A DNA stretch of 64,000 nucleotides. Origin: Candidatus Zixiibacteriota bacterium (lineage in GTDB: Bacteria > Zixibacteria > MSB-5A5 > GN15 > FEB-12). The position numbers were made by a program, and so were the translations under genes. The notes under the pieces were generated by a model. The model searched no databases and had not been told where the DNA came from. It worked only from the letters and a program-made list of their open reading frames with translations. The stretch spans positions 3,533,169 through 3,597,168 of the forward strand of contig CP070674.1 of the NCBI GenBank assembly GCA_020351995.1, written 5' to 3'. Every line of letters begins with the position of its first letter. The first letter of the stretch is position 1. Of the stretch, positions 1-64,000 are shown in pieces.

Positions 1-92
1 AGAAGGTGGTATGACTCTCCGCAGTACCGGCAGCTGGTGAAGCATAGACATCGAGCATCGAACGCGAACGTCATTTTGATCAAGGGTCGCAA

Positions 93-455
93 ATGATGAA
101 AGACATAGCGCCCGGTATATTCCGTCAGCGTCTTCTCATTGAGGGGTACTATTCCATCGATGTTGACAGGGAAGGAGTGGAGAGGTACCTCTTTGATGTC
201 GCCGAGCACCTGGGTCTCAGGACCTATGGCGAGGCGGTCATATTCTCGCCATCGGGCCTGGGCAAAGAGGCCAATCAGGGATTTGACGCTTTTGTGCCGC
301 TGGTCGATTCGGGCATATCCGCCTATATATGGGTTTCGCAACGATTCTTCTCGGTCGTGCTGTATTCCTGCAAGGAATTTGACGTGTCTTCGGCTCTGGA
401 GTTTACCGCTGGATTCTTTGGGGTCGAACGAGAGCTGGTCCACGAGTCGTTTTGA
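93..455 (+). CDS. S-adenosylmethionine decarboxylase-related small protein (AdoMetDC/SpeH-like fold)
   Basis: 120-aa ORF. The segment GFDAFVPLVDSGISAYIWVSQRFFSVVLYSCKEF resembles the processing-site core of prokaryotic AdoMetDC-family proteins. The usual E-S-H self-cleavage motif reads D-S-G here. Confidence 0.4.
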   Translation: MMKDIAPGIFRQRLLIEGYYSIDVDREGVERYLFDVAEHLGLRTYGEAVIFSPSGLGKEANQGFDAFVPLVDSGISAYIWVSQRFFSVVLYSCKEFDVSSALEFTAGFFGVERELVHESF

Positions 456-579
456 GATCTGGCGTGCGCCCAGTTTTTGTGTCAGCGTGTGGTCAAATCG
501 CACCATTTTTGTGCGCCGTGGGTGACACGCCGTCTCAATACGCTGGCTATCTTCAATAATATCAGACAGTTACGCATTT

Positions 580-595
580 GGGCACACTGGCTGCT
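580..595 (+). promoter_or_regulatory. Weak sigma54-type promoter candidate
   Basis: gGGCAC-actgg-CTGCT keeps the GG-N10-GC spacing of -24/-12 promoters. It lies about 100 nt upstream of the OMP gene at 697. It departs from the TGGCAC/TTGC consensus. Confidence 0.25.
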
Positions 596-696
596 ATATA
601 TGGCGGTGAGTGTAGTGACAAGCTTCCTCCGTTGATTGAGACAGAGGAGAAGGTATTAGCAAGTCACCGTATAAGGGGTGACATGGAGATTAGCTG

Positions 697-1350
697 ATGA
701 AACGATTAGTACGCTATTCGATGCTGATGGGCGTTGCGTTGATGGTGTTTTCATCCAGCGCCGAGGCAATTTCCAGACGAAGCTCAAAATTCTCGCTGAG
801 ACAGAGATCTCAGATCGAACTTCGTTTTGGGGTGCGCGAAGATACCTATATCGATAATGATTACTATTTTGATGGACTGGTATGGCGGCGCGCCAGTAAC
901 GGTCTGGTAGTCTCGCTGGGTTTCAATCATTGGACTGACGAGACTACGGCTATTAACCTCACCGTGAAAGCACTGGCTACTGACTTTGATGACGGCGTTT
1001 ATGATTTTGGTATCTATGACCGAAGTTACAGTGTTGTACCGATCCTGGTGGGATTCAGAAAGTATCTGGGACCAGCCTCCGGGGTCCGGCCCTACCTGGC
1101 TGTCAGCGCCGGACCAGTGATAGGTACCGAAACCACATCCCTGGCCGGGATTGAGGTTCTCGACGAGACGCTTACACAGGCAGCCGCCGGGGCTTACTTT
1201 GGCGGTGGGATTGACTTCATTGTCGGACGGCATTTCATGTTGGGAATGAACGCCGGCTATAATCTACTCAGTGATTTCGATGTGCCGGTGGGCGGTCATG
1301 TCAACTACAGTGGAGCCGAGTTCGGGGTGGGCTTCGGTCTGGTATTTTAA
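697..1350 (+). CDS. Outer-membrane beta-barrel protein
   Basis: 217 aa. It has a signal peptide ending SSSAEA, an alternating hydrophobic strand pattern, and a C-terminal aromatic residue (GFGLVF) typical of OM barrels. Confidence 0.55.
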   Translation: MKRLVRYSMLMGVALMVFSSSAEAISRRSSKFSLRQRSQIELRFGVREDTYIDNDYYFDGLVWRRASNGLVVSLGFNHWTDETTAINLTVKALATDFDDGVYDFGIYDRSYSVVPILVGFRKYLGPASGVRPYLAVSAGPVIGTETTSLAGIEVLDETLTQAAAGAYFGGGIDFIVGRHFMLGMNAGYNLLSDFDVPVGGHVNYSGAEFGVGFGLVF

Positions 1351-1588
1351 TTTGGCACCACGGCAGCGTGAGTTCCACCTTTGATTCTACGCAAAGCGCA
1401 CGACCGGTCGAGCAGGCATTGAACGCCCGGTAAGAAGAAGGATACGCCATCTCAGCGTGTCCTTCTTTGCTGTCCGCCGAAGCGCTGCTATTTGAGATTA
1501 TTATTGCCTCATTTATGACATTTCTCTATTTTGTCTCAAACGTTCATCATCGTTGTATTTCTTGTTTATTTCAAGCTTGAGCTAAAAT

Positions 1589-4180
1589 ATGGACAATGAT
1601 CCAACGCGCAGTTTCTTAGCTTTATCCGCCGGCACGGAAGTTTCGCATTATCGGATAATCAACCGCATCGGCGCGGGAGGCATGGGAGAGGTGTACCTGG
1701 CCGAGGATACCGATCTTACCAGGAAGGCGGCCCTCAAATTCCTCGCTCCATCACTCTGTCACGACAGGGAATGCCGTTCCCGTTTTGTCAATGAAGCTCA
1801 GGCGGCGGCGAAGCTGAATCATCCAAATATCGTGACGGTCTACGAGGTCTCCGAGTATCGCGATCGCCCCTTCTTTGCCATGGAGTATGTCCACGGGCAG
1901 TCGTTGAAGGAGTATTTGTCGTCGGATGATAGGTCAGTCGAGGATATACTGTCTCTGGCATCGCAAGTTTGTGAGGGTCTGAAGGCGGCTCATGAGGCCG
2001 GTATCGTACACAGGGATATCAAGCCGTCCAACATATTGATCGACTCCAAAGGCCGTGCGAGGATAGTCGATTTTGGCCTCGCCCTCATGAGGGGGGCCGA
2101 AGGGTTTACCCGGGACGGCTCCACTGCGGGGACACCGGCATACATGTCGCCCGAACAGATTCGCGGCGAGAAGGTTGGAGCATTGTCCGATCTTTTTTCA
2201 TTAGGTGTGGTTCTCTATCAGCTGCTCACCGGTCGGCTCCCGTTCACCGGCGACTACGAAGCGGCTCTGATCTATTCTATAGCCAATGATGATCCCCTGC
2301 CGCTGCATGAACATCGAGCGGATATCCCACAGGAGCTGGAGGACCTGGTATTCAGGCTATTGGAAAAAGACGGTACTCGTCGTTTTCAGAGCGCGGACCA
2401 GGTGCTAAAAGCGATTCAGGGCCTGCGACAGGAAAAGCCACGTCTTGAAACCAGTGGCAGGAAAGCAAATATCATCAGGGTAGGAATTCTGGCCCTGATT
2501 CTGGCGGCGGTGGTCGTGGCAGCACAGCTTGTCTTTAATCCATTCGGTCCTACCGAGCCCACCAGCAAGATGGTGGCAGTACTGCCTTTTGTAAACCTGG
2601 GATCTGCGGAAGACGAGTACTTCGCTGACGGTATCACCGATGCCATTACCACCCATCTTACGATGTTCGGTGACCTGGGAATAATCTCCCGGGCAAGCTG
2701 TATGCAGTACAAGGGAACTGACAAGGCTCTCCGGGATGTCGGCGCCGAGCTTGGCGCCACGTACCTGTTGACAGGTACTATCCTCTGGGAGAAAACGGAG
2801 ACCTCCAATCAGGTTCGCATCAATACCGCCCTTGTGAAGGCTTCCGACGGCTCGCATGTCTGGGCCAACTCTTATCAACGGGTCGCGGATAAGATATTTG
2901 TGATGCAGTCGGACATAGCCGAGAACGTTACCAGAGCTTTGAATGTGGCAATAGGGGCGGAGAATCGCAAACTCCTTGGGAGGGTACCGACCGACCACCT
3001 GCAGGCCTATGACTACTTTCTGCGCGGTAACGAATCCTTTTACCGAAGCTGGGAGCAGCCCGATGTTCAGCCTGCTCTCGAGATGTATCAAAAAGCGGTA
3101 GACCTCGACCCGGATTTTGCCATTGCTCACGCTATGCTTTCGCGAACGCACTCCAGCATGTTCTTTGAATACTATGACCCGACTGATGAGCGCAGGCAAC
3201 TTGCCTTTCAGGCCGCCGAGAAGTCTCTTGATCTGCAGCCCGACCTGGTCGAGGGGCACCTTGCTATGGGTTACTACTACTACCATTGCGAGCGTGACTA
3301 TCTTGGTGCGCTGCGCGAGTTTGACCGTGGCCTTCAAATCCAGCCCAATAATGCCGATGTATACAACGCTATCGCCTGCATCTATCGCCGAACAGGCGAT
3401 TTCGAGAGAGCGGCCGAGAACTTCGTGACAGCCCTTAAGCTGGATCCGCGCTCACATCTGAAAGCATGGGACGCCGGCCTTACCTTTAGTATGATGCGAA
3501 TGTATGACGAGTCGGAAAAATATCTCCGCTTAACGACGTCGCTGAATCCTCAATTTGCCCTGGCACATATTTATCGCGCCTGGCAGAAGATTATCCGAGA
3601 TGGAGACACCGACATGGCCCAGCGGATGCTGGCCGAGGCATCCGGTAAAGTTGACCTGAGACGCTCCAAATATTATTGGTGGTTGGCGCGCGTTCTGGAA
3701 CGGGATTATCAGAGTATACTCGACTTCATCGAGCCCGGCTCCGACACCGCCGCTTACCACATAGAATGTGCTCAATTGAACCGCCTGTTAAATCATACCG
3801 ACCGGATGCGGACCTGTGCGGACTCGGCCCGCGTTATCCTGGAGCGACGGTTGCAGGCCAAGCCGGATGATGCCGTCTTTACAAGCTCCCTTGGCCTGGC
3901 CTATGCCTACCTTGGACAGCCGCAGGAAGCTCAATCGTATGGTCAGTGGGCCGTGGAGCTGCTGCCCACGACGAGGGACGCTTTCGACGCAGTGTTTCTT
4001 CACGTCAACCTCGCCGAGATCTTTGTCGTCTGTGGCCAGTACGACGATGCCGCGGCTCAACTCGAGTATATGATGACAATACCGGGTTTCGTATCTGCTT
4101 CATACCTCAAACTCGACCCTCTGTGGCAACCGCTTCATGGACACCCCGACTTTGACAGCCTGGTGTCAGAATCGATCTGA
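1589..4180 (+). CDS. Hanks-type Ser/Thr protein kinase with TM segment and C-terminal TPR-like repeats
   Basis: 863 aa. Kinase motifs GAGGMGEVY, HRDIKPSNIL, DFGLA and GTPAYMSPEQ are present. There is one hydrophobic helix (ILALILAAVVVAAQLVF) and a TPR-like C-terminal half. Confidence 0.85.
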   Translation: MDNDPTRSFLALSAGTEVSHYRIINRIGAGGMGEVYLAEDTDLTRKAALKFLAPSLCHDRECRSRFVNEAQAAAKLNHPNIVTVYEVSEYRDRPFFAMEYVHGQSLKEYLSSDDRSVEDILSLASQVCEGLKAAHEAGIVHRDIKPSNILIDSKGRARIVDFGLALMRGAEGFTRDGSTAGTPAYMSPEQIRGEKVGALSDLFSLGVVLYQLLTGRLPFTGDYEAALIYSIANDDPLPLHEHRADIPQELEDLVFRLLEKDGTRRFQSADQVLKAIQGLRQEKPRLETSGRKANIIRVGILALILAAVVVAAQLVFNPFGPTEPTSKMVAVLPFVNLGSAEDEYFADGITDAITTHLTMFGDLGIISRASCMQYKGTDKALRDVGAELGATYLLTGTILWEKTETSNQVRINTALVKASDGSHVWANSYQRVADKIFVMQSDIAENVTRALNVAIGAENRKLLGRVPTDHLQAYDYFLRGNESFYRSWEQPDVQPALEMYQKAVDLDPDFAIAHAMLSRTHSSMFFEYYDPTDERRQLAFQAAEKSLDLQPDLVEGHLAMGYYYYHCERDYLGALREFDRGLQIQPNNADVYNAIACIYRRTGDFERAAENFVTALKLDPRSHLKAWDAGLTFSMMRMYDESEKYLRLTTSLNPQFALAHIYRAWQKIIRDGDTDMAQRMLAEASGKVDLRRSKYYWWLARVLERDYQSILDFIEPGSDTAAYHIECAQLNRLLNHTDRMRTCADSARVILERRLQAKPDDAVFTSSLGLAYAYLGQPQEAQSYGQWAVELLPTTRDAFDAVFLHVNLAEIFVVCGQYDDAAAQLEYMMTIPGFVSASYLKLDPLWQPLHGHPDFDSLVSESI

Positions 4181-4226
4181 TAGTACACATTGAATTGCAG
4201 GGTCAAGCGAAAGGACGATAGCAGCG

Positions 4227-5819
4227 CTACCTGTTTTCGTCGGCGCTGATGCCGTACCGGGCCATCTTGTCCTTGAGGCCTTTGCGTGTCAGACCAAGGA
4301 CTTTGGAAGTCTTGAGAATATTGCCGCGGTTCTCTATCAGGGTTGCGGAGATGACATCGCGTTCAACCTGTTCGGTAATGTCCCTGAGTTGTCCGCGGAA
4401 GCTTTTGAGCTCCGAGGTATCCGAGGAGCCTCGCAGTAATTCAGGTGAAAGGTCGGCTTTGTCTATGACACCTTCGGTGTCGCACACCACCGCGGCCCGT
4501 TCGATCTCGTTCTCTAACTGACGGACATTACCGGGCCATGGGCACCCGCAGAGAAAGTCCAGGGCGGCGGGAGCTATGGTGAGTGATTCATTGGCGAGTT
4601 TGATGCGCAGTTTCTTCAGAAAATGGTGAACCAGGAGCGGGATGTCATCGGGGCGCTGCGATAGCGACGGAACCTCGATGGTGAAAGTGTTGAGCCGGTA
4701 GTATAGATCCTGTCGGAAAAGGCCTTCCTTCATCAGTTTCGTCAAATCCTTGTTGGTGGCCGACATGATGCGGACATCGACATATTCGGTCTTGGAAGCT
4801 CCCACCGGTCTGATCTCACCGTTCTCCAGGACACGCAGGATTGCCGCCTGGGTTGACAACGGCGCATCGCCGATCTCATCGAGGAATATTGTGCCACCAT
4901 CGGCTTCCTTGAACAGACCCGGTTTCGTTCGGTCGGCGCCGGTAAAAGCGCCCTTGACGTGGCCGAACAACTCTGATTCCAGCAGTGATTCTGTCTTAAC
5001 GCCACAGTTCTTGATGACTAGGGCTTTGTCCCGCCGGGGGCTGTTGTAGTGGATGGCCCGAGCCACCAGTTCTTTACCGGTTCCGGTTTGACCCAGGATA
5101 AGTACCGGGGCCTCCTTGGTGCTGGCTTTCGACGCCAATGTGAGCACTTTCTTCATAAGCTCCGACTTGCCGATTATGTTCTCGAAGGCAAAAGCGTCGG
5201 AAATCTCGCTGCGAAGACGGAGGTTTTCTTCCTGCAGTTGCTGTTGAGACAGTCCCAGCAATTCGTTCTTGCGCGCCAGTTCTTCAAGCAAGAGGGCATT
5301 ACTCAACATCTGGGCTGACTGTGACGCTATGATCCCGGCAAGCCGTGTTCGGTCATCGGTAAAAATCCCTTTCTCGCCGCTGCGCACGAGTGTCGTCAAG
5401 CCGATTATCTTGCCGCGTGCGATCATTGGACAGCACAGCAGCGAAGTGTATTTACCGGCTTCGGATGATAGCCCTGTGAAACGGTCATCACCGTCAAGAT
5501 TATCGACTTTGAGCGTTCTTTTTTCACGCAACACCCAGCCGGTTATCTGGCTGTTGACCTTGAACGGGATTTTTTCCTCCGGACTTTGCTGCTTGCGTAC
5601 CACCGTTTCGAGGCTCTCGTCGGTCGAATCCGAAACCAGGTTAATTACACCTTCATCGGCATCGGTCAGGCGGACCAACTCGTTTATGATCAGTGACATA
5701 ATATGGTTGGTTTCCTGAACCTGGCATATACGTTCGAGGAGGCGATTTACACTCTGCAGTTCCTCGAAAGCCGCTCGAATCCGAGCAATTTCATCTTGTT
5801 CCGACATATGATTAATCAT
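4227..5819 (-). CDS. Sigma54-dependent transcriptional activator (GAF - AAA+ - Fis HTH)
   Basis: 530 aa. It has an N-terminal GAF-like domain, Walker A GQTGTGKE, the GAFTGA loop, ESELFGH, and a C-terminal HTH (LGLTRKGLKDKMARYGI). Confidence 0.9.
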   Translation of the reverse strand: MINHMSEQDEIARIRAAFEELQSVNRLLERICQVQETNHIMSLIINELVRLTDADEGVINLVSDSTDESLETVVRKQQSPEEKIPFKVNSQITGWVLREKRTLKVDNLDGDDRFTGLSSEAGKYTSLLCCPMIARGKIIGLTTLVRSGEKGIFTDDRTRLAGIIASQSAQMLSNALLLEELARKNELLGLSQQQLQEENLRLRSEISDAFAFENIIGKSELMKKVLTLASKASTKEAPVLILGQTGTGKELVARAIHYNSPRRDKALVIKNCGVKTESLLESELFGHVKGAFTGADRTKPGLFKEADGGTIFLDEIGDAPLSTQAAILRVLENGEIRPVGASKTEYVDVRIMSATNKDLTKLMKEGLFRQDLYYRLNTFTIEVPSLSQRPDDIPLLVHHFLKKLRIKLANESLTIAPAALDFLCGCPWPGNVRQLENEIERAAVVCDTEGVIDKADLSPELLRGSSDTSELKSFRGQLRDITEQVERDVISATLIENRGNILKTSKVLGLTRKGLKDKMARYGISADENR

Positions 5820-5995
5820 TCCAAAAGTGGTCTGTGCAGTCTAAAATATCGGCCTCCATACTCGAAGTCAATGGCTAATGCGTATCGCTGATGGTTAGAT
5901 AATAATCATTGGTCCATCATAGAGATAAGATCTCCCGCCAGGATAAATGCTTGTCATTGAGGCAGCTAAGGCAAGCGCTCCTTACTTGGACAAAG

Positions 5996-6011
5996 TGGCA
6001 TCGTTGTTGCT
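5996..6011 (+). promoter_or_regulatory. Sigma54 (-24/-12) promoter
   Basis: TGGCAT-cgttg-TTGCT is a near-consensus TGGCAC-N5-TTGCW. It sits between the divergent sigma54 activator gene and the lipoprotein gene at 6140. Confidence 0.6.
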
Positions 6012-6139
6012 CATCGCTGTGACAGGATTAAGACTAGCAACTGATCAACTTTAGTGGCCGGAGAAGGAGGTGACGAACAGGCCCGGCGACTAACATCTCA
6101 AAGATGACAACATTCTAACCAGATAATAAGGAGAGGAAA

Positions 6140-7447
6140 ATGAAGACAGCAACACTTACGGTGTTCATCACAGCGATGATTTGTGTGGCATGGATAGGGT
6201 GCAGCGAGACTATCAGCCCAACGGAGAGTTTCGGCGATAGCGATGTCGCGTTTTCGGCTATGGCAGCGTCCGATGTTCCGGCGGCCGAGTACCCGGCTCC
6301 GGGCGGGTTGGTATCGGTAGAGTTTTTGGGCCAGAATCTCACATTCTGGCCGCACACAGGTGTGGATTTCTCCAGTATTCCGCAGGATCCGATTAACCTG
6401 ATCTTCTACGGTAAGGCCGACCCGCGCGATATTCGAGCGGCACTGCTGTCCCTGGACGGTGATCGAACCGCCTACGGATATTGGGACATTCCGCCGTTTA
6501 ACGCTACCTGGGACGATGCTATCGGTGATGTCCAGACCGGTTATGGCGACGGTGAAGGTTGGACCGGAGGCGTGATTCAACTTGCCTGCGGTGATTATGG
6601 ACCGGTGCGCTTTCACATCAGGTTGTTCAAGATTGGTCAGTGGACCGTGGGAAATGCCCACTTCGAAGTACTGGTAGATGGCACTGCCGATCATGAGGTG
6701 CTGAGCTGGGAAAGGGCTGAGGAGTTAGTCCTGGTCGACATGAATCGGGCCGGGCTGCTTGATGAGGCAGTGCCGATGGGCTACTCCCAATTCATCGACC
6801 AGGCCCCGTTTCGGGCTATTCCGTGGTATATCTACAACTTCCTGCCTCCAGAGGTCAGAGACTACATAGATGGACCGCCCGGAGACCTACCGGAGGGCGC
6901 GTTCCATCCGGTGCCAACGGACGGCATGATTCCGATATTCAACCTGGCTGACAAGGCCCCGAGGGTCCCGGAAGTCCGGTATCAGGATTTCGTAATTGAA
7001 TACGGACAGTATGTTCCCAAGCCGTTCTGTTCCTCGGGACCGGCCGACCTTATTCGTGTGGACGGTCCGGTGCACTTGGTACAGACTGCCGAACTCACCG
7101 ATGACGGCACTTACACAGTAACCTTCCGGGCCGACGGTGAGTTGTCCGTCACGCCGATTGATGCGCTGACATTCCAGGCTACCGGGGAGTGGCTAGTGGC
7201 CGTGGTCAAAGAGCATCACGACGGTCTGATGACAGATCATGTGGCTCAGGCTTCGGCAATGCTCCTGCAGAACATCACGCCGGCAGACGACCCCAATGCC
7301 GGTTCGTTTCTCAAGCACCTGAGAGTCAATTCGAATGGATTGGACGCTTTTCAAATACTGCTGAAGTGCCCTGAAAGTGATGATTATGTGGATGTTACCG
7401 ATGCGGGCGATGGCCAGCCGGATCTGACTACGCCGGCCGAGAAGTAA
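6140..7447 (+). CDS. Hypothetical lipoprotein
   Basis: 435 aa. It has a GGAGAGGA RBS and a lipoprotein-type signal peptide (AWIGC). I recognise no catalytic motif. Confidence 0.6.
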   Translation: MKTATLTVFITAMICVAWIGCSETISPTESFGDSDVAFSAMAASDVPAAEYPAPGGLVSVEFLGQNLTFWPHTGVDFSSIPQDPINLIFYGKADPRDIRAALLSLDGDRTAYGYWDIPPFNATWDDAIGDVQTGYGDGEGWTGGVIQLACGDYGPVRFHIRLFKIGQWTVGNAHFEVLVDGTADHEVLSWERAEELVLVDMNRAGLLDEAVPMGYSQFIDQAPFRAIPWYIYNFLPPEVRDYIDGPPGDLPEGAFHPVPTDGMIPIFNLADKAPRVPEVRYQDFVIEYGQYVPKPFCSSGPADLIRVDGPVHLVQTAELTDDGTYTVTFRADGELSVTPIDALTFQATGEWLVAVVKEHHDGLMTDHVAQASAMLLQNITPADDPNAGSFLKHLRVNSNGLDAFQILLKCPESDDYVDVTDAGDGQPDLTTPAEK

Positions 7448-7706
7448 AGTCGACGGGGGCGGGGTGTGGCGTTGCTGCATGGATATGCGGCAGCGCCTTT
7501 TTTTATGGAACCGCCGACAGCAAGAGACGGAAACGAAGGGGGGGCTGTTGAATTGGCATATCAGGGCCCGCTATTCATGGAGACGGAAACCTTCTCGGGA
7601 AACATTTGTTTCGATAACCAGGAAACTGTTGTCGGCCACTGCTTGCTGGGAAATAGTCCCTTAATTGAACGCCGGTACATTCAACCGGCAACTGGAGGAA
7701 TGAAAA

Positions 7707-8921
7707 GTGAAATATAGATACCTGTCTGTGATATTGGCTTTGTCTCTTGTGTTATCGGGCTGTTCCAATGAGAACACCAGCGCCAATGCCGGTCCGGCTG
7801 ACACCGACAATTCCGGTGACACGACTGCGGAATTGAGCGCGGTTGCGCTGGCAACCGGGTTTTCCCGGCCGGTCTTTGTTTGCTCAGCGCCTGGCGATGA
7901 CTCGCGGCTGTTTGTTGTTGAGAAAGCCGGAAGGATCATGATTCTGCGCGATGGTGCTATTCAACAGCTGCCATATCTCGATATCACTGATCGTGTGGGC
8001 GACGCTGGTGGTGAACAGGGCCTTCTGGGTATGGCCTTCGATCCTGATTATAGCACCACTGGTTTTTTCTATGTCAACTACACCGACAATGCCGGTAGCA
8101 CGGTGGTGGCGCGTTTCAAAGTGTCGGATCTCCCTGATCAGGCAGATGCCTCCAGCGAAGAACTGGTTTTGAAGGTCAATCAGCCGTTTTCGAACCACAA
8201 TGCCGGCATGCTGGCCTTCAGCCCGGTGGACGGCTACCTCTACGTGGGCCTTGGTGACGGCGGCTCGGGCGGCGATCCGCAGGATAACGCCCAAGATCCA
8301 GCCACTGCCCTGGGCAAAATGCTGCGCATAGATGTCGGCCAGGGTCTGCCATACGCAGTACCTCCCGATAACCCGTTCCGGGGCAGCGTGGACACCCTCG
8401 ATGAGATCTGGTCGTTTGGTCTGCGCAACCCGTGGCGTTACAGCTTCGACCGACTAACGGGGGACCTCTATATCGGGGATGTGGGCCAGAGTCGAATTGA
8501 GGAAGTCGATTTCAGTCCAGCCTCGAGTAAGGGCGGCGAAAATTACGGTTGGCGGCTCAAAGAAGGAAACGAGTGTTTCAATCCAGCTCAGGGATGTGAG
8601 TCCGGACGGCAACTTGTCGACCCTATATATCAGTATCGCCATTCTGATCCTTCCTCGCCGTGCTCCATTACCGGCGGATATGTTTATCGCGGTGTAGCAT
8701 TTCCCGAATTGGTCGGGGCTTATTTCTTCGGGGACTTCTGCTCAGGGCAAGTCTGGTCCCTGCGCTACGAGAACGGTACGGTTGCCGATTTCGCCGACAG
8801 GACTGGGGAACTCGGTCTGGGGCAGGCTGCGGTGGCGTCTTTTGGAGAGGATAATTCGGGCGAACTTTATATTGTGGACTTTGGTGGTACTGTATATAAG
8901 GTGGTACCGAAAGCCCCTTAG
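7707..8921 (+). CDS. PQQ-dependent sugar (glucose/sorbosone) dehydrogenase-like beta-propeller lipoprotein
   Basis: 404 aa. GTG start preceded by GGAGGA; lipobox LSGC. The motifs HNAGMLAF, GLGDGGSGGDPQDNAQ and GLRNPWRYSFD are typical of this family. Confidence 0.75.
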   Translation: MKYRYLSVILALSLVLSGCSNENTSANAGPADTDNSGDTTAELSAVALATGFSRPVFVCSAPGDDSRLFVVEKAGRIMILRDGAIQQLPYLDITDRVGDAGGEQGLLGMAFDPDYSTTGFFYVNYTDNAGSTVVARFKVSDLPDQADASSEELVLKVNQPFSNHNAGMLAFSPVDGYLYVGLGDGGSGGDPQDNAQDPATALGKMLRIDVGQGLPYAVPPDNPFRGSVDTLDEIWSFGLRNPWRYSFDRLTGDLYIGDVGQSRIEEVDFSPASSKGGENYGWRLKEGNECFNPAQGCESGRQLVDPIYQYRHSDPSSPCSITGGYVYRGVAFPELVGAYFFGDFCSGQVWSLRYENGTVADFADRTGELGLGQAAVASFGEDNSGELYIVDFGGTVYKVVPKAP

Positions 8922-9161
8922 ATTGTGTTTGTTGTTGACAAATTACACTTTTTGTGTTTATTTAGGGTATAGAATATCCCGCCGCTTGATTTATAACCGC
9001 CATCCTCACCTGTTTTCTGACGAAGCAGGATAGTGTTTAATTGTGACGCCAGGAGAAACAGCAGCACGTTGAGGAGAGACTCCGGAATTCAACAAGCCCA
9101 CCAGAATTCGCTGTCGTGTTCAGTGATGTTGCTTGTTTCTCATGTCTAAAGAGGAAGTAGC

Positions 9162-11822
9162 ATGAAGCGCACATTTGTATCTGTATTCCTTGTCATCATT
9201 GTTCTTACAGGATTTGCCGGATCCGTTTTGGCCGGATCCGTATGGGTTTCGCTAACTGACCGGACATCTCAGCTGGGACCTAAAGCCACCGTACTTGCCT
9301 CCAACGGAGCAGAAACCACCGTTAAATTCACCGTCGACGGATTCTGGTCAAGTGAGACCGGCGAAAACGGCCAGATCTTCACGCGGCTGAAATTCCCGGG
9401 ATATGGCTCAACACTCGATATCGGAAAACCGGAACTGCCCGTTATCTCCGAGTTGATCGGTGTTCCGGGCAATTCGCGTGTCCAGGTTGAGGTTGTAGAT
9501 TTCAAAGAGGAGATCCTCACGGGATATAACGTTTTTCCGCTCCAGACACCGCTTAGAGAAACCGAGAGACGCGTGAAGTTTGACATTAACCCGGTCCAGT
9601 ATTCCACTAATTCCTTTTTCCCCGAACAGATGGCCTCTGTCAGCGACCCGGCTATCTGGCGCGACGTGCGTGTGGTCACGCTCAAGGTCAATCCTGTCAG
9701 GTACAATCCCGTCACCGGCGAACTTAAAGTGTGTACGGAAATGACAGTGCGCCTGGATTATTCTGGCATCAGCGATATCAATGTCAAGACCGCTCCGACG
9801 AAACCCATCGCCCCCAACTATGCCCGAATGTACCGCAGCGCAGTTTTGAACTACAACTATTTGGGTCTGGAGGAGCGGCAGTCAGGACGCTTTAATGAAA
9901 CTACCGATGGAGGCTATGATTATCTTATAATCGCCAAGGACGATTACGTTGACGACCTCGCACCGTTTACCACCTGGAAGAACACTCAGGGGCTGACCAC
10001 GCAGGTGGTACCGATATCGCAGGTGGGCAACAAAGTTGACGATTTCAAAGCCTTTATCGCTGATGAATATTTCAGCAATGGCATCAGCTATCTTCTTTTG
10101 GTCGGCAACGAAATGGATATCCCTGCCGAAAAAATGCTGGGGATTTTTAGTGACTACATGTACACCTGCATTGAGGGCGATGACTATTACGCCGACATCG
10201 CTGCGGGGCGCTTTTGCGTGAACAACGAGACTCACGTGGACAACATGGTTAACAAGAGCGTGACTTTCGAATCCAACCCGCCGCCCGGAGAGTGGCTTGA
10301 AAAATCACTGCTGGTCGCGAACTGGGAAGAAGCACCGGAAAAATACCAGCAGTGCAAAGAAGAAATCAGAACCGCGGACCAGACCCCGTATGGCAGCTAC
10401 AGCGTCTTGAACCCGGATTTCACTACCGCCTACGGGGCATCGTTTGAGAACGGGGGGGATGAGGCTTCGAACGCCGACGTTGTCGACTACTTCAACGAAG
10501 GCTTCCGCCTCGTGAATTACCGCGGGCACGGTAACAATGATATCTGGTGGTACTGGAACGTCCACGAGGAGCACTTTGGCCTTTCCGATGTAGCCGCTAT
10601 TGACAACGGGCAGATGACACCGGTGGTCTTTAGTATCGCCTGCTATAACGCCAATTTACCTTATCTGGAAACTACGCTGGGTGAAGCTTTCACTCAGGGC
10701 GATGACGGTGCGGTAGCCCTTCTGGGCGCAACCGATGAATCCTACACCGATCCCAACCACGATTATGACAAACAGCTTTACAAGTGCGTGTTTGACGAAG
10801 GCATAAATGCCATTGGTGATGCCTCCAATGAAGCCTCCGTGAGGTTGCTCCAGTTGTGGGGAAATTACGGAATGCTTAATGCCAGAATGTATCTCTGGCT
10901 GGGCGACCCGTCGCTTCAACTTATTTACAATTCGACCCTGCCGCCGCCACCACCGGTGTTGGTTTATCCTGATGATGGGGCCGAGTTTGACGAACCGGCC
11001 CAACTGACACTGGACTGGGAGGATGTCTCGGGCGCCGTCTCATACCAGGTGCAGGTTGACGATGAGAATAGTTTTTCCGCTCCTGTGCTGTACGACGTGC
11101 AGGATATAATCCAATCGGAATGGTTAACGCCGGAGCTTGGATCAGGCATCTACTATTGGCGGGTGCGTGCAAGCGATGGCCGGATATTCGGAGGTTGGTC
11201 GGAGATCCGCTCATTTATGGTCGGGGTGCCTCCGCAGGAACCGATCCTCTATATGCCGGTTGATGGCTCGACCATAAAGACAGCCATGGTGCTGCTACAG
11301 TGGTATCAAATCGAGGGCGTGACGGAATATCTCGTCGAGGTCGATGACAATATGTATTTCCAGTCCCCTGAGAGAACGGCTCAGGTCGATATGTGCCCGG
11401 GAGGACTATGCGAGTGGGAAATATATCCCCCCCTGGTCGGTGGCCTTTATTACTGGCGGGTTCGGGCTAATCAGGCCGACTGGCCGTGGTCCGAAACGTG
11501 GTCGTTCCGCGTCAGGGGCAAAAATCCCCCCATCACAGCCGATGGCCCGACGATTCCTGACGACATTGAGTTGCTGCCAAACTATCCTAACCCGTTTAAC
11601 CCGACTACCGAAGTAAGCTTTGGATTACCCCGACCCGGGCATGTAAAGATCGAGATCTTTAACATAACGGGACAGCGACACTGTAAACTTGTTGATGCCG
11701 AGCTGTCGGCAGGCTACCACACCTACACCTGGAACGGCAGCGATGCCGCCAGTGGTATTTATCTCTGCCGACTGTCGACTGAGGACAAAGTTATTACCCG
11801 TCGCATGCTGCTGCTTAAGTAA
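9162..11822 (+). CDS. C25 (gingipain-like) cysteine peptidase with T9SS C-terminal sorting domain
   Basis: 886 aa with a signal peptide. C25-like core: YLLLVGN, YRGHG (His), SIACYN (Cys). There are two FN3-like modules and the tail NYPNPFNPTT...GIYLCRL...RRMLLLK. Confidence 0.8.
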   Translation: MKRTFVSVFLVIIVLTGFAGSVLAGSVWVSLTDRTSQLGPKATVLASNGAETTVKFTVDGFWSSETGENGQIFTRLKFPGYGSTLDIGKPELPVISELIGVPGNSRVQVEVVDFKEEILTGYNVFPLQTPLRETERRVKFDINPVQYSTNSFFPEQMASVSDPAIWRDVRVVTLKVNPVRYNPVTGELKVCTEMTVRLDYSGISDINVKTAPTKPIAPNYARMYRSAVLNYNYLGLEERQSGRFNETTDGGYDYLIIAKDDYVDDLAPFTTWKNTQGLTTQVVPISQVGNKVDDFKAFIADEYFSNGISYLLLVGNEMDIPAEKMLGIFSDYMYTCIEGDDYYADIAAGRFCVNNETHVDNMVNKSVTFESNPPPGEWLEKSLLVANWEEAPEKYQQCKEEIRTADQTPYGSYSVLNPDFTTAYGASFENGGDEASNADVVDYFNEGFRLVNYRGHGNNDIWWYWNVHEEHFGLSDVAAIDNGQMTPVVFSIACYNANLPYLETTLGEAFTQGDDGAVALLGATDESYTDPNHDYDKQLYKCVFDEGINAIGDASNEASVRLLQLWGNYGMLNARMYLWLGDPSLQLIYNSTLPPPPPVLVYPDDGAEFDEPAQLTLDWEDVSGAVSYQVQVDDENSFSAPVLYDVQDIIQSEWLTPELGSGIYYWRVRASDGRIFGGWSEIRSFMVGVPPQEPILYMPVDGSTIKTAMVLLQWYQIEGVTEYLVEVDDNMYFQSPERTAQVDMCPGGLCEWEIYPPLVGGLYYWRVRANQADWPWSETWSFRVRGKNPPITADGPTIPDDIELLPNYPNPFNPTTEVSFGLPRPGHVKIEIFNITGQRHCKLVDAELSAGYHTYTWNGSDAASGIYLCRLSTEDKVITRRMLLLK

Positions 11823-11860
11823 GACTGCGACGCATAGAGCTGAACGGCTCAAGAGGAAAA

Positions 11861-11891
11861 GCTCCGGGCAAAAGTGCCCGGAGCTTTTTTG
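11861..11891 (+). terminator. Intrinsic terminator
   Basis: GCTCCGGGCA-aaag-TGCCCGGAGC followed by TTTTTTG, 39 nt after the stop codon. Confidence 0.75.
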
Positions 11892-12018
11892 TCTCCTGAA
11901 TGCTCGAGCCGGGCTCGCATTTTCCTCTGTCAATCTTCAAATCATCGGGCACTCCGGTTTTGCTTGAATATGAGGATGATTCGTGGGTATCCTTCATAGG
12001 AAAGGACGGGTGAGTGGT

Positions 12019-12243
12019 ATGTCAAAGTCAGTGCTGCTCATTATAATCGCCGTGATATTGCTCGGTCTGTTGCCTTTTGTGCCACGGATGATGGAATTCA
12101 GAACCAGGGTGCTTCGCTTCCTTCGTCTGCGCCGCCTGGCCGACTGGCACGAGAGAAACATTGCCGTGTTGACTGCCATTGTTCGGATCATCGTAGTGGT
12201 GATAGCGGTGGTCATTGCCGCTATCGGGATAGTGGGGCTGTGA
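12019..12243 (+). CDS. Small hydrophobic (2-TM) protein, hypothetical
   Basis: The ORF is trimmed to the ATG at 12019 (MSKSVLLIIIAVILLGLL...). There are two hydrophobic helices and no homology recognisable by eye. Confidence 0.3.
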   Translation: MSKSVLLIIIAVILLGLLPFVPRMMEFRTRVLRFLRLRRLADWHERNIAVLTAIVRIIVVVIAVVIAAIGIVGL

Positions 12244-12498
12244 GATCTCTTGCGACCGCGGGAACCTTGGCTTCAGGCTCTGGCATAATCTGTCGAATGT
12301 AGCAAAGTCATCAGAAACTGGCATTTAGCCGGAGTCCCTATCTGCTTATAGCTGTCTTCGAAACTCCACGGGGATCGATACTCTCATCAATCACATCCCG
12401 ATACCGTTGAGATTGCCCACTGGCGATTTATGAAGGTACCTGAGTAAAATAGGTCGGCGCTCGAAGAAGGCAAGTTCTAGATTCCAGGCTAAATGGTA

Positions 12499-12531
12499 GG
12501 AAAACGGTGACAACCCTTTCGGGTTGTCACC
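12499..12531 (-). terminator. Intrinsic terminator of the S8 protease gene
   Basis: On the minus strand: GGTGACAACCC-gaaa-GGGTTGTCACC followed by GTTTTCC, directly after the stop at 12547. Confidence 0.7.
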
Positions 12532-12546
12532 GCGTATCCCTCGACT

Positions 12547-14955
12547 CTACTTCAACAGAATCATCTTTTTCGTTTCCGATATATTGTCCGTCTCCAGTCG
12601 ATACAGGTAAACGCCTGAGGATAACCCGGCGGCATCAAATTCCACGGCGTGCTCACCGGCTCCGTAAACCTCATTTGCCAGAACAGCAACCTTCTGCCCC
12701 CGGATGTTATACACCGTCAGCTTCACGTGACTGGCGGTCTCCAGAGAGAACCGAACGGCAGTCCGCGGGTTAAAGGGATTGGGATAATTCTGGCTCAGCC
12801 CGCGTTTATCCGGCATTGACGATTGTGTTTCCGCCCAGGCACCCGGAGTACTCTTGTAGACCGGGCCGCTTTCGCAAGTCTTGGTAATGAAGTTGGCTTC
12901 CGGATCATAGATGAAGTCATCGTGTCTGACATCCGTAACCTCAAAACACCAGTCGTCAATTGTTGGATCCTTCGGTTTGGGAGATACGATCAGCACCCTT
13001 CCTTCGGCATCGCTGGAGCCCATACGCTTACCATCGGTAGGACCGGTTACAGCCAACACTACCCTTGCGTTGGCGACGGGTCGATTGTTGTTGTCGTAAA
13101 TCCAGACTGCGGCTATTGCGCAGTCGTAGACACTGGGACCATATGTTTGCTGGAATGGGTACGCCAGCATAAATGCCACATGTGAGGTCGGAAGCGGGGG
13201 ATTAAGGGTATTGATGTAGTCTGTTCTCACTATAACGTCGCTTCCCATATCGTTGCTGGCGGTCAGAGTGACCGTGTACAATCCCGGAGAGGCATAGGTG
13301 TGGATGGGGAAACGTTCGTGGGAAACGGGAGTATCATCGCCAAAATCCCAGATCCAGGACGTGGCCCCACCGGTACACTCATTTCTGAACGAAACCTCGA
13401 GAGGAGCATCACCGCTGCTCGGATAGGCAACGAAGTCGGCCACAGGAGCCACCGTACTCGGAGGCGAGATCGATTCCAGCGCCATTCTCGCGTTGACAAT
13501 ACCGACGCCGACGTCTTTCGTCGGGTTGTACGGTTTGACATTGGCCGGGTCACACAGGATGCTCCATATATCCTGCGCTGACAGGTCGGGATTGTATGAC
13601 GCCAGCAAAGCGGCTACCCCCACTACATGAGGTGCCGCGGCCGAGGTACCCGAGTAGGCGAACAAGGCTTCCTCGTTATCGCCCACCATACCAAGCACGC
13701 CGGCTGAAGGTCCGGCAATATCGACCCAATCACCGTAGTTCGAACCTATCCACGGATCGCCGTTGAGTCCGGTAGCGCCCACGGCCATGCAATCGTCGCG
13801 GGTCGCCAGGTAGTCCGGTGTGCTGACGTTACTATTGCCTGCTGCAACTACGATCAGGACATCCTGACTGGCCAGGTAGTCTGCGGCCGCGGCCAACGCG
13901 GGTGTCTCAGCGGTGCCAAAGGAGCAATTGACCGCCACGACTTTTACGCCGCGAGCTTTCAGCTGGCCAAGGTACACCATTGCCTCGGCGGCATCGGCGA
14001 TCACGATAATGCCCCCAATGTTCGACACATAGCCGGCTCGGCAGGGCACGATCTTGACACCGTTGGCATCGCTGCCTGGGGTCCCGTCGTTGTATCCGCC
14101 CGCTACACCCGAGAGTTCGTAACCGTTGTTGGTTATGGCCGCAATTTCGCCGGCGCAGAAAGTTCCGTGGCCACTGGCGCCCTTCGGATCGTTGTCGGGC
14201 CCATCACAATCCACATCTTCACAAGGATACTGGATTAAAGGGGTGGTGAAGTCATATCCGATCACGTCGTCAACATAGCCATTGTTGTCGTTATCGATAT
14301 CATCACCGGGAATTTCCTGGTCATTGACCCAGATATTTCCGTTGGTGACATTATCATCCGGGCCCGGCGGATCGCTGCCGCCCAAGTCAGGGTTGGTATA
14401 TTCAACACCGCCGTCGATAACGGCGATTACAACCTCGGGGTTACCGGCCTCGATGTCCCAGGCCTGATCGGCGTCAATGCCGTATACGTCCTGTAGCTGC
14501 CATAGGCTGCTGTAGTAGGTATCGTTGGGGGTGCCAAATACTCTGCACGCCGGGATCTTGTAGGCACTGGTGACTGCAGAGACCTGCTGGTAAGCCTCGA
14601 TAATCGCGTCGATATTGGCGGGATCAACATAGACCTCGAAGAACCTTGTCAGGGCTCGTTCCTCCGGAGTCCGGGCCTGCTCTAAAGTTGTACCCCGAAA
14701 TTTCTTTTCGATGCGCGGAATACCGAACCGCTCGGTAACCGCATCCAAATCCGGGTTGCCGCGAAAGGCGTTTTGCGACCGAAGGGCCTGTGGGTCCAGA
14801 GATGCCACTGCGTACTGATCAAGTTGTACAATGATCCTGTCCGAAGCGTAGCCAACAAAGGATTCCCCTCTCTCCGGTTCAAATGGACTGGAAGCAGCCA
14901 TGAGGGGACCGGCTACCAGCGTCATTGCCAGTGCAAAGCACAAAATGCTTCTCAT
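12547..14955 (-). CDS. S8 subtilisin-like serine peptidase with PKD domain and T9SS C-terminal sorting domain
   Basis: 802 aa. Catalytic triad contexts are VIAVIDGG, HGTFCAGE and SGTSAAAPHV. It has a PKD-like module (FGDDTPVSHERFPIHTYASPGLYTVTLTA) and the tail NYPNPFNPRT...GVYLYRL...KKMILLK. Confidence 0.9.
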   Translation of the reverse strand: MRSILCFALAMTLVAGPLMAASSPFEPERGESFVGYASDRIIVQLDQYAVASLDPQALRSQNAFRGNPDLDAVTERFGIPRIEKKFRGTTLEQARTPEERALTRFFEVYVDPANIDAIIEAYQQVSAVTSAYKIPACRVFGTPNDTYYSSLWQLQDVYGIDADQAWDIEAGNPEVVIAVIDGGVEYTNPDLGGSDPPGPDDNVTNGNIWVNDQEIPGDDIDNDNNGYVDDVIGYDFTTPLIQYPCEDVDCDGPDNDPKGASGHGTFCAGEIAAITNNGYELSGVAGGYNDGTPGSDANGVKIVPCRAGYVSNIGGIIVIADAAEAMVYLGQLKARGVKVVAVNCSFGTAETPALAAAADYLASQDVLIVVAAGNSNVSTPDYLATRDDCMAVGATGLNGDPWIGSNYGDWVDIAGPSAGVLGMVGDNEEALFAYSGTSAAAPHVVGVAALLASYNPDLSAQDIWSILCDPANVKPYNPTKDVGVGIVNARMALESISPPSTVAPVADFVAYPSSGDAPLEVSFRNECTGGATSWIWDFGDDTPVSHERFPIHTYASPGLYTVTLTASNDMGSDVIVRTDYINTLNPPLPTSHVAFMLAYPFQQTYGPSVYDCAIAAVWIYDNNNRPVANARVVLAVTGPTDGKRMGSSDAEGRVLIVSPKPKDPTIDDWCFEVTDVRHDDFIYDPEANFITKTCESGPVYKSTPGAWAETQSSMPDKRGLSQNYPNPFNPRTAVRFSLETASHVKLTVYNIRGQKVAVLANEVYGAGEHAVEFDAAGLSSGVYLYRLETDNISETKKMILLK

Positions 14956-15289
14956 TCTACCTCCTTAGAATGCTGTTGAGATTTGCCCGCAATGAGTGAC
15001 TATGAGTCAACCGGCGGGCAAGACTGGTTACAAGTTCTGCCTTGTGTATCGGATTAGCTTGTTATTCGAAGACAAGGTTGCAGCAGGGACCATCGAGTAT
15101 GAGCTCGTGATCTCATCCTGCTATAACAATATACTCGATTCGCCCCCTGATGCAAGGCTATTCCGTCACTCCCCGCAGATCGACTCAACCCGCAGAGCGA
15201 CATAAAGAAAATACTGATCGCTCTAACAGTATATTATGCTGGGTCTGGCTGCCGGCGTTACCGGTGCCCAAGGTTGACACAATTATCGT

Positions 15290-15874
15290 TCAGGCCGTCA
15301 TCTGGTCGAAATCATGCCTTGGCTCAAACCCGTTGGTCCGCGGAAGTTCCTGAATCATCGGTTGACCGTGCCGTTTGATAATTGTCGCGGGAGTACCGAC
15401 AACAGTACAATCGGATGGAATGTCCCGCATGACCACAAAGCTGTTGGCCCCGATGCGAACATTGTTGCCAACGGTAATCGGACCCAGCAGGATCGCTCCC
15501 GTGCCCACCAGGACGTTGTCGCCGAGAGTGGGGTGTCGTTTGCCGGGATGCTTTCCGGTCCCGCCCAGGGTTACATTGTGAAATAAAACGGCGTTGTCGC
15601 CGATGACCGACGTTTCGCCAATAACAACACCACTGCCGTGGTCACAGAAGAACCCTTTGCCGATTCTGGCTCCGGGATGAATCTCAAGACCGGTTAGAAA
15701 GCGCGCTATTTGAGAAAGCAGGCGCGGGATAAAGGGGATTCTCAAACGGTACAACAGGTGGCTGAAACGGTGTATCGTTATCGCATGAAAACCGGGGTAT
15801 AGCAAAAACTCGATATTCTTCGCCGCCGGGTCATTGCGGTAGATCGCCTTGATATCTTCAATTATTGCCAGCAT
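15290..15874 (-). CDS. cysE: Serine O-acetyltransferase
   Basis: Left-handed hexapeptide repeats and the CysE N-terminal motif (DPAAKN...[14 protein letters not shown]). The start is trimmed to MLAIIEDIK at 15874. Confidence 0.85.
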
Positions 15875-16826
15875 ATTCTTTTTCCTTCCCATTTTGATTC
15901 TGTCCGTTAATCGTCTTTTCAAAAAGCGGAGTACTGATATATCGCTCTCCGGTATCGCAAATGAAAGTCACGACAAGTTTCCCTTCGCCAAGTTCTTTCG
16001 CTACCTCGAGGGCTGCCCAGACGATGGCCCCCGATGATACCCCTGCCAGTAGACCTTCTTCCGCGGCCAGTCGTCGAGCGGTGGCGAAAGCATCGGCTTC
16101 GTCAACGGTGATGACCCTGTCTACCACGGAGGGATCATAGTTATCCGGTACGAAACCAGCGCCGATCCCCTGGATTGGATGCGGGCCGCGTTCACCTCCG
16201 GAGAGGACCGGGGAGGCCTTCGGCTCGACGGCTACGACAAGGCAGCCGTATTGCTGTTTACAGAAACCGCCGGCTCCGCTGATGGTCCCGCCGGTGCCAA
16301 CACCGGCGACAAAAGCGTCGAGATGATCTCCTTCGAGGTCGGCGGCGATTTCCGGGCCGGTCGTTCGGCGGTGGATCTCAGGATTGGCTGGATTGTCAAA
16401 CTGAGAGGGCCCAAAAGTCCCGCTGCTCCGGGCCAGCTCGCCAGCTTTTTCAATAGCTCCGGTCATGCCTTTGTCACCCGGCGTCAGGACAATCTCCGCG
16501 CCGTACTGCTGAAGCAACGCCCGCCTTTCAAGCGACATAGTCTCCGGCATGGTGAAGATACATCGGTATCCTCGCGCCGCAGCCACCATGGCCAGCCCGA
16601 TTCCGGTGTTTCCCGATGTCGGTTCGACAATGGTCATGCCGGGTTTCAAGTTACCGGTCTTTTCGGCGGCCAGGATCATTGAAGCTGCTATGCGGTCCTT
16701 AACGGATCCCCCGGGGTTGTAACTCTCCATCTTACAGAGGACTGTTGCCGCCCCACCGGGCACTATCCGATTCAGACGAATCAGTGGTGTTCGCCCGATT
16801 GCTTCAACAACACTTGGAAATTTCAT
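15858..16826 (-). CDS. cysK: Cysteine synthase A (O-acetylserine sulfhydrylase)
   Basis: PLP-enzyme motifs ([32 protein letters not shown]). The likely start is MKFPS at 16826, 6 nt after AAGGAG. The ORF track extends it to 16844. Confidence 0.9.
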
Positions 16827-16882
16827 GGTCATCTCCTTCCGCAAGCCGGCCAGTCTCCTGTTTCAGGACCGAAAGCAGGTGC

Positions 16883-16922
16883 AAAAGAAAGCGGAGCCTG
16901 CTTCGGTCTGAAGAGGCTCCGC
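16883..16922 (-). terminator. Leader (attenuator-type) terminator upstream of cysK
   Basis: On the minus strand: GCGGAGCCTCTTC-agacc-GAAGCAGGCTCCGC followed by TTTCTTTTG. It lies inside the 5' leader, about 55 nt before the cysK start. Confidence 0.65.
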
Positions 16923-16989
16923 GAGCTTGTCTATTATATTTCTTTACAACGTCTTACATATTTATTCGCGCATCCACCCAGACCGATTT

Positions 16990-17067
16990 TCAGCTACAAC
17001 AACAACAGCAGAACACCCCGGTCGGGTTGCTGTCAACATTCGGACGGATGGTTGCAGTCAACTTCAT
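16990..17067 (-). CDS. Putative Cys-rich leader peptide (MKLTATIRPNVDSNPTGVFCCCCCS)
   Basis: A 25-codon ATG-initiated ORF (too short for the ORF track) ends TGC TGT TGT TGT TGT AGC TGA. It lies between the promoter and the leader terminator of cysK-cysE. I see no clear Shine-Dalgarno sequence. Confidence 0.45.
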   Translation of the reverse strand: MKLTATIRPNVDSNPTGVFCCCCCS

Positions 17068-17110
17068 ATACTTATCTAACACGTTATCGGCGTATTAAAG
17101 TTTCAATATT

Positions 17111-17138
17111 AGTATACTCGATTATTCGATTCTGTCAA
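17111..17138 (-). promoter_or_regulatory. Sigma70-type promoter of the cysK-cysE leader
   Basis: On the minus strand: TTGACA-16 nt-TATACT. Confidence 0.55.
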
Positions 17139-17441
17139 GGCGGTCTTTTTGGGTTGGTATGCAGCAAGCATCGGGCTGAGCGACCCCACCTCCACCGGTG
17201 GGGATTGAACTTGTCAGGCGCAGGCTTCTCGGTTCGCCAACTGATTCAATAACAAACAGTTAGGCCTATTGCGCGAAGTGTCCGTGGGGGAAGTGAGCCA
17301 ATTCTGCCCATTCAACCCGGATTCTGTGCCGTAAGCGCTTTAAAGACATACTGATCTCGTCATCGCAGGAGCTAATCTACCTGCCGAATGTGCCGATAAT
17401 ACTGCATAACATTAATAGACAGCCGGTTAATCAGGAACATC

Positions 17442-20400
17442 GTGGGTAAAATTAAGTACATTCTCCTCGCCTTTTGCATGATTTTCACCGCCGGGCAGAC
17501 GTACGCCGTTGAATTCTACGTTTCTCCAACTGGAAACAACAACAATCCGGGCACAAGTCCGGATCAGGCCTGGGCCTCGATAGAGCACGGTGATACGTCG
17601 GGACAGGTCGGTCCCGGCGACATAGTGAATATCCTGCCCGGAACCTACTTGCCTACTCAGACTATCACGCTAGACAGGTCGGGTACCGACTCAAGCTATA
17701 TCATATACCGTAAGCTCGGTCCCCGGTCGGTGATTATAGACGGACAGAACCTTCTGGATTCGGTTCTGGTTGTCAATGGCGAGTACCTTGATATTTATGG
17801 TTTCGAACTGACCAATTCACTCCACGACTGTCTCAAAGCCAACAATCGATACGGAACGGTGGCATATTGCTATGTTCATCACACCGGAGGAACTGGAATT
17901 GTAGCCAACCAGCGCGAACAGCTCCTTTTTCGTAACCGGGCTGCCTATAACGCGGGAACCGGTATTTATGTCACCGGATTTTGTGACGAGGCCGAGGTGT
18001 ACAACAATACTGTATTCGGCAATGGCGGTGCCGGTATAGAATTTCATTCCAGCGTTTCCACAGGGCGGGTCTTCAACAATATCGTTGCCCACAACCTGGG
18101 TGGTGGGATTATAGGCGATGAGGATATCATCTGCGGTTTCAACAACGCCTGCGGGAACGTCGGCGGAAACCTGCTTTTTGTCACTGATTCGGCTGGCGGA
18201 TTTAGCGTCGAACCGGGCTTCGCGGATACCACCTCGGGGAAGTTCGCTCTCAGACATACCGCCGCTGAACTGGACGCCGGGTTAGCTTTTGACGACTACC
18301 CCTTCAACGGTGCCGCTCCTGATATGGGAGCCTCGGAGAAGTACAACGTTTATTACGTCAGCCCCATCGGGGCAGACACGGCCGAGGGCCGGACCCTGGC
18401 TACGTCGTGGAAATCGATAGACAACGGCAATTCCTGCATCTTTCCCGGTGATACTGTCTACGTGCAACCGGGAATGTATTCAGATTCTGTGGTAATCACC
18501 GACAGCGGACTTCCAGACGACACGATCTGGTATATAGGTGTCGGGGACGGATGCTCCGTTGATGGTTCCGGGTACAATACGGGCGTACAGATATCCGCCT
18601 CGTACCTCGTCTGGATCGGCATCGACATCAATGGAAGCTTTTCATCCAACATCAGTATGGCCGGCATCGGGCTAAGACTTTCCGGCTGCGAAATCAGCAA
18701 CGCTCCCGTGGGACTATTCATCAATGGGCGGGAAAACGTTATCACCAATAACGTTTTCCGTAACAGTGAATACGCCGGGATCTTCTCGTGGACAACCACT
18801 GACGACCTGTACGCTAATAACACCTTTTACAACAACGGCCGCCGGGATATTTACCAGCCGATTTTCTACGATATAAACGTGTTCAACAATATCTTCGTCG
18901 CGCACGGAGCGGGGGATACAGCCATAGACGGTAGCGTAGGCAGTGTTATCTCACATTGTTTGTTTTACGGCTACGAGGAGATCTGCGGAAAAGAAGGAGA
19001 GCCGGGTGAAGGATGCCTTATTGGTCTTGATCCGGTATTTCTGAATCCTGACAGTGGTGACTTCCACCTTGACAGAACATCGCCGGCTATCGACGCTGGT
19101 TACGATCTTGGATTTCCCTTCCACGGATATGCCCCGGACATGGGTGCTATCGAGACAGCCCAGCCGGATTCTATGGAGATTGTAAGCTGCTGCGATACCC
19201 TCGTAGCGGACAGCACCTATCTGTTCGAGGCGCTTGCCTGGGACGCCGACGGCTTTCCGACCAGGCCGGGTGCCACAATGTGGTCACATACCTTTGTGTC
19301 CGGCAGTATCAGTTCCGGTGGGGTTTTTACTCCCGCACTGGTCGGTCAGGGAACAGTTACAGCCGAGGATGCCATTTACGGTTTGTCTGCCGAAAGCGCC
19401 CCATTGACAGTCGTACCGGGAACGCTCGACAGGATGACGGTAGAGCCGCAAAGGGTCAACCTTAGCGTTGACTCCACGCAACAATTTCTGCTATATGGTT
19501 GGGATATCCGCGATAACTCCGTTGACGTTTTTGGCGATGTTACCTGGGCGGCTTTCGGGAATATCGGCACTATCAGCCAGGCCGGCCTTTTCACGGCCAC
19601 TGACCCCGGCTATGGTTTTGTCAGAGCAACGAGTAGCCTCGGACCTACGTGTATTTCCGATACGATTACGGTTACTGCCGGTGATCCAAAGATCTATGTT
19701 AGTTCACTTACCATGCCGATCAGGGAAATAATTCCGGGAACCAATACCGGCGCGATTCTGGCCCTTGAGTTTGTCAATGACGGTCCGACAGGAGTTCCGC
19801 TCGACTCTGTCAGGTTGGAGTTCACCGGCGATGATCCCTTTGGTGCCACCCGCGAGGAACTGGACAGTCAGATAGAAGGGGTTGCTCTTTATCTCGAAAA
19901 AGACAATCAGTACACAGATCTAACCGATCTCGATAGTCTCTTGTGTACGGGGACTTTATCCGACGGTTATGCTGTGCTACCTACTTCCGGGTTGTTAATC
20001 CCTCCCGGCGGCGCGAATATCAAACTGACCGTAGCGGCTCTACTCGATGCCTTGAACGCCAGGGACGGTAATGACATCAGCTTTCAAATCGCCGGCCTGT
20101 CGGATATTTACCTGGGTGAGGAAATTGCCGTAGTGGCCGACTTTCCACTCGATAATGATGCCCAATACATCGTCAATACTTTCCCTTCGGATCTTGCGCA
20201 AATCAACCCGGTCGAAGGGTCAACGCTTTTCCAGGGACAGACCGAGCGGCTCGTCCTTGATTTCAATCTGCCGCCCAATGGGTACGCGGAGGACTTTCTG
20301 AGCTCAGTTAAGGTAGTCAACGCCGGGACCTTCGACGACAACGGCGAAACGTTAGAAATTCGCCTGTGGGCGGATCAGAGCGGTGATGGCTTTACCGCTG

Positions 20401-23400
20401 ACGATGCCGAGCTGGGCAGTTTCACTTATTCTTCCGGTTTCTGGCAAATCTCGGGTCTGTCGTATGCGCTGGCCCCCTACGGCCAGAGATTTTTTGTGAC
20501 GGTTGATATCAAAAGCAGCGAGTTGGAAGGGGGCATTGTCGATTTGGTCATCCCTGTTAAGAGCGTTGAATATGCTTCCGGAGCCGACGGCCCTGATGAC
20601 ACCGTCTTGAGGAACCCGATGCCTTTTGTGGTAATGCCGATCGACCGCGTCACGGCAGTATCGGTACCATCACCGTCGAGCTATGTGAGCGCCGGAAGTG
20701 CCGACAGAACCATCCTCACTTTCGGCCTTTACAACGGTTACAGCGAAGCCAAGACCCTGCAGACGGTTCGTCTCGCTAACCACACGCGGACCGCATCGAG
20801 TTCGGCTTTCGCCGATGCTGAGCTGGGACAGGTGAGCCTCCATCTGGATGTCAACCATAACCGTATTTTTGACGGAGATCCAGCGATAGCATCCGGCTAT
20901 TTCAGTGGCGGCCTGCTTAGTCTTTCACCGGCGGGTCTTTCTCTGGCAGCCGAATCTCTCTGTTACTTCTTCGTGGTGGTTGCTCTGCCGCATGAACAGG
21001 TCATCGACTCGGATAGCCTGAGCGTCACTATCGATCAGGAATCTGACATAGTGTTCGATGTTGTCGGCGGTGAATCTGTCAATATTAACGGTGACATGCC
21101 GCTCACGTCCGGGACCTACTTAATACTTGACGGCTCCGTGCGTTCGCAATACCAGGTTATCGAACAGGTCTCCAGTTCGGTAACCCCGGGCGACACTTCG
21201 ATTACTCTGTTGTGTTTAACACCAGCCGTCAACGGTGATCAGTTCGATACTCTCACGTCGCTGATGGTCAGCAATGCCGGAACTGCGGATGATTCGGATT
21301 TCGATGTTCTTGAATTGTGGCTCGATTTGAATGGGGACCAGCAATGGCAGTCCGGTGACTCACTGGTTAAGCAGTTTTCGTACACGGGCAGCGATTGGCT
21401 AACCGGGTCGCTGAGCCTTGAGACCAGCCCGGCTCCCGTCTGTCTGTTCGTGACAGGTGATGTTTCTGGTGCGGCAACGCCGGGTGCTACCTTTCAACCG
21501 CAAATTCCGGTGGACGGCTGCCAATTCATTTCGGGAAACGATGGTCCATTTGACGCCGCCCTGATGAGTCAGGCCGATATCGTAGTCTCGGCTTCGGGGT
21601 TACGAATATCGGCTATGCCGCTGAGCGAATCCTATTCGATCGGGCAACAGATAACTGTCCCGGCACAGGTTACTAATCTTCTGGGGACGCCGTTGGACAC
21701 GGTCTACTGCGAGTTTGTAGCGGTAAACAACGGTGTTGATAGTATTGTGCTGGGCCCGGTCTACCTTGGATCGGAGGAGACCACGCAATTTGACGGGTTG
21801 TTCACGGCCTCGGGTTCAGGCTCCGAGTCGTGGCGTATCCGCGCTTTCTCGGAAAACCCAATAGATTCCTCGGTAGCCGTATATACCGACGAAGTACGAA
21901 TCGATGAGGTTCCCAGCGACGTAGCGCTGAGTCTGGTGAACTCGGCGCCTACGGCGGTGAGCCGCGGTCAGGCTAACGTATTCCCGTTAAGTATAAGGTT
22001 CGAACAGGTTGATACATCGTCAACGCGTACTGCGGTGAGACTTGATAGCATACAAATTTCCGTCGAGGACGACTCCGGTCAACCCCTGGCTGCCAACTCG
22101 GTATTCTCGCGAATGGTTGTGGCCACCGATAATATTAATCTGGTGGTTGAGAACTCCCCGCCCTCCACGCCGTCGGTCTGGCTGCGTTTTACCGAGCCGG
22201 TTGTCGTGCCGGCGGCTGAGGACCAGCTCTTATCGCTACTTGTCGATATCGACAGCTTTGCCACAGCTTCGAATTTCGTCCTGGCGCTCAGCAGTCCGGG
22301 TGACGTCAATATTGTTGACGATAACACATCCCAGACGGTCGCGTTTGACCCCGGGGTGGTTTTCCCTATGATGACGGTCTCCTGCCGTATAGATGATCCT
22401 TCCCAGCAATTGGCTGTGTCCGGTCAGTCGACAATGAATACATGTGTGAACTATGGCCAGGAAGGTGTCGATGCATTAGAACTGTCCATTCGCCATCCGG
22501 GGAATATAGGGACGTCTCAGATCCAGGTGACCAGTCTCTCCCTGGAGATCATCGACGATGCGCTGAACGCTGTTGATCCGTCCGATGTGGTTGAGGCGGT
22601 ACGGGTTCTCAAGCGACAGATGATCATAGGCGAACTTGCTACGATAATCCCGGGCTCGACCAGTCTTACCGTTGATTTTGCCGCTCCACCTACGATTAGT
22701 CCCTCGGAAACGGAGCTATTGAACCTGCAAATCGATTTGAAACTCCAGTCACCGTACAGCACTTTCGCTGTTCGTATTGAAGATAGCACCGCCTTCACCG
22801 TTCGGGATCTTAGCTCAGGTTCCGTCGTTCTGGCGGTGTCCGATCAGGAACTGGCCACGGGAAATGTCTTCCCACTAATCAGCGGGTATGCCGGGTTCAA
22901 GAATCCTGCCGTCAGTCCGGAAATATGCCTGTCATCGGCGGTACCTGAGTATATCATCGGCGGCGCAGCTGCCGTCGAATTGCTCGAGATGACCGCAATC
23001 TACGAAGCCGCAGCAGACTACTCTTCGATCAGAGTTTCCGATGTCGTGGCTCGCATATACAATTCGGCGGGCGCGCTGGTTAATCCCAATGACCTCTTTG
23101 ACCAGATAGGAATTTCTGTCGAAGGCGGCCCGGTAACATATGATCCGTTCATCGAGTTACAGGATGGTTTCGCTGTTTTCCATCTTGGGAATAATGGCGT
23201 TGTGGTGAATCCGGGTGACACGACCTCGATAATGCTGGTGGGCGACATAGAGAACGCCACACCGGTCGAAGATTTTCTGCTAACTCTGCAAAGCGAAGGT
23301 GCCCTGACACTGTGTGATGCCACCGATACCGCCAGCCACCCTGCTATTCTGGTGTCGCCGACCTGCCCTTTCAGCTTTCCATTTGAAACAGAATTGTCGC

Positions 23401-23570
23401 AGGTTTACCTGCAAGCGGGTCGACCGGTGGTATCGATCGATACTCCCCCGACTCAACTGGCCTTCCCGGGACAGAATGGTCTGCCCCTGCTTCAAATAGA
23501 CCTCTCCTATGATAGCCCAACCCCGCAGGGTGATCTGCTGATGAACGCTATTGCTGCCACGGTGAGGTAA
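17442..23570 (+). CDS. Giant secreted surface protein (right-handed beta-helix + Ig-like modules + long series of divergent beta-sandwich repeats), N-terminal 2042 codons
   Basis: It has a signal peptide, PbH1-like beta-helix repeats (NNTVFGNGGAGIEF, NNIVAHNLGGGI) and Ig-like modules. It ends at a single TAA that is in frame with the next ORF. Confidence 0.8.
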   Translation: MGKIKYILLAFCMIFTAGQTYAVEFYVSPTGNNNNPGTSPDQAWASIEHGDTSGQVGPGDIVNILPGTYLPTQTITLDRSGTDSSYIIYRKLGPRSVIIDGQNLLDSVLVVNGEYLDIYGFELTNSLHDCLKANNRYGTVAYCYVHHTGGTGIVANQREQLLFRNRAAYNAGTGIYVTGFCDEAEVYNNTVFGNGGAGIEFHSSVSTGRVFNNIVAHNLGGGIIGDEDIICGFNNACGNVGGNLLFVTDSAGGFSVEPGFADTTSGKFALRHTAAELDAGLAFDDYPFNGAAPDMGASEKYNVYYVSPIGADTAEGRTLATSWKSIDNGNSCIFPGDTVYVQPGMYSDSVVITDSGLPDDTIWYIGVGDGCSVDGSGYNTGVQISASYLVWIGIDINGSFSSNISMAGIGLRLSGCEISNAPVGLFINGRENVITNNVFRNSEYAGIFSWTTTDDLYANNTFYNNGRRDIYQPIFYDINVFNNIFVAHGAGDTAIDGSVGSVISHCLFYGYEEICGKEGEPGEGCLIGLDPVFLNPDSGDFHLDRTSPAIDAGYDLGFPFHGYAPDMGAIETAQPDSMEIVSCCDTLVADSTYLFEALAWDADGFPTRPGATMWSHTFVSGSISSGGVFTPALVGQGTVTAEDAIYGLSAESAPLTVVPGTLDRMTVEPQRVNLSVDSTQQFLLYGWDIRDNSVDVFGDVTWAAFGNIGTISQAGLFTATDPGYGFVRATSSLGPTCISDTITVTAGDPKIYVSSLTMPIREIIPGTNTGAILALEFVNDGPTGVPLDSVRLEFTGDDPFGATREELDSQIEGVALYLEKDNQYTDLTDLDSLLCTGTLSDGYAVLPTSGLLIPPGGANIKLTVAALLDALNARDGNDISFQIAGLSDIYLGEEIAVVADFPLDNDAQYIVNTFPSDLAQINPVEGSTLFQGQTERLVLDFNLPPNGYAEDFLSSVKVVNAGTFDDNGETLEIRLWADQSGDGFTADDAELGSFTYSSGFWQISGLSYALAPYGQRFFVTVDIKSSELEGGIVDLVIPVKSVEYASGADGPDDTVLRNPMPFVVMPIDRVTAVSVPSPSSYVSAGSADRTILTFGLYNGYSEAKTLQTVRLANHTRTASSSAFADAELGQVSLHLDVNHNRIFDGDPAIASGYFSGGLLSLSPAGLSLAAESLCYFFVVVALPHEQVIDSDSLSVTIDQESDIVFDVVGGESVNINGDMPLTSGTYLILDGSVRSQYQVIEQVSSSVTPGDTSITLLCLTPAVNGDQFDTLTSLMVSNAGTADDSDFDVLELWLDLNGDQQWQSGDSLVKQFSYTGSDWLTGSLSLETSPAPVCLFVTGDVSGAATPGATFQPQIPVDGCQFISGNDGPFDAALMSQADIVVSASGLRISAMPLSESYSIGQQITVPAQVTNLLGTPLDTVYCEFVAVNNGVDSIVLGPVYLGSEETTQFDGLFTASGSGSESWRIRAFSENPIDSSVAVYTDEVRIDEVPSDVALSLVNSAPTAVSRGQANVFPLSIRFEQVDTSSTRTAVRLDSIQISVEDDSGQPLAANSVFSRMVVATDNINLVVENSPPSTPSVWLRFTEPVVVPAAEDQLLSLLVDIDSFATASNFVLALSSPGDVNIVDDNTSQTVAFDPGVVFPMMTVSCRIDDPSQQLAVSGQSTMNTCVNYGQEGVDALELSIRHPGNIGTSQIQVTSLSLEIIDDALNAVDPSDVVEAVRVLKRQMIIGELATIIPGSTSLTVDFAAPPTISPSETELLNLQIDLKLQSPYSTFAVRIEDSTAFTVRDLSSGSVVLAVSDQELATGNVFPLISGYAGFKNPAVSPEICLSSAVPEYIIGGAAAVELLEMTAIYEAAADYSSIRVSDVVARIYNSAGALVNPNDLFDQIGISVEGGPVTYDPFIELQDGFAVFHLGNNGVVVNPGDTTSIMLVGDIENATPVEDFLLTLQSEGALTLCDATDTASHPAILVSPTCPFSFPFETELSQVYLQAGRPVVSIDTPPTQLAFPGQNGLPLLQIDLSYDSPTPQGDLLMNAIAATVR

Positions 23571-23609
23571 CGAACCTCCAGGGGAGATCTAAGGCCTGTT
23601 TCTGAAACC

Positions 23610-24221
23610 GTGTTCGACTCTGTCTATCTTGTTCTGGGCACCGATACGATTGCGATTGACAGTTCTCTGAGTGAAACCGACGTGTCACTGACGATAGATT
23701 CGGGATTTACTATTCCGTACGGCAGCTCACATTCCCTGACCGTACTATGTGACATCAGTCCCGATGCTCCCCTCGGAAATTATGTACTGGGTCTGATGGA
23801 TTCGATGTTTTGCGACCTCATCGATCAGAATCTCCTGACCACCGTATATCCTATTCTCAACGCCGCGGACTACCCGGTGTTGTCCGCGGAAGTATCGCTG
23901 GTGAAAGCTGACCTGGAGACTTCGTTTACCAATTATCCGAATCCTTTCAACCCGGATGGTGAGGGCCGGACCACAATCGGCTACGTGTTGACCTCTGACG
24001 CCCGCGTTGATATAGAACTGTTCACGATCACGGGTGAGTTGGTCAAACAGGTGGCCATCGGTGCTTTCAGGGGTGCCGGCGCCCATCAGGAAGACACCTG
24101 GGACGGGCGCAATGACAGGGGTGGTATGGTGCTGCCCGGAACCTATTTCTGCCGTTTGACGGCGAAATATGTTGGCGGCGGTTCGGAAACCATCAAAAGA
24201 AAGATTGCGGTGGTGAGATGA
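23610..24221 (+). CDS. C-terminal remainder of the giant protein, carrying a FlgD-Ig-like / T9SS-tail-like domain
   Basis: It is in the same reading frame as 17442-23570 and has no signal peptide of its own. The sequence continues the repeat pattern, then NYPNPFNPDGEG...TYFCRL...KRKIAVVR. Confidence 0.7.
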   Translation: MFDSVYLVLGTDTIAIDSSLSETDVSLTIDSGFTIPYGSSHSLTVLCDISPDAPLGNYVLGLMDSMFCDLIDQNLLTTVYPILNAADYPVLSAEVSLVKADLETSFTNYPNPFNPDGEGRTTIGYVLTSDARVDIELFTITGELVKQVAIGAFRGAGAHQEDTWDGRNDRGGMVLPGTYFCRLTAKYVGGGSETIKRKIAVVR

Positions 24222-26239
24222 GAGCTACTGTCATCACACTTGCAGTTTTGTTGAGCCTGTTTCTGGGCGTATCGGCCTCGACGCCGGACGGCGGGCTTCA
24301 GTCACCGTTCAGCCTTGGCACGGGGGCCCGTGAATTGGCTCTGGGAGGAGCGGCGCTGCCGACCGTTGATGCCGCTATGGCACCGTACTGGAATGCCTCG
24401 CGCCTGGCCTCCGCGGAACATTACACGCTCGGCGCCTTTCATTGCCGTTTGTTTGATTCCGATGTTGCCTACCAGTATCTGGGAGTGGTTGTGCCCACCC
24501 TGGATTTCGGCGGGTTCGGCTTCGGTATATTTCGGCTGGGCATAGGCGGGATCGAGGAACGCGACGCTGACAACATCCTGTTAGGAGAGATCAATGACAA
24601 CCGCCTCGGGTTCTACCTGGCTTACGGTCGTCAGCTTTCCGGTAACGATGTTGGTCTTACCCTTTCCATGGAAAGCCATTCCCTGGGTGATTACAGCGCG
24701 ACGTCCACGCCCGGCCTGACATTGTCGCTGGGGCGTCGTATGCATCCGAATTTCGCCAACTTCTCAGAGGTGCGGTTAGTGGTGGTAGGACGTAATCTGA
24801 TGGCTCCCTCGACGGAGCTGGCCGATGCCAGTATTGCCCAGCCTGCGGCAGCGGAGCTGGGTCTGACGGCGACAATGTTGCCGAATCGGCTCTGGGATCA
24901 GGCTGTGAACCTGTCAATGTCCCTGACGAAAGTCGAGTCGGTGAACGCCGAACTGGCCATGGGGCTCGAATACAACATTCAGGATTTGCTTTTCGTCAGA
25001 GGCGGCGTGCGGGATAGTAGACTCTCGTTCGGTATCGGGATATCCTACAGCCCGGTGGATTTCGACTATGCTCTGGTGGACCGCGATCTCGGGAATTTGC
25101 ACATGTTCAGTATCACCACGGCCTTCGGTCGCTCGGTTTCCGAGCGGAGAGCGTTAAGAGCCGAGAAGCGGGAAATCCAGTTCGCGCAAATGATGGAAGA
25201 ACGCATGCAACAACAGAACCGGAATACGGTGGCCGAACTGCGTTCGCGCGGCGAGCAACTGTTGGCCGGTGAGGAATTAACCGAGGCCGCGCAGTGTTTC
25301 GACCGGGCCCTGTTCCTGGCGCGAGCCTCCGGTGAAGACACCGCCGACATTGCCTCTCTGGCAGAGTCAGCCCGATATCGCCTTGACATGCTTTTACGGG
25401 AAACCAATTACGGGAAACATCTCGATTCCGCCAGAGCGGCCTTCGGAACGGGCCAGTATCTGGAAGCCCGTTACTTTGCCACCCGTGCACTTCAGTTCGC
25501 TGAGGATTCCAGCGAGGCATCGAAGTTGATAAAGCGTATCGACTACGCTGTCGAGCAAGTCGAAGGTAGAGAGGAAATGATCCGCGCTCAACTGTGGTCG
25601 GTCGATTCGCTGGTAAGTTACGGTGAAATCGACAGAGCTCTCCAGTTACTTGAGTCGCTTAATCAAATCGCGCCCGGGGACAAGAGTGTGCGCCAGGCAA
25701 CCAGAAAGGTACTCTTTGAACATGAGTGTCGGAAGGCCACGGCATCCTACGAACGCGCTGATTTCGCAACGGCGCTAATCCATCTCGACTCCGCTCTGAC
25801 GCTGTTGCCGGGACACCAGTGGTGTACCGAGATGCGGCAAAGAATCCAGACAGAGACGACGGAGATACATGTTGAGCGGGAAAAGATTCTCGGCCCGGCA
25901 CCATCGAAAATGACCGATGCCGTGCTTGAAGAGGTAGGTCGACGCTACGAAACCGGGCAGAAACTGTTCTCGAACGGCGATCTGGTGGCGGCTGTTGGAG
26001 AGTGGGAAGCGGTCCTGGCCCTGGCGCCGAAGTATATGTCCGTGCGTGAATATCTCGTCAGGGCGTATAAGTTCATCGGTGTCGAGCATTACGGGCAGAA
26101 TATGCTCGCCGAGGCCGTCGCCTACTGGAAGAAGGCGATTCGCCTCGATTCAGATAACACCGAGATTCTCGATTATATCCAGAGGGCGGAAAACGAAATC
26201 CGTAAGTTGAAAGAATTGACATATGAAACCGGCCAGTAG
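24218..26239 (+). CDS. Outer-membrane beta-barrel (PorV/PorP-SprF-like N-terminal domain, tentative) fused to TPR repeats
   Basis: 673 aa with an ATGA start/stop overlap with the upstream gene. It has a signal peptide and the N-terminal motif GTGARELALGGAALP...APYWNASRLA, followed by strand-like segments. The C-terminal ~350 aa are helical and TPR-like. Confidence 0.5.
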   Translation: MRATVITLAVLLSLFLGVSASTPDGGLQSPFSLGTGARELALGGAALPTVDAAMAPYWNASRLASAEHYTLGAFHCRLFDSDVAYQYLGVVVPTLDFGGFGFGIFRLGIGGIEERDADNILLGEINDNRLGFYLAYGRQLSGNDVGLTLSMESHSLGDYSATSTPGLTLSLGRRMHPNFANFSEVRLVVVGRNLMAPSTELADASIAQPAAAELGLTATMLPNRLWDQAVNLSMSLTKVESVNAELAMGLEYNIQDLLFVRGGVRDSRLSFGIGISYSPVDFDYALVDRDLGNLHMFSITTAFGRSVSERRALRAEKREIQFAQMMEERMQQQNRNTVAELRSRGEQLLAGEELTEAAQCFDRALFLARASGEDTADIASLAESARYRLDMLLRETNYGKHLDSARAAFGTGQYLEARYFATRALQFAEDSSEASKLIKRIDYAVEQVEGREEMIRAQLWSVDSLVSYGEIDRALQLLESLNQIAPGDKSVRQATRKVLFEHECRKATASYERADFATALIHLDSALTLLPGHQWCTEMRQRIQTETTEIHVEREKILGPAPSKMTDAVLEEVGRRYETGQKLFSNGDLVAAVGEWEAVLALAPKYMSVREYLVRAYKFIGVEHYGQNMLAEAVAYWKKAIRLDSDNTEILDYIQRAENEIRKLKELTYETGQ

Positions 26240-27824
26240 AAAAAACGCGATCATCCATGACTGGCCGAGGGCCGGCAACTTTCGAAGATCGATCAGGTTC
26301 GAATTCTCGCTCTACGTATCACTCGTGGTTCTGGCGTTGATGCTCGTTACCGGCTGGGTGATGACCGACATGTATGTGAGCAAGACCTCTGAACAAGTGA
26401 TAAACGAGGCCCTCGTGCGTGTTCGCTCCTATTCGAATACGGCCGGGAAACTCATTATCTCCTCGGAGAATCCTGACGCGCTGCTGCTGAACAATCTGCT
26501 GAAAAGGCTTACGGAGGACTACCCCGACGCCTATTGGGCGGGTATCGCCGCAAAGGACGGCGTAATTTTGGCCCACACCGACATAAAGAAAGTCATCGCC
26601 TCCGAAAAGCTCACCCCGATTGAATCAGACAGGATCGTCGGACTACTGGCAGACGGTGAAGCTCTGAATGTCCGCGGTGACACCATCAATTTGATGGTGC
26701 CGGTTACCGAGAGCGGGATCCAGGTAGGAACTCTGGCTATGGCGTCGTCGACCCATCGCATCAAAATGGCCCGCTCCGAATCGATAAAAACCGTGGTCGG
26801 GATAACCTTGCTGATGATGCTTATCGGGATACCGGCTACAATGCTGGTGCTGAACCGAAAACTCCGCCCGGTCAGCGTTATCACCGATCATCTGAAGAAG
26901 GTCTCGGTAGACAATATCTCGCTCGAGATACCTGTCAAATCGCGTAATGAACTGGGCTATCTGGCCAAAACTCTCGGTGTGATGGGGCGCAGGCTTAATC
27001 AGGCCCAGAAGGATATGCTCGAGCGAGAACGGATGAATCGGGAACTGGAGATAGCCAGGGAAATTCAGGCCAACCTGCTCCCGAATCAAAATCCAACCGG
27101 AGATTCTTTTGAAATCGCCTGTTTCTACCGGAGCGCCCGGGAAGTTGGTGGTGACTATTACGATTTTATCGAGTTCGACGACGAGAACCTCGGTATTATT
27201 GTCGCCGATGTGTCCGGAAAGTCATTACCGGGGATGCTGGTGATGCTTCTGACCAGGGATATTATCAAGAGTGTAAGCCGTCATACGATTGAACCTGCCA
27301 GGCTATTGACCAGAGTGAACGCTGAGCTCGGAGAGAATGTCAGGAAAGGCATGTTCGTTACGATGTTCTATGGCGTGTTGAATCGAGCTACCGGTGAGCT
27401 GCAATTCGCGTCGGCCGGTCATAACCCGCTGGTCAGGTTCCATGCCGACAGGACCGGACATGAGTTGATAAAAACACGTGGATATCCTCTCGGAATGGTA
27501 TCGTCCAAACAATTCGCTGATCGGATCGAACAGACCCGGATCAATCTGAGCGCGGGGGATTGGGTAATACAGTTTACCGACGGCGTGAATGAGGCCAAGA
27601 ACGCCAATAGTGAAGAATTCGGTATGGATCGGTTCACAGGGATTCTTGAGTCAGGCCGAAATCTGTCTCCGAACGAGGTGACTGAGAAGGTTGTTACCGG
27701 CATCGACAATTTCGTTGAAGGAAGCTCTCAGTTCGACGACATCACCCTGCTGGCTCTGAAATGGTCCGGTCTCCTCGTCGGTAACAGTGATACAAAGCAA
27801 AGGGTGGCCACCAGTGTCGGTTAG
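26223..27824 (+). CDS. Membrane-anchored HAMP - PP2C (SpoIIE/RsbU-type) serine phosphatase
   Basis: 533 aa. It has two TM segments flanking a sensor domain, a HAMP-like linker, and PP2C motifs (GGDYYDF, VADVSGKS, TDGVNEA). Confidence 0.85.
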   Translation: MKPASRKNAIIHDWPRAGNFRRSIRFEFSLYVSLVVLALMLVTGWVMTDMYVSKTSEQVINEALVRVRSYSNTAGKLIISSENPDALLLNNLLKRLTEDYPDAYWAGIAAKDGVILAHTDIKKVIASEKLTPIESDRIVGLLADGEALNVRGDTINLMVPVTESGIQVGTLAMASSTHRIKMARSESIKTVVGITLLMMLIGIPATMLVLNRKLRPVSVITDHLKKVSVDNISLEIPVKSRNELGYLAKTLGVMGRRLNQAQKDMLERERMNRELEIAREIQANLLPNQNPTGDSFEIACFYRSAREVGGDYYDFIEFDDENLGIIVADVSGKSLPGMLVMLLTRDIIKSVSRHTIEPARLLTRVNAELGENVRKGMFVTMFYGVLNRATGELQFASAGHNPLVRFHADRTGHELIKTRGYPLGMVSSKQFADRIEQTRINLSAGDWVIQFTDGVNEAKNANSEEFGMDRFTGILESGRNLSPNEVTEKVVTGIDNFVEGSSQFDDITLLALKWSGLLVGNSDTKQRVATSVG

Positions 27825-28578
27825 TACTAAGAAGACGCGGGTCATAATGGTCCCGGGAGAGCTGTCGGAGATTTCTCTTGAGGAATTCCACAGCCACCTG
27901 GAAGAGGTAATTGCCGCCTCTCCGGGCTGTATTGATTTGGATTGCTCGGCCTTGAATCTGGTTTCGTCGAGTCACGTCAACGTTTTGTGGGTGACCCGTG
28001 AGAAATGTGAGTCGGCCGGCGTGGGTATGAGACTATCGCGGGTTTCGGACTGTCTGATCAGGATACTGAAGTTACTGGACTTATTCGAATTCTTCGATAT
28101 TGATCAGGCTGAACAGGTGGAGACCGAGGCGGCATCGACCTCGCCGGCGCCGGGTCCGGAAAAGCACCGACTGCAACTTCGCATAAAGCCCGTCAGCGAA
28201 GAGATTCTAAACGTACTGGGTGACTTTCGCCAGTTTCTGCGCGAGATGCGAACCGAACCTTTTTGCGCCCTGGAGCTCGAGACCGTCTTCTATGAAATTC
28301 TCACCAACATTCGTCAGCATGGAAAAGCCGACAGGGTGGTCACGGTAGAGGTATGTGTAGAGGCCGATTCCGAAGCCATCGAACTTACTTTCACCGACAA
28401 CGGTCCGCCTTTCAATCCCAGTGAGAATGTGCGCGACTTTGACGCTGAACACGCTGTCCGCACCGGGCAGAGACATGGTTTCGGCCTGACAATGATTTCA
28501 AGAATGACCGACTCCATGGACTATGAGAGAAAAAATAACGAGTTGAATGTACTCAAAGTTAAAAAATACTGGGAATGA
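27787..28578 (+). CDS. STAS domain fused to RsbW/SpoIIAB-type anti-sigma Ser kinase (HATPase) domain
   Basis: The N-terminal ~100 aa are STAS-like (IDLDCSALNLVSSSHVNVLW). The C-terminal part is GHKL-kinase-like (ILTNIRQHG, TDNGPPFNP, GFGLTMI). The true start may be the ATG at 27847. Confidence 0.75.
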   Translation: MIQSKGWPPVSVSTKKTRVIMVPGELSEISLEEFHSHLEEVIAASPGCIDLDCSALNLVSSSHVNVLWVTREKCESAGVGMRLSRVSDCLIRILKLLDLFEFFDIDQAEQVETEAASTSPAPGPEKHRLQLRIKPVSEEILNVLGDFRQFLREMRTEPFCALELETVFYEILTNIRQHGKADRVVTVEVCVEADSEAIELTFTDNGPPFNPSENVRDFDAEHAVRTGQRHGFGLTMISRMTDSMDYERKNNELNVLKVKKYWE

Positions 28579-28582
28579 AAAA

Positions 28583-28945
28583 ATGAGTGAAAAAACGATT
28601 GTCTGTGATTCGATGAGCGGGGGGGCGGCCCTTCTTCAGCCTGGAAAAACGCTCGATAATGACAACGCGCATGAGATGGTCGAAGCCATAACCAATGCGC
28701 AGGCCGGTGGACACAAGTTCATCATCATCGACATGAGAGATCTCGAGTTCATTTCATCCTCCGGGGTGGGATCAATACTGGGTTCGGTTGAGGTAGCCCG
28801 CGAGAGCGGTGGTGACGTTATCCTGTGCAATGTCTCAGAAAGTATTCAGAACATTTTGAACGTTTTGGACCTGATGGATTACCTGACGGTGGCCGATGAC
28901 AGAGAAGCGGCGCAAGAGAGGTGTGGCTTGAAAAAGGTATTATGA
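28583..28945 (+). CDS. STAS-domain anti-sigma-factor antagonist (RsbV/SpoIIAA-like)
   Basis: It contains DMRDLEFISSSGVGSILG, which holds the conserved phosphorylatable Ser. The start is trimmed to MSEKT at 28583. Confidence 0.8.
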   Translation: MSEKTIVCDSMSGGAALLQPGKTLDNDNAHEMVEAITNAQAGGHKFIIIDMRDLEFISSSGVGSILGSVEVARESGGDVILCNVSESIQNILNVLDLMDYLTVADDREAAQERCGLKKVL

Positions 28946-30600
28946 CTACTGAAGTCAAAAAAGCTCCAAGCGCAGGCATATCAACGGACCCTGCCCGAAA
29001 ACAGGAGGGACGGCAGATACTGGCCCTGGACACCTTGTCGAAGCTGGCACGCCAGTTTTCGAACCACCCGGATTTCGGACAGCTCAATGAACTAATGGTG
29101 TTGACTATCTCCGGGCAGTTCTCCGTTCCCAATACCTGCGCGTTGATAAGGCAGCCAGGTACCCAGAGCACGGTGCCGCTGTTATACGGCACGGGCAAGC
29201 TGCGCAACGACCGTCTCCTTCTCAGTCAGGAACTCACCGATGAACACTGCGAATACTTTCTGCTGAACAGGTCGCCGGCAAACGCTATTGAACTGACCGA
29301 ACACGACTCTACCGCCAACCTCGGATATGTATTGTCAGAGTGCGGAGTAAAGCTGGTCGCGCCCCTGGTTCATAACGACAATGTGATCGGAATCCTCTGT
29401 CTCGGCGAGCGGGTGACCAAAAAACCGTTTACGGATTCCGACCATGAACTGCTCGCCACTCTCGTCAATACTATCACCCCGTTTCTGGCCAGTTCATTCT
29501 TGTTTCTCGAAATCGCCGGTTTGAATAAATGGTATCTGGCTATCCTCGATAGTGTGGGGCAGGGTGTTTTTGTCTTCAACTCGCAGGGCCAGCTGAAAAA
29601 GGTCAATAACACCGGTTTCAACATATTGAAGTCATTCAAGCCACACCTGGTACACATGTGCGCCATCCTCAAAGCGCCAATGGAACTGGTGTTCGATAAT
29701 ACCATATTCAGGGATTGGACGAAACGATTCAAGGGCGCCCTCAAGGATCCCCGGACCAGGTTGCTGGAAAACATGGTCGCTACTTCGGAGGACATCAAGA
29801 GAATATATAATGTCCATATCAGTCGAATGGATAGTCAATCAGTTCTGGAGTCCGACCTTATCATAACCATCGACGATATCACCGACCAGAAGCAGAGCGA
29901 ACATCAAATCTTCGAACTCCAGAAGCTGGCCGATATGGGTGTTATGGCGTCTTCCATCTCGCATGAGCTCAACAATTTCCTTGGCCTCATCCTGGGCGGC
30001 GTGGAAATGACCGAAATAGCGCTCAAGAAAGATGATATGGAGAAAGTTGGCATCAATCTGGGCAAGCTTAAAAACAGCGTGGCCAAAATGGAACGCTTCA
30101 CCAACGGGCTCATGGATTATGCCAAGCTCGAGACACAGAAAAAACCGGGCTCACTCAACAACGTTATCGCAGAAGTGATGACCTACGTTACGGCCCAGAA
30201 GAAATTCAACCGTATTCGGGTACTGTCGGAGCTGGATCCGAAGCTGCCCGAAGTTGACCTTGACGCTGGCCAGATCTCGCAGCTGCTGTTGAACCTGCTT
30301 AACAACGCCGCCGACGCTATTTACGAGGCGAGGCGAGACGTCGGCGAGATAGTGGTGAGAACTTTTACCGAGCACGCTTTGGCTGTCCTGTCAGTCTCTG
30401 ACAACGGAACCGGCATCAAACCGGAGGTAAGCTCAAAATTGTTCAAGCAGGGATTCACCACCAAGGAGAAAGGCCATGGCCACGGTTTGGTCACCTGCGG
30501 CAAGATTATTCGAAATCATGACGCTGAAGTCTTAGTGGATTCCAAACCTGGCAGCGGCACTACCTTCGTCTTCCGCTTTCCATTAGAAATTCACAGTTGA
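28942..30600 (+). CDS. GAF/PAS-containing sensor histidine kinase
   Basis: ATGA overlap with the upstream gene. H-box SSISHELNNFL, N-box LLNLLNNAADA, G-boxes DNGTGI and GHGHGL. No cognate receiver is adjacent. Confidence 0.85.
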   Translation: MTTEVKKAPSAGISTDPARKQEGRQILALDTLSKLARQFSNHPDFGQLNELMVLTISGQFSVPNTCALIRQPGTQSTVPLLYGTGKLRNDRLLLSQELTDEHCEYFLLNRSPANAIELTEHDSTANLGYVLSECGVKLVAPLVHNDNVIGILCLGERVTKKPFTDSDHELLATLVNTITPFLASSFLFLEIAGLNKWYLAILDSVGQGVFVFNSQGQLKKVNNTGFNILKSFKPHLVHMCAILKAPMELVFDNTIFRDWTKRFKGALKDPRTRLLENMVATSEDIKRIYNVHISRMDSQSVLESDLIITIDDITDQKQSEHQIFELQKLADMGVMASSISHELNNFLGLILGGVEMTEIALKKDDMEKVGINLGKLKNSVAKMERFTNGLMDYAKLETQKKPGSLNNVIAEVMTYVTAQKKFNRIRVLSELDPKLPEVDLDAGQISQLLLNLLNNAADAIYEARRDVGEIVVRTFTEHALAVLSVSDNGTGIKPEVSSKLFKQGFTTKEKGHGHGLVTCGKIIRNHDAEVLVDSKPGSGTTFVFRFPLEIHS

Positions 30601-30786
30601 TCCCTCAGAGCCGCCGGCGCTGCGCCGGTAACTTGGCCGAAAGTGACGTGTCTGTCAATTTTGCTCGACATTTACTATCCAGTGTGTATATTAACTTACG
30701 GAATAGTCATCCTGACGACCTCACATCCGAGAGCATAATCTATTGATATCACACCACTTGCGCGGCGAGGGATAATCTGGTCATGG

Positions 30787-30801
30787 TGGCACACCATTTG
30801 T
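30787..30801 (+). promoter_or_regulatory. Sigma54-like promoter candidate
   Basis: TGGCAC-accat-TTGT lies 47 nt upstream of the 30848 start. The -12 element reads GT rather than GC. Confidence 0.3.
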
Positions 30802-30847
30802 TACGCATTTTATTGGATACTAGCCCTAAAAAATAGGAAGGTAAGCG

Positions 30848-31255
30848 ATGTTCAGGCGAATGATGAGTTCAGTGACGCTGGTCGCCTTTATGCTCTATAC
30901 TGTGGGTCTGACTGGCTGTACCCAGATGGTCAGAATGCCCATGGAGGAACTCGACATGAAAAAGATGGAGCGGGGCGAGCAATCGATAAGAGGTTCCATA
31001 ATATCGTTACAGAAGAAAGACGGCACGCGTCTGACGTTCGATAAGCGCCACGGCCGTATCGATCCAACCGCCAACGTGGTCGTTGGGCACTCCCCATCGA
31101 ATGAATACCTCAGGGTTCCGGTGAGCGAGGTGGCCGTCCTTGAAGTATCCAGAGTGGACGGGGGGAAAGCAGGTTTGGTAGTCGGAGGGGTTGCCCTGGG
31201 ATTTGCGCTGCTGTTACTGGCAGCCTCCAACACTGGACTTGGCGACTCGGACTAG
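30848..31255 (+). CDS. Lipoprotein with C-terminal hydrophobic helix (paralog 1)
   Basis: 135 aa with lipobox GLTGC. It aligns along its length with the next ORF. Confidence 0.55.
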   Translation: MFRRMMSSVTLVAFMLYTVGLTGCTQMVRMPMEELDMKKMERGEQSIRGSIISLQKKDGTRLTFDKRHGRIDPTANVVVGHSPSNEYLRVPVSEVAVLEVSRVDGGKAGLVVGGVALGFALLLLAASNTGLGDSD

Positions 31256-31304
31256 CTATGGATAGCTGATTACTGGATACTGACAGAAGACAGGAGGATA
31301 AACA

Positions 31305-31718
31305 ATGTTCAGGCAGATTGTGAGTTCGGTGACCCTGGCGGCCTTCCTGCTTTACAGTATGGGTCTTACTGGCTGCACCAAAGCGGTCAGGATACCAATG
31401 TCAAAAGTCGATGTGGCAAAGGTTGAGCGCGGTGTGTACCCGATAAAGGGCTCCATCAAGTCGCTGCGTAAAAAGGACGGCACGCATGTGTCGTTCGACG
31501 GGCGTCATGGCCGTGTCGATACGGCCACCAAAGCGGTCGTTGGCTACTCACCCGCGAATGAATACGTCAGTGTTCCACTAAGCGAGGTAGCTTACCTTGA
31601 GGTGTTGCGTGCTGATGAGGGGAAATCGTCATTGGCACTCTATGGGGTTCTGGCAGGGATTGGGCTGTTTCTCGTGGCCGTTGCCGAGATGGGCGATTTT
31701 GACTGGGACGCCGATTGA
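31305..31718 (+). CDS. Lipoprotein with C-terminal hydrophobic helix (paralog 2)
   Basis: 137 aa with lipobox GLTGC. It is a tandem paralog of 30848-31255. Confidence 0.55.
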   Translation: MFRQIVSSVTLAAFLLYSMGLTGCTKAVRIPMSKVDVAKVERGVYPIKGSIKSLRKKDGTHVSFDGRHGRVDTATKAVVGYSPANEYVSVPLSEVAYLEVLRADEGKSSLALYGVLAGIGLFLVAVAEMGDFDWDAD

Positions 31719-31806
31719 GCAAGCGAAAGAGTCGGGAGCAGAGTTTGGCATTAGGTGATATTGAGGCGATCCTCGCGCGAAATCAGCAGATCCTTGCCGT
31801 AAAGGG

Positions 31807-31835
31807 TTGACAAAAAGTCTATTTGCCGGTATAGT
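31807..31835 (+). promoter_or_regulatory. Sigma70-type promoter
   Basis: GGGTTGACA-17 nt-TATAGT. Confidence 0.6.
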
Positions 31836-31966
31836 TATCAACATATACGACTCGCGCCTGCATCCAACGGGGCTAAGTAGCAGGTGCATCCACGATTTTC
31901 ATTCCTGAGTAATTTCATTCTTAAGGTACCTGTGCAAGTCAAAACAACTTTATAGGGAGGCCTTTC
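31836..31966 (+). promoter_or_regulatory. Conserved ~130-nt 5' leader (family member A)
   Basis: It shares CTCGCGCC, AGTAGCAGGT...ACCTG hairpin arms and repeated TCAT(T/C)C motifs with the leaders at 36824 and 60136. Confidence 0.45.
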
Positions 31967-34342
31967 ATGAAAAGGGCAGTCATTACCGGAAAATCACTGG
32001 TGTTGCTTATCGTATTCGGCGTCTTGCTTCCGGCACCGGCGTTTTGTGGCGAGGCCGACTACGGCTCGTCGCCGATAGTTTTCACCGAAAACCAGGGCCA
32101 ATGGGATGAGATGGTTCTGTTTCGTGCCAGTGTCCGCGGAGCTACCGTCTGGTACACTTCGGACGGTGTGTCCTATCAATTCACTCGAGAAGCTCGTAGT
32201 GGTGACGGCGAAGGACCAAATCAAATCGAGTCAATGATGATAAAAGCGTCTTTTGTAGATGCCAATTGCGCGCCGCGGGTGATCGGCGAAAGTGTGCCGG
32301 GAAGCTGGAGCAACTACTTCATCGGAGATGACCCAGGCCGATGGTGCGCCGGCATCCCGAATTTCAGCAGCATCCGGTACGAGGACATATACCCCGGTAT
32401 TGATCTGAGGTACTATGGGAAGGATGGTGCGGTGGAGTATGATTTCATCATAGCCCCGGGTGCTGACCTGTCAAGAATCCGAATCCGGTACGAGGGGGTG
32501 CGGTCAGTCTCGATAAGCGATGACGGTGAACTGCTGGTGGCAACGAAATGGGGCAAACTGGTCGAGCGGCGACCTGTTGTTTATCAAACCCTGAACAATT
32601 CTCGCGTGATCGTAGACGGTCGGTACGAGCTATTTTCGGATAACACTTTCAGCTTCTCGATCACCGGTGATTATGATCCATCGGAGCCACTGGTGATTGA
32701 TCCGGTGGTGCTGGCTTACAGCACGTATCTGGGAGGAAGCGATGATGATTACGGCCAGGGCATCGCGGTGGATGGCTCAGGAGCGATCTACGTTGCCGGA
32801 AGGACTGCTTCCACCGACTTTCCAACAGTTGATCCTTATCAAACAGACCAGACATGGACAGATGTTTTCGTCGCGAAGCTTAGCAGTGACGGCAGCAGCC
32901 TCATCTACAGCACATACCTGGGTGGCAATGCGAATGACCTGGGCTACGGCTTAGCTATCGACGCCACCGGGGCCGCGTATGTGACTGGTTACACGTATTC
33001 CACAGATTTTCCAACGCTTAACGCTTATCAGGCATCACACGGGGGTGGAGCAAGTGACGTTTTTGTTACCAAGCTCGATAACACCGGGGGTGCTCTATCG
33101 TACAGCACCTATCTCGGGGGAACCGGTTCCGATCAGGGACAGGCCATCGCAGTTGATGCATCCGGGGCAGCATACCTGACCGGGAGGACATTGTCCGCCG
33201 ATTTTCCGACCCTCAATCCGTACCAGGGGACGATTTCCGCTATATGGGATGTCTTTGTGACCAAGCTGAGTAGTGCCGGAAATAGTCTGGCCTATAGCAC
33301 CTATCTGGGAGGGAATTCGAATGAGAGAGGCGCCGGTATCGCCGTAAACGATATCGGGGCCGCTTATATCGCGGGTTATACCGAATCCACAGATTTTCCG
33401 ACAGTAAGTGCTTATCAGGGTTCAATGGCGGGAGCCTGGGATGGGTTTATCACCAAGTTAGCCATTGCCGGTAACGATCTGACATACAGCACCTATCTGG
33501 GGGGTAGCAGTGGTGACGAGAATTCCGCCATCGCATTGGACGCATCCGGATCGGCCTATGTGACCGGATGGACAGCGTCGGCCGATTTCCCGACTGTGAA
33601 TCCATACCAGGCGTCTCTGGCGGGAGAAACGGACGTCCACGTCACCAGGATGAACACGGCTGGAAGCGGCCCCGTATACGCCACCTATCTTGGCGGAGCC
33701 GGTCAGGATCAGGCCCGCGGAATCGCGGTGAACACTTCGGGGGAGGCCTGTGTCACGGGAAATACAAGTTCCGTCGATTTCCCGACAGTCAATGCGTACC
33801 AGACCAATCAGGCGCTTGGAGATATCTTCGTTACCAGGCTGGATGGTTCGGGCGATGTACTCGTTTTTAGCACGTACGTGGGCGGAAGTGGCGATGAATC
33901 ATCGGCTGCTGTGGCCGTAGATGGTTCAGGGTCGGCCTACGTGACGGGGCAGACCAATTCCTCCGATTTTCCGACGGAGGCCCCGTACCAATCCGCGTCT
34001 GGTGGTGGCTGCGACGTTGTTATTTTGAAGCTCGATGTCGAGACCGGTGGTATCACCCCCGTGGAGTATGGATTGCCGACCGAGTATAGCCTGTGCCAAA
34101 ACTATCCCAACCCTTTTAACCCGACCACGGAGATCAGCTTCAGTCTTCCTCGCGCCTCGCACGTGAAGTTGGAGATCGTCAACCTGATGGGGCGGAAGGT
34201 GTCGACTTTGATTGATGGACCGATAAAAGCCGGATACCACACGGTTTCATTCGACGGCAGTAAACTCGCCAGCGGAGTTTATCTCTATCGCCTCACGGCG
34301 GGCGAATTCGAACAGGCCAGAAAAATGATGCTGGTGAAATGA
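31967..34342 (+). CDS. SBBP beta-propeller-repeat protein with T9SS C-terminal sorting domain
   Basis: 791 aa with a signal peptide. About 8 repeats of YSTYLGG...G.AIAVD..G.AYVTG.T.S.DFPT, then the tail NYPNPFNPTT...GVYLYRL...RKMMLVK. Confidence 0.85.
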   Translation: MKRAVITGKSLVLLIVFGVLLPAPAFCGEADYGSSPIVFTENQGQWDEMVLFRASVRGATVWYTSDGVSYQFTREARSGDGEGPNQIESMMIKASFVDANCAPRVIGESVPGSWSNYFIGDDPGRWCAGIPNFSSIRYEDIYPGIDLRYYGKDGAVEYDFIIAPGADLSRIRIRYEGVRSVSISDDGELLVATKWGKLVERRPVVYQTLNNSRVIVDGRYELFSDNTFSFSITGDYDPSEPLVIDPVVLAYSTYLGGSDDDYGQGIAVDGSGAIYVAGRTASTDFPTVDPYQTDQTWTDVFVAKLSSDGSSLIYSTYLGGNANDLGYGLAIDATGAAYVTGYTYSTDFPTLNAYQASHGGGASDVFVTKLDNTGGALSYSTYLGGTGSDQGQAIAVDASGAAYLTGRTLSADFPTLNPYQGTISAIWDVFVTKLSSAGNSLAYSTYLGGNSNERGAGIAVNDIGAAYIAGYTESTDFPTVSAYQGSMAGAWDGFITKLAIAGNDLTYSTYLGGSSGDENSAIALDASGSAYVTGWTASADFPTVNPYQASLAGETDVHVTRMNTAGSGPVYATYLGGAGQDQARGIAVNTSGEACVTGNTSSVDFPTVNAYQTNQALGDIFVTRLDGSGDVLVFSTYVGGSGDESSAAVAVDGSGSAYVTGQTNSSDFPTEAPYQSASGGGCDVVILKLDVETGGITPVEYGLPTEYSLCQNYPNPFNPTTEISFSLPRASHVKLEIVNLMGRKVSTLIDGPIKAGYHTVSFDGSKLASGVYLYRLTAGEFEQARKMMLVK

Positions 34343-34371
34343 AGGGGGCGGCTTCTTTCTAAACAATAACA

Positions 34372-34401
34372 GGCTTCGGGATATCTTCCCGGAGCCTTGT
34401 T
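34372..34401 (+). terminator. Probable intrinsic terminator
   Basis: GGCTTCGGG-atatctt-CCCGGAGCC (one mismatch) followed by TTGTT. Confidence 0.45.
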
Positions 34402-34524
34402 GGTATCCCGTGTATGGATGCTGGGGCTGCCGTCGAAACAAGGATTGTGTAAATATTCAACTTCCTCTATATTTTCCTTAGTAGAAGCGAGGGTTAACGT
34501 GGGGCGCTGGTGAAGGAGGAAGTG

Positions 34525-35652
34525 ATGGGTTGGTCGAAGTTGTTCAAGGCGGTGACTCTGGTTGCTGTATTGGCTTTCATAACTTGCGGAAGTGAAGTCG
34601 GTGCGCAGGATAGCACCCTCATAACGGATATCGAGGCTCTGATTTCTATCGGTGAAGACGCTCATCCGGCCTTCATTCAATCACTGACAGAGCGCATTCA
34701 GCAGAACCGCGCGATGGTTACCGAGGCGCTGTTACCACGGCTTGAAGACCGCGACATTGATGAAAGGAACATATCGGTTTACGTCTGGGCGCTGGGGTTG
34801 ACCGAAAACAGGCCTGCAATAGATGCCTTGATAGCTCTTTGCGGTGATTCGAAATCCAGGCTGGTGGTTGCCAATTGCCTGGGGGCGCTGGCGACAATTG
34901 AAGACGGTGGCTCAGGTGAGTACCTGATGGCCGCGCTTAATGAAATATCGGATGATTACCTGCGTTTCCTGGCCCTTGACCGCCTGGCCCAAATGAAATA
35001 TGAGCCCGCTTTGCCGGAGACAGAAGAGTTTCTGAAGATGGACTACAAGACGTCACCCTGGGAAATCAAATTCATCTTCGGTAAATATGGTGATGCCGCT
35101 GTTCCGTTCCTGTTGCAAAAACTCCAGGATGGAAACAAGAACGTTCGGGGAAACACTATCTTTCTTCTGGGCAGATGGCTGATGGCCGCCGAAGCCGCGA
35201 GTGCCCTGACCGATCGTTACTGGGTAGAAAAGGAAGAAGAGTTTCGGGCGGGCATTTTGGGCTCGCTGGAGCTACTTATCTATGATAAAGGGAAATACGA
35301 AGCATTTTTCCGGGAGGTTATTGAGAAAGAAAAGAAAGAGATCGTGAAGGCATTCGCCGAGGCTTCACTGAACGGTCTCGATATGATCACTGAGATCGCG
35401 GATTCTTCCGGAAGCATGAAAGATATATCGCAAGAAGTATTTCAGACACAATATGACTTGCTTTACGAGTCGGCGGGTAAGGACGGGGATTACGAACTGC
35501 TGGCACAGGCCAGCGCCGTTACGGACGAACCCGAACTCAAGAAACTTCGCGAGCGAATATTACAGAGAAGTTCCGACGAATCCTTTTATGACTATGAGGC
35601 CGTCAACAGTATAATCTGGATCAATCGTTTTCTGGCATACAATCAGCAGTGA
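34525..35652 (+). CDS. Secreted HEAT/armadillo-like repeat protein
   Basis: The start is trimmed to the ATG at 34525, after GAAGGAGG. It has a signal peptide, and the helical repeats contain HEAT-like motifs. Confidence 0.6.
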   Translation: MGWSKLFKAVTLVAVLAFITCGSEVGAQDSTLITDIEALISIGEDAHPAFIQSLTERIQQNRAMVTEALLPRLEDRDIDERNISVYVWALGLTENRPAIDALIALCGDSKSRLVVANCLGALATIEDGGSGEYLMAALNEISDDYLRFLALDRLAQMKYEPALPETEEFLKMDYKTSPWEIKFIFGKYGDAAVPFLLQKLQDGNKNVRGNTIFLLGRWLMAAEAASALTDRYWVEKEEEFRAGILGSLELLIYDKGKYEAFFREVIEKEKKEIVKAFAEASLNGLDMITEIADSSGSMKDISQEVFQTQYDLLYESAGKDGDYELLAQASAVTDEPELKKLRERILQRSSDESFYDYEAVNSIIWINRFLAYNQQ

Positions 35653-35708
35653 GCACCGACAGGGGAGACCGGCGCCGTATGTTCCGAAAAGCTCCCTCGG
35701 CTTGAGTG

Positions 35709-35939
35709 TCACGGGCACTCAAACGGGTATATCTCGCACACCGGCTGGCTGTACTTCACATCGCCGTTGGCCAACTCGATAACGTTTCGGCAACACCATT
35801 CCGACCAGCATCCATCTTCAGTGATGTAGGTGGTTATGATGCACTGTTGTAGTATCGTTGGTTTGTTCTTGGCGGCGGCGCCCAGCGCGAATGCCAGCGA
35901 AAGCACTATCACCAGGGTCAATACTGATAATTTCTTCAC
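35709..35939 (-). CDS. Small secreted cysteine-rich protein
   Basis: 76 aa with a GTG start after AGGAGG. It has a signal peptide. The mature ~50 aa contain 6 Cys and end in FECP. Confidence 0.55.
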   Translation of the reverse strand: MKKLSVLTLVIVLSLAFALGAAAKNKPTILQQCIITTYITEDGCWSEWCCRNVIELANGDVKYSQPVCEIYPFECP

Positions 35940-36136
35940 CGATTCTTACCTCCTGCGTTAGATTTATATGATCTATTTTCGAAATCTTGCGACACTCGCG
36001 ACCCGGTCTGAGAAGATACTGCGGTAGCTCGCGATGCCTTTACTTGTTAGACACCGCGTTCTGCCGATAGAGCACGACCTTAATATAATAAATGAACATT
36101 TCCTATTTTGTCAAGCCGGCCGGCAGACAACCGAGC

Positions 36137-36166
36137 GCAAAAAACAGGCCCCCGAGAAGGGGCCTG
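36137..36166 (-). terminator. Intrinsic terminator of the 36223 gene
   Basis: On the minus strand: CAGGCCCC-ttctcg-GGGGCCTG followed by TTTTTT. Confidence 0.7.
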
Positions 36167-36222
36167 GCTGACTTAGTACCGGTGATTGGAGAAATCAGGT
36201 GATGATTTAGAATTATCCCAAC

Positions 36223-36468
36223 TTACCTTGTAATAGAGCAGTTGCAGAATTCACCAACCTCGACGCAGAGATCATAGGAACATGTCGCATCGGGCATGCC
36301 GTAGCGCTTCACGCCCTCAATTACCGTCCCGTTCTTAAGGACCTTGGTGCAGCATACATACAGTCTGGGGTAGCCGGCTTCGGAACTCGAATGAATTGTG
36401 GCTACAATCGACAACACAAACACCACAAGCAGGATGCTCGACAAAAGTGCTTTCGGTTTACTCCTCAT
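36223..36468 (-). CDS. Small secreted cysteine-rich protein
   Basis: The start is trimmed to MRSKPK at 36468, 7 nt after AAGGAGG. It has a signal peptide, and the mature part contains 6 Cys. Confidence 0.55.
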   Translation of the reverse strand: MRSKPKALLSSILLVVFVLSIVATIHSSSEAGYPRLYVCCTKVLKNGTVIEGVKRYGMPDATCSYDLCVEVGEFCNCSITR

Positions 36469-36794
36469 CTGGATGCCTCCTTTCACGGCTAGTGTCAACT
36501 ATCTCCCGCGTTCCGGTATCAAAGTCATTAGCCGGATACCCACGTCAAATTATGGGCTATCTAGGCTGAAAAATAGCGTTCGAGTGATGGAAAGCCCCGC
36601 TCCATTAACGATGCTGAGCGGCAGGTGAGGATGTCTCTCCCGTTTCCATAAATATAGCCTTGAGCCACTTCGGAGTCAACACTTTTGATGCGTCGGCGCG
36701 TAAAGACCTTGCCTTGAACCAGGACCGGATCGGACCGAGGCATAGTATCAGCCAGAGTCTGAGAGTATTGATCGGCACCAGGCTGTGTAACGGG

Positions 36795-36823
36795 TTGACA
36801 GAACGTCAAATAATGACTATAGT
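36795..36823 (+). promoter_or_regulatory. Sigma70-type promoter
   Basis: GGGTTGACA-17 nt-TATAGT. Confidence 0.65.
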
Positions 36824-36953
36824 TAGGTAATTACACATCTCGCGCCCGCTTCAATCGGAGTAAGCAGCAGGTTCATTCAAGTCATTCATTCCAAGATCAT
36901 GTCATCAGATGGTGCCTGCACAGGTCTTGTAAGTCATTTTAGAGAGGCTTATT
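36824..36953 (+). promoter_or_regulatory. Conserved ~130-nt 5' leader (family member B)
   Basis: ACACATCTCGCGCC...GCAGGT-(TCATTC motifs)-GCCTGC...AGAGAGGCTTATTATG is highly similar to the leader at 60136. Confidence 0.5.
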
Positions 36954-38279
36954 ATGAAAATGTCAATTATTCTGGCAGCCTCGTTTGTGCTGATACTGAC
37001 GAGTGCCGCAATGGCCGCCGAACCACTTTTTAGTGACCCGGTCAATTATGCGGTGGGCTTTGGTCCGCGGTCAGTTTTCTTGGCCGATTTTGACTCCGAT
37101 GGCGACCAGGACATGGCAGTAGCAAACTGTTCGTGGGACAACGTTTCAATTCTGTTCAACGACGGCGATGGGATCTTTCTCCACACGGCGGGATACTACT
37201 GGGTCGGCGATGGACCATGGTCCATTTTCGCGGCTGACCTTGATGGCGACAGTGATATCGATGTGGCGACCGCCAACGCGGCTTCCGACAATGTCTCGAT
37301 ACTGTTAAACGATGGTTCCGGGGTTTTCGGGACAGCAGTGCACTACCCCGTTGGCGACTTCCCACGGTCCGTGTGCGTTACCGACTGCAACGGTGATGGC
37401 AACAACGATCTGGCAGTGCTGAATCGCGCGACCGCTAATGTCTCAATTTTGTTCGGCAACGGTGATGGAACCTTTCAGCCGGCGGTAAACTATGCGGCGG
37501 GCACTGGTCCTACGTCTGTCTCTGCAAGCGACCTTGACGGGGACAACGATAACGACCTGATAGTGGTCAATTACAGCGGCGACAACATTGTGATTCTTAT
37601 CAACGATGGCGCGGGCAGTTTTACAGCGGGTGCCATTTGCGCAGTGGGAGATGCCCCCGTCATCGCTACCGCAACTGACCTTGATGATGATGGCGACAAT
37701 GACCTGGCGGTAGCAAATTCTGCGTCTAATGATGTTGCGATACTACTGAACAATGGGAACGCCACTTTCGCGCCGGCCACGTTTTACAGTGTCGGGACCG
37801 GACCACGCTCGGTATTTCCGGATGACTTCAACAACGACGGCCGCATAGACCTGGCCGTAGCGAACCGTTACAGTAACAATGTGTCGATACTGATTGGCAG
37901 CGGCGGGGCAAAATTCTTCCCTGGGATCGCTTACGGGGCAGACTACGGACCTCGCTCGGTTTTCGGCGCTGATCTTGACGGCGATGGCGATAAAGACCTC
38001 GCGGTCGCCAATTTCGATTCAAACAACGCTTCAGTACTGTTTAATCTGACAATAGTGCCGTGCTGTGTGACAGTTGGTGATGTCAACCGCGACGAAGATG
38101 TCAATATTCTTGATTTCCAATACCTGCGGGATTATTTGCACAAGGACGGCCCCAAACCGCCGTGTTTCCTTGAGGCTGATGTCAACGGAGATAAAATGAT
38201 TACCAGGGAAGATATGTCATGTCTGGCCAGGTACCTGTTCTCTCAGGGCACCACCTGCGTGTTTGTTGAGTGTCCATAG
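36954..38279 (+). CDS. FG-GAP/VCBS-repeat protein with C-terminal dockerin-like module
   Basis: 441 aa with a signal peptide. Repeats follow the pattern DxDGDxDxDLAVAN...NVSILLN.G.G.F. The C-terminus has two EF-hand-like dockerin segments (DVNRDEDVNILD, DVNGDKMITRED). Confidence 0.85.
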   Translation: MKMSIILAASFVLILTSAAMAAEPLFSDPVNYAVGFGPRSVFLADFDSDGDQDMAVANCSWDNVSILFNDGDGIFLHTAGYYWVGDGPWSIFAADLDGDSDIDVATANAASDNVSILLNDGSGVFGTAVHYPVGDFPRSVCVTDCNGDGNNDLAVLNRATANVSILFGNGDGTFQPAVNYAAGTGPTSVSASDLDGDNDNDLIVVNYSGDNIVILINDGAGSFTAGAICAVGDAPVIATATDLDDDGDNDLAVANSASNDVAILLNNGNATFAPATFYSVGTGPRSVFPDDFNNDGRIDLAVANRYSNNVSILIGSGGAKFFPGIAYGADYGPRSVFGADLDGDGDKDLAVANFDSNNASVLFNLTIVPCCVTVGDVNRDEDVNILDFQYLRDYLHKDGPKPPCFLEADVNGDKMITREDMSCLARYLFSQGTTCVFVECP

Positions 38280-38305
38280 TCACGCACGAATGACCGATAG
38301 AATAC

Positions 38306-38334
38306 AAAAGCTCCGGCTTCTTGCCGGAGCTTTT
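38306..38334. terminator. Bidirectional intrinsic terminator between convergent genes
   Basis: AAAA-GCTCCGGC-ttctt-GCCGGAGC-TTTT has an A-tract and a T-tract, so it could serve both strands. Confidence 0.75.
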
Positions 38335-38364
38335 GTACTTGGCCCTGTGCTATAATCTCAAAAA

Positions 38365-40146
38365 TTAGTCAGTGCCGGATTTGTTCTGCTCGCCGGGTTT
38401 GGGACAGATCGGTTCCGGACCGCCCTTGTGCAGATAATCTATCAGGTACTTCACATCGTCGCGGTCAATCGTGCCGTCGCCGTTAGCGTCTCCCGCCTCA
38501 AGCGGGTAAGGGGCGGGACCATCCTTCTGCAAGTAAGCGATCAGGAACGATACATCAAGCTGGGTGATAATTCCGTCTCCGTCGGCGTCACCGCAGATAT
38601 AGTCCACCACGGCCGGGTTATAAACATAGACGTACATCTGGTCGCCGACAATCGAGTCGACCCGAACATAGATTCCGGTCGGACCCGAATAGCCGTCGCT
38701 GTTGGGAGTAGTATTGGGTCCAAACTCGCTTTGTCCATCGACATCATCTGAGAACAGCGCCGCCCGGCGAGTCTCGTACGGATACCACCACTGGGCGCTG
38801 TCAGTAACTCGACCTTCCGGGTTGGTCGTGTAATCCCGCGCCGGATCATAACCGGCATCCATCACCGCCACGGTGTAGTGCTTGTACTCGGGAGTACCGT
38901 CGTTGACGTGAGTATCGCGTCTGAGGTCAACCACCGAATCATCTACGTGGCTGATGAGCAGACCGTGGTCCAGTGGATCGGCACCGAAGGTCAAATCGGG
39001 CCAGAAGTAACAGCTGAAATCCGAATCGAGCTTGTCAAACTTAGCCGCCGAATTAGGATTGCGGTACTCCAGCAGGAAATACTCGCCGGCGTCTTGACCA
39101 CCGGGATGGGCCGTAATCGGCAGCTTGAAGAGAGCATTCTCGCTTGAGGTTTCGATGTTGTTGATAACCAGGTCTTTGTGCTCACCCACCAGTTCGATCG
39201 GCTCTATCCAACCCATCTTCATCTTGCTCCAGCCGCACAGATGCGACGGTAGCACCGAGCCTATCGACAGAAGACCATAGCCCCCGTAACCCATCACGCA
39301 CCAGTCGACTACCGGGTGATCGTTATTGTCGTTGGGAGTATAGTAGCTCGAAGTAAGAAGCTTGTCATCATAATCGTACAAGTCCGGAGCTCCGAAGTTG
39401 TGGGACAGCTCGTGACAGAAGACTCTGATGCCGCAGAGATCACTTTCTCCGGAGAACTGGGTGGGGTTATCCGGATCGCGCAGAGGCTCGGTTTCGGGCG
39501 AGGTGTTCCAGTGCTTAACCAGCATGCCATCGAAAGGTCCCCAGCCAACGGGCCAGGAAATGGCGTACGACCAGATGTCATTGGGGTCACCGGAATCTTC
39601 TTCACCGTTGCCTGACCGGATAAAGCAGACAGCGTCAACATCCCCATCACCGTTGCCGTCGTACTGCGAGTAGTCGATGATCTCGTCGAGGTAATACATT
39701 ATCGTGGCAAAGTCGTTGTAGCTGAAGTTCGGGCTGTAAGAACCACCGTTATACCAGTAGGGGGTGTACCAGTCGATTACATCGCCCGTTACGGCCACCT
39801 GCCCGTACGAAACCTCGTCGAAATAGTCGGCCACTGACCCCCCCGGCAGCTCATTCCTTGAAAACAGGAGTTTCTCAAGGTCCTCCCGTGAGTAGGTGCC
39901 CGGACGGTCAACCCATTCAACCGGGATGGCCAGAAGCTTCAGGGTATCACCTTCGAAATAACTCTCGGCCAGATCTGCCAGGTCTTCGGCGAGAAGCTCC
40001 TGCCCGGGTAAACGACCGTACTTTTCGATGATTTTCTCGCGCGGCATATCGCGGATTATCATCTTATCAAAATCGTCGGCTAGGGTTAGAGGGGAAAGGG
40101 TGAAACAGAAAATGAAAAGCGCACACAAAAACAAGGATTTCATCAT
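38365..40146 (-). CDS. M6 (immune inhibitor A-like) zinc metallopeptidase with C-terminal dockerin-like module
   Basis: 593 aa with a signal peptide. The HExxH site is in FCHELSHNFGAPDLYD. The C-terminal dockerin-like repeats are DADGDGIITQLD and DANGDGTIDRDD. Confidence 0.8.
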   Translation of the reverse strand: MMKSLFLCALFIFCFTLSPLTLADDFDKMIIRDMPREKIIEKYGRLPGQELLAEDLADLAESYFEGDTLKLLAIPVEWVDRPGTYSREDLEKLLFSRNELPGGSVADYFDEVSYGQVAVTGDVIDWYTPYWYNGGSYSPNFSYNDFATIMYYLDEIIDYSQYDGNGDGDVDAVCFIRSGNGEEDSGDPNDIWSYAISWPVGWGPFDGMLVKHWNTSPETEPLRDPDNPTQFSGESDLCGIRVFCHELSHNFGAPDLYDYDDKLLTSSYYTPNDNNDHPVVDWCVMGYGGYGLLSIGSVLPSHLCGWSKMKMGWIEPIELVGEHKDLVINNIETSSENALFKLPITAHPGGQDAGEYFLLEYRNPNSAAKFDKLDSDFSCYFWPDLTFGADPLDHGLLISHVDDSVVDLRRDTHVNDGTPEYKHYTVAVMDAGYDPARDYTTNPEGRVTDSAQWWYPYETRRAALFSDDVDGQSEFGPNTTPNSDGYSGPTGIYVRVDSIVGDQMYVYVYNPAVVDYICGDADGDGIITQLDVSFLIAYLQKDGPAPYPLEAGDANGDGTIDRDDVKYLIDYLHKGGPEPICPKPGEQNKSGTD

Positions 40147-40605
40147 ACCTCCCGTGGTTGATGTTTAGTTCAGTCTTTGCGACCACACTGCGACGGCGGG
40201 TAGCCGGTGGTATTTTGAGGCCAACCCGGAGAAGTCTGAAGGTGCTGCTCTGACCAGCTTATGAAAGTCAATCGATTAAGAGCGATTACTCCCGTTGTGT
40301 CAAAACGTTATTGGATTCGGCAGCATATCAGCGCTCTGCGCCATCACGGTAAGAAAATCTTCTATTGTATACGTGACAATCTCTCAATTGGATGCGTGAA
40401 AAACCGCGCTGCGCGGAAGATGGTTGCGGGGCTCGCGAAATTTTTCTCATCGTCATGGGCAAGGAACCAGCGGCGCCCTGCTTCAACGCAGTAAATCGAT
40501 AAGAATGGTTAGACTCTGCGCGTCCGCCTGGCCGCCGCCTTCGACGCGCCTATCCCTCGGCAACAGATCAGGGCAATTAAGGGCCGCGGGTAACGAATAT
40601 TACAG

Positions 40606-40633
40606 TTGACGTGGCGGGTATTTTAGTTATATT
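40606..40633 (+). promoter_or_regulatory. Sigma70-type promoter
   Basis: TTGACG-16 nt-TATATT. It implies a ~160-nt leader. Confidence 0.5.
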
Positions 40634-40797
40634 AAGGCCTGACCTCACAATTACTTATCAAATTACACGAAACATAGTTGTGTAACATATTATTATCAGT
40701 AAGCCTCACGAATATTTCAGAGGAGGTGGTACCGGCAGCTACGTCAGCGCACGAATTCCAAAACGGAAACCAGCCCTTACTAATCTTTGGAGGATGT

Positions 40798-42906
40798 ATG
40801 AACCGCACCTTTGTATCAGTAACGCTTCTGCTGACGCTGCTCGTATTCGGCTCTGTGACTATGGCTTACGGCGAAGCGAAGTGGGTTTCGCTTAAGGGAA
40901 CATCGTCCCCGGAAAACCCTTCTTCCGTGGTGATCAGGTCGAATCAGCAGGAAACCGTAATCAAAGTCTTTATCAACGGATTCTTCTCGGAAGACATTAC
41001 CAGTGGCGATGTCACGCGCCATTCGCTAAGCCTTCCCGGATGCCCTGGTACGCTTGAGGCCGGCAATCTGGAACTGCCGTTTATATCTGAGATGATAGGC
41101 ATTCCGGGCAATGCCAACATTAAGGTCAGCGTCATAGACCGCAAAGAAGTTACTCTTTCTGGCTATGCCGTCGATCCTGAACGGGAGAGCTCTTTCTATC
41201 CCGAGAGGCAAGCTTCAGTCGACGAACCGGGAATCTGGCGCGATATCCGCGTAGTCAGCTTGAAGGTGAGCCCGATCCGCTATAATCCCGCGACCGGTCA
41301 GATTAAGGCCTGTACCGAGATGACCCTGAAACTGGATTACTCTGGTATCAGTGATGTCAACGTGCTGGAGGCGACCGGCCGACCGGTTAAACCCAACTAT
41401 GACCGGATGTATCGCGACATGGTGCTCAACTACGACGCCTTAAGTCTGGAAGTTGAGAATCCGAGTGTTGCCAAGCCCAATCAAGAAGACGGTTATGACT
41501 ATCTGATAATATGCGCCGACCAGTGGGTGGAGTACATGCAGCCGTTTATTGACTGGAAAGAGTCGCTGGGACTTCAGACCAAGATGTACTCGAAAACCGA
41601 GGTCATGATTGCCCGCGGGCTTGATCCAGAGGAAAACTGGCTGCCACATCACCAGATCTTGTTCTTTCTGGTGGACGAATACGCGGTCAGCCATTTCAGC
41701 TACCTGCTTATCGTGGGGCACCCCAAGGATATAGATCTTGGGTACTGGTCATTCACGGAAAAGAGTGATTACGAGTATTCACGTGTGGCCGGCATAGATA
41801 ACTGGCCGGACATCGGGGTCGGTCGTTTCTCCGTGACCAGAGTCTCGGAACTGCAGAATATGATCAACAAAAGTATCGCCTTCCAGTCCAATCCGCCGCC
41901 CGGGGACTGGCTGGTGAAATCCCTGATGATAGCCGGCTACGATTATGCTACCCTGGATGCCTCTTTCCAGGATTGCTCGAATGACATAATCGAACCTACG
42001 TGGCGAATCGGTGCGCCGCGCAAAACATACAGCGTACTTCATCCCGATTTCATAACGGCTTATGGTGCCGCATATGAAGACGGTGGGGATGAGGCCACCA
42101 ACGAGGATGTCATAAACTACATCAATCAAGGCTGTCGATTCGTGAATTACCGTGGACACGGCAGTGTCCTGGGCTGGGAGGAGTGGAGCATTGATCACGA
42201 CAAGTTCTATATCGGGAGCTGTAATGGACTCGACAACGGCCAGAAAACGCCCGTCGTATTCGCTATTGCCAATGGGACTCTCTATTTCGACATGAACTCC
42301 GGTGAGCGGACCTTAGGCGAGGCATTCACTTCCTGCCGGGCCGACGGCGCCGCGGCTTATCTCGGAGCGACTAGTTATACCGAAGATTGGATAATGAACC
42401 CCCACGCGGGAAACTATTATAACCGGCACTTTTACAAGGCCGTTTTTCAAAAGGGGATCAACGCTGCCGGCGATGCATCAACCTATGCGGCCCTGGCAAC
42501 CATAGAGTATTTTTACGATCACCTGTGTCGCCGCTTCTTCTGGTTAGGTGACCCTTCGTTGCAGCTTATCCACCAGGAAGATGCCGCGGCTTTGGCATCT
42601 GACGGAGAGAACACCAGCAAGGCCGTCCCCGATGATATGCCTGCTAAGGTTGAGCTGCAGGCCAACTATCCTAATCCATTCAACCCGACCACGGATATTC
42701 AGTTCACTCTGCCGTATGCTTCGCACGTGAAGCTGGAAGTGTTCAATATCATGGGGCAGAAAGTGTCGACGCTGGTAGACGAGTATATGTTGGCCGGCCC
42801 TCACGTTGTTACCTTCAACGGCGACAATCAAGCCAGCGGCATGTATCTTTATCGTCTGACGACCGGCCAATCGGTCATCGCGAAGAAGATGATACTGGTG
42901 AAGTGA
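40798..42906 (+). CDS. C25 (gingipain-like) peptidase homolog with T9SS C-terminal sorting domain; catalytic Cys apparently missing
   Basis: The start is trimmed to MNRTF at 40798, after GGAGGA. It is collinear with 9162-11822, and YRGHG is present. The SIACYN position reads AIANGT. Confidence 0.8.
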   Translation: MNRTFVSVTLLLTLLVFGSVTMAYGEAKWVSLKGTSSPENPSSVVIRSNQQETVIKVFINGFFSEDITSGDVTRHSLSLPGCPGTLEAGNLELPFISEMIGIPGNANIKVSVIDRKEVTLSGYAVDPERESSFYPERQASVDEPGIWRDIRVVSLKVSPIRYNPATGQIKACTEMTLKLDYSGISDVNVLEATGRPVKPNYDRMYRDMVLNYDALSLEVENPSVAKPNQEDGYDYLIICADQWVEYMQPFIDWKESLGLQTKMYSKTEVMIARGLDPEENWLPHHQILFFLVDEYAVSHFSYLLIVGHPKDIDLGYWSFTEKSDYEYSRVAGIDNWPDIGVGRFSVTRVSELQNMINKSIAFQSNPPPGDWLVKSLMIAGYDYATLDASFQDCSNDIIEPTWRIGAPRKTYSVLHPDFITAYGAAYEDGGDEATNEDVINYINQGCRFVNYRGHGSVLGWEEWSIDHDKFYIGSCNGLDNGQKTPVVFAIANGTLYFDMNSGERTLGEAFTSCRADGAAAYLGATSYTEDWIMNPHAGNYYNRHFYKAVFQKGINAAGDASTYAALATIEYFYDHLCRRFFWLGDPSLQLIHQEDAAALASDGENTSKAVPDDMPAKVELQANYPNPFNPTTDIQFTLPYASHVKLEVFNIMGQKVSTLVDEYMLAGPHVVTFNGDNQASGMYLYRLTTGQSVIAKKMILVK

Positions 42907-42921
42907 TCGGCCAAATCTGAC

Positions 42922-42986
42922 GGCAGGAGTCGAGGCCCTCGCAGTTCGGGACGGGGACGGCTCCTGCCCTACTTCTCCGCACCTCC
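42922..42986 (+). repeat. Hairpin plus left-half-like fragment of the 50-63 kb repeat family
   Basis: GGCAGGAG...CTCCTGCCCTACTTCTCCGCACCTCC parallels GGCAGGAG...CTCCTGCCCTACCAATTTGTCCCCACCCTCC at 52814-52862. It lacks GGTAACCTCAA and everything to the right of it. Confidence 0.35.
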
Positions 42987-43004
42987 TAAAGGCCCGCTGT
43001 AGGG

Positions 43005-43032
43005 TTGACAGAAGGTGAAATTACGCTATATT
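43005..43032 (+). promoter_or_regulatory. Sigma70-type promoter
   Basis: GGGTTGACA-16 nt-TATATT. Confidence 0.6.
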
Positions 43033-43136
43033 GTGTATAACGTTAGGCAACTGAGTTTTCACTAGTCCCTCCGATCAACACTATTTCGTCACAAATGTTA
43101 CTCCACCAATACTGTATCGGATAGGAGATTGATGCT

Positions 43137-45221
43137 ATGAAAGCACATTATGCTCTCAGACTTGCTGTTTTGATTGTGCTGGTGCTGAGCGCAAGTACAA
43201 TCGCTTATGGGGACGGGAGGAGCGCTTCATCACAGTTCGATGAGGATGTATGCGGCTTAATCGTCAAGGTAAAATCGGGAGTGAAGATTAGCGTCTCCGA
43301 TGAGCCGGGATTTCGGAACATTACGAATGTACCCGAGCTGGATCGACTCAACGCCAAGTGGGGCGTTACAGGCGTACGAAAACTGATACTGACGGGTCAG
43401 GGCTGTGAAAGCCACCCTTTTGAGCGCTACTACGTTCTGGAGCGCATAGGTGGTTATGACTACGCTGGAATGAGAGAGGAATATGAGCAGCTGCCCTCGA
43501 TTGAGGAAGCTCACTTCAACTTCAAGGTTTCTCTTTGTGGGGCACCGAATGATCCACTCTTCCCTTACCAATATAACCTCTACAACACCGGTCAGCTTCA
43601 CCCCGCGATAGTGACAATAGAGGGAGACAACAACGATACCCTGGCATGGGTCAGTGGTCTTGCTGGTGCCGATATCAATGCCTATGAGGCCATCTCCAAT
43701 CCGCCCGACGATTCGCGAACGGCGGTGGTGGCTGTTCTCGACACCGGTGTCGATCTGGATCACCCCGAGCTGGCCGGAAGGATCTGGACTAACGACCTTG
43801 AGATAGACGGTAATGGTATTGACGATGACAACAACGGATATATCGATGATGTCATTGGTTGGCATTTTATTCAGGAGCGAGGTAGTAAGCCGGGGGGCGA
43901 CAATGACCCCACGGACTGGCTGGGTCATGGCACTATCTGTGCCGGAGTCGTAGCCAGTCTGACAAATAATGAACAGGGGATCGCCGGTATATGCCCTGAT
44001 GTGAAGATCATGGCTCTGACGTCGGACCCTCTCGATGTGGGCTTCACTATTGCCATGATCCTCTATGCCACCGACAACGGAGCGGACGTTATTAGTATGA
44101 GCTTCGTTCTGGGCCGCAAGGCGGCGAATCCACCTCTGATTGCCGCGATTGAATATGCCATCTCTAAGGGGGTAGTACTCTTTGCTGGAGCCGGCAACTC
44201 GGGTATTGAAGAATACAATATACCCGCCAGTCATGATCTTGTCATAGCGGTTGGGGCCTCCAACGACCTGGATCAAGTGGCCGACTTTTCGACTTACGGT
44301 CAGCACCTGGATTTGGTAGCTCCGGGCGTTGATATATTGTCCTTACGAGCCGATGACCTGGATTTTTATGCCATAACGAACGAACCCGAAGTGCACATCA
44401 TCGATGACTACTACTATGTGGCACGCGGTACAAGCATGTCTACCCCGACGGCAGCCGGTGTTGCAGCCACGCTAAGAGTTCTCTCACCGGGTCTGGATCC
44501 TGCAAAGACAAGGGAGATACTTACCAGCACGGCCCGCGATCTGATCGACCCGTACGGCGACGGATCTTATCTCCCCGGTTGGGATATGTACAGCGGCTGG
44601 GGTTGTGTGGATATGGGAGCGGCTCTGAACGCGGCACCCTCCGTCAGAGCCCATATCTCCTCTCCGGTTGCCAACGAGATGTTCTATACACCTTCGGTAG
44701 AAATAGTGGGGACTGCCGATGGCGACGACTTTCAGTCCTATGTGCTCGAGTACGGTGAAGGTTTCGAACCGGCTGAGTGGTTCCAGATTGCTTCATCTTC
44801 ATCACCCGTAACGGACAATGTTCTCGGGGTCTGGTCAACAGGCTCCCTCGGGGGAATCTACACGATTCGTCTTCGCGTAGGCGAGTTCAACTTTGATGTT
44901 GTTACGGTGCAGCTCGACCCACAGGCCGCACCGGTTGCCACAAAAGCGAACGCTTCGAATGAGCCGGTATTGCATGCCAATTATCCCAATCCCTTCAACC
45001 CGTCCACGGACATTCGCTTCAATTTGCCGTATGCTTCGCACGTGAAGCTGGAAGTGTTCAATATCATGGGGCAGAAAGTGTCGACGCTGGTAGACGAGTA
45101 TATGTTGGCCGGCCCTCACATTGTTACCTTCAACGGCGACAATCAAGCCAGCGGCATGTATCTTTATCGTCTAACGACCGACCAATCGGTCATCGCGAAA
45201 AAGATGATGCTGGTGAAGTAG
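43137..45221 (+). CDS. S8 subtilisin-like serine peptidase with T9SS C-terminal sorting domain
   Basis: 694 aa. Triad contexts are VVAVLDTGVD, HGTICAGV and GTSMSTPTAAGV. The tail is nearly identical to that of 40798-42906. Confidence 0.9.
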   Translation: MKAHYALRLAVLIVLVLSASTIAYGDGRSASSQFDEDVCGLIVKVKSGVKISVSDEPGFRNITNVPELDRLNAKWGVTGVRKLILTGQGCESHPFERYYVLERIGGYDYAGMREEYEQLPSIEEAHFNFKVSLCGAPNDPLFPYQYNLYNTGQLHPAIVTIEGDNNDTLAWVSGLAGADINAYEAISNPPDDSRTAVVAVLDTGVDLDHPELAGRIWTNDLEIDGNGIDDDNNGYIDDVIGWHFIQERGSKPGGDNDPTDWLGHGTICAGVVASLTNNEQGIAGICPDVKIMALTSDPLDVGFTIAMILYATDNGADVISMSFVLGRKAANPPLIAAIEYAISKGVVLFAGAGNSGIEEYNIPASHDLVIAVGASNDLDQVADFSTYGQHLDLVAPGVDILSLRADDLDFYAITNEPEVHIIDDYYYVARGTSMSTPTAAGVAATLRVLSPGLDPAKTREILTSTARDLIDPYGDGSYLPGWDMYSGWGCVDMGAALNAAPSVRAHISSPVANEMFYTPSVEIVGTADGDDFQSYVLEYGEGFEPAEWFQIASSSSPVTDNVLGVWSTGSLGGIYTIRLRVGEFNFDVVTVQLDPQAAPVATKANASNEPVLHANYPNPFNPSTDIRFNLPYASHVKLEVFNIMGQKVSTLVDEYMLAGPHIVTFNGDNQASGMYLYRLTTDQSVIAKKMMLVK

Positions 45222-45248
45222 CCAATCGAGATAGCTCCAAAATGGTAA

Positions 45249-45277
45249 GGCTCCGGGTTGTCACTCGGAGCCTTTTC
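45249..45277 (+). terminator. Intrinsic terminator
   Basis: GGCTCCG-ggttgtcact-CGGAGCC followed by TTTTC. Confidence 0.7.
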
Positions 45278-45458
45278 ATAATATCATTGACGGAGGAGAT
45301 CTTAGCCGGACACAGGCTTGTTGAAATCCTTGCCATCAAGCCGATCTGACAATGGTCAAAGAGCCTCCCGGTAAAGAGGACATCCTGAAAATCCTCGGAT
45401 TATTGCGGGACGAACGCAACAATGCGGGCACCTGCCCGTCTAATTAGAGGAAGCCCGT

Positions 45459-47864
45459 ATGATCACGCACTACCTTAAGTCGTCACTCAGGACCTTGCTG
45501 AAAAGCAGGATGTTCACCCTCATCTCGGTGCTTGGGCTTGCCCTTGGCCTTGCCATGGGCCAGTTTTCGCTGGCCTATCTGGTCAGGGAGATGAGTTTTG
45601 ATCAGTTCCACGAGAACAAGGACCATATATACCGCGTGGAAATGCGGTATCAACATGCCGATACTACATGGTCCAGCGCCCGTGTCATGGCTCCCCTCGG
45701 TCCCAAAATTGCCAACGATATCCCCGGTATCTCAAAGGTAGCCGTCTTTCGACACATCAGAAGGCCGACTTTGAAAATAGAGCAGAGGAAGTATGAGGGT
45801 GGCCATTTGATTTTCGCTTCCCCTGAGTTTTTCGAGGTCTTCACCATGCCGCTCAAAGTGGGTGACGCAGCGACAGCCCTCAGGGATCCCGCGACCGTAT
45901 TGATAACCGACACGGTTGCCATGACCTACTTCCCTGACCGAAACCCCATCGGAGAGACAATTACACTCAGTGGTCAGAACGAGTTTACGATTATCGGCAT
46001 CCTGGAGAACATACCCTCAACGACACAGCTCAAGTGTGACTATATAGCGTCGTATTCCACGTTGGCAACTATGGGAGAAGATTTGACCGCATGGACCGAC
46101 AACCGCTCGGACCTGACCTACCTGCTAATGAATCCCGGAGCTTCACCGGATCTGGTTGAGGCGCAGGTCAACCGTTTGTTCGCCGGAAATGTAAGCCCGG
46201 ATATTGCGCAGCGATATACTTTTAAGCTAAAGCCGCTAAGCGACATTTATTATGACACCTATTTCAGCGGGAACCGGGGTGAACTGCTGCCGGGCTGGGA
46301 ACCTGATATGATTGTCTTCCTGGGGGCCATCGGTCTGTTTATTCTGATCCAGTCAATAGTGAATTTCATTAGCCTTTCGACCGCTTGGGGTTTGGACCGC
46401 ATGAAGGAGATCGGTATCCGCAGGACTCTGGGGGCCGATCGCGGCAAACTTATCGGGCAGTTTCTGGGTGAATCTCTTATCCTCGCCGCGATAGCCATGG
46501 TGGCCGCCCAGTTCTTCTTCGAATTCATCAGAGTTGGTTACAACTCTGTGGGGCTGACAGCCTTTGAGAAGACTTATGAACTGGCGAACATGTATGGTAG
46601 CGCGAATAACATAGCACTCCTGGTGCTTATGACCGCTGTGGTTGGAATTCTGGCGGGCATTTTCCCCGCCGTCTATTTATCCCGGTTCAAGGCTATCTCT
46701 ATCTTGAAGGATGGTTCTTCGGGTGTGCCTTCAAAGTCACGCTTGAGAAGGATCGTGGTGGTTTTTCAGTTCACACTGGCCGTTTTCTTTATCACGTGCG
46801 CGGCGGGTCTTCATCGGCAATTTGATTTCATCACCAATTATGACATGGGATTCGACCGGACCGACATGATGGTTCTGAAATTCGATGACGTCAATTCCAC
46901 CGCCAGAGATTGCGCCATCGCCAAAAACGAAATTCTGGCGCGCAACGATGTTCTCGGAGCCGCCCGGACCAGCCATTGGTTGGGCAGCAGAATTTGGTCC
47001 TCGACCTTCTATACCAGCCCGGAACGCAATAAGACCGAAGTGAAGTACGCCAAACGGATCAAAGCTGATTTCGATTTTCTTTCGTTCTATGGAATCGAAC
47101 TGGCCGAGGGGCGGGGGTTTTCCCGGGAGAATCCGGAAGACGCCAATCACGCCGTAATCATAAATGAGTCGATGCGAAACGAATTAGGCGCGGCGGGTGC
47201 CGTCGGTAGCAGGCTATATCTGGATTCGGCAGCGCTGGAAATAATAGGTGTTGCAAAGGATTTTCAGGGCTCTGCCATGGATTGGAGCTACAATGCCGCC
47301 ATGATGGTAAGCTTAAACCCGGATTCCACCCGCATTCTCTGTGTTAAACTGAAACCGGACAATATCAAGGGATCGATCGCCGCTATTGAGGACACCTGGA
47401 AACGAATCTTCGATGACCGGGTATTCACTTACTCTTTCCTCGAGGATGACATTCGTGCTCGTTATGGCGAGCTGCATAGTCTGACGGTGCTGTTTACCGG
47501 CTTGTCCGTCATCTCAGTCGTGATATCCTGCCTGGGCATATTCGGACTGGTTTCATTCACTGTAAAACGCAAAACCAAAGAGATAGCTATTCGCAAAGTG
47601 CTGGGGGCGTCGGTGGCCGCTATCTTTGGGAGGCTCACCAAAGAATTTCTGGTTCTCATTATGATTGCCAACGCCATTGCCTTCCCCTTTGGCTTCTTGC
47701 TGGTCATCGCATCCCGTCAGGAATACACCTTTCAGGCAAGCATCAGCGTCCTTACCTATGTGCTCGGGGGTATGCTGGCGATTTTGCTGGCACTGATTAC
47801 GTCTGCCTTTCAGGTTACGGCAGCGGCTCGCGCCAATCCGGTTGACGCTTTGAGGAACGAGTGA
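45459..47864 (+). CDS. ABC-transporter permease of the FtsX/MacB type (two FtsX domains)
   Basis: 801 aa. An N-terminal TM is followed by a large periplasmic domain and a 3-TM FtsX module, and this arrangement is duplicated. No ATPase gene is adjacent. Confidence 0.8.
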   Translation: MITHYLKSSLRTLLKSRMFTLISVLGLALGLAMGQFSLAYLVREMSFDQFHENKDHIYRVEMRYQHADTTWSSARVMAPLGPKIANDIPGISKVAVFRHIRRPTLKIEQRKYEGGHLIFASPEFFEVFTMPLKVGDAATALRDPATVLITDTVAMTYFPDRNPIGETITLSGQNEFTIIGILENIPSTTQLKCDYIASYSTLATMGEDLTAWTDNRSDLTYLLMNPGASPDLVEAQVNRLFAGNVSPDIAQRYTFKLKPLSDIYYDTYFSGNRGELLPGWEPDMIVFLGAIGLFILIQSIVNFISLSTAWGLDRMKEIGIRRTLGADRGKLIGQFLGESLILAAIAMVAAQFFFEFIRVGYNSVGLTAFEKTYELANMYGSANNIALLVLMTAVVGILAGIFPAVYLSRFKAISILKDGSSGVPSKSRLRRIVVVFQFTLAVFFITCAAGLHRQFDFITNYDMGFDRTDMMVLKFDDVNSTARDCAIAKNEILARNDVLGAARTSHWLGSRIWSSTFYTSPERNKTEVKYAKRIKADFDFLSFYGIELAEGRGFSRENPEDANHAVIINESMRNELGAAGAVGSRLYLDSAALEIIGVAKDFQGSAMDWSYNAAMMVSLNPDSTRILCVKLKPDNIKGSIAAIEDTWKRIFDDRVFTYSFLEDDIRARYGELHSLTVLFTGLSVISVVISCLGIFGLVSFTVKRKTKEIAIRKVLGASVAAIFGRLTKEFLVLIMIANAIAFPFGFLLVIASRQEYTFQASISVLTYVLGGMLAILLALITSAFQVTAAARANPVDALRNE

Positions 47865-48065
47865 GGGACCTCCCCCAGGACCGCAAAACCCCCAGCGAGC
47901 CAGGCAACAAAAAGGTCACCACGACCCGTTAAGAACAGGACGACTCGGGGATCAACCAACCCCGAATCCATACTAAACAAACCCGTTATGTATTGTTTGT
48001 CTGAAAGGTAGTCTCGACTTTACTTTACGGATCCTCAAAACGGCAGCACATTAAAAATCGATTAA

Positions 48066-48140
48066 TTACTACATGAGCGGGAACCTGAGCCGTATCCGAA
48101 TAGTTAGTAACGTATCCAAACGGGATAGCACAAGGGGTTC
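48066..48140 (+). repeat. Conserved ~75-nt upstream element (copy 1), shared with 56033-56108
   Basis: The blocks TTACT.CA.GA.CGGGAACC, GTTA.TAACGTAT.CAAA and GGG.TAG.AC.CA.GGG.TTC are shared between the two copies. Confidence 0.4.
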
Positions 48141-48402
48141 TTGCCGGCAGAAAATCTGTATTACCGTGTATAGTTCGGGCAATACTGTACATATAAAAAT
48201 CAGCATCGATTCAGCAACTCAGGAATAGCTGTTTTAAGTAGCGCTGCACCTGTGGGGCGTCAACTATCATTTCATCTGAGAGAGCACTCACACCGGTGAG
48301 AGCGTCGACTACACAAGAGGTATGATCTTGGGGTGGCCTGTCGGCCATGCATCCCGGTGCACTGCTGCTAACCGGAATTTCTTCCATAAGGAGGTCTTTG
48401 TT

Positions 48403-50391
48403 ATGCCAAGAGTTCTGCTTGTAAGCGCGGCCATGGCACTCCTGGCACTCGCGGCGGCCTGGGCGGCATTGGTGCCTACCACCATTGTCGATGTCTTTCT
48501 TCCCGGATCACAACCGCTGCAGAGCGGCGGGCTTCAGACACCGTTCGGCTGCTCCAACTGCCACGGCGGTTATGACGTTAACGTCGAGCCGACATTCAAC
48601 TGGCGCGGCTCCATGATGTCTCAAGCCCAGCGCGACCCTTTGTACGAAGCCTGTCTGGCCATAACCAACCAGGATGCTCCCGAGGCGGGTGATCTGTGTA
48701 TTCGGTGTCATTCTCCCAACGGATGGCTGGGCGGCCGCTCGAGCCCGACCGATGGTTCCGCCCTGGTTGGGATCGACTACGAGGGAGTACACTGCGACTT
48801 CTGCCACCGCTTTGTCAAACCATCTCCGTTAGGGGTGAATCCCTTCCCCGATGACCCCGACTACACCGCCGGCACCTATGCCGCCGACCAGTTGTATCTG
48901 GCGAGACTGGACCCCATTCCGCCCAACTCGTCGAACGCCATGTTCATTGTCGACTGGGATAACACCAAACGGGGACCGTATAACGACGCCACCGCGAGGC
49001 ACGCCACCTTTTACTCGCCGTTTCATAGCGAGTCCCATTTGTGTGGCACCTGCCATGATGTCAGTAATCCGGTCTACTGGAGAGAGCCCGGCGACAACTA
49101 CGTGCCCAATGAATTCAACGCGCCCGCGCCGAGCTTCGATCAATATACGATGTTCCCCGTAGAGCGCACCTACAGTGAATGGCTGATGAGCGAGTATAAC
49201 ACGCCCACCGGTGTGTTCGCTCCCCAGTTCGGCGGCAACAAGGACTATGTCTCCACCTGTCAGGATTGCCACATGCGGGACGTTACCGGTCGCGGCGCCA
49301 AAGATAGACGAACGCCGGTGCGCACTGATTTACCCCTTCACGACCTGACCGGCGGCAATGCCTTTATTCCCGCACTCGTAGCCAGTCTGTATCCTGACGA
49401 CATTGACCTGGCCGCTCTCGATGCCGGGCACCAGCGCGCTATCGATATGCTGCAGCTGGCGGCCACGGTAAATGTAACGGTGACTTCGATCACCAACGGT
49501 TACCTGGCGTCGGTTGAGGTAATCAACGAGACGGGGCACAAATTGCCCTCCGGTTATCCCGAAGGCAGGCGCATGTGGATCAACGTGCAAGCCAACGACA
49601 ACAAAGGCGTTCTGGTTTTCGAATCGGCCGCCTACGATCCGGCCACGGGTGTTCTGGACAAGTACGACCCGACCGCGAAGATTTATGAAATCAAGCCGGG
49701 CATATCAAACCAGCTGGCCGAGATAATCGCGTTGGAGGCGGGTCCCTCCTTCCATTTTGTCATCAACGATACGCTTTACAAAGACAACCGCATCCCGCCG
49801 CGAGGATTCACCAATGCCAACTTTGACCAGATCCAGTCGCCGGTGGTAAATTACGCGTACGCCGATGGCCAGCACTGGGATGTAACCGAGTATGTCCTTC
49901 CCAAAGCGGCCAAGGAAGTGGTGACAACGCTTTATTACCAGACCACCAGCAAAGAATACGTGGAATTCCTTCGCGACGAGAACGTCACCAACGACTGGGG
50001 TAATATCCTGTATGATCTCTGGGTTATCAACGGCAAGTCGGCGCCGGTCGCAATGAACACGGTTGTCACTAAGATAACCGGTCCAGCTACGGCAAGCGTT
50101 GACGACCAACCTCATACCGGTCTGCCTGATGAATTCATGCTTGGTCAGAACTACCCTAACCCGTTCAACCCGAGCACCGATATCAGTTTCACCTTGCCCA
50201 ACGCCTGTTACGTGACTCTGGAGGTATTCAATATTAAGGGGCAGAGGGTGGCAACACTAGTTGATCGCCATATGGAGGCCGGTCACCATACTGTTAGCTT
50301 TGATGCAAACAATGTGGCCAGCGGAGTGTATCCCTACCGCCTGCAGGCTGGAGACTTCGTTGAATCTAAGAAGATGACGGTCGTGAAGTAG
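48403..50391 (+). CDS. Penta-haem c-type cytochrome with T9SS C-terminal sorting domain
   Basis: The start is trimmed to MPRVLL at 48403, after AAGGAGG. It has a signal peptide and five CxxCH motifs (CSNCH, CIRCH, CDFCH, CGTCH, CQDCH). The tail is NYPNPFNPST...GVYPYRL...KKMTVVK. Confidence 0.8.
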   Translation: MPRVLLVSAAMALLALAAAWAALVPTTIVDVFLPGSQPLQSGGLQTPFGCSNCHGGYDVNVEPTFNWRGSMMSQAQRDPLYEACLAITNQDAPEAGDLCIRCHSPNGWLGGRSSPTDGSALVGIDYEGVHCDFCHRFVKPSPLGVNPFPDDPDYTAGTYAADQLYLARLDPIPPNSSNAMFIVDWDNTKRGPYNDATARHATFYSPFHSESHLCGTCHDVSNPVYWREPGDNYVPNEFNAPAPSFDQYTMFPVERTYSEWLMSEYNTPTGVFAPQFGGNKDYVSTCQDCHMRDVTGRGAKDRRTPVRTDLPLHDLTGGNAFIPALVASLYPDDIDLAALDAGHQRAIDMLQLAATVNVTVTSITNGYLASVEVINETGHKLPSGYPEGRRMWINVQANDNKGVLVFESAAYDPATGVLDKYDPTAKIYEIKPGISNQLAEIIALEAGPSFHFVINDTLYKDNRIPPRGFTNANFDQIQSPVVNYAYADGQHWDVTEYVLPKAAKEVVTTLYYQTTSKEYVEFLRDENVTNDWGNILYDLWVINGKSAPVAMNTVVTKITGPATASVDDQPHTGLPDEFMLGQNYPNPFNPSTDISFTLPNACYVTLEVFNIKGQRVATLVDRHMEAGHHTVSFDANNVASGVYPYRLQAGDFVESKKMTVVK

Positions 50392-50419
50392 GTCGAACGC
50401 TACAATCTCTAAATACAAG

Positions 50420-50447
50420 GCTCCGGGCTTCGGTCCGGAGCTTTTTT
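50420..50447 (+). terminator. Intrinsic terminator
   Basis: GCTCCGG-gcttcggt-CCGGAGC followed by TTTTTT. Confidence 0.8.
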
Positions 50448-50461
50448 GTAATCTTTCTCCA

Positions 50462-50580
50462 CCCCTCCGGTAACCTCAGACCGACATCAGTCGCTGAGAA
50501 GATTCATAAAATCTCTGTAACCCGTTACGATGCAATAAAAAGCTCCCCCGGTCCTGCTAAGAGCGGGACGACCCGCTGAT
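50462..50580 (+). repeat. Composite intergenic repeat, copy R1 (full, most divergent)
   Basis: CCCCTCCGGTAACCTCAg - 36 nt variable - TGTAACCCGTTACGATGCAATAAAAAGCTCCCCCGG - hairpin GTCCTGC/GCGGGAC - CGACCCGCTGAT. Confidence 0.8.
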
Positions 50581-51013
50581 GGAGCCAGAGGTCGAAAATT
50601 TGGCTGAGCAGTTGGGCGAGGTGGTCGTGGCGTAGGAGTGGCCCCGGCCAAAGTCAAGAAGTACCAAGACCGTTTTTGTCCGATCAGTTGACATTTCAGT
50701 AAATTAAATTGGGTGCGGGCTTGACATGTAGTAAATATTGTCATATCGGTACGTAGTTTTAACGCAGCAGATTTTTGAGCTCCGTGACCTAGGCTGTTCT
50801 AAACGCAGAGGCGCGGGGGCCCCTCGAACAAACTCGCGTCAGATGCGCTTGCGGGCACATCTCTTCTGTTAGCGGAACAGAACAGTTCCTATCATCGTAG
50901 ATCCTGCAACCTGATGAGTGTCACCAGCGGAAGTTGAGAATAAATCGCTAGTCGTACCGTTGTCAACGTGTGCGCAGACAGGTTAACCAAACATCAGAAA
51001 AGTGAGTGAGACA

Positions 51014-52798
51014 ATGAACACTGTTGTCAGAGTAGTGTGCTTTGTGTTCTTAGTGGCACTGTTATTGCCACAAGGAACTTCAGCCACGGGGAGCAGCATT
51101 GTGACGGAGGAAGAATCCATTAACTTCCACGCAGAAAGAGGATTGTTCTTGTCAGCTGAAATAATGAATCCTGGCACCGAAAAACAAATCCTTAAGGTTG
51201 TTCTGCCCGATAGCTCAATTCTATATCAGGATTTGACCACCAAGCAGGCATGGAAGGAACAGAAAGAAAATGGGCAGATGGTGAGATCCAACGTATTAAC
51301 AGAGGAGGAACTGAGCCTGCTCAATGCGTTCCAACTGGATACGGGCTGGATTCCAGCCGGTTCTCCCGTCCAGATCAGAATCTTCTTTAGTGTCAGCGCA
51401 GGGAAGATTGTTGTAGATATGCCCGGCGATATACAACTTTCCTACGACGATGCCGACGTACGGGTGGGGCAAGACCTGAGTACGTGGCTCAGCTGGGTTG
51501 GTGAGCAAGGTGGTGGAAATTTCCATATGGAAGGCGGTATAGAATTCGGCGCCATGTATAGGATATATGTCCCTATGCCCTATCCCATTCCGGATATCGA
51601 TGTGGAAGATTTCTTCCCATATGTTCCGCATCTGGATTTGGGCATCTTTCAGGACTGCGGTTTTACGCCGTTCTTATTGGGCAACACGCTACACTGTGCC
51701 GATCAGCTTTATCCCCAGTGGCTGGGCCTCCCGGCCATCAATTTGGGAGTGGCCAGGCTAGAAATAGGTGCCGAATTCAGTGGCGAGGCGGAAGCAGTTC
51801 TGTCAGGGCAGTCAATTTGCGCAGACAACAGTGCTTGTGTTTATGACGAAGGCGCTTCGCAGAGTTATTCGGTCTTTATCCCCGATTGTCAGACAAATGT
51901 TCCAGTAACGAGCGAGTATAATTCAGATTGCCATTTGGAATGGAAATTGAACATTTCGCCGGGCGGTTGCCTTGTCATTTTTCTTCTTCCGGATATTTGC
52001 CTCACCCCCGTAGCGATACCAATCACCATTTTCAGTCAGGATTTAGCACTTGATTTCAACGAACCGACGGTGTCGTTTGATATAGAAGCGGATGTCCCCT
52101 TTGCGCTCGACATTACTCCCGGGACCTGCCCTAATCCTCTCAGACTAAACCCCAACTCAGATGGCATCCTGCAGGCGGCGCTTCTGGGTACAGCAGAACT
52201 CGACGTGTACGACATCGATGTTTCGACTATTGAGCTGGAAGGGGTGCCGGTTTACATGTCAAGCTACCGCGATGCCGCCACTCCCATGCCCGAGGGTGCG
52301 GAAGTCTGCGAATGCAATACCGACGAACCGGATGGATTTACCGATTTGATCGTGAAGTTCGAGCGGCCCAAGATTGCCGAGGCTCTGGGAGAAGTTCATG
52401 AAGGCGACGAGGTAGAACTGACTATTACCGGGCAACTGCTGGATGGGACATGTTTTGAGGAGACCGATTGCATGCTGATTTTTGAAACCGGACCTCCGGT
52501 GGCCGCGCTTAACGCGTCTGATGAAAGCTCACAGCCGAACAGCTTCTCGATCAGCAACTACCCCAACCCGTTCAACCCAACGACCGCGATCAGCCTCAGC
52601 CTCCCGCACGCCTGTTATGTGAATCTGGAGATCTTCAACATCAAGGGGCAGAGGATAGAGACCTTGGTTGATGGTGAGATGACAGCCGGTTCTCACACGG
52701 TCACGTGGGACGGCAGCAGGGTTGCCAGTGGTATCTATCTGTATCGCCTACAGGCCGGTGACTTTGTTGAATCGAAGAAGATGATGCTTATCAAATAA
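51014..52798 (+). CDS. Hypothetical secreted protein with T9SS C-terminal sorting domain
   Basis: The start is trimmed to MNTVV at 51014. It has a signal peptide. The tail is NYPNPFNPTT...GIYLYRL...KKMMLIK. Confidence 0.7.
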   Translation: MNTVVRVVCFVFLVALLLPQGTSATGSSIVTEEESINFHAERGLFLSAEIMNPGTEKQILKVVLPDSSILYQDLTTKQAWKEQKENGQMVRSNVLTEEELSLLNAFQLDTGWIPAGSPVQIRIFFSVSAGKIVVDMPGDIQLSYDDADVRVGQDLSTWLSWVGEQGGGNFHMEGGIEFGAMYRIYVPMPYPIPDIDVEDFFPYVPHLDLGIFQDCGFTPFLLGNTLHCADQLYPQWLGLPAINLGVARLEIGAEFSGEAEAVLSGQSICADNSACVYDEGASQSYSVFIPDCQTNVPVTSEYNSDCHLEWKLNISPGGCLVIFLLPDICLTPVAIPITIFSQDLALDFNEPTVSFDIEADVPFALDITPGTCPNPLRLNPNSDGILQAALLGTAELDVYDIDVSTIELEGVPVYMSSYRDAATPMPEGAEVCECNTDEPDGFTDLIVKFERPKIAEALGEVHEGDEVELTITGQLLDGTCFEETDCMLIFETGPPVAALNASDESSQPNSFSISNYPNPFNPTTAISLSLPHACYVNLEIFNIKGQRIETLVDGEMTAGSHTVTWDGSRVASGIYLYRLQAGDFVESKKMMLIK

Positions 52799-52831
52799 GA
52801 GCACACGAATAGTGGCAGGAGTCTAAGAAGG

Positions 52832-52980
52832 CTCCTGCCCTACCAATTTGTCCCCACCCTCCGGTAACCTCAAGCTCGTTATCGATTACTACGTTTCTAC
52901 TGGAAATCTCTATAACCTGTTAGTATGCAATAAAGAAGCTCCCCCGGCCCCGCTCTTAGCGGGGCGCCCCGCTGACTAAC
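52832..52980 (+). repeat. Composite intergenic repeat, copy R2 (full)
   Basis: CTCCTGCCCTAC...CCCTCCGGTAACCTCAA - 37 nt variable - TATAACCTGTTAGTATGCAATAAAGAAGCTCCCCCGG - hairpin CCCCGCT/AGCGGGG - CGCCCCGCTGACTAAC. Confidence 0.8.
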
Positions 52981-53115
52981 TACGCCAAAGGGGGAATCTG
53001 GTTGGCCTCCCTTGTGTTTTGAGGCCGGATTGAAACGTGCAACTGTAAAACGTGGTATAAGCATTATAGGTTGAATGCAAGGCTCGCCTCAACGCCAGAC
53101 AATCACCCACCAGGG

Positions 53116-53670
53116 ATGAAAAGAATGAAAAAGAAACATCGTGAGTTTGTGTTATTGACCGTGCTGCTCTGTGTTACTCGACTGAGCGATATATATACAA
53201 CTTTTGTAGTGACCCCGGATCTCGTGAGGGAAACCAACCCTATCGTATCAATGTTCGGGCAGGGGTGGACGTGGCTAATAGGTGTGCAGATTGTTCTCGT
53301 TTCGTCAATCGTATTGCTCAACTATCTCAGTATTTTCAAATCGCGACCGGACCATCCTTCGCAGTCAGGATTATCACTTAGGAAATTTGCGACAAGGTAT
53401 TATCTTGGTCGCGAGCAGCATTGGGTGAATCTTGTTTTTCGTTTACCGTACCGATGGAATGTATTTGTCAGGGCATTCGGCTATACTCTGCCTCGGGTCC
53501 TTATTGTGGTCGGTCTGATGGTTAGTGTGTCGTCGTTATTGCTATCTGTCAGCCAAACCTACGCGAATTATTATCCGCCTCTGCCCGCCTTTTATGCTGT
53601 CATTGCTGCCATTGCTTTACTCGTCTATTACCGGTTCTTCCAGCTCGAATACAACGCTTATCGGAAATAG
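53116..53670 (+). CDS. Small polytopic (about 4 TM) membrane protein, hypothetical
   Basis: The ORF is trimmed to the ATG at 53116, but the start is uncertain. There are several hydrophobic helices. Confidence 0.5.
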   Translation: MKRMKKKHREFVLLTVLLCVTRLSDIYTTFVVTPDLVRETNPIVSMFGQGWTWLIGVQIVLVSSIVLLNYLSIFKSRPDHPSQSGLSLRKFATRYYLGREQHWVNLVFRLPYRWNVFVRAFGYTLPRVLIVVGLMVSVSSLLLSVSQTYANYYPPLPAFYAVIAAIALLVYYRFFQLEYNAYRK

Positions 53671-53726
53671 AGTCGGCATTGAAAGAGTGCGTGGCAGAAA
53701 ACGAGTTATCGATTCTCAGTGGTGGC

Positions 53727-53851
53727 CATCCCTCCGGTAACCTCAACACCGTTATAACTCCAAGCAACCTGCCCGGAACTCTGTAACCGGTTACGATGCA
53801 ATAAAAAAGTTCCCCCGGCCCCGCTCTTAGCGGGGCGACCCGCTGATTAAT
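53727..53851 (+). repeat. Composite intergenic repeat, copy R3 (full)
   Basis: CATCCCTCCGGTAACCTCAA - 35 nt variable - TGTAACCGGTTACGATGCAATAAAAAAGTTCCCCCGG - hairpin CCCCGCT/AGCGGGG - CGACCCGCTGATTAAT. Confidence 0.8.
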
Positions 53852-53858
53852 CACGACG

Positions 53859-53886
53859 GGAATCATCGCTGCCGGCTTTTCGTATA
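53859..53886 (+). promoter_or_regulatory. ECF-sigma-type promoter candidate
   Basis: GGAATC-16 nt-CGTATA (compare the ECF-type pattern GAAAC-N16-CGTATA). It lies 44 nt upstream of the ECF sigma start and overlaps the weakly conserved tail of repeat R3. Confidence 0.5.
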
Positions 53887-53929
53887 AGAACTGTAACATT
53901 CCACCCTTTCCGGGACTCTTTTGTTGCAG

Positions 53930-54508
53930 ATGGACAGCGATAAGAACCTGTTCTGGAAGCTCGTTGAGAGTGAGCACCTCAAGACGCGGGCCCTTTGCCG
54001 CAAGCTGGCGGGCAGCCGCGAAGACGGTGACGACCTCTATCACGATGCCCTGCTGGCGGCACGAAAGGGATTCAGCGGTCTGCGAGATCCTAAGGCGTTT
54101 CGACCCTGGTTTTACCGGATCGTCGTCAATGTCTTCAAACGCCGCTTGAGACGACCGTGGTACCGACTCCTGCTTCCAATCACTTCCGAAGTGGCAGAGG
54201 CTGCCGGCAGTCAAGACCCGGGGGCGAGTTATGTCGCCCGTCGCCACCTCGAGCGCGCTTTCAGGGCAATATCGCCCGAGGACCAGGCCGTTGTGATCAT
54301 GTTCGAGCTGGACGGCCGGTCAACCTCCGAGATCGCGCGCATACTGGGTAAGTCGGAGGGGTCCATCAGAGTCCGGTTACACCGGGCGCGCGGAAGAATG
54401 AGAGAAGCTCTGGCCAGGTTTCAATCGACTTCCAAAAAGGAATCAGTAACAGAACCTGCATTGACAAAGGAGAGCCTATGCGCTGTCACAAAGCCAAACA
54501 AAGACTGA
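53930..54508 (+). CDS. ECF-family RNA polymerase sigma-70 factor
   Basis: Region 2 is DDLYHDALLAARKGF...FRPWFYRIVVN. Region 4 is the HTH LDGRSTSEIARILGKSEGSIRVRLHRAR. The start is trimmed to the ATG at 53930. Confidence 0.85.
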   Translation: MDSDKNLFWKLVESEHLKTRALCRKLAGSREDGDDLYHDALLAARKGFSGLRDPKAFRPWFYRIVVNVFKRRLRRPWYRLLLPITSEVAEAAGSQDPGASYVARRHLERAFRAISPEDQAVVIMFELDGRSTSEIARILGKSEGSIRVRLHRARGRMREALARFQSTSKKESVTEPALTKESLCAVTKPNKD

Positions 54509-55734
54509 CGCAGTTGGTGTCGGCCCGGTCAGTGATGGACGTCGATGACGAACTCAGAGAGCATCTGAAGACCTGCAGTCTCTGCGCTGGTCAGTACCGG
54601 GCGGCGCTTGACCTGCGGTCCTCCCTAGAGCGGGCCTCGGGGTCCGATGATACCGAAACGGTATCGCTGGCGGCGCTCAGGACCCATATCGAGGCGCAGG
54701 TAGAGTCGGCTTCAAAAGAAGCGGAAAGGATGAGTGTTATGGCTAGAGTTGTCGATCAGATGAAGCGCCCCAGATACAGCCTTCCGGCCGCGGCCGTAGC
54801 CGCCGCGGTACTGCTGGCCGTTATATTGCCTCTAAGGTTTGGCAATCTGGTCGAATACGAAGTAGCCTTCGCCAATGTCGACCCGGCGCTGGCGCAGGAT
54901 GGTACCACACTTCGAATGATTCTCGTTGAGATGGAAATCCCCGATGTCGACATTACCATCGGTCCCTGCGACGAAGAGTGCGACCTGGTGATATCGAGCA
55001 TCAAGACGGAGGAGGAGCTCGGCAAGCTCATTGCCGTCTTTGAGGAGGGTGCTAAGGCGACCGTCGTATCGGCGAACAAGGTGGAGATCAATGAAGGCTA
55101 CCGTACGGTCTCCAGCATGACCGAGGATCAGCTGGAACATATGCGGAAGTACAATATCCGGATCATGGAGATGGTCCGGGTAGTGATGCTGGTCGCTATC
55201 GAAGCTTCCCGGCAGGCCGAGGGAGAATTTAAGGGAGAGGCGGTGGTAATTCTCGAGAAATCTGATGGTGTGTACCGCGTGAAATCCTACGAACCGGGAG
55301 ACAATTCCCTTTGGATAAAGATCGTCATGCCGGGCGGGGGTAACGCCCACCGCTTCAGAAACGATGATGGCAGCGCCGAGAAATTTCTGGAAGGCTACGG
55401 GATTGACCCGTCGTTTCTGCGCGATGAGGGCGCCGCCGAAGCAATTGCCAAAGGGACCGATGGCTTGCCTGCGGAATTCTCACTCGGGCAGAACTATCCC
55501 AACCCCTTCAACCCGACCACAGATATCAGCTTCAGTCTGCCGCAGGCCACGCACGTGAAGCTGGAAGTATTCAACATCATGGGACAGAGAGTATCGACCC
55601 TTGTTGATCGCCAGATGGCGGCTGGCACGCATACTGTCACCTTTGATGGCGGTCAGGTTGCCAGCGGCACCTATTTGTATCGCCTGCAGGCCGGCGACAA
55701 AGTGGAAACGAAGAAGATGTCCTTGGTTAAATAG
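54478..55734 (+). CDS. Anti-sigma factor (zf-HC2, single TM) whose extracytoplasmic part ends in a T9SS C-terminal sorting domain
   Basis: It overlaps the sigma gene by 31 nt. Features are an N-terminal H-x3-C-x2-C motif (HLKTCSLCAG), a TM helix (AAAVAAAVLLAVILPL), a ~230-aa outer domain, and the tail NYPNPFNPTT...GTYLYRL...KKMSLVK. Confidence 0.75.
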   Translation: MRCHKAKQRLTQLVSARSVMDVDDELREHLKTCSLCAGQYRAALDLRSSLERASGSDDTETVSLAALRTHIEAQVESASKEAERMSVMARVVDQMKRPRYSLPAAAVAAAVLLAVILPLRFGNLVEYEVAFANVDPALAQDGTTLRMILVEMEIPDVDITIGPCDEECDLVISSIKTEEELGKLIAVFEEGAKATVVSANKVEINEGYRTVSSMTEDQLEHMRKYNIRIMEMVRVVMLVAIEASRQAEGEFKGEAVVILEKSDGVYRVKSYEPGDNSLWIKIVMPGGGNAHRFRNDDGSAEKFLEGYGIDPSFLRDEGAAEAIAKGTDGLPAEFSLGQNYPNPFNPTTDISFSLPQATHVKLEVFNIMGQRVSTLVDRQMAAGTHTVTFDGGQVASGTYLYRLQAGDKVETKKMSLVK

Positions 55735-55762
55735 CCACACCGGCAGAATAGGACCGCAATCG

Positions 55763-55793
55763 GGCTCCGGGCTTTTGTCCGGAGCCTTTTCTC
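55763..55793 (+). terminator. Intrinsic terminator
   Basis: GGCTCCGG-gcttttgt-CCGGAGCC followed by TTTTCTC. Confidence 0.75.
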
Positions 55794-55807
55794 TGTCAGC
55801 CACTTCA

Positions 55808-55930
55808 CCCCTCCGGTAACCTCAACCTGATCTCAATCGCTAAGACCGCACGTTGGGCTTGTGTAACCTATTACAATGCAATAAAAAAGCTCCCCCGGTC
55901 TGCCACCGGCGGGCGAACCGCTGATTAACA
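55808..55930 (+). repeat. Composite intergenic repeat, copy R4 (full)
   Basis: CCCCTCCGGTAACCTCAA - 36 nt variable - TGTAACCTATTACAATGCAATAAAAAAGCTCCCCCGG - hairpin CTGCC/GGCGG - CGAACCGCTGATTAACA. Confidence 0.8.
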
Positions 55931-56032
55931 GAACCCGAATAAATACAAAGTACATCGGTTAAGTGTTGGTTCTCTCCCGCTTCTCTGTGACCTAACGTGG
56001 CGTAAAAAGTTTACTATGATATCACGTCGAAT

Positions 56033-56108
56033 TTACTCCACGAACGGGAACCGGGCCGGAAGTTGGTCGTTATTAACGTATACAAAGAGGGTTAGGACGC
56101 AGGGATTC
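56033..56108 (+). repeat. Conserved ~75-nt upstream element (copy 2), shared with 48066-48140
   Basis: See 48066-48140. It lies about 380 nt upstream of the peroxidase start. Confidence 0.4.
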
Positions 56109-56484
56109 AGCAGCACAAAATTAAGTGTCACGGTGATGGCTTAGCCACACAGGGAAACGCGGATGTTTTCGCGGGGCTCAAAGGCGGCGTCGGACTTGTC
56201 CTTAAGCAAAAGCTCGTACATATAGGATGCGGCTCACAGTTGGCGGAAGCGCCCCTTCGACATTTTGAGTAGAGTGCTTTCCGCTCATTGACGTGGGCAT
56301 GTCGCCAATCATTGATTCCCCCATTCTGTCTGCAAATAGATAAGGCTTTGCTCATCGCCAGTGACTTCAGAAGAAAGGAGGTATGGGTAAGGCGTTACCT
56401 ACCCTTGAAACCGGCTGGAACTACAGCTGTTTCCAGCTGGTCGGTTCTATTACCTATTCTAATTCTTTGCGAAAGGATCAAGTA

Positions 56485-57927
56485 ATGAAGCACTATTTAG
56501 TGTCGTGTTGCGTGATGACATTCGCGATCATGGGGTTGGCAGTAGCAACAGCCGCAGATGATTCAGGTAGTGGGACGAGTTGGCAGTTGAAGCTGGAACG
56601 ACTGGGTGAGTTGATTTACTTCGATGAGAGACTTTCTGAGCCCAATGGCCAGTCGTGTGCCAGTTGCCACCTGCCGGAGGCCGGGTTCGACGATCCCGAC
56701 AATAATCTGCCGGTTTCGGAGGGCGTTATACCAGGCCGGTTCGGCAATCGCAACAGTCCCATCACGGCATATGCCATGTTTAGTCCCGACTTTCATTACG
56801 ACGAAGTTGAGGGCCTCTACGTGGGTGGGCAGTTCTGGGACGGTCGAGCAGTCGACCTCGTTGAGCAAGCTAAAGGGCCGTTTCTCAACCCGCTCGAAAT
56901 GAACAACAGCGACAAAAGTGAGGTAATCAGAGACATACTCTGCGGCGATTATGCCGATCTGTTCCTTCGCTGCTATTACCACTTTGTGGGCCCTCCCTAC
57001 GGTGCGCCTGCGTTGGTGCACAATCCCAACAAAGCGTACGATTTTGTAGCGGAGGCCATTGCCGCCTTTGAACGAACGGAGTTGTTCGGACAATTTTCGT
57101 CGAAGTATGACTGTTACCTGGCAGGGCGCGACGTATTGACCGAGCAGGAGTTGCGGGGCCTTGAGCTCTATGAAGGAAAGGCGCAATGCAATCTCTGTCA
57201 TCCCAATCGCCCGGGCGACGATGGGTCGCCAGCGCTGTTTACGGACTTCACGTACGACAATCTTGGCGTTCCCAAAAACTGGGATAATCCATTTCTTTAC
57301 CTGCCCCCGGAGTTCAATCCGGACGGTGTAAACTTCATCGATTACGGGCTCGGGGGTGTACTGGGTCTTCCCGAGGAAATGGGAAAACACAAGGTGATGA
57401 CACTGCGGAATATCGCTGTCAGCGATCCGTATCTGCACAACGGTTATTACAAAACCTTGCGTGAGGTCGTCTGGTTTTACAACGCCCGTGATGTTGACGA
57501 TACGATTCCTGATCCCGAGGTTCCGGAAAATGTCAACGACACCGAACTCGGCAATCTGGGTTTGACCGATGATGAAGTCGATGACGTGGTTGCGTTCCTG
57601 CAGACGTTAACGGATGGATACAAGCATGGACCGAGCGCGAAGCTGGCCCAGGACCAGCTTCCCAACACCTCCGTCCTGAGGCAAAACTATCCTAATCCGT
57701 TTAACCCGACCACGGAAATCGCATTCACTCTTCCAAGGGCCGCTCATGTGAAGCTGGAAGTATTCAATATCATGGGTCAGAGAGTCGAGACTCTGATTAA
57801 CCGCTACATGGAAGCAGGTGAACATACCGCCAGCTTTGATGCCAGCGGAATGGCCACTGGAATGTACGTCTACCGCTTACAGGCCGGTGGCATCGTCGAG
57901 TCAAAGAAGATGCTGATGGTTAAGTAG
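56485..57927 (+). CDS. Di-haem cytochrome c peroxidase (CCP/MauG family) with T9SS C-terminal sorting domain
   Basis: The start is trimmed to MKHYLVS at 56485, where the signal peptide begins. Haem sites are CASCH and CNLCH. The CCP motif is LRNIAVSDPYLHNGYYKTLREVVWFY. The tail is NYPNPFNPTT...GMYVYRL...KKMLMVK. Confidence 0.85.
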   Translation: MKHYLVSCCVMTFAIMGLAVATAADDSGSGTSWQLKLERLGELIYFDERLSEPNGQSCASCHLPEAGFDDPDNNLPVSEGVIPGRFGNRNSPITAYAMFSPDFHYDEVEGLYVGGQFWDGRAVDLVEQAKGPFLNPLEMNNSDKSEVIRDILCGDYADLFLRCYYHFVGPPYGAPALVHNPNKAYDFVAEAIAAFERTELFGQFSSKYDCYLAGRDVLTEQELRGLELYEGKAQCNLCHPNRPGDDGSPALFTDFTYDNLGVPKNWDNPFLYLPPEFNPDGVNFIDYGLGGVLGLPEEMGKHKVMTLRNIAVSDPYLHNGYYKTLREVVWFYNARDVDDTIPDPEVPENVNDTELGNLGLTDDEVDDVVAFLQTLTDGYKHGPSAKLAQDQLPNTSVLRQNYPNPFNPTTEIAFTLPRAAHVKLEVFNIMGQRVETLINRYMEAGEHTASFDASGMATGMYVYRLQAGGIVESKKMLMVK

Positions 57928-57955
57928 GATCAGCTATCCAACACGAGCAGAAGAA

Positions 57956-57985
57956 GGCTCCGGACTGTTATCCGGAGCCTTTCTC
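57956..57985 (+). terminator. Intrinsic terminator
   Basis: GGCTCCGG-actgttat-CCGGAGCC followed by TTTCTC. Confidence 0.7.
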
Positions 57986-58001
57986 ATATCTGTTGCCCTG
58001 T

Positions 58002-58122
58002 CCCTCCGGTAACCTTAACCGTAGATACGTCTACAGAAGCCCGTTATTAATTCGTGTAACCTATTACAATGCCATAAAAAAGCTCCCCCGGCCCGCCATC
58101 GGCGGACGCCCCGCTGATTAAT
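58002..58122 (+). repeat. Composite intergenic repeat, copy R5 (full)
   Basis: CCCTCCGGTAACCTTAA - 36 nt variable - TGTAACCTATTACAATGCCATAAAAAAGCTCCCCCGG - hairpin CCGCC/GGCGG - CGCCCCGCTGATTAAT. Confidence 0.8.
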
Positions 58123-58212
58123 AAAGTCCTGGGAAGACTCTACATTCTGTGTCAAAGGAAATGCATCGCGGTCAGATCTGAAGAATGGGTGGTGCGTCCT
58201 GTCGGATTTCGT

Positions 58213-59040
58213 TCAGGTCCATGAATCTCCCAATTCTCCAACGGCGGACAATGCCACCGATACGATATCACGAGGAATCGAGAAGTACTTCTCTATGGCC
58301 GCGGGGAGCTCATCCAGCCCCGAAAGCTCATCTATGGAATAGTCTGTTCCCACCGATTTGATTATCGACAGATTGTGAATCATCGTGGAACGATTCGGAT
58401 AGTAGCGAACCAGAAGAACCGAGTTCATGAATGTCTGGCCATCACGAAATGAATTCCGAATAGTCTTCTCGAAGTATTGGATATGACGAGGGGTCGGCTT
58501 GACGGTGTAACCGTGCCTGAGTTGTCCTTCTCTAAACATCTGCATACAGGAGTTCCCGTTTTCGTCTCTGGGACGGAGTCTGTACGAATCGCGACCCAGT
58601 TCAATAACGAAGTCCTCATTCAAGTCGAGTGGCATTGGCACCAGGAATGGCGCGGCATAACCAACATCTATCAAATATTCCTTACCATCCAGTCTAACGA
58701 TATTGGTCAGGTGGACATCGGGGTTATTCATGTCGGCGCCGCACAACTTGGCGTCGTACCCCAGGTGAGTGAGCAGCCGATGCAGATAGTAATTGTTCGA
58801 GTAGCAGGTACCTCCGAAGTGGTACTGTTCGATACCGCCGACGTAGGTCTCCAGATCCGGTATGAAACGCAGACCGTCGCGCCGCAGGTAATAAAGCTTA
58901 GAGATGTTTTCGAATGGCACCCGGGTTACGAAAGCCATGACCAATTGCTCCAGGGTTCCAAGGGTCGGTGTCGGGTGCTCCAGGCCGAGCAGACGCATCA
59001 GGCGATTGAGGGTAGAGGCCACTTCGGGATCGTTTGACAT
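58213..59040 (-). CDS. Arylamine N-acetyltransferase (NAT) family protein
   Basis: VPFENISKLYY, GGTCYSNNYYL (catalytic Cys context) and HLTNIVRLDGKEYLIDVGY. The start is trimmed to MSNDP at 59040, because the TTG extension runs into repeat R6. Confidence 0.8.
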   Translation of the reverse strand: MSNDPEVASTLNRLMRLLGLEHPTPTLGTLEQLVMAFVTRVPFENISKLYYLRRDGLRFIPDLETYVGGIEQYHFGGTCYSNNYYLHRLLTHLGYDAKLCGADMNNPDVHLTNIVRLDGKEYLIDVGYAAPFLVPMPLDLNEDFVIELGRDSYRLRPRDENGNSCMQMFREGQLRHGYTVKPTPRHIQYFEKTIRNSFRDGQTFMNSVLLVRYYPNRSTMIHNLSIIKSVGTDYSIDELSGLDELPAAIEKYFSIPRDIVSVALSAVGELGDSWT

Positions 59041-59056
59041 ATTCGTGCTAATATGG

Positions 59057-59130
59057 CTCTGTAACCCGTTAGTATGCAATAAAAAAGCTTCCCGGGGTCC
59101 GACATCGGCGGGACGACTCGCTGATTAACA
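59057..59130 (+). repeat. Composite intergenic repeat, copy R6 (right half only)
   Basis: CTCTGTAACCCGTTAGTATGCAATAAAAAAGCTTCCCGGGG - degenerate hairpin - CGACTCGCTGATTAACA. Box L and the variable segment are absent. Confidence 0.7.
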
Positions 59131-59149
59131 GTTGTTTCATCATATACGC

Positions 59150-59176
59150 ATTGGGGAGGCATTACGCCTCCCCAAT
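59150..59176. other. Perfect 11-bp hairpin just downstream of the RNHCP stop
   Basis: ATTGGGGAGGC-attac-GCCTCCCCAAT. There is no U-tract on either strand, so it may be an RNA-stabilising or termination hairpin. Confidence 0.4.
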
Positions 59177-59180
59177 CCAC

Positions 59181-59492
59181 TTAACAGGATAGTGATATAA
59201 CCATTTCCCAGTCGTCTGGTTGTTCGGTCATGTCGGCAATGCGATTTGTGCTATGCGCCCCGCACTTATCACACTTATGAACGATCTGGTAACCCTTGCG
59301 AGCATGGTGAATGATCTTTAGAGGTTTCATTAGTCCTCCGCAATCACTTGACCTGTCTCCAGGGTGGGTGTCCACGTGAAGAGAGTACAGGCATTTTGGG
59401 CAGTGGTTTCTATAACTGCCGTTTGTGCATTTGACGACATTCAAACCGCAGTTAAGGCACACAAATCCTGTGTTTTCTTTTTTCTGAGACAT
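59181..59492 (-). CDS. RNHCP-domain zinc-ribbon protein
   Basis: 103 aa. It carries the literal RNHCPKC motif plus the additional Cys pairs CLNC and CDKC. The RBS AAGGAGG lies upstream. Confidence 0.8.
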   Translation of the reverse strand: MSQKKENTGFVCLNCGLNVVKCTNGSYRNHCPKCLYSLHVDTHPGDRSSDCGGLMKPLKIIHHARKGYQIVHKCDKCGAHSTNRIADMTEQPDDWEMVISLSC

Positions 59493-59912
59493 TACCTACC
59501 TCCTTGAAAGTTGTTGGTTCACTTTCGAAGAAGGCAGGGTTCCGTATGTTCTTCCCCGGGTGGGGTATCCGGCTCGAATTGCCTATTTACCGATTCACCG
59601 CCGTTCCTTTAGGGTCAGCGATTACTTTCCGTTCCAGCTTCATCAGGGCCTGTTTCATCCCCGAATCCGGACCTCGACCGGTTTTGTTACTTTTTGCCGG
59701 CCACTGTAATGCGGGATTTACCCACATTCCACGGATAGGTTTAGTGCAATCTCACGGACGTTGGCGTCGTCCCCTGTCAGGAATGTCTCTTGAATACATG
59801 TGGTATTTTCACAGTATTCTCCTACGAGTTAAGAGACAAATAGGTTAACAGAAATATGCACCGACGCTGGTGCGAGATAGCGAAACAGATTTTTGAAGGG
59901 CTCATTTCATGG
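59493..59912 (-). promoter_or_regulatory. Unusually long (~420-nt) GC-rich 5' leader of the RNHCP gene; candidate structured cis-regulatory RNA
   Basis: It lies between a consensus promoter and the RBS. It has no credible ORF and many short complementary GC segments. Confidence 0.4.
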
Positions 59913-59918
59913 GGAAGC

Positions 59919-59947
59919 AGTATACACAATTCGGTTTGAATTGTCAA
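59919..59947 (-). promoter_or_regulatory. Sigma70-type promoter
   Basis: On the minus strand: TTGACA-17 nt-TATACT. Confidence 0.65.
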
Positions 59948-59987
59948 GGGGGGCGATTGAGCCGGAATAACCCACGGACAATCTTTG

Positions 59988-60018
59988 CAGCCCGTTACAA
60001 TTCAATAAAAAAGCTCCC
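59988..60018 (+). repeat. Composite intergenic repeat, copy R7 (31-nt fragment of box R)
   Basis: CAGCCCGTTACAATTCAATAAAAAAGCTCCC. The sequence diverges on both sides. Confidence 0.4.
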
Positions 60019-60107
60019 GATATTGGACGAAATATGCAACTCGCTTCTGAAGCCGGAGATTGAGACTCTGGCTAAGCAGCTAAGGGAATTAATGATAGCG
60101 TGAGGCA

Positions 60108-60135
60108 TTGACAAAAAGCGGAATTGTAGTATATA
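60108..60135 (+). promoter_or_regulatory. Sigma70-type promoter
   Basis: TTGACA-16 nt-TATATA. Confidence 0.6.
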
Positions 60136-60266
60136 GAAATATATACACATCTCGCGTCGGCATTGGATAGCGTCAGTAGCAGGTCTATTCAAGTTAATCA
60201 TCACCAAGTCATATCATCAGATTGGTACCTGCAAAGGCGTTGAAACTCACTCCTGGGAGGCTTATC
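60136..60266 (+). promoter_or_regulatory. Conserved ~130-nt 5' leader (family member C)
   Basis: ACACATCTCGCG...AGTAGCAGGT-(TCATC/TCAT motifs)-ACCTGC...GGGAGGCTTATCATG. Confidence 0.5.
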
Positions 60267-61601
60267 ATGAAAAGGTCAATTACACTTGCGGCATTGTTGA
60301 CGCTGTTTCTGGCGACCTCGGGGGAACCGGCGGAGCCGCTTTTCAGCGACCCGGAGAATTACGCAGTGGGAGATGGTCCCGAATCGGTCATCGCTGCTGA
60401 TCTTGACGGCGACGGCGACGCTGATCTGGCCGTGGTCAATGGCAACTCCGGCTATGTCTCCGTCCTGGAAAACAACGGCGACGGAGCGTTTGCTACTGCT
60501 CTGACTTATGAGGTTGGGGGTATGCCTCGGTCTATCTGTTCGTCCGACCTTGACGGCGACGGCGACATTGACTTGGCCGTGGCCAATCAATTTTCCGGCG
60601 ATGTCTCCATCCTGAAAAACAACGGTGACGGTACCTTTGTCGACGCGGTCAATTACGCAGGCGGAGGATCAGTTGTCTCTATCTCTGCCGCTGACCTTGA
60701 TGGGGACGGTGACACGGATCTGGCCGCAGCCAATTATTACTCCTCCAATGTCTCCATCCTGAAGAATAACGGCGACGGGACGTTTGCCGCCGTTCTGACT
60801 TATGGGACGGGGTATCGCCCGTTTTCGGTCGGTTCATCAGATTTTGACGGTGACGGCGATGTCGATCTGGCCGTGGCCAATGAATTTTCCGGCGATGTCT
60901 CCATCCTGAAAAACAACGGTGACGGTACCTTTGTCGACGCGGTCAATTACGCAATCGGGCCGGTAGCTCTTGCTGTTTGTGCCTCCGACTTTGATGCGGA
61001 TGGTGATGCGGACCTGGCCGTGACCGATGGTTTTCTCAACAGCGTCTCCGTCCTTAGAAACAACGGTGACGGGACCTTTGTCTCTTCCCTGAATTACCCG
61101 GTTGGCAGTATTCCTCGTTCCGTCTTTGCCTCCGACCTTGATGGCGACGCGGATGCCGATCTCGCCGTGGCCAATCTTGGTTCCGACAATGTTTCTGTCT
61201 TATTAAACAACGGCGACGGGACGTTTCTTCCAGCCATGAACTATGCAGCAGGAGATGCTCCAAAAGCTGTATTTGCGTCTGACCTTGACGGCGACGGCGA
61301 CAATGATTTGGCCGTGGCCAATTATGATGCCAACACCGTTTCTGTACTGACTAATCTGACTCCCTCTTTACAGTCTCCATACCGGTGCCGGGTACGTGGC
61401 GATGTCAACCGCAATCACAGCGTAGACATTCTTGACATCGATTACTTCATAGAATGGCTACACCGTGGGGGACCCGCTCCGGTTTGTCTTGAAGAAGCCG
61501 ACGTGGATGGTAACCGTCAGCAGGATATTCTGGATATCGATTACATGGTCGACTGGCTGTTCCGCGGTGGGCCGGAGTTGGTGCCGTGCCCAAAGACCTG
61601 A
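60267..61601 (+). CDS. FG-GAP/VCBS-repeat protein with C-terminal dockerin-like module
   Basis: The start is trimmed to MKRSITL at 60267. It is a paralog of 36954-38279, with repeats DLDGDGDxDLAVAN...VSILKNNGDGTF and dockerin-like DVNRNHSVDILD and DVDGNRQQDILD. Confidence 0.85.
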   Translation: MKRSITLAALLTLFLATSGEPAEPLFSDPENYAVGDGPESVIAADLDGDGDADLAVVNGNSGYVSVLENNGDGAFATALTYEVGGMPRSICSSDLDGDGDIDLAVANQFSGDVSILKNNGDGTFVDAVNYAGGGSVVSISAADLDGDGDTDLAAANYYSSNVSILKNNGDGTFAAVLTYGTGYRPFSVGSSDFDGDGDVDLAVANEFSGDVSILKNNGDGTFVDAVNYAIGPVALAVCASDFDADGDADLAVTDGFLNSVSVLRNNGDGTFVSSLNYPVGSIPRSVFASDLDGDADADLAVANLGSDNVSVLLNNGDGTFLPAMNYAAGDAPKAVFASDLDGDGDNDLAVANYDANTVSVLTNLTPSLQSPYRCRVRGDVNRNHSVDILDIDYFIEWLHRGGPAPVCLEEADVDGNRQQDILDIDYMVDWLFRGGPELVPCPKT

Positions 61602-62482
61602 TCAAACCCGGACCATATGAGGTCGGTTATCTGGAAATGCGGGTCGATCTTGACTCCTCCATCATACTTTTGAATGAGGATTTCAGAACCGTCACGGTGG
61701 CAGTATGGTATCCCGACGTCAAGAAAAGCAGGAACCTGATCAAGAAAGAGGTTCCCGCGCGGTTCCCAGTTATAGTGCTATGTCCCGGTGCCGAGGCCGG
61801 GCTCGATGTTTATATGATTCTGACCGGATATCTGTCGAGTTACGGGTTTATCGTAGCGACCTTCCCGTCTTCCGCCGATCAGTATACTTACGGACGGGAG
61901 ATCTACCTCTGGGAATTCAGGCAATTGCAGCAGGAGTATCTGAAAATTGCCGCGACCAGGGCGGGCAACATGAATATCGCCGATCCCGATCGGATGGCAG
62001 TCATGGGCCACAGCTACGGTGGTCCGGCGGCCATTTTGTTCGCCCTGTCGGATGAGAAAGTTGATGCCGTGGTCAGCCTGGACGGCACCGATATCTGCCG
62101 CGGTTATACGGCCAAGATGGCCGAGCAGTTCCCGGCCTATAACCCTGCAAATCTTCGCGATCCCTTTTTGCTTATTCTCGCCGATGCCAGTTACTGCATC
62201 GGTGAGAAACGCAGCCTCGACTTTTTCGAAGGCATTACCGGGACCGATGCCTGTATCGTGGAGCTATTCAAATTCGGACATGAACATTTCGGCTACACGC
62301 CTTCTTTCAACGCCGATCCTGAGGTCAAACAAAGCTTCGAAATAGCCTGTTTGTACCTGCTTAACTTTTTCAAGGCCCACCTCTATGGTGATGTCGCGGC
62401 CAATGACTGGCTGCTGAAATCGCCCGAAGAACTCGGTCTACCGAAGGAATTGTTTGCGCTGAAGCGAAAGATGAACGAATAA
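61586..62482 (+). CDS. Alpha/beta-hydrolase (dienelactone hydrolase / PAF-acetylhydrolase-like)
   Basis: 298 aa with the nucleophile elbow GHSYGG. The GTG start overlaps the upstream gene by 16 nt, and the start is uncertain. Confidence 0.7.
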   Translation: MPKDLIKPGPYEVGYLEMRVDLDSSIILLNEDFRTVTVAVWYPDVKKSRNLIKKEVPARFPVIVLCPGAEAGLDVYMILTGYLSSYGFIVATFPSSADQYTYGREIYLWEFRQLQQEYLKIAATRAGNMNIADPDRMAVMGHSYGGPAAILFALSDEKVDAVVSLDGTDICRGYTAKMAEQFPAYNPANLRDPFLLILADASYCIGEKRSLDFFEGITGTDACIVELFKFGHEHFGYTPSFNADPEVKQSFEIACLYLLNFFKAHLYGDVAANDWLLKSPEELGLPKELFALKRKMNE

Positions 62483-62555
62483 GCCGGTGACAGTTGAAGT
62501 AGGTCGGGTTCCGATTCCATGAAAATACGATTGTGAGAAACCCGACATCCTTCCT

Positions 62556-62706
62556 GCTCCTGCCCTACAATTCTACCCCGCCCCTTCGGTAACCTCAACC
62601 ACAGCTAACACCACAGAAACCCACCACCAATTCTTGTAACCTGTTACAATGCAATAAAAAAGCTCCCCCGGTCCCGCTGGAAGCGGGACGACCCGCTGAT
62701 TAACAG
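62556..62706 (+). repeat. Composite intergenic repeat, copy R8 (full, closest to consensus)
   Basis: GCTCCTGCCCTAC...CCCCTTCGGTAACCTCAA - 36 nt variable - TGTAACCTGTTACAATGCAATAAAAAAGCTCCCCCGG - hairpin GTCCCGC/GCGGGAC - GACCCGCTGATTAACAG. Confidence 0.8.
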
Positions 62707-62745
62707 TCAAAGGGGAAGATCAGACTTTTCTGCAAGAGGCTGGCT

Positions 62746-64000
62746 TCAGGGCAGAAGATCAATCACGACGCCACGATCGTTGACCAGTAACCTGCCGCTA
62801 TGACCCGTGTTGATTTCGAAATTAGTGCCAACAAGTTGCAGGTTGTTGAACTGACAGTCCACGCCTTCGGCGAGCGACTCCGGTTTTCCGTCAACAGCGC
62901 ACACGGTTATTTCGGGACAGTAGAAGACGACTGTTTTTTCTCGCGTTGACCAATCGTTAAGTTCGAGAAGCCCTGCCTCTTTCAAAGAGAAAAAGAGATT
63001 ATCGTCACCGGCACTCTCAAGCACATAAACGTCGAAGTGATTACGAAGCTCCTTTGAGCCGCCATCTACCAGCCACTTCTTCGCCGAAGAATTGCGTGAC
63101 CTCCTCAGATTGCGTCCGCTCAGACACACTTCAACGCGAAGGCCGGGCTGCGAGTCAAAGGCGGCGGAATCCCGCTCAAATCCCTCTCGATATTCAGCGA
63201 TCAACCTCTCCGACGTCTGCAAAACTGCCCCATAATCATACCGCACCTTCGCGGCGTCAACTATCGAGTCAACCTCGGCACTATCTACGCTCAATGCCGC
63301 GCCAAGAAGTTCGGCGAAGGTGGATGTCAACTCCGCTTGTTGGATGCGTCGTTTCCAGTCGACGCCCAAATAATCCAGGAGCAATCCCTGGGCAGCCCCC
63401 ACCGGGTAGATTCGATTTCGCGGCATGTTCTCCGGCTTTACGGAACCGGCGCTGACCATTTGACTCAGACTTTCCGTTATGCGCCCTACCGCCGTAATGG
63501 ATTCTCGTCTGTCTGCCATTGAGTTTGCCGCTGATAACGGACCAGTTTTGATATTCAACGATGCAATAAGACCAAGAGCCTTCGCTTCCACATACCTCGC
63601 CGTGCCCTCGTGAATCTCTTTGCCTCGCTCATAATTCTGCACGAACTCGTCAGCCTGTTGCCATCGATGGAGTCGCGTCGCTACGAACTGTGCCGTCAGA
63701 CTGCGTACCGAGTCTTTGTCGTCCTGGCCTAAGAAGCGCAGAGCGTCGTTCAACGATAGAATTTCCATACAGGTCAGCGATGTATTCATCACGTCTTCGA
63801 TTGGATACAGTTCCTCTCGTGCCCATGGGATGTCACCGAACTCCGCGTATTGAAACTGATGAAAATTCTCGTGTACGATATACCCTAGAAAACTCTCATA
63901 ATCCTGCTTAAGGAAACCAACCGCTGCGCAAACGGTACTGTCGATGCGTATGTTGAAAGCCAATTGACCGGTTAGCTGTCGCAACTTTCCCTCGTGAAAG
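62746..64000 (-). CDS. Hypothetical protein with HExxH motif (putative metallopeptidase-like), 5' end outside the window
   Basis: The reading frame stays open to the window edge upstream of the tracked TTG at 63984. The motif IVHENFHQFQ is the only recognisable feature. Confidence 0.55.
   Translation of the reverse strand, partial: FHEGKLRQLTGQLAFNIRIDSTVCAAVGFLKQDYESFLGYIVHENFHQFQYAEFGDIPWAREELYPIEDVMNTSLTCMEILSLNDALRFLGQDDKDSVRSLTAQFVATRLHRWQQADEFVQNYERGKEIHEGTARYVEAKALGLIASLNIKTGPLSAANSMADRRESITAVGRITESLSQMVSAGSVKPENMPRNRIYPVGAAQGLLLDYLGVDWKRRIQQAELTSTFAELLGAALSVDSAEVDSIVDAAKVRYDYGAVLQTSERLIAEYREGFERDSAAFDSQPGLRVEVCLSGRNLRRSRNSSAKKWLVDGGSKELRNHFDVYVLESAGDDNLFFSLKEAGLLELNDWSTREKTVVFYCPEITVCAVDGKPESLAEGVDCQFNNLQLVGTNFEINTGHSGRLLVNDRGVVIDLLP

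Follow-up and report, generated by a model that had tools for sequence, protein, structure and literature searches.

The leader of cysK-cysE described here is probably a ribosome-mediated, cysteine-responsive transcription attenuator that is coupled to the supply of charged tRNA-Cys, a reading that draws on its anatomy, its conservation, its reading frame, two mutually exclusive helices and the dependence of constrained folds on ribosome position. It lies in a 64-kb window, which is the whole stretch of DNA that was analysed and whose nearest genomes are Zixibacteria, and it is most likely a trp-type mechanism applied to cysteine within a previously undescribed sequence family. An earlier note on this DNA had proposed a ribosome-mediated cysteine attenuator, and the proposal is supported by the conservation of the cysteine codons in frame and by a structure that competes with the terminator. 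The features of the region are as follows.

17111 to 17138, minus strand: sigma-70-type promoter, TTGACA-16 nt-TATACT, 11/12 consensus matches.
17075 to 17099, minus strand: tentative small 5'-terminal hairpin of the transcript, UUUAAUACG...CGUGUUAGA.
16990 to 17067, minus strand: leader ORF of 25 codons plus stop, MKLTATIRPNVDSNPTGVFCCCCCS, with homologous ORFs in nine relatives.
17040 to 17055, minus strand: segment 1, GCAACCAUCCGUCCGA, codons 5-10, candidate anti-antiterminator.
16996 to 17010, minus strand: five consecutive Cys codons, TGC TGT TGT TGT TGT, codons 20-24, the proposed sensing codons.
16966 to 16986, minus strand: segment 2, UCGGUCUGGGUGGAUGCGCGA, 5' strand of the predicted antiterminator.
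16905 to 16924, minus strand: segment 3, UCGCGGAGCCUCUUCAGACC, comprising the loop, two flanking bases and the 5' arm of the terminator.
16891 to 16922, minus strand: predicted intrinsic terminator hairpin, segments 3:4, GCGGAGCCUCUUC-AGACC-GAAGCAGGCUCCGC, -22.2 kcal/mol.
16882 to 16890, minus strand: terminator U-tract, UUUCUUUUG.
16833 to 16840, minus strand: cysK Shine-Dalgarno sequence, GGAAGGAG.
15858 to 16826, minus strand: cysK, cysteine synthase A (O-acetylserine sulfhydrylase), 322 aa, TIGR01139 equivalog.
15290 to 15874, minus strand: cysE, serine O-acetyltransferase, 194 aa, TIGR01172.

The promoter, leader ORF, hairpin with U-tract and cysK are all present on the minus strand as the earlier note had placed them, and the identities it gave to the two genes are borne out by TIGR01139 for cysK (430.7 bits, cut-off 350.95) and TIGR01172 for cysE (215.1 bits, cut-off 210.65), both above cut-off. 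The cysE gene shares 17 nt with the end of cysK, as it also does in the related locus L161. The comparison set consists of ten leader-bearing loci, nine of which are distinct (L161, L162/L163 and L164 to L170), found by a search of a protein collection followed by contig look-ups, with CysK proteins that are 75-88% identical to that of the window (75-100% where the related contigs are taken together); all of the compared sequences come from metagenome assemblies and are Zixibacteria-like contigs. The nine leaders form only three sequence subgroups (A, B and C), therefore the independent evidence they provide is limited.

The promoter of the window is the top promoter-like site within 15000-17600, and all nine related leaders have a promoter scoring 9-11 out of 12, with a spacer of 16 nt, 39-49 nt 5' of the leader start codon. 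Transcription in the window probably starts near 17104, with a 5' UTR of about 35 nt ahead of the leader ORF. The small 5'-terminal hairpin appears when most leaders are folded singly, no consensus for it was found over all nine leaders, and within subgroup A there is a weak consensus of 6 bp with one compensatory pair; its role is possibly that of stabilising the mRNA.

The leader ORF ends with TGC TGT TGT TGT TGT AGC TGA, the peptide thus ending in CCCCCS before the stop. Cys codons make up 5 of its 25 codons compared to 1.27% of the codons in the 30 long ORFs of the window, none of which has three consecutive Cys in frame, and the leader in this way over-represents the codons of the amino acid that its own operon makes. 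Runs of at least three TGY codons occur seven times in the window (TGTTGTTGT-type triplet repeats), with the leader run being the sole run of at least four on both strands, and under a first-order Markov model 0.0026 runs of five TGY codons would be expected in the window. An intergenic TGY run at 9058-9066 falls in a spurious 45-codon ORF that has no downstream gene on the same strand, and is therefore ascribed to chance.

Whether related cysK leaders conserve a Cys-rich mini-ORF was a check suggested in the earlier note, and an in-frame run of 4-6 Cys codons is kept in every one of the nine distinct leaders, with TGT and TGC varying between them; the remaining positions of the peptide and much of the leader RNA have diverged. 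The start codon in the Cys frame is also conserved in all nine, being ATG in eight and a TTG with a Shine-Dalgarno sequence in L168, and the distance from the start to the Cys run is 48-63 nt (16-21 codons), in each case a multiple of three. The repeat could be read in its other frames, with an upstream ATG found in the Leu frame of one leader and in the Val frame of two, and both the Leu (YTG) and Val/Ala (GYT) readings were rejected because conserved starts are missing. The caveat that the leader ATG is not preceded by a Shine-Dalgarno sequence is correct for the window; a recognisable one is found in only four of the nine leaders, and by a crude test in 26 of the 30 long ORFs of the window. 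The leader ORF is short, is predicted to be translated, and is located downstream of the promoter and ahead of the first biosynthetic gene.

The hairpin begins 67 nt past the leader stop codon, and a hairpin with a U-tract is found in all nine leaders, with energies of -15.2 to -22.2 kcal/mol and an RNAalifold consensus of 11 pairs, one of them compensatory. It occurs once in the window, and the idea that it is a dispersed repeat was rejected as it is single-copy there. Its position, past the leader ORF and ahead of the structural gene, is that expected of an intrinsic terminator, with the cysK ATG at 16826, 64 nt past the terminator stem. A second promoter was sought between terminator and cysK in all nine leaders, the best scores being 5-8 out of 12, and a cysK promoter 3' of the hairpin was rejected on that maximum of 8/12; with no site scoring above this, cysK would be transcribed only through the hairpin.

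The earlier note had identified no convincing antiterminator by eye, yet one is predicted, formed by segment 2 and the 5' arm of the terminator at -20 to -28 kcal/mol. The one contact that had been noted, between UCGGUCUG and CAGACCGA, is real and covers 8 nt, but it is not the whole pairing, being the outer part of the longer 2:3 helix. In the window the part of segment 2 that pairs in the nascent-RNA fold begins 11 nt past the last Cys codon and 5 nt past the stop codon. Segment 3 can pair with either segment 2 (the antiterminator) or segment 4 (the terminator), the two helices share alignment columns, and the antiterminator is predicted to be mutually exclusive with the terminator.

Such a competing structure, which the earlier note had wanted looked for, is seen in all nine leaders, in the RNAalifold consensus and in the counts of paired bases. 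When the ribosome is fixed on the Cys codons of the nascent RNA, segment 2 pairs in every leader with 9-10 nt of the terminator 5' arm, which is 11-13 nt long, and in this constrained fold the 2:3 energy is -20.3 to -28.5 kcal/mol across the nine. The 2:3 duplex is stronger than in shuffled sequences (z-scores of -1.8 to -4.5), and its mean energy is -21.2 kcal/mol between cognate segments compared to -13.3 kcal/mol between segments of different subgroups. RNAalifold recovers the helix independently with two compensatory pairs, and its two strands covary from one subgroup to another. Across the alignment 94.4% of the 2:3 pairs can form compared to 37-58% when the partners are slid, counts that used the same alignment from which the tested structure was derived, and the covariation score of 0.344 compares to 0.229 in shuffles, with none of 500 shuffles reaching it; double changes are seen in only 2 of the 10 antiterminator pairs.

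The choice between the two helices appears to depend on where the ribosome is. A ribosome mask placed at the stop codon, with a footprint size that was assumed from general knowledge, lowers the 2:3 pairing to between -0.6 and -5.0 kcal/mol in seven of the nine leaders and leaves -11.2 kcal/mol in the window and -16.1 kcal/mol in L161. The folds thus suggest that a ribosome stalled on the Cys codons would leave segment 2 free, and that one at or beyond the stop codon would mask it. The last Cys codon is 8-13 nt from segment 2 in all nine leaders, whereas the leader stop codon is found anywhere from 5 nt before segment 2 to 31 nt past its start, therefore it is relative to the Cys codons and not to the stop that the spacing is kept. 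The minimum free energy (MFE) structure of the full-length RNA free of ribosomes includes the terminator in all nine leaders, and even with the ribosome stalled it remains the MFE structure in seven of nine; readthrough would therefore depend on the antiterminator being trapped kinetically.

A putative role for segment 1 as an anti-antiterminator, through a 1:2 helix, is moderately supported by folding. The helix is predicted in most leaders and is stronger than in shuffled sequences in six of the nine (p<=0.04), with L170 borderline at p=0.069 and with L166 and L167 not doing so, and its mean duplex energy is -17.5 kcal/mol for cognate segments compared to -14.0 kcal/mol across subgroups. A consensus for it over the whole alignment was not found when RNAalifold was run on the ORF part of the nine leaders, where the Cys codons and a GCAGC-like motif 5' of them formed just a weak helix of 5 bp that shows zero compensatory changes; the 1:2 helix was therefore judged sequence by sequence. 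Segment 1 ends 27-41 nt 5' of the first Cys codon, which is beyond the footprint of a stalled ribosome.

The following mechanism may then be proposed. A strong promoter, with no sign of regulation, would start the transcript and the 25-codon leader would be translated co-transcriptionally. With ample Cys-tRNA the ribosome would pass the five Cys codons and reach the stop codon, and in most relatives it would go on for 10-12 codons beyond the Cys run. In either case it would cover segment 2, therefore segment 3 would pair with segment 4, the terminator would form and the polymerase would halt about 60 nt short of cysK. Under a shortage of Cys-tRNA the ribosome would stall on the Cys codons with its front edge just short of segment 2, which during the stall could capture the 5' arm of the terminator as soon as it is made, blocking termination and allowing readthrough into cysK-cysE. 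If no ribosome is present segment 2 would tend to pair with segment 1, here codons 3-9, and the terminator would form.

It is conceivable, although rather unlikely, that the relief of termination needs a queue of ribosomes (a disome) and not a single stalled one. Segment 1 is roughly where a second ribosome would sit on colliding with the stalled lead ribosome, and the spacer of 16-21 codons between start and Cys run might be set by the room that two ribosomes require. Were this so, the attenuator would read ribosome collisions, and hence the rate of initiation as well as the supply of Cys-tRNA. More simply, 1:2 pairing could be blocked by steric hindrance from the stalled ribosome.

Attenuation could also act on translation, with the stalled ribosome opening a structure that hides the ribosome-binding site of cysK and the hairpin being secondary, as in the mycobacterial type, where polycysteine sORFs of M. 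smegmatis act in this way (10.1101/834739). The U-tract region does pair with the cysK Shine-Dalgarno sequence in the MFE structure of the window, but this helix was rejected as it is not conserved, and RNAalifold found no conserved structure in the stretch from terminator to cysK over the nine leaders. What all nine do keep is a strong hairpin with its U-tract, it is this hairpin and not the Shine-Dalgarno sequence with which the conserved alternative helix competes, and with a -10 element 39-49 nt before the start codon the mRNA cannot be called leaderless. Control of this kind is considered decidedly unlikely here.

That the promoter, sORF and terminator form an independent small gene, encoding a Cys-rich micropeptide that might for example be metal- or redox-active, with the adjacency of cysK incidental or loosely functional, is very improbable. 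The unit does have a promoter and a terminator of its own, and within the peptide it is the Cys run that is conserved, but the peptide is barely conserved beyond this run, and the residues that follow it coincide with RNA segment 2. A separate gene would leave cysK without its own promoter (5-8/12), and would give no purpose to the antiterminator or to the spacing between Cys codons and segment 2. The leader unit is, moreover, always directly 5' of cysK, whichever gene is the upstream neighbour.

Within subgroup A five leaders have almost the same hairpin, loop included, in spite of large differences in their coding parts, which would fit an RNA element for ligand sensing or protein binding, with the near-invariant hairpin as the binding site and the ORF as a by-product. 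Subgroups B and C, however, have other hairpin sequences and yet keep the Cys run, start codon and spacing, and the loop and 5' arm are already constrained by their pairing with segment 2. T-box and SAM (S-box) riboswitches are the usual RNA controls of Cys and Met genes in Firmicutes, but when 16000-18000 was scanned with Rfam 15 at E<=10 only four unrelated hits at noise level came up, with neither of these riboswitches nor any other relevant Rfam family matched. A binding site would also leave the conservation of the frame unexplained, and this reading is regarded as highly unlikely. Chance, that is a TGT/CAA microsatellite beside an unrelated hairpin, is scarcely credible, since despite the seven TGY runs in the window a run of five is so rarely expected, the leader has the only one of at least four, and the run is kept in frame with synonymous TGT/TGC variation in nine diverged leaders and is absent at 160 distant loci.

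The distribution of the putative attenuator among relatives is patchy. A Cys-run leader was sought at 160 distant cysK loci and none was found, with only two loose chance matches. It is missing in L171, L172 and L173 (CysK identity of 74-76%), and in L001 and L002, the closest loci from the genome and metagenome CysK scans, which returned only relatives of up to 72% identity. Two more candidates for a poly-Cys mini-ORF with a terminator were seen on unrelated metagenome contigs. We know of no cultured representative of Zixibacteria (FCB group) and of no description of gene regulation in them, therefore the leader provides a concrete and testable regulatory element for the lineage.

The classical leader-peptide transcription attenuators are those of trp, his, leu, thr, ilv and pheA in E. 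coli and Salmonella. Like them, the cysK-cysE leader has a promoter that looks unregulated, a short ORF in which codons for the amino acid made by the pathway abound, and an intrinsic terminator ahead of the structural genes. One strand of this terminator also takes part in the antiterminator, with ribosome position as the predicted selector, and a moderately supported 1:2-like helix is predicted for when translation is absent. It differs in that the amino acid is cysteine and the host is of an uncultivated Zixibacteria-like lineage, in that segment 1 is 27-41 nt upstream of the sensing codons and does not contain them, and in that the ORF runs through segment 2 in seven of nine relatives instead of stopping before it. 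No sequence similarity to the leader families of Rfam was found. Cysteine genes are known to be controlled by the proteins CysB and CymR, by T-box and SAM riboswitches and by the translational polycysteine sORFs of mycobacteria, and to our knowledge cysteine is absent from the textbook list of amino acids under leader-peptide transcription attenuation.

The novelty that the earlier note implied was nevertheless overstated, as leaders with Cys codons have been published (PMC1262725; 10.1101/834739), including one with an intrinsic terminator before cysS (PMC8632094). The latter, uORFC-8-2 of Rhodobacterales, has a tandem-Cys uORF followed by a hairpin and U-tract (Brewer et al. 2021, PMC8632094), and was interpreted, as a prediction, as ribosome-mediated transcription attenuation responding to Cys-tRNA. 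These parts are shared with the cysK-cysE leader and both systems are predicted only. In uORFC-8-2, however, there are two Cys codons (positions 14-15), which lie within the first stem, and it is found in one alphaproteobacterial order (PMC8632094), whereas the leader described here has 4-6 Cys codons, precedes biosynthetic genes and not cysS, belongs to another phylum and has no detectable sequence relationship to it.

The polycysteine leaderless sORFs of mycobacteria are likewise short upstream ORFs with runs of Cys codons, and sense Cys-tRNA by stalling in order to switch on cysteine-related operons (Canestrari et al. 2020, 10.1101/834739). The case that was studied is translational, with the stalled ribosome preventing the sequestration of a downstream Shine-Dalgarno sequence and without a terminator (10.1101/834739); the leader ORF of cysK-cysE, on the other hand, has a 5' UTR and a conserved terminator, and has no conserved helix that sequesters a Shine-Dalgarno sequence. 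Candidate Cys leader peptides have further been proposed before cys/cbs operons in Mycobacterium, Propionibacterium acnes and Bifidobacterium longum (Seliverstov et al. 2005, PMC1262725). They likewise have Cys runs in short ORFs upstream of genes for cysteine synthesis and put these runs near the stop codon, but a conserved terminator hairpin is absent from them and Rho-dependence was only speculated upon (PMC1262725). Unlike these candidates, the cysK-cysE leader appears to have every part of a classical attenuator, and has them before the two core genes of cysteine synthesis. The concept of attenuation itself is unchanged by it, but it adds a case of convergent evolution in the sensing of amino acids by the ribosome, and suggests that searches for a poly-Cys mini-ORF followed by a terminator could uncover further such switches.

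The stretch ahead of cysK and cysE is most probably a cysteine-responsive leader-peptide transcription attenuator. The earlier note had described a promoter, a short ORF with a run of Cys codons and a hairpin with a U-tract ahead of these genes, each of which is indeed present, and it was right that the leader ATG of the window has no Shine-Dalgarno (SD) sequence, which was looked for and not found. The features are:

17138-17111, minus strand: promoter TTGACA-16-TATACT, 11/12 matches
17067-16990, minus strand: leader ORF of 25 codons, MKLTATIRPNVDSNPTGVFCCCCCS and stop
17055-17040, minus strand: segment 1, GCAACCAUCCGUCCGA, leader codons 3-9
17010-16996, minus strand: Cys codons TGC TGT TGT TGT TGT
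16986-16966, minus strand: segment 2, UCGGUCUGGGUGGAUGCGCGA, just 3' of the Cys run
16924-16905, minus strand: segment 3, terminator 5' arm with flanking and loop bases
16922-16891, minus strand: hairpin GCGGAGCCUCUUC-AGACC-GAAGCAGGCUCCGC, -22.2 kcal/mol
16890-16882, minus strand: U-tract UUUCUUUUG
16840-16833, minus strand: cysK SD GGAAGGAG
16826, minus strand: cysK start ATG

Both downstream genes score above the cut-off of an NCBI curated equivalog model, cysK as cysteine synthase A (430.7 bits, cut-off 350.95) and cysE as serine O-acetyltransferase (215.1 bits, cut-off 210.65). The last 17 nt of cysK are also the first of cysE (window 15858-15874), and so they are in L161, a cysK locus on a related contig, which suggests translational coupling in these two; the other relatives have a gap of 1-37 nt. 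Apart from the leader Cys run, neither strand of the 64-kb window has four or more TGY codons in succession; 0.0026 runs of five are expected there under a first-order Markov model, and across the 30 long ORFs of the window Cys makes up 1.27% of codons and three consecutive in-frame Cys never occur. The sole other intergenic TGY triple run (9066-9058), inside a 45-codon mechanical ORF (window 9037-9174, minus strand, ending in SSTCCCFSWRHN), was judged to be chance, as this ORF lies between two plus-strand genes with no same-strand gene downstream.

Divergent from the leader promoter region is a 2042-aa ORF (17442-23570, plus strand) with, by eye, many repeated beta-helix-like and Ig-like segments. 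Two large secreted-protease-like ORFs (12547-14955, minus; 9162-11822, plus) have similar C-terminal segments, ending in GVYLYRLETDNISETKKMILLK and GIYLCRLSTEDKVITRRMLLLK, that look like candidate type IX secretion C-terminal sorting domains; together with the cysK neighbour in L161, which has Peptidase_C25 and a weak Por_Secre_tail match, they are consistent with an organism of the FCB group.

The top genome matches to the window CysK are Zixibacteria MAGs (72% and 69% identity), neither of which carries a Cys leader. Closer CysK relatives came from a large protein collection, with leaders taken from their contigs, giving nine distinct leaders, the window included (CysK 75-100% identical), in three sequence subgroups. 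Their peptides, each followed by a stop, are:

Window, subgroup A: MKLTATIRPNVDSNPTGVFCCCCCS
L161, subgroup A: MKFDATIHPSVGSSLKKVCCCCCS
L162, subgroup A: MNYIEYIQSGIDSNHNAVSCCCCSLK
L164, subgroup A: MNYSVTSSPNQFRNLSHAACCCCCMKSVWKGTRIKV
L165, subgroup A: MNYSVTIRPNHTSGVQRSHLSCCCCLLSSRRGTR
L166/L167, subgroup B: MNSCPDNNPATVRSKAASCCCCCCHT(T/A)PWKGMET(H/Y)S
L170, subgroup B: MNTRRNNKPVFSRSMVMLCCCCCCHTTPWKGMASVG
L168, subgroup C, TTG start: LKTSLSIRHNRSAATFCCCRCCHEYGKGLVCPMQ

An in-frame Cys-rich mini-ORF is thus kept in nine distinct leaders, all of which have a promoter (9-11/12 matches, 16-nt spacer) 39-49 nt upstream of the leader start codon and, 57-76 nt upstream of cysK, a hairpin (-15 to -22 kcal/mol) followed by a U-tract. 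The element is absent from three related loci (L171, L172, L173; CysK 74-76% identity), and a comparable leader was found at none of 160 more distant cysK loci; it is thus a property of a sub-clade, conserved inside it.

In its other two frames a run of TGY codons encodes Leu (YTG) or Val/Ala (GYT), and since a change between TGT and TGC is synonymous in the Leu frame as well as in the Cys frame, the three frames were compared. A conserved start, 16-21 codons before the run, exists in the Cys frame alone (ATG in eight leaders, TTG preceded by GAGGA in L168), at distances of 57, 54, 57, 57, 63, 54, 54, 48 and 54 nt, all multiples of three; an upstream ATG occurs in one leader in the Leu frame and in two in the Val frame. 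An SD sequence precedes the start in four leaders (L162, L166, L167, L168), with a weaker AAAGGA in L170.

The nine leaders were folded under constraint with the ribosome at three positions. With the ribosome on the Cys codons and the terminator 3' arm still unmade, a long-range helix forms in 9/9 leaders (-20.3 to -28.5 kcal/mol), in which 9-10 nt of the terminator 5' arm, itself 11-13 nt long, are paired with segment 2, as are flanking and loop bases. This 2:3 helix is the antiterminator that the earlier note could not identify convincingly by eye, and its competition with the terminator in every leader, together with the conserved Cys frame, supports the attenuator interpretation offered there. 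With the ribosome at the stop codon the helix drops to -0.6 to -5.0 kcal/mol in seven leaders, where the ORF crosses segment 2; for the window and L161, whose stop comes 5 nt ahead of that segment, the values fall to -11.2 and -16.1 kcal/mol. The pairing is specific, with duplexes of segment 2 and the 5' arm averaging -21.2 kcal/mol when cognate against -13.3 kcal/mol across subgroups, and cognate z-scores of -1.8 to -4.5 against shuffled segment 2. RNAalifold on the nascent segments alone places a helix of 10 bp on the columns of the 5' arm, and in two of its pairs both partners have changed; on longer segments it gives the terminator on these very columns, the two helices being mutually exclusive. 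In the antiterminator 94.4% of cells are paired against 37-58% with partners slid one to three columns, and it scores 0.344 for covariation, where shuffles give 0.229 (0/500 reach 0.344); these counts use the alignment from which the structure came, and its nine sequences represent about three independent lineages.

Segment 2 starts 11, 11, 11, 9, 13, 11, 11, 8 and 11 nt past the last Cys codon, whereas the stop codon may lie anywhere between 5 nt ahead of this start and 31 nt beyond it; the spacing is therefore kept relative to the Cys codons and not to the stop. A ribosome covers roughly 12-13 nt, measured from where the A-site codon begins, and with this footprint and the 8-13 nt spacing a stall anywhere in the Cys run would leave segment 2 free, with the ribosome covering it one to a few codons on.

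In ribosome-free folds segment 2 pairs back onto leader codons 3-9, and support for this candidate anti-antiterminator (1:2) is moderate: duplexes average -17.5 kcal/mol when cognate against -14.0 kcal/mol across subgroups, and the comparison with shuffles gives p<=0.04 in six leaders and a borderline p=0.069 in L170, with L166 and L167 no better than shuffles. Unlike in the trp attenuator, 27-41 nt separate segment 1 from the first Cys codon downstream of it, which should place it outside the stalled-ribosome footprint; re-pairing of 1:2 during a stall could be blocked by steric hindrance from the ribosome between the segments, or by another ribosome waiting behind that one. Pairing is also possible between the Cys codons and a GCAGC(A)-like motif further upstream in the leader ORF (about 17035-17025, minus strand), a helix of 5 pairs by RNAalifold, mostly G-U and with no compensatory change. 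This helix may simply result from the repeat, or it may be a small pause hairpin within 1:2.

It is proposed that at low Cys-tRNA the ribosome would stall on the Cys codons, 2:3 would form first and block the terminator, and cysK-cysE would be transcribed, while at high Cys-tRNA a ribosome at or beyond the stop would mask segment 2, so that 3:4 forms and transcription terminates; with no translation, 1:2 and 3:4 would form, again giving termination. The terminator is present in the ribosome-free full-length MFE of 9/9 leaders and is still the full-length MFE in 7/9 stalled-state folds, so kinetic trapping would be needed, and this, with ribosome stalling and termination, is what we infer to happen in vivo. 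As no promoter-like site above 8/12 was found between the hairpin and cysK, cysK would be expressed by read-through only; conserved structure was not found there either.

Attenuation at the level of translation instead of transcription is disfavoured, as a structure sequestering the SD is not conserved. That the ORF is an independent micropeptide gene fits poorly with a cysK that has no promoter of its own and with a peptide that is unconserved where the RNA geometry is conserved, whilst a ligand- or protein-binding RNA is disfavoured by the conservation of the frame and by hairpins that have other sequences in subgroups B and C. The comparison with related loci excludes chance.

A seemingly independent Cys leader lies ahead of a Clostridia-like cysK on two metagenome contigs (L093:1170-1500, L102:1170-1500; OIYS01003672.1, ERZ773208 NODE-1222), this cysK sharing about 67% identity with Oscillospiraceae/Lachnospiraceae loci. 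The leader comprises a TATAAT box, the SD AAAGGAG, an ORF MMLRACCDSCLSMCCMGTL(R/C)CALEGHTFSRRVK with 6-7 Cys, a hairpin of -27 kcal/mol with U6 59 nt upstream of cysK and, about 13 nt past the last Cys codon, UCAUACGUUU, by eye complementary to the terminator 5' arm. Another Cys leader from an unrelated lineage is possible in L145:170-345 (Ga0066660_10149524), where a short ORF MKTCCRCRRGPFVS precedes a hairpin GGACCCGAGCGAAGCGUUCGGGUCU with a U-tract, and cysK starts 28 nt further on. In a relaxed scan, CC leaders with a terminator occur at 5/158 distant loci, while seven control amino-acid pairs give 0-3.

The leader matches no Rfam family, and no description of such a cysK leader turned up in the literature searched. 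Its architecture is that of the classical trp/his/leu/thr attenuators, and it would work in their way. Cys leader peptides have been predicted without terminators ahead of cys/cbs genes in Actinobacteria (Seliverstov et al. 2005, PMC1262725); polycysteine sORFs of M. smegmatis have been shown by experiment to act by translational attenuation (Canestrari et al. 2020, 10.1101/834739), these being leaderless, unlike the present ORF, which also has no conserved SD-sequestering helix; and uORFC-8-2 of Rhodobacterales is a two-Cys-codon uORF with an intrinsic terminator upstream of cysS (Brewer et al. 2021, PMC8632094). None of these Cys systems includes the present element, which has another target gene, another host phylum and a different number of Cys codons. 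Extensions of the textbook mechanism to cysteine, in other forms, thus predate this case, and the cysK-cysE leader adds a clean, complete and apparently undescribed example from an uncultivated phylum.

What the first reader, a model, noticed from the sequence alone, without database searches (positions are those of the whole stretch)
50462..62706. Eight co-oriented composite repeats partition 12 kb into unrelated gene cassettes
Copies lie at 50462-50580, 52832-52980, 53727-53851, 55808-55930, 58002-58122, 59057-59130 (right half only), 59988-60018 (fragment) and 62556-62706. All are intergenic and all have the same orientation. Each interval between copies holds one self-contained unit of unrelated function. 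The units are a T9SS-tailed hypothetical protein, a small membrane protein, an ECF sigma/anti-sigma pair, a di-haem peroxidase, an arylamine N-acetyltransferase, an RNHCP protein, and an FG-GAP protein plus hydrolase. For R1, R2, R4 and R5 the upstream gene ends with its own terminator-like hairpin immediately before the repeat. Apart from one partial fragment at 42.9 kb, nothing comparable occurs in the first 50 kb. This layout is what a cassette array built by site-specific recombination looks like (compare attC/VCR arrays and integrase-less attC clusters). However, the repeat does not fit the attC model and no recombinase is in the window, so any mechanism would be undescribed. Alternative explanations are a REP/MITE-like element that prefers terminator-proximal DNA, or a modular promoter/insulator element.
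Basis: partly seen in the sequence, partly recalled or inferred. Interest (0 to 1): 0.85.

Follow-up and report, generated by a model that had tools for sequence, protein, structure and literature searches.

The report
tRNA-derived repeats bounding swappable gene cassettes
The co-oriented ~130-base repeats in this Zixibacteria chromosome are copies of the 3' half of a tRNA-Asn gene plus its ~100-base downstream flank, and they sit at the joints where small self-contained gene units are inserted, missing or reordered in related genomes, so this is a compact version, with no integrase in view, of the familiar tRNA-linked genomic island.

Summary
There are eight copies, all on the + strand, none expected by chance, plus a ninth decayed copy at 47.9 kb. 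The interpretation needs revising. The right half of each repeat is the reverse complement of tRNA-Asn(GTT), from the anticodon loop to the acceptor end. The left half is the trailer that follows a genuine tRNA-Asn gene in a related Zixiibacteriota genome (bin295). In most copies the T-arm is replaced by a variable GC hairpin. Two conserved boxes keep a fixed 48-nt spacing although the spacer between them is free to vary. Every hairpin-type copy ends inside the 7-nt anticodon loop and abuts a different sequence. That is the classic mark of anticodon-centred tyrosine-integrase att sites. Four relatives carry different cassettes at these joints. One comparison is a clean empty versus occupied site: bin295 has X–repeat–cytochrome, and bin19 has X–repeat–ECF sigma/anti-sigma–repeat–cytochrome. 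No recombinase lies in about 110 kb of inspected sequence, and no intact tRNA lies in the window. Best reading: a hypervariable islet built on tRNA-Asn-derived att-like sites. The enzyme is unknown, and homologous recombination also contributes. This is a new variant of a known kind. Side find: a 16S rRNA head-domain mimic in the 5' leader of RNHCP genes.

The parts
47866..47960 (+). R0: decayed repeat copy (AGGCAACAAAAAGGTCACC..GACGACTCGGGGATCAACC) directly upstream of the cytochrome leader
   Evidence: Weak alone (nhmmer E=4.3). Its counterparts upstream of the same leader are intact in bin19 (L031 11347-11477) and bin295 (L037 14687-14762).
48322..50391 (+). Cassette gene: multihaem cytochrome-like protein with a T9SS C-terminal domain. 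Its ~360-nt leader (47961-48321) is conserved.
   Evidence: Pfam and NCBIfam. The leader and gene are 75-87% identical to bin19 and bin295, but each genome has a different upstream neighbour.
50458..50622 (+). R1: left box 50463-50480, mid box 50516-50547, hairpin-type T-arm. It continues into a decayed tRNA 5'-half-like stretch, so it is a full-length pseudo-tRNA-Asn on the - strand.
51014..52798 (+). Cassette gene: hypothetical protein with a T9SS sorting domain
52853..52983 (+). R2: left box 52857-52874, mid box 52911-52943, hairpin CCCCGCT-CTT-AGCGGGG, right box
53116..53670 (+). Cassette gene: small membrane protein with no family match
53726..53854 (+). R3: left box 53730-53747, mid box 53782-53814, same hairpin as R2, right box ..GCTGATTAAT
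   Evidence: The right box and downstream flank are 25/25 identical to the bin19 copy upstream of the same ECF gene.
53930..55734 (+). Cassette: ECF sigma factor (53930-54508) and anti-sigma protein with a T9SS tail (54478-55734)
   Evidence: Pfam. Orthologues are 81% identical in bin19 and 77% in a third genome. No orthologue from bin295 appears among the hits.
55805..55931 (+). R4: left box 55809-55826, mid box 55862-55894, 17-nt hairpin, right box ..GCTGATTAACAG (complete anticodon loop)
56383..57927 (+). Cassette gene: di-haem cytochrome c peroxidase with a T9SS tail
   Evidence: Identical to P0031.
57998..58126 (+). R5: left box 58002-58019, mid box 58055-58087, hairpin CCGCC-ATC-GGCGG, right box
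58213..59040 (-). Cassette gene: arylamine N-acetyltransferase. The probable start is at 59040, 17 nt from the truncated edge of R6.
59055..59131 (+). R6: mid box 59060-59092, hairpin and right box with a complete anticodon loop. The left box and spacer are missing.
   Evidence: An 88.6%-identical relative (L033) diverges about 22 nt before this boundary.
59181..59492 (-). Cassette gene: RNHCP-domain protein. Its 5' leader holds a 16S rRNA-like structured element at 59590-59738 (-).
59968..60088 (+). R7: mid box 59986-60018 plus a decayed full-length tRNA-Asn pseudogene (- strand sense) that keeps T-arm remnants (TTCG..TCCA). It is followed by the promoter TTGACA-17-TATATA at 60108-60136.
   Evidence: The same module lies upstream of FG-GAP genes in bin19 (L011) and a third genome (L032), and upstream of the S8 peptidase gene in bin295 (L037 18648-18777).
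60267..62482 (+). Cassette: FG-GAP repeat protein (60267-61601) and alpha/beta hydrolase (61586-62482)
62578..62706 (+). R8: the copy closest to the genuine locus. It matches 18/18 from the anticodon loop to the variable loop and 36/37 over the acceptor 3' strand plus trailer. The T-arm is replaced by TCCCGCT-GGA-AGCGGGA.

Best explanation
The repeats are att-like recombination joints derived from a tRNA-Asn gene. Each unit, read on the + strand, has five parts: a left box (CCCTCCGGTAACCTCAAC), a free 33-nt spacer, a mid box (TGTAACCnGTTACAATGCAATAAAAAAGCTCCCCCGG), a variable GC hairpin, and a right box (CGACCCGCTGATTAAC). Read on the - strand, this is the tRNA-Asn anticodon loop, the 3' anticodon stem, the variable loop, a hairpin in place of the T-arm, the 3' acceptor strand, the T-run, and about 100 nt of the tRNA's trailer.

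Shown: the tRNA origin, the boundary inside the anticodon loop, the conserved boxes and their spacing, and the different cassette content and order in relatives, including one empty/occupied site pair.

Inferred: the joints were first made by an anticodon-loop-centred tyrosine integrase encoded elsewhere in the genome or on a lost element. Small promoter-gene-terminator units that each carry one repeat copy have since been inserted, excised and moved between such joints, by that enzyme acting in trans and partly by homologous recombination or gene conversion between copies. The result is a hypervariable islet of accessory genes, mostly for secreted or envelope proteins.
For: (1) tRNA origin. 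In bin295, ARAGORN calls a genuine tRNA-Asn(GTT) at L007 532-605 (-). It is followed by the same mid and left boxes. R8 matches it 18/18 and 36/37 on either side of the T-arm. A phage tRNA-Asn shares the same conserved segments.

(2) Boundary. All hairpin-type copies stop within the 7-nt anticodon loop (TTAA|, GTTAA| or CTGTTAA|) and then run into at least 8 unrelated sequences. Islander reports anticodon-centred attP sites for 2083 of 3919 tDNA islands (PMC4383910).

(3) Constraint. The left box is 18/18 identical in window R3 and R4, in both bin19 copies and in bin295. Box spacing is 48 nt in 9 of 11 copies. The spacer is only 33-49% identical between copies at orthologous positions, whereas third codon positions of the flanking genes are 69-75% identical.

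(4) Cassette variation. Downstream of the anti-sigma gene lies the peroxidase in the window, the cytochrome leader in bin19, and FG-GAP in a third genome. The single repeat in bin295 (L037 14696-14761) aligns with both repeats that flank ECF/anti-sigma in bin19 (L031 ..9375 and 11408..). That is an empty versus occupied site. The repeat-plus-cytochrome unit sits at three different places in three genomes. A relative with 88.6% nucleotide identity carries the RNHCP unit but not R6 with the acetyltransferase gene. No close RNHCP orthologue from bin19 or bin295 appears among the best hits.

(5) Distribution. The mid-box pattern matched only three stretches in two Zixiibacteriota chromosomes among 185,579 representative genomes. 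It had no true hit in metagenome or viral contigs.

(6) Precedent. Partial tRNAs scattered through islands after serial integration are documented (bioRxiv 10.1101/2020.12.28.424599).
Against: No integrase or other recombinase was found in the 64-kb window, in 21 kb of bin19 (L031), in 21 kb and 8 kb of bin295 (L037, L007), or in 8 kb of bin19 (L011). No intact tRNA lies in the window or next to the bin19 copies. The hairpin-type 3' half lacks a T-loop, so it could not restore a working tRNA after integration. R1 and the R7-type copies contain full-length pseudo-tRNAs, which att duplication alone does not produce. Junctions between genomes are not all at one position. In the third genome the switch lies in the spacer or mid box. 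Between R3 and its bin19 counterpart it lies to the right of the hairpin. Copies within a genome resemble each other more than copies at the same position in different genomes (83% against 72-76%), which points to gene conversion. The intervals (0.9-2.6 kb) are far smaller than typical integrative elements.
Confidence: 0.5

Rival explanations
1. No dedicated recombinase is involved. The unit is a conserved functional intergenic module, such as a protein-binding insulator, derived from the tRNA-Asn trailer. Cassettes are shuffled only by RecA-type (Campbell-like) recombination and gene conversion between copies.
For: Exchange points differ between comparisons. Copies within a genome are homogenised. 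The 37-nt mid box is long enough for homologous exchange. No recombinase is nearby. Hairpin loops occur in flipped forms, TAAGA and TCTTA, which is typical of DNA-level palindrome turnover.
Against: It does not explain how at least 8 unrelated sequences came to be joined exactly inside the 7-nt anticodon loop. It does not explain why tRNA-derived segments stay conserved while the spacer drifts. No function for the boxes is evident. No consensus RNA or ssDNA structure was found beyond local hairpins.
Confidence: 0.25
2. The array is only the wreck of a tandemly duplicated tRNA-Asn locus. Several tRNA-Asn genes with their trailers decayed in place and unrelated genes drifted in. The repeats have no present activity.
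For: R1 and the R7-type copies are full-length pseudo-tRNAs. bin295 shows partial duplications of the tRNA 5' half and promoter next to the genuine gene.
Against: The boxes are perfectly conserved while the neighbouring spacer is randomised. Cassette order differs among close relatives, including an empty/occupied pair. Intervening genes are unrelated and lie on both strands.
Confidence: 0.08
3. The repeat is a portable promoter or 5'-leader module that co-regulates the downstream genes.
For: Most copies lie upstream of a + strand gene. R7-type copies are followed by a conserved TTGACA-17-TATAnT promoter that is shared by unrelated genes (FG-GAP, S8 peptidase).
Against: That promoter lies outside the repeat and is also present where the repeat is absent, at 36.9 kb and 42.9 kb. 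R5, R6 and R8 are followed by the 3' ends of - strand genes. Sigma-70-like matches across 47.5-64 kb are no more frequent than in shuffles, and none lies in the conserved mid or right box.
Confidence: 0.07
4. The repeat is a MITE/REP-like non-autonomous transposable element that prefers DNA near terminators.
For: It is a discrete ~130-nt unit with sharp ends that contains palindromes and lies in intergenic DNA.
Against: It has no terminal inverted repeats and no target-site duplication. All copies have the same orientation and are clustered. The pattern found only a few loci in two complete related genomes, though it undercounts. No REP GTAG-type motif is present and no Rfam family matches.
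Confidence: 0.05
5. Breaks made by a tRNA-Asn-targeting homing endonuclease (GIY-YIG type), rather than an integrase, seed the insertions at the anticodon region.
For: In bin295, a GIY-YIG gene (Pfam E=1.2e-14) sits between two 46-nt direct repeats made of tRNA-Asn anticodon-stem and D-arm fragments with a GC hairpin. This lies next to the genuine tRNA.
Against: No GIY-YIG gene is in the window, L031, L006 or L011. The protein is a bare catalytic domain. Cassette insertion by break repair has no precedent that I could check here.
Confidence: 0.05

Closest known systems
tDNA-fragment-bounded genomic islands and their tandem arrays (Islander principle, PMC4383910)
   Same: Co-oriented direct repeats consisting of a tRNA 3' fragment that begins in the anticodon loop. 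Accessory genes lie between them. Content varies between relatives.
   Different: No integrase and no intact tRNA is in view. There are 8-9 fragments in 15 kb, whereas Islander found arrays of 3 or more in only 4 of 3919 islands and rejects candidates under 2 kb. The repeat extends about 100 nt past the tRNA end, with conserved boxes. The T-arm is replaced by a hairpin, so the fragment could not rebuild the tRNA.
Tycheposon-shaped islands of Prochlorococcus (bioRxiv 10.1101/2020.12.28.424599)
   Same: Repeated integration at one tRNA pushes older material inwards. It leaves partial tRNAs and cargo without mobility genes scattered through a hypervariable island.
   Different: Those islands still contain recognisable elements with integrase and replication modules, and the spacing between fragments is several kb. 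Here the units are single genes and no element backbone is seen.
Integron cassette arrays and integrase-less attC clusters (CALINs) (own knowledge)
   Same: An array of unrelated small units, each tied to one copy of a recombination-site-like repeat of about 60-140 nt, all co-oriented. In CALINs the integrase is not adjacent.
   Different: There is no R''/R' pairing and no global hairpin. The cassettes carry their own promoters and terminators, and some are inverted. The site is tRNA-derived.
CIMEs and accretion of integrative elements at one att site (own knowledge; Streptococcus thermophilus ICESt1/3 literature)
   Same: Units bounded by att sites but lacking recombination genes, thought to be mobilised in trans. 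The att sites are co-oriented and tandem.
   Different: CIMEs are decayed ICEs of several kb that sit next to a helper element. No helper is seen here.
pdif modules of Acinetobacter plasmids (own knowledge)
   Same: Discrete gene modules bounded by short recombination sites and reshuffled between replicons without an adjacent recombinase.
   Different: pdif sites are 28-nt XerC/XerD sites in alternating orientation. No dif-like site is recognisable here, and all copies are co-oriented.

Membership tests
tDNA-fragment att repeats of integrase-borne genomic islands | The repeat is an end fragment of a tRNA gene that starts at the anticodon loop or T-loop | tested here: met
   Identity to the genuine tRNA-Asn runs from the anticodon loop to the 3' end (18/18 and 36/37 in R8). 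The boundary lies within the 7-nt loop in all hairpin-type copies.
tDNA-fragment att repeats of integrase-borne genomic islands | An intact cognate tRNA gene lies at one end of the array, in the same orientation | tested here: not met
   ARAGORN finds no tRNA in the window, L031, L006, L011 or L032. The sequence beyond 64 kb could not be retrieved.
tDNA-fragment att repeats of integrase-borne genomic islands | A tyrosine integrase gene lies within each island | tested here: not met
   No recombinase domain was found in any ORF of at least 150 aa in the window, nor in the gene lists of L031, L037, L007 and L011.
tDNA-fragment att repeats of integrase-borne genomic islands | The fragment carried by the element can regenerate a functional tRNA | tested here: not met
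   The T-arm is replaced by an 8-bp-stem, 3-nt-loop GC hairpin in R1-R6, R8, both bin19 ECF-flanking copies (L031) and the bin295 copy in L037.
Integron attC / CALIN | Imperfect inverted repeats R''-L''/L'-R' (RYYYAAC...GTTRRRY) that fold one strand into a long hairpin | tested here: not met
   ssDNA and RNA folds give only two local hairpins, with z-scores of -0.8 to -1.8. RNAalifold finds no end-to-end pairing. GTTAATC on the - strand misses GTTRRRY by one base and has no partner. IntegronFinder itself could not be run.
Integron attC / CALIN | Promoterless, co-oriented cassettes | tested here: not met
   The FG-GAP unit has its own conserved TTGACA-17-TATAnT promoter. The acetyltransferase and RNHCP genes are on the opposite strand. 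Several units carry their own terminators.
REP/BIME | Short (20-40 nt) palindromes present in tens to hundreds of copies genome-wide, with a RAYT transposase | tested here: not met
   The unit is ~130 nt. The mid-box pattern hits only 2 loci in the complete bin19 chromosome and 1 in bin295, with 2 more bin295 copies found by nhmmer. No RAYT gene was seen. The whole-genome count for the source genome was not obtainable.
MITE | Terminal inverted repeats and target-site duplications | tested here: not met
   The ends CCCTCCGG... and ...GCTGATTAAC are not inverted copies of each other, and the flanks show no duplication.
Any Rfam RNA family | A covariance-model match | tested here: not met
   No match to the repeats at gathering score or at E<=5.
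Xer/dif-type modules (IMEX, pdif) | A 28-nt dif-like site with XerC and XerD arms | not tested
   Compared by eye with the E. coli dif consensus only, and no resemblance was seen. No Zixibacteria dif model was available.

The most novel reading that the evidence does not exclude
A previously undescribed integron-like system. A ~130-nt site evolved from the tRNA-Asn attB/attP region (two conserved boxes at fixed spacing, a sequence-free hairpin, and the anticodon-loop core). It would serve as the portable recombination site of single-gene cassettes that carry their own promoters, captured and reshuffled in trans by a distant, still unidentified recombinase or nuclease in Zixibacteria.
Probability: 0.2. 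Interest if true: 0.8.

Novelty: new variant of a known kind. Interest (0 to 1): 0.55.

Why it matters
If the joints are active, this locus shows how a tRNA-targeting integration system can be reduced to a minimal cassette exchanger for accessory genes, mostly for secreted or envelope proteins, in an uncultured phylum. It would bridge classical tDNA islands and integron-like arrays. It also bears on an open question in integron biology, namely how unrelated genes become tied to a recombination site. For annotation, it means that intergenic 'repeats' should be checked against tRNA halves before they are called novel.

Tried and rejected
(1) Extending past the window's right end failed. The last gene runs off the window. 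One guessed protein start was not on record. The source chromosome (3.6 Mb) is only reachable as 1.3-2.7-kb Logan contigs that break near the repeats.

(2) The metagenome scan with the mid-box pattern returned 14 stretches. All were false positives on inspection.

(3) Three viral-contig scans found only an ordinary phage tRNA-Asn.

(4) The third protein search, with the FG-GAP protein, was wasted. Longer repeat proteins outranked the orthologues I wanted.

(5) RNA-level function: RNAalifold on either strand gave no covarying structure across the unit, and Rfam gave nothing.

(6) attC-like folding was rejected.

(7) Terminator role on the - strand: the hairpin lies 10 nt from the T-run, and the scan flags only one weak case.

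(8) I first judged bin295 to be a distant relative, from paralogous FG-GAP genes. One search showed 86-88% nucleotide identity in syntenic genes, so that inference was dropped.

(9) I first read R7 as the in-place remnant of the ancestral tRNA. That reading is weakened because the same full-length pseudo-tRNA module also lies upstream of the S8 peptidase gene in bin295.

Full report
**Observation.** The repeat family is real. The repeat finder, MAFFT and an nhmmer profile built from the six full copies recover copies at 50458-50584, 52853-52983, 53726-53854, 55805-55931, 57998-58126 and 62578-62706. They also recover a right-hand partial copy at 59055-59131 and a shorter match at 59968-60018. 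All are on the + strand. Three sub-motifs each occur six times with up to 3 mismatches, against 0.00, 0.05 and 0.50 expected. None of the 100 shuffles per pattern reached six. The 269-nt similarity just upstream of R1, R2, R4 and R5 is the T9SS C-terminal sorting domain with its terminator. That module is equally similar (about 70-76% nucleotide identity) in T9SS genes outside the array, so it is not part of the repeat.

**What the repeat is.** A degenerate pattern from the most conserved stretch was scanned over 185,579 representative genomes. It gave 13 stretches, of which only three are true. All three come from two Candidatus Zixiibacteriota MAG chromosomes, bin19 (CP070777.1) and bin295 (CP070756.1). 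In bin295 the match lies immediately downstream of a genuine tRNA-Asn(GTT) gene on the opposite strand (ARAGORN, L007 532-605). Read on the - strand, a window copy such as R8 is as follows:
- CTGTTAATCAGCGGGTCG: the anticodon loop, the 3' anticodon stem and the variable loop, 18/18 identical to the tRNA.
- A 17-19-nt GC hairpin where the T-arm should be, about 50% identical to the tRNA, which is no better than random.
- CCGGGGGAGC, the T-run and the trailer, 36/37 identical.

Rfam has no family for it, even at E<=5.

**Anatomy and constraint.** On the + strand the unit reads:
- left box, CCCTCCGGTAACCTCAAC;
- a 33-nt spacer;
- mid box, TGTAACCnGTTACAATGCAATAAAAAAGCTCCCCCGG, which contains the palindrome TGTAAC-nn-GTTACA;
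- the hairpin;
- right box, CGACCCGCTGATTAAC.

The left box is 18/18 identical in window R3 and R4, in both bin19 copies and in bin295. The distance between boxes is 48 nt in 9 of 11 copies. Yet the spacer is only 33-49% identical between copies at orthologous positions in the window and bin19, while third codon positions of the adjacent ECF sigma and anti-sigma genes are 69-75% identical. The boxes and their spacing are therefore held constant while the DNA between them turns over.

The hairpin comes in two stem families (CCCGCT/AGCGGG and CCGCC/GGCGG). One C-G to T-A exchange keeps the pairing. The loops occur in flipped forms, TAAGA and TCTTA. Neither strand folds into a global structure, and there is no covariation outside the local hairpin.

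**Two kinds of copy.** Most copies are hairpin-type and stop inside the anticodon loop. The sequence after TTAA, GTTAA or CTGTTAA differs in every copy, giving at least 8 unrelated flanks. The R7-type copies keep a decayed genuine T-arm (TTCG..TCCA) and continue through a decayed 5' half. They are full-length tRNA-Asn pseudogenes, followed by a conserved TTGACA-17-TATAnT promoter. The R7-type copies are window R7, two copies in bin19 L011, one in a third genome (L032), and one upstream of the S8 peptidase gene in bin295. R1 is a hybrid: it has a hairpin T-arm and also a 5'-half remnant. No intact 5' half or D-arm occurs in the window.

**Comparative evidence.** The window comes from a 3.6-Mb Zixiibacteriota chromosome, since P0001, P0031 and P0121 are 100% identical to window proteins. 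That chromosome could not be retrieved. Four relatives could be compared.

1. The ECF sigma/anti-sigma unit with a repeat on each side is present in bin19 at 82% nucleotide identity. After the downstream repeat comes the cytochrome leader, not the peroxidase.
2. In a third genome (GCA_975902615.1), the same anti-sigma gene is followed by left and mid boxes and then by the R7-type pseudo-tRNA and the FG-GAP gene.
3. bin295 is 86-88% identical to the window in syntenic genes. There the cytochrome unit, with its own repeat, lies between the C25 and S8 peptidase genes, which are adjacent in the window.
4. The single bin295 repeat (L037 14696-14761) aligns with both repeats that bracket ECF/anti-sigma in bin19. 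The flanks on either side are also homologous: L031 8787-9375 matches L037 14162-14761, and L031 11408-12084 matches L037 14696-15370. This is an empty site and an occupied site, with one repeat against two.
5. A relative at 88.6% identity carries the RNHCP unit but diverges about 22 nt before the R6 boundary, so R6 and the acetyltransferase gene are absent there.
6. The anti-sigma search returned orthologues from the window, bin19 and the third genome, but none from bin295. The RNHCP search returned no close orthologue from bin19 or bin295. That these units are accessory genes is my inference from those hit lists.

**Mechanism.** A boundary that falls within the 7-nt anticodon loop and is joined to many unrelated sequences is what anticodon-centred tyrosine integrases produce. 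Islander classifies 2083 of 3919 tDNA islands this way (PMC4383910). Partial tRNAs strewn through hypervariable islands after serial integration and decay are described for Prochlorococcus (bioRxiv 10.1101/2020.12.28.424599). tRNA fragments as remnants of integration are general (PMC9897764). The conserved boxes at fixed spacing would fit integrase arm-type binding sites, but that is inference.

Several facts weigh against a simple integrase story:
- No recombinase was found in about 110 kb of inspected sequence.
- No intact tRNA flanks the arrays.
- The hairpin-type fragment could not rebuild a tRNA.
- Exchange points differ between genome pairs.
- Copies within one genome resemble each other more than copies at the same position in other genomes.

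Homologous recombination and gene conversion between copies must therefore contribute. My best estimate is an origin by site-specific recombination, with maintenance as att-like joints and mixed present-day exchange (confidence 0.5). Pure homologous shuffling of a functional module is the main rival (0.25).

The promoter reading is weak. The one promoter that could be mapped lies outside the repeat, and it occurs without the repeat at 36.9 and 42.9 kb. The MITE/REP reading is weak because there are no terminal inverted repeats, the orientation is uniform, and only a few loci were found in two complete genomes. The pattern does undercount: it missed two bin295 copies that nhmmer found.

**Novelty.** The kind is known: tRNA-fragment-bounded, hypervariable islands. 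The variant is unusual in four ways:
- There are 8-9 joints in 15 kb, whereas Islander records arrays of 3 or more in 4 of 3919 islands.
- The units are single genes with their own promoters and terminators.
- The repeat extends about 100 nt beyond the tRNA, with boxes at fixed spacing.
- The T-arm is systematically replaced by a hairpin.

I rate it a new variant of a known kind, with interest 0.55. The reading as a true integron-like cassette system with a tRNA-derived site remains open (probability about 0.2).

**Limits.** Several fetched loci contain 100-nt masked stretches. IntegronFinder could not be run. The statements on CIMEs, pdif modules and attC consensus rest on my own knowledge.

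Noticed in passing
window 59590-59738 (-), upstream of the RNHCP gene 59492-59181; also L033 178-326, L034 2730-2894, L036 63-228: A ~150-165-nt element scores above or near the Rfam gathering threshold for bacterial SSU rRNA (54.8, 47.9, 62.5 and 54.0 bits; threshold 50). It covers model positions ~925-1374 (the head, or 3' major, domain), with two internal deletions closed by short loops. It lies about 100 nt upstream, on the same strand, of RNHCP-domain (PF12647) genes in four contigs. Two of these come from a distant lineage in which the protein is only 62% identical. RNAalifold finds 12 of 39 pairs with compensatory changes. This looks like a conserved 16S rRNA mimic acting as a leader, possibly for autoregulation by a ribosome-binding Zn-ribbon protein. 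No dedicated Rfam family matched, and the paper library holds nothing on the RNHCP protein domain.
   Followed up: partly
L007 (bin295 CP070756.1) 606-1131: Next to the genuine tRNA-Asn, a small GIY-YIG nuclease gene (Pfam E=1.2e-14) lies between two 46-nt direct repeats (89% identical). The repeats are made of tRNA-Asn anticodon-stem and D-arm pieces with a CCCGCC-TTCG-GCGGG hairpin at the anticodon position. There is also an 86-nt duplication of the tRNA 5' end and its upstream (promoter) region. The tRNA-Asn gene is therefore also remodelled on its 5' side.
   Followed up: partly
window 50581-50637 and 60023-60103; L011 5770-5845 and 7440-7520; L032 1700-1775: An apparent short ORF (..PE(I/V)E.LA.QL.E(L/V)(M/V)(I/V)A*) is conserved after R1 and the R7-type copies. 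It is antisense to the decayed tRNA 5' half and lies upstream of the mapped promoter. It may be a by-product of the pseudo-tRNA sequence rather than a real peptide. One copy has an in-frame TGA.
   Followed up: partly
window 47961-48321; L031 11480-11830; L037 14763-15197: The ~360-430-nt non-coding leader upstream of the cytochrome gene is conserved across three genomes: 74-76% between bin19 and either the window or bin295, and 87% between the window and bin295. That is as conserved as the coding sequence. It may hold a structured RNA or a small ORF.
   Followed up: no
window 11822, 34342, 42906, 45221, 50391, 52798, 55734, 57927 (gene ends): T9SS cargo genes across the window share a C-terminal domain that is 70-76% identical at the nucleotide level. 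Two terminator hairpin families follow them (GGCTCCGG..CCGGAGCC and GGCAGGAG..CTCCTGCC). This suggests concerted evolution of the 3' module across unrelated genes.
   Followed up: partly
window 43005-43032, 60108-60136, 36.9 kb; L037 18750-18780: A shared promoter block (GGGGTTGACAnAAGGnGnAATnnnnnTATAnT) precedes unrelated genes for secreted proteins (S8 peptidase, two FG-GAP genes). This organism therefore uses canonical sigma-70-type promoters, and the promoter block has been reused.
   Followed up: partly
window 60356-61322: The FG-GAP gene is built of six to seven 147-nt tandem units that are 65-78% identical at the DNA level.
   Followed up: no
window 62746-64000 (-): The gene to the right of R8 runs off the window and has no Pfam or NCBIfam match. 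It does carry an HExxH-like motif (VHENFHQFQ), so it may be a metalloprotease.
   Followed up: no

Follow-up and report, generated by a model that had tools for sequence, protein, structure and literature searches.

The locus considered here raises a simple question: what is the unit that recurs, always in one orientation, between the genes of a 12-kb stretch of a Candidatus Zixiibacteriota chromosome? The window, which is the whole stretch of DNA analysed, comprises 64,000 nt (GCA_020351995.1, CP070674.1:3533169-3597168). A sequence-only reading had described the unit as two conserved boxes (L and R) separated by a variable segment of fixed length and followed by a hairpin with two alternative pairings. 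Our analysis showed that the unit carries the 3' half of a tRNA-Asn gene together with the flank of that gene. We give about an even chance to the explanation that the units are att-like recombination junctions of a tRNA-Asn-anchored array of gene modules, in which boxes L and R would be protein sites held at a fixed distance.

Repeat units and their distribution

A profile built from the aligned units (nhmmer) located eight same-strand units between 50.4 and 62.7 kb of the window, six of them full and two partial. The unit is about 145 bp long, and all eight are direct repeats in one orientation. The units, together with a possible additional copy (R0), are as follows:

R0, 47904-47966, minus strand, possible decayed and truncated unit with the pseudo-tRNA part only; marginal when taken alone (nhmmer E = 4.9)
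R1, 50458-50603, minus strand, full (nhmmer E = 3.3e-37)
R2, 52853-53003, minus strand, full (nhmmer E = 1.6e-37)
R3, 53726-53871, minus strand, full (nhmmer E = 3.3e-37); bin19 ortholog L006:7067-7209
R4, 55805-55947, minus strand, full (nhmmer E = 1.7e-36); bin19 ortholog L006:4969-5112
R5, 57998-58143, minus strand, full (nhmmer E = 2.5e-36)
R6, 59056-59131, minus strand, partial, box R and pseudo-tRNA part without box L or spacer (nhmmer E = 1e-17)
R7, 59957-60018, minus strand, partial, spacer remnant, box R and A-run (nhmmer E = 6.2e-08)
R8, 62578-62727, minus strand (tRNA sense), full (nhmmer E = 2.8e-37); it contains the copy described earlier at 62581-62706

The copies reported earlier are real. 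Box L (CCCTCCGGTAACCTCAA, at most three mismatches) occurs six times in the window, always on the plus strand, against 0.18 expected, and for the core formed by box R and the A-run seven occurrences were counted where 0.00 were expected. Outside the units the hairpin motif is virtually absent, and the profile found no units in the first 47 kb of the window. A dispersed repeat of the MITE/REP type was rejected, because the copies are clustered in 12 kb in a single orientation, with none in the 47-kb flank.

R0 lies at the left edge of the array, adjoining a MacB/FtsX gene, and is the positional ortholog of the bin19 unit b19a, which is located upstream of a cytochrome gene; the two are about 75% identical by a rough hand count from the alignment, not computed by a tool. 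The truncated units R0, R6 and R7 fit the consensus worse than the complete units, which agrees with the unit being needed in its entirety.

Outside the window, genomes, one for each species, were scanned for a degenerate form of box R, which gave 13 matches, including two Zixibacteria MAG chromosomes, bin19 (CP070777.1) and bin295 (CP070756.1); ten of the 13 look like chance matches, judging by the organism and the weak profile score. Two metagenome scans gave no matches for a gapped box L/box R pattern and chance matches only for the degenerate box R pattern, and two scans of viral contigs gave zero matches. Across these scans of genomes, metagenomes and viral contigs, the unit is known from three genomes only.

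Origin from a tRNA-Asn gene

The bin295 chromosome encodes an intact tRNA-Asn (anticodon GTT), identified by ARAGORN at L007:532-605 on the minus strand. At this locus box L, a 36-nt spacer, box R and an A-run are followed by the intact tRNA-Asn gene on the opposite strand. The 3' half of this gene and its downstream flank align with every unit of the window; the match of R8 to the gene and its 3' flank (L007:443-577) covers 137 nt at 81% identity. Read on the opposite strand, the right half of the unit (A-run, GCTCCCCCGG, hairpin, CGACCCGCTGATTAAC) is the 3' half of tRNA-Asn(GUU), a relationship that the sequence-only reading missed. Judging from these alignments, the repeat unit almost certainly derives from a tRNA-Asn(GUU) gene of this Zixibacteria lineage. 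The parts of R8 are as follows:

62582-62599, no strand assigned, box L (CCCTTCGGTAACCTCAAC), carrying a GGTAACC half-site
62599-62634, no strand assigned, 36-nt spacer, apparently constrained in length
62635-62661, no strand assigned, box R and A-run, with the palindrome TGTAAC-CT-GTTACA followed by ATGCAAT
62662-62671, minus strand, GCTCCCCCGG, reverse complement of the acceptor-stem 3' strand and discriminator of tRNA-Asn
62671-62689, no strand assigned, GC hairpin GTCCCGC TGGAA GCGGGAC, in the place of the T arm
62689-62709, minus strand, CGACCCGCTGATTAACAGTCA, reverse complement of the variable loop, the anticodon-stem 3' strand, the anticodon loop (GTT) and part of the 5' stem

In these terms, CGACCCGCTGATTAAC corresponds to the variable loop, anticodon-stem 3' strand and anticodon loop of tRNA-Asn, and R8 matches the tRNA at 10/10 positions of the acceptor strand and 16/16 positions of the anticodon/variable part. 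The A-run of the unit is the T-run that follows tRNA-Asn when read in the tRNA sense, and box R, spacer and box L together make up about 110 bp of the 3' flank of the intact gene. The tRNA origin explains three elements at once: the hairpin as the former T arm, the CCCGCT beside it as anticodon stem plus variable loop, and the A-run as the T-run behind the tRNA. The genuine T arm of the bin295 tRNA-Asn reads GCTGG-TTCGAGT-CCAGC, and in the window units a GC hairpin stands in its place.

Both ends of the unit are sharp. In nine units the similarity to tRNA-Asn sets in at the anticodon loop or beside it ((C)TGTTAATC), with unrelated sequence past that point, and at the other end it gives out immediately to the left of box L. 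The window units lack the tRNA 5' half. ARAGORN found no tRNA in the 64-kb window, which ends 1.3 kb after R8. A functional tRNA gene was rejected for the units themselves, because they lack the 5' half, carry a replacement for the T loop and have an acceptor-like closing stem that is not significant.

R7 is located upstream of the gene for an FG-GAP protein, where, by synteny, bin295 has its intact tRNA-Asn. The tRNA part of R7 and of its bin19 ortholog looks like a decayed genuine T arm and not like the GC hairpin. In bin295, additional partial duplicates of tRNA-Asn adjoin the intact gene.

Boxes, spacing and their conservation

The segment between the boxes had been described as nearly constant in length and devoid of sequence conservation. 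Its lengths were reproduced exactly (36, 37, 35, 36, 36 and 36 nt in R1, R2, R3, R4, R5 and R8), and four further units from the two other genomes have spacers of 36 nt each. The second part of the description must be qualified, since the mean pairwise identity of the spacers is 0.39 against a null of 0.27, so that they are not wholly free, and allele groups exist, such as R5, R8 and bin295 at 0.61-0.67 identity. Hypermutation of the spacer was rejected, because R5 and R8 of the window share this allele at 0.61-0.67 with bin295, the more distant genome. On the simplest reading of these alignments, the length of the spacer is constrained and its sequence is not.

The motif GTAACC occurs three times in boxes R and L, twice as direct copies 47 bp apart and once inverted; the half-site in box L reads GGTTACC in the tRNA sense. 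The spacing of 46-48 bp claimed for the direct copies was borne out, with an AACC-to-AACC distance of 47 +/- 1 in 10/10 units from three genomes. The box R consensus proposed earlier has exceptions: R2 carries ATAACC, R4 and R5 carry ATTAC, and GTTAG occurs in R2, in R6 and in two copies from bin19. The palindrome of box R shows no compensatory pattern. Several known kinds of site were considered for the boxes and dropped: LacI-type operators (a central CG is found in R3 only), hix/gix-like sites of serine invertases (the central dinucleotide is variable) and, on sequence inspection, dif/Xer sites as well as sigma-54 and ECF promoters on the two GTAACC motifs.

The sigma/anti-sigma module together with both of its flanking units is 82% identical in bin19, which allows the parts of two orthologous junctions to be compared between the window and bin19:

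box L, two orthologous junctions, 18/18 identical
anticodon part, 15-16/16 identical
box R through acceptor strand, identity 0.86-0.89
4-fold sites of the adjacent genes, identity 0.63-0.82
spacer, identity 0.33-0.34
hairpin, stem type differs

Read most simply, these values indicate purifying selection on the boxes. The low identity of the spacer and the changed hairpin type, set against the conserved boxes, suggest that the interior of the unit was replaced by recombination or conversion between units. Neighbouring units share variants (the hairpin in R2/R3; box R and stem type in R4/R5; box R and the start of the spacer in b19a/b19b), and the spacer, box R and hairpin types combine as mosaics among units, which likewise points to exchange among them.

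The hairpin keeps its pairing while its sequence changes, as had been claimed: 98.2% of cells are paired, compared with 36-61% in slid controls, and three of the seven pairs are altered on both sides (eight cells), a value reached by 1/500 shuffles. This covariation amounts to a few independent events, not many. Of the two stem types, CCCGC/GCGGG encloses a 5-nt loop and CCGCC/GGCGG a 3-nt loop; the latter type retains the 17-nt length of the T arm. The reported switch at a single position is real and includes U-A, C-G and U-G.

Gene modules between the units

The units separate unrelated, self-contained gene modules of 0.9-2.6 kb that may lie on either strand, each with its own leader or promoter, one or two genes and its own terminator. 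The modules are as follows:

R0-R1, plus strand, multihaem cytochrome with T9SS tail
R1-R2, plus strand, T9SS-tailed protein
R2-R3, plus strand, 199-aa unknown protein
R3-R4, plus strand, ECF sigma factor and T9SS-tailed partner
R4-R5, plus strand, cytochrome c peroxidase
R5-R6, minus strand, N-acetyltransferase
R6-R7, minus strand, RNHCP protein
R7-R8, plus strand, FG-GAP protein and hydrolase
after R8, minus strand, conserved gene of a 520-aa family

Box L begins about 60-75 nt past the stop codon of plus-strand genes, in three cases after the gene's own terminator, while the minus-strand genes at 58213-59079, 59181-59492 and 62746-63984 stop 20-90 nt short of a unit's tRNA-like end. For R5, R6 and R8 (3/8 units), the next gene is on the opposite strand. 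Many similar genes for T9SS cargo are present, without units, in the other 47 kb of the window.

The order of modules has changed between relatives. In bin19 the cytochrome module follows the sigma/anti-sigma module, and in the window it lies three modules upstream; the left neighbour of the sigma/anti-sigma module differs as well. In this one comparison genome, the homology around the module reaches as far as box L on its left side and breaks off within the unit on its right side.

No GC anomaly was found across the array. Searches of sizeable ORFs with Pfam and NCBIfam detected no tyrosine or serine recombinase, excisionase or transposase in the 64-kb window, and none was detected in the related loci L006, L007 and L011. 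Other comparisons of the neighbourhood gave little: MacB orthologs in an 87% relative (L021) and in bin295 (L022) have no unit beside MacB, with synteny rearranged, and the search for homologs of the FG-GAP protein was dominated by longer repeat proteins, without usable orthologs. The best homolog of the 520-aa-family gene beside R8 is 57% identical, and two contexts of its homologs in more distant Zixibacteria contain no tRNA and no unit.

Units as proposed recombination junctions

Partial tRNA sequences in direct repeat are a known footprint of integration at tRNA genes, where each further integration displaces the older elements from the gene and adds partial tRNAs that stay behind (10.1101/2020.12.28.424599). 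The proposal that the unit is a protein-measured DNA site or a recombination site fits the present data best of the functions suggested earlier, with its fixed 47-bp distance, direct repeats that bound modules and breakpoints inside units, but no recombinase was found to go with it. In this proposal, small self-contained modules would have been stacked at the 3' side of a tRNA-Asn locus, and the units would be their junctions. The units would correspond to att-type (attL/attR-like) sites, whose tRNA-derived segments are the part held in common with the chromosomal target. Boxes R and L may bind a recombinase or accessory proteins for which the 47-bp distance matters and the sequence of the spacer does not, and the hairpin would be the former T arm, retained as an inverted repeat. 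Recombination between units, either site-specific or aided by homologous exchange or gene conversion, could then insert, delete or reorder modules. Since no recombinase was found, we infer this mechanism, including both the action of a recombinase on the units and the parts that it would bind. The att-like interpretation is drawn from the single orientation of the units, their sharp common boundaries, their position on the 3' side of tRNA-Asn, the decayed copy at the edge and the changed module order.

Several findings speak against such sites. No recombinase was detected in the window or in the related loci, the window has no intact tRNA, so that the anchor gene of this genome was not seen, and the modules are far below the usual size of integrative elements and show no GC anomaly. 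The GC hairpin is also unlike a functional T arm, so that strand exchange in the anticodon loop would restore only a defective tRNA; either the crossover would have to take place elsewhere or the cell would have to do without the anchor tRNA. Furthermore, spacer and hairpin differ in both orthologous junctions, so that a single fixed crossover would be insufficient and additional exchange or conversion would be needed. Finally, a host function could explain just as well why the boxes have long been conserved around a module that is inherited vertically.

Such a host function is the basis of a rather unlikely alternative, in which the unit is a cellular regulatory or insulating module. A protein would read the palindrome TGTAAC-NN-GTTACA together with the half-site in box L 47 bp away, the tRNA-like end and its T-run would halt minus-strand transcription, and the tRNA ancestry would be purely historical. 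The boxes are indeed conserved above the 4-fold sites around a module common to two genomes, the palindrome lacks a compensatory pattern, as expected of a protein site, and three minus-strand genes end just before tRNA-like ends; that no recombinase was found also counts in its favour. Against it, the unit is restricted to 12 kb, although many similar T9SS-cargo genes occur in the other 47 kb. As a terminator the unit is poorly built: the plus-strand genes have their own terminators upstream of box L, the hairpin is followed by no T-run on the plus strand, on the minus strand the T-run (U-run in the transcript) is 10 nt away from it, and a terminator scan flagged R2 alone among the units. Nor does it resemble a promoter. 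Box R had been read as an extended -10 element, but the TG is found in only 3/11 units (R8, R2 and one bin19 copy), the -10-like hexamer has no conserved -35, 3/8 units have no co-oriented downstream gene, and a promoter scan of the window placed no promoter in box R and gave an overall count equal to the shuffle mean. The host element also leaves unexplained the sharp boundary in the anticodon loop and the changed module order in bin19. If it were nevertheless correct, a relic of a tRNA gene would have been co-opted as a protein-binding module.

It is also improbable, in our estimate, that the units are inert relics. Under this explanation, segmental duplication or unequal crossing-over in a tRNA-Asn cluster produced the copies of a pseudo-tRNA-Asn with its flank, gene conversion keeps them alike, the units have no present function, and the intervening genes came by other routes. 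The variants shared by neighbouring units would follow directly, the mosaic combinations of spacer, box R and hairpin point to conversion, and the further partial tRNA-Asn duplicates beside the intact bin295 gene, as well as the lack of both a recombinase and a GC anomaly, agree with it. On the other hand, conversion alone does not hold box L identical in three genomes while a randomised spacer stays fixed at 36 nt, and the pairing of the hairpin has been maintained through double changes. Unrelated genes on both strands lie between all units, unlike the outcome of tandem duplication.

The recombination-junction proposal can be extended to an integron-like platform for gene capture in Zixibacteria, an extension that we regard as doubtful. 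Here the pseudo-tRNA-Asn unit, made up of a tRNA 3' half whose hairpin is kept in structure only and of two protein-binding boxes 47 bp apart, would be the cassette site, and a recombinase that is unlinked or was not seen would insert, excise and reorder very small, self-expressing modules. The units would be kept functional by selection, and many of the modules would be secreted T9SS cargo.

Alternative pairing and RNA-based explanations

The 3' arm of the hairpin was reported to be complementary also to the CCCGCT immediately downstream, giving two mutually exclusive pairings. Both helices can form in 5/8 units, but the alternative one, at 79% paired, shows zero covariation and is lost in the 3/8 units that have the other stem type. 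Because the downstream CCCGCT is tRNA sequence, its complementarity to one stem type can be put down to chance. RNAalifold, applied to both strands, found no covarying helix except the hairpin.

These results bear on the earlier comparison with riboswitch or attenuator platforms, which did not hold up. A transcribed leader (a riboswitch, an attenuator or a tRNA-like RNA) that controls the downstream gene by changing from the hairpin to the alternative pairing and back is very improbable. Its attraction lies in the compensatory changes of the hairpin, in G-U pairs outnumbering C-A mismatches 4 to 1 on the plus strand, and in the two exclusive helices that R8 and four other units can form, as such platforms do. 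Unlike such platforms, however, the units have no covariation in the second helix, no consistent downstream gene (R5, R6 and R8 face genes on the opposite strand) and no Rfam family match even at E <= 5. Whole-unit folds are no better than those of shuffles on either strand (z = -0.6 and -0.9), and the supposed platform sequences are plain relics of a tRNA gene. Whether the units are recombination junctions or a host element, the result corrects this tempting misreading, and a covarying hairpin beside conserved boxes can be a tRNA remnant.

A tRNA-like mini-structure was rejected, because its closing stem, GCTCCCCC with the GGGGAAG tail, is no better than shuffles in most units. The GGGGAAG tail itself resembles a faint remnant of the acceptor 5' strand or else, in the case of R3, a piece of an ECF-type promoter.

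Relation to known systems

Asn tDNAs are described as integration hotspots, as in the asn-tDNA islands of enterobacteria, and the ssrA islands of Dehalococcoides are a further example of islands at tRNA/tmRNA genes. The basic category to which the Zixibacteria array belongs, partial tRNA repeats in tRNA-targeted islands, is already known; the form of the array is unusual. Like the tRNA- and tmRNA-targeted island arrays (the tycheposons of Prochlorococcus, asn-tDNA islands and ssrA islands), it consists of partial copies of a tRNA 3' part, with several units in one orientation 3' of the tRNA locus, older or edge copies that are more decayed, and cargo that differs between related genomes with breakpoints at the repeats. 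Unlike these, the 16-kb array has no integrase in it or near it in the DNA analysed, its modules are only 0.9-2.6 kb long, the repeat reaches about 110 bp past the tRNA and includes two boxes at fixed spacing, and the T arm is replaced by a covarying GC hairpin. The boxes are conserved while the 4-fold sites are 63-82% identical, so that the units are not simple decaying scars. Eight tiny modules without an integrase lie within 12 kb. In the long units that border each of them, conservation of the boxes, the spacing and the hairpin pairing exceeds that of synonymous sites, while the interior has been exchanged. Should the units be active sites, they would provide a cassette-type shuffling of genes in a little-studied, uncultured phylum and a route for assembling repertoires of secreted proteins.

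The arms of attP, attL and attR in tyrosine-integrase systems (lambda, L5, P4-like) are also comparable, because a core from a tRNA gene is combined with short repeated motifs (here GTAACC, three times, as candidate sites) at fixed spacing with drifting spacers. The Zixibacteria unit differs in that all of its recognisable motifs are on one side of the tRNA-derived core and that, on the 5' side of the anticodon loop, it lacks a conserved second half-site of the core. Ends of the IS200/IS605 type were rejected, since each junction has a single hairpin and not two, and Tn7-like ends were rejected for want of a matching opposite end.

In outline the array also recalls the cassette arrays of integrons, where small unrelated cassettes are each followed by a repeat in the same orientation, the cassette order varies, and the repeat conserves structure, spacing and short boxes and not the whole of its sequence; that the units are themselves attC sites of a chromosomal integron is nonetheless extremely improbable, since the unit is tRNA-derived and not an end-to-end bulged palindrome (imperfect inverted repeat), lacks the R/L core sites (R''/R', RYYYAAC / GTTRRRY) and a significant whole-unit fold despite its structure-conserved hairpin, and separates cassettes with their own leaders and terminators in a window in which Pfam detected no IntI-like gene. 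The gene-capture platform described above, if true, would be a cassette system distinct both from integrons and from ordinary islands that carry an integrase.

Rearrangement and Possible Exchange Around the Array

Close relatives differ, on sequence comparison, by rearrangement of the region around the array: locus L021 of the relative GCA_975963145.1 and the window (35.7-48 kb) differ in dockerin position, S8 peptidase gene, and repeat unit. MacB, whose gene adjoins the left edge of the array in the window, is 87% identical in L021, where it is followed by the dockerin gene that the window carries 7 kb upstream. L021 lacks the S8 peptidase gene, and no repeat unit is present there at the MacB region.

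Among the genes of the window, five carry related 3' ends, and after four of them comes a terminator hairpin of one related family.

44953-45221, 50123-50391, 52530-52798, 55466-55734, 57659-57927: T9SS C-terminal sorting domain tails
45247, 50417, 55761, 57954: terminator hairpins, GGCTCCGG...CCGGAGCC

Over 269 nt, the tails are 62-72% identical at the DNA level, and N-terminal domains could also be exchangeable through recombination between them.

tRNA-Asn-Related Elements and Hairpins

Two further partial tRNA-Asn copies were found at 606-1100 of L007, the bin295 locus (CP070756.1), on the same strand as the adjoining intact tRNA-Asn.

L007 ~676-720: partial tRNA-Asn copy
L007 ~1010-1075: partial tRNA-Asn copy

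One of them has the true 5' half together with the duplicated tRNA promoter (TTGACT-17-TATATA). Each copy has a GC hairpin (TCCCGCC-GAAG/AAGG-GCGGGA), belonging to the same family as the hairpin of the window units, directly 5' of TTAA(T/C)CAGCGGGTC, so that the same hairpin is also found on the other side of the anticodon-loop TTAA. Between the two copies, within the bin295 tRNA-Asn locus, lies a small gene for a GIY-YIG nuclease (Pfam E = 2e-14).

The hairpin loops were compared between three repeat units of the window and one of bin19 (locus L006).

R1, 50541-50559, and b19a (L006): loop TAAGA (+ strand)
R2, 52947-52965, and R3, 53818-53836: loop TCTTA

The two loop sequences, carried by stems of one family, are exactly the reverse complement of each other; a flip of the whole hairpin, in a template-switch type of event, would be the source. 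In all units, box L read in tRNA sense (GGTTGAGGTTACCGGAGGGGTGG; 62582-62604) loosely resembles the T loop and acceptor 3' strand (GGTTCGAGTCCAGCCGGGGGAGC; 62662-62689), with ~13/23 matches and one gap by eye only and without statistical support, and might represent an older, degenerate partial-tRNA relic.

Regulatory and rRNA-Like Segments of the Modules

The leaders of the cytochrome and cytochrome c peroxidase modules are homologous over ~350 nt and include ACTCCACGAACGGGAACC ... GTTAGTAACGTATCCAAA, suggesting a regulatory region common to the two haem-protein modules.

47953-48320: cytochrome-module leader
55932-56380: cytochrome c peroxidase-module leader
L006:4376-4986: compared segment in bin19

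Directly after R3, a promoter-like segment reads as an ECF-type autoregulated promoter.

53858-53887: GGGAATC, 16 nt, CGTATAA

This segment is 97% conserved in bin19, and an ECF sigma-factor gene starts ~35 nt downstream. The weak GGGAA(G/T)ATC tail that the sequence-only reading had assigned to the unit is, in R3, accounted for by this promoter-like segment; no common -10 is shared by the tails of the other units.

The R6-R7 module contains an SSU rRNA-like match, located ~100 nt upstream of an RNHCP-domain gene on the same strand; full-text search found no biological literature on RNHCP.

59181-59492, - strand: RNHCP-domain gene
59590-59738, - strand: match to RF00177 (bacterial SSU rRNA model), 149 nt, 54.8 bits, E = 1.9e-13

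The match looks like a miniature 16S 3'-major-domain, because it spans model positions 926-1370 with short loops standing where long helices were. It could be a fragment of rRNA that has decayed, or else an rRNA mimic serving as a leader or as a binding site.
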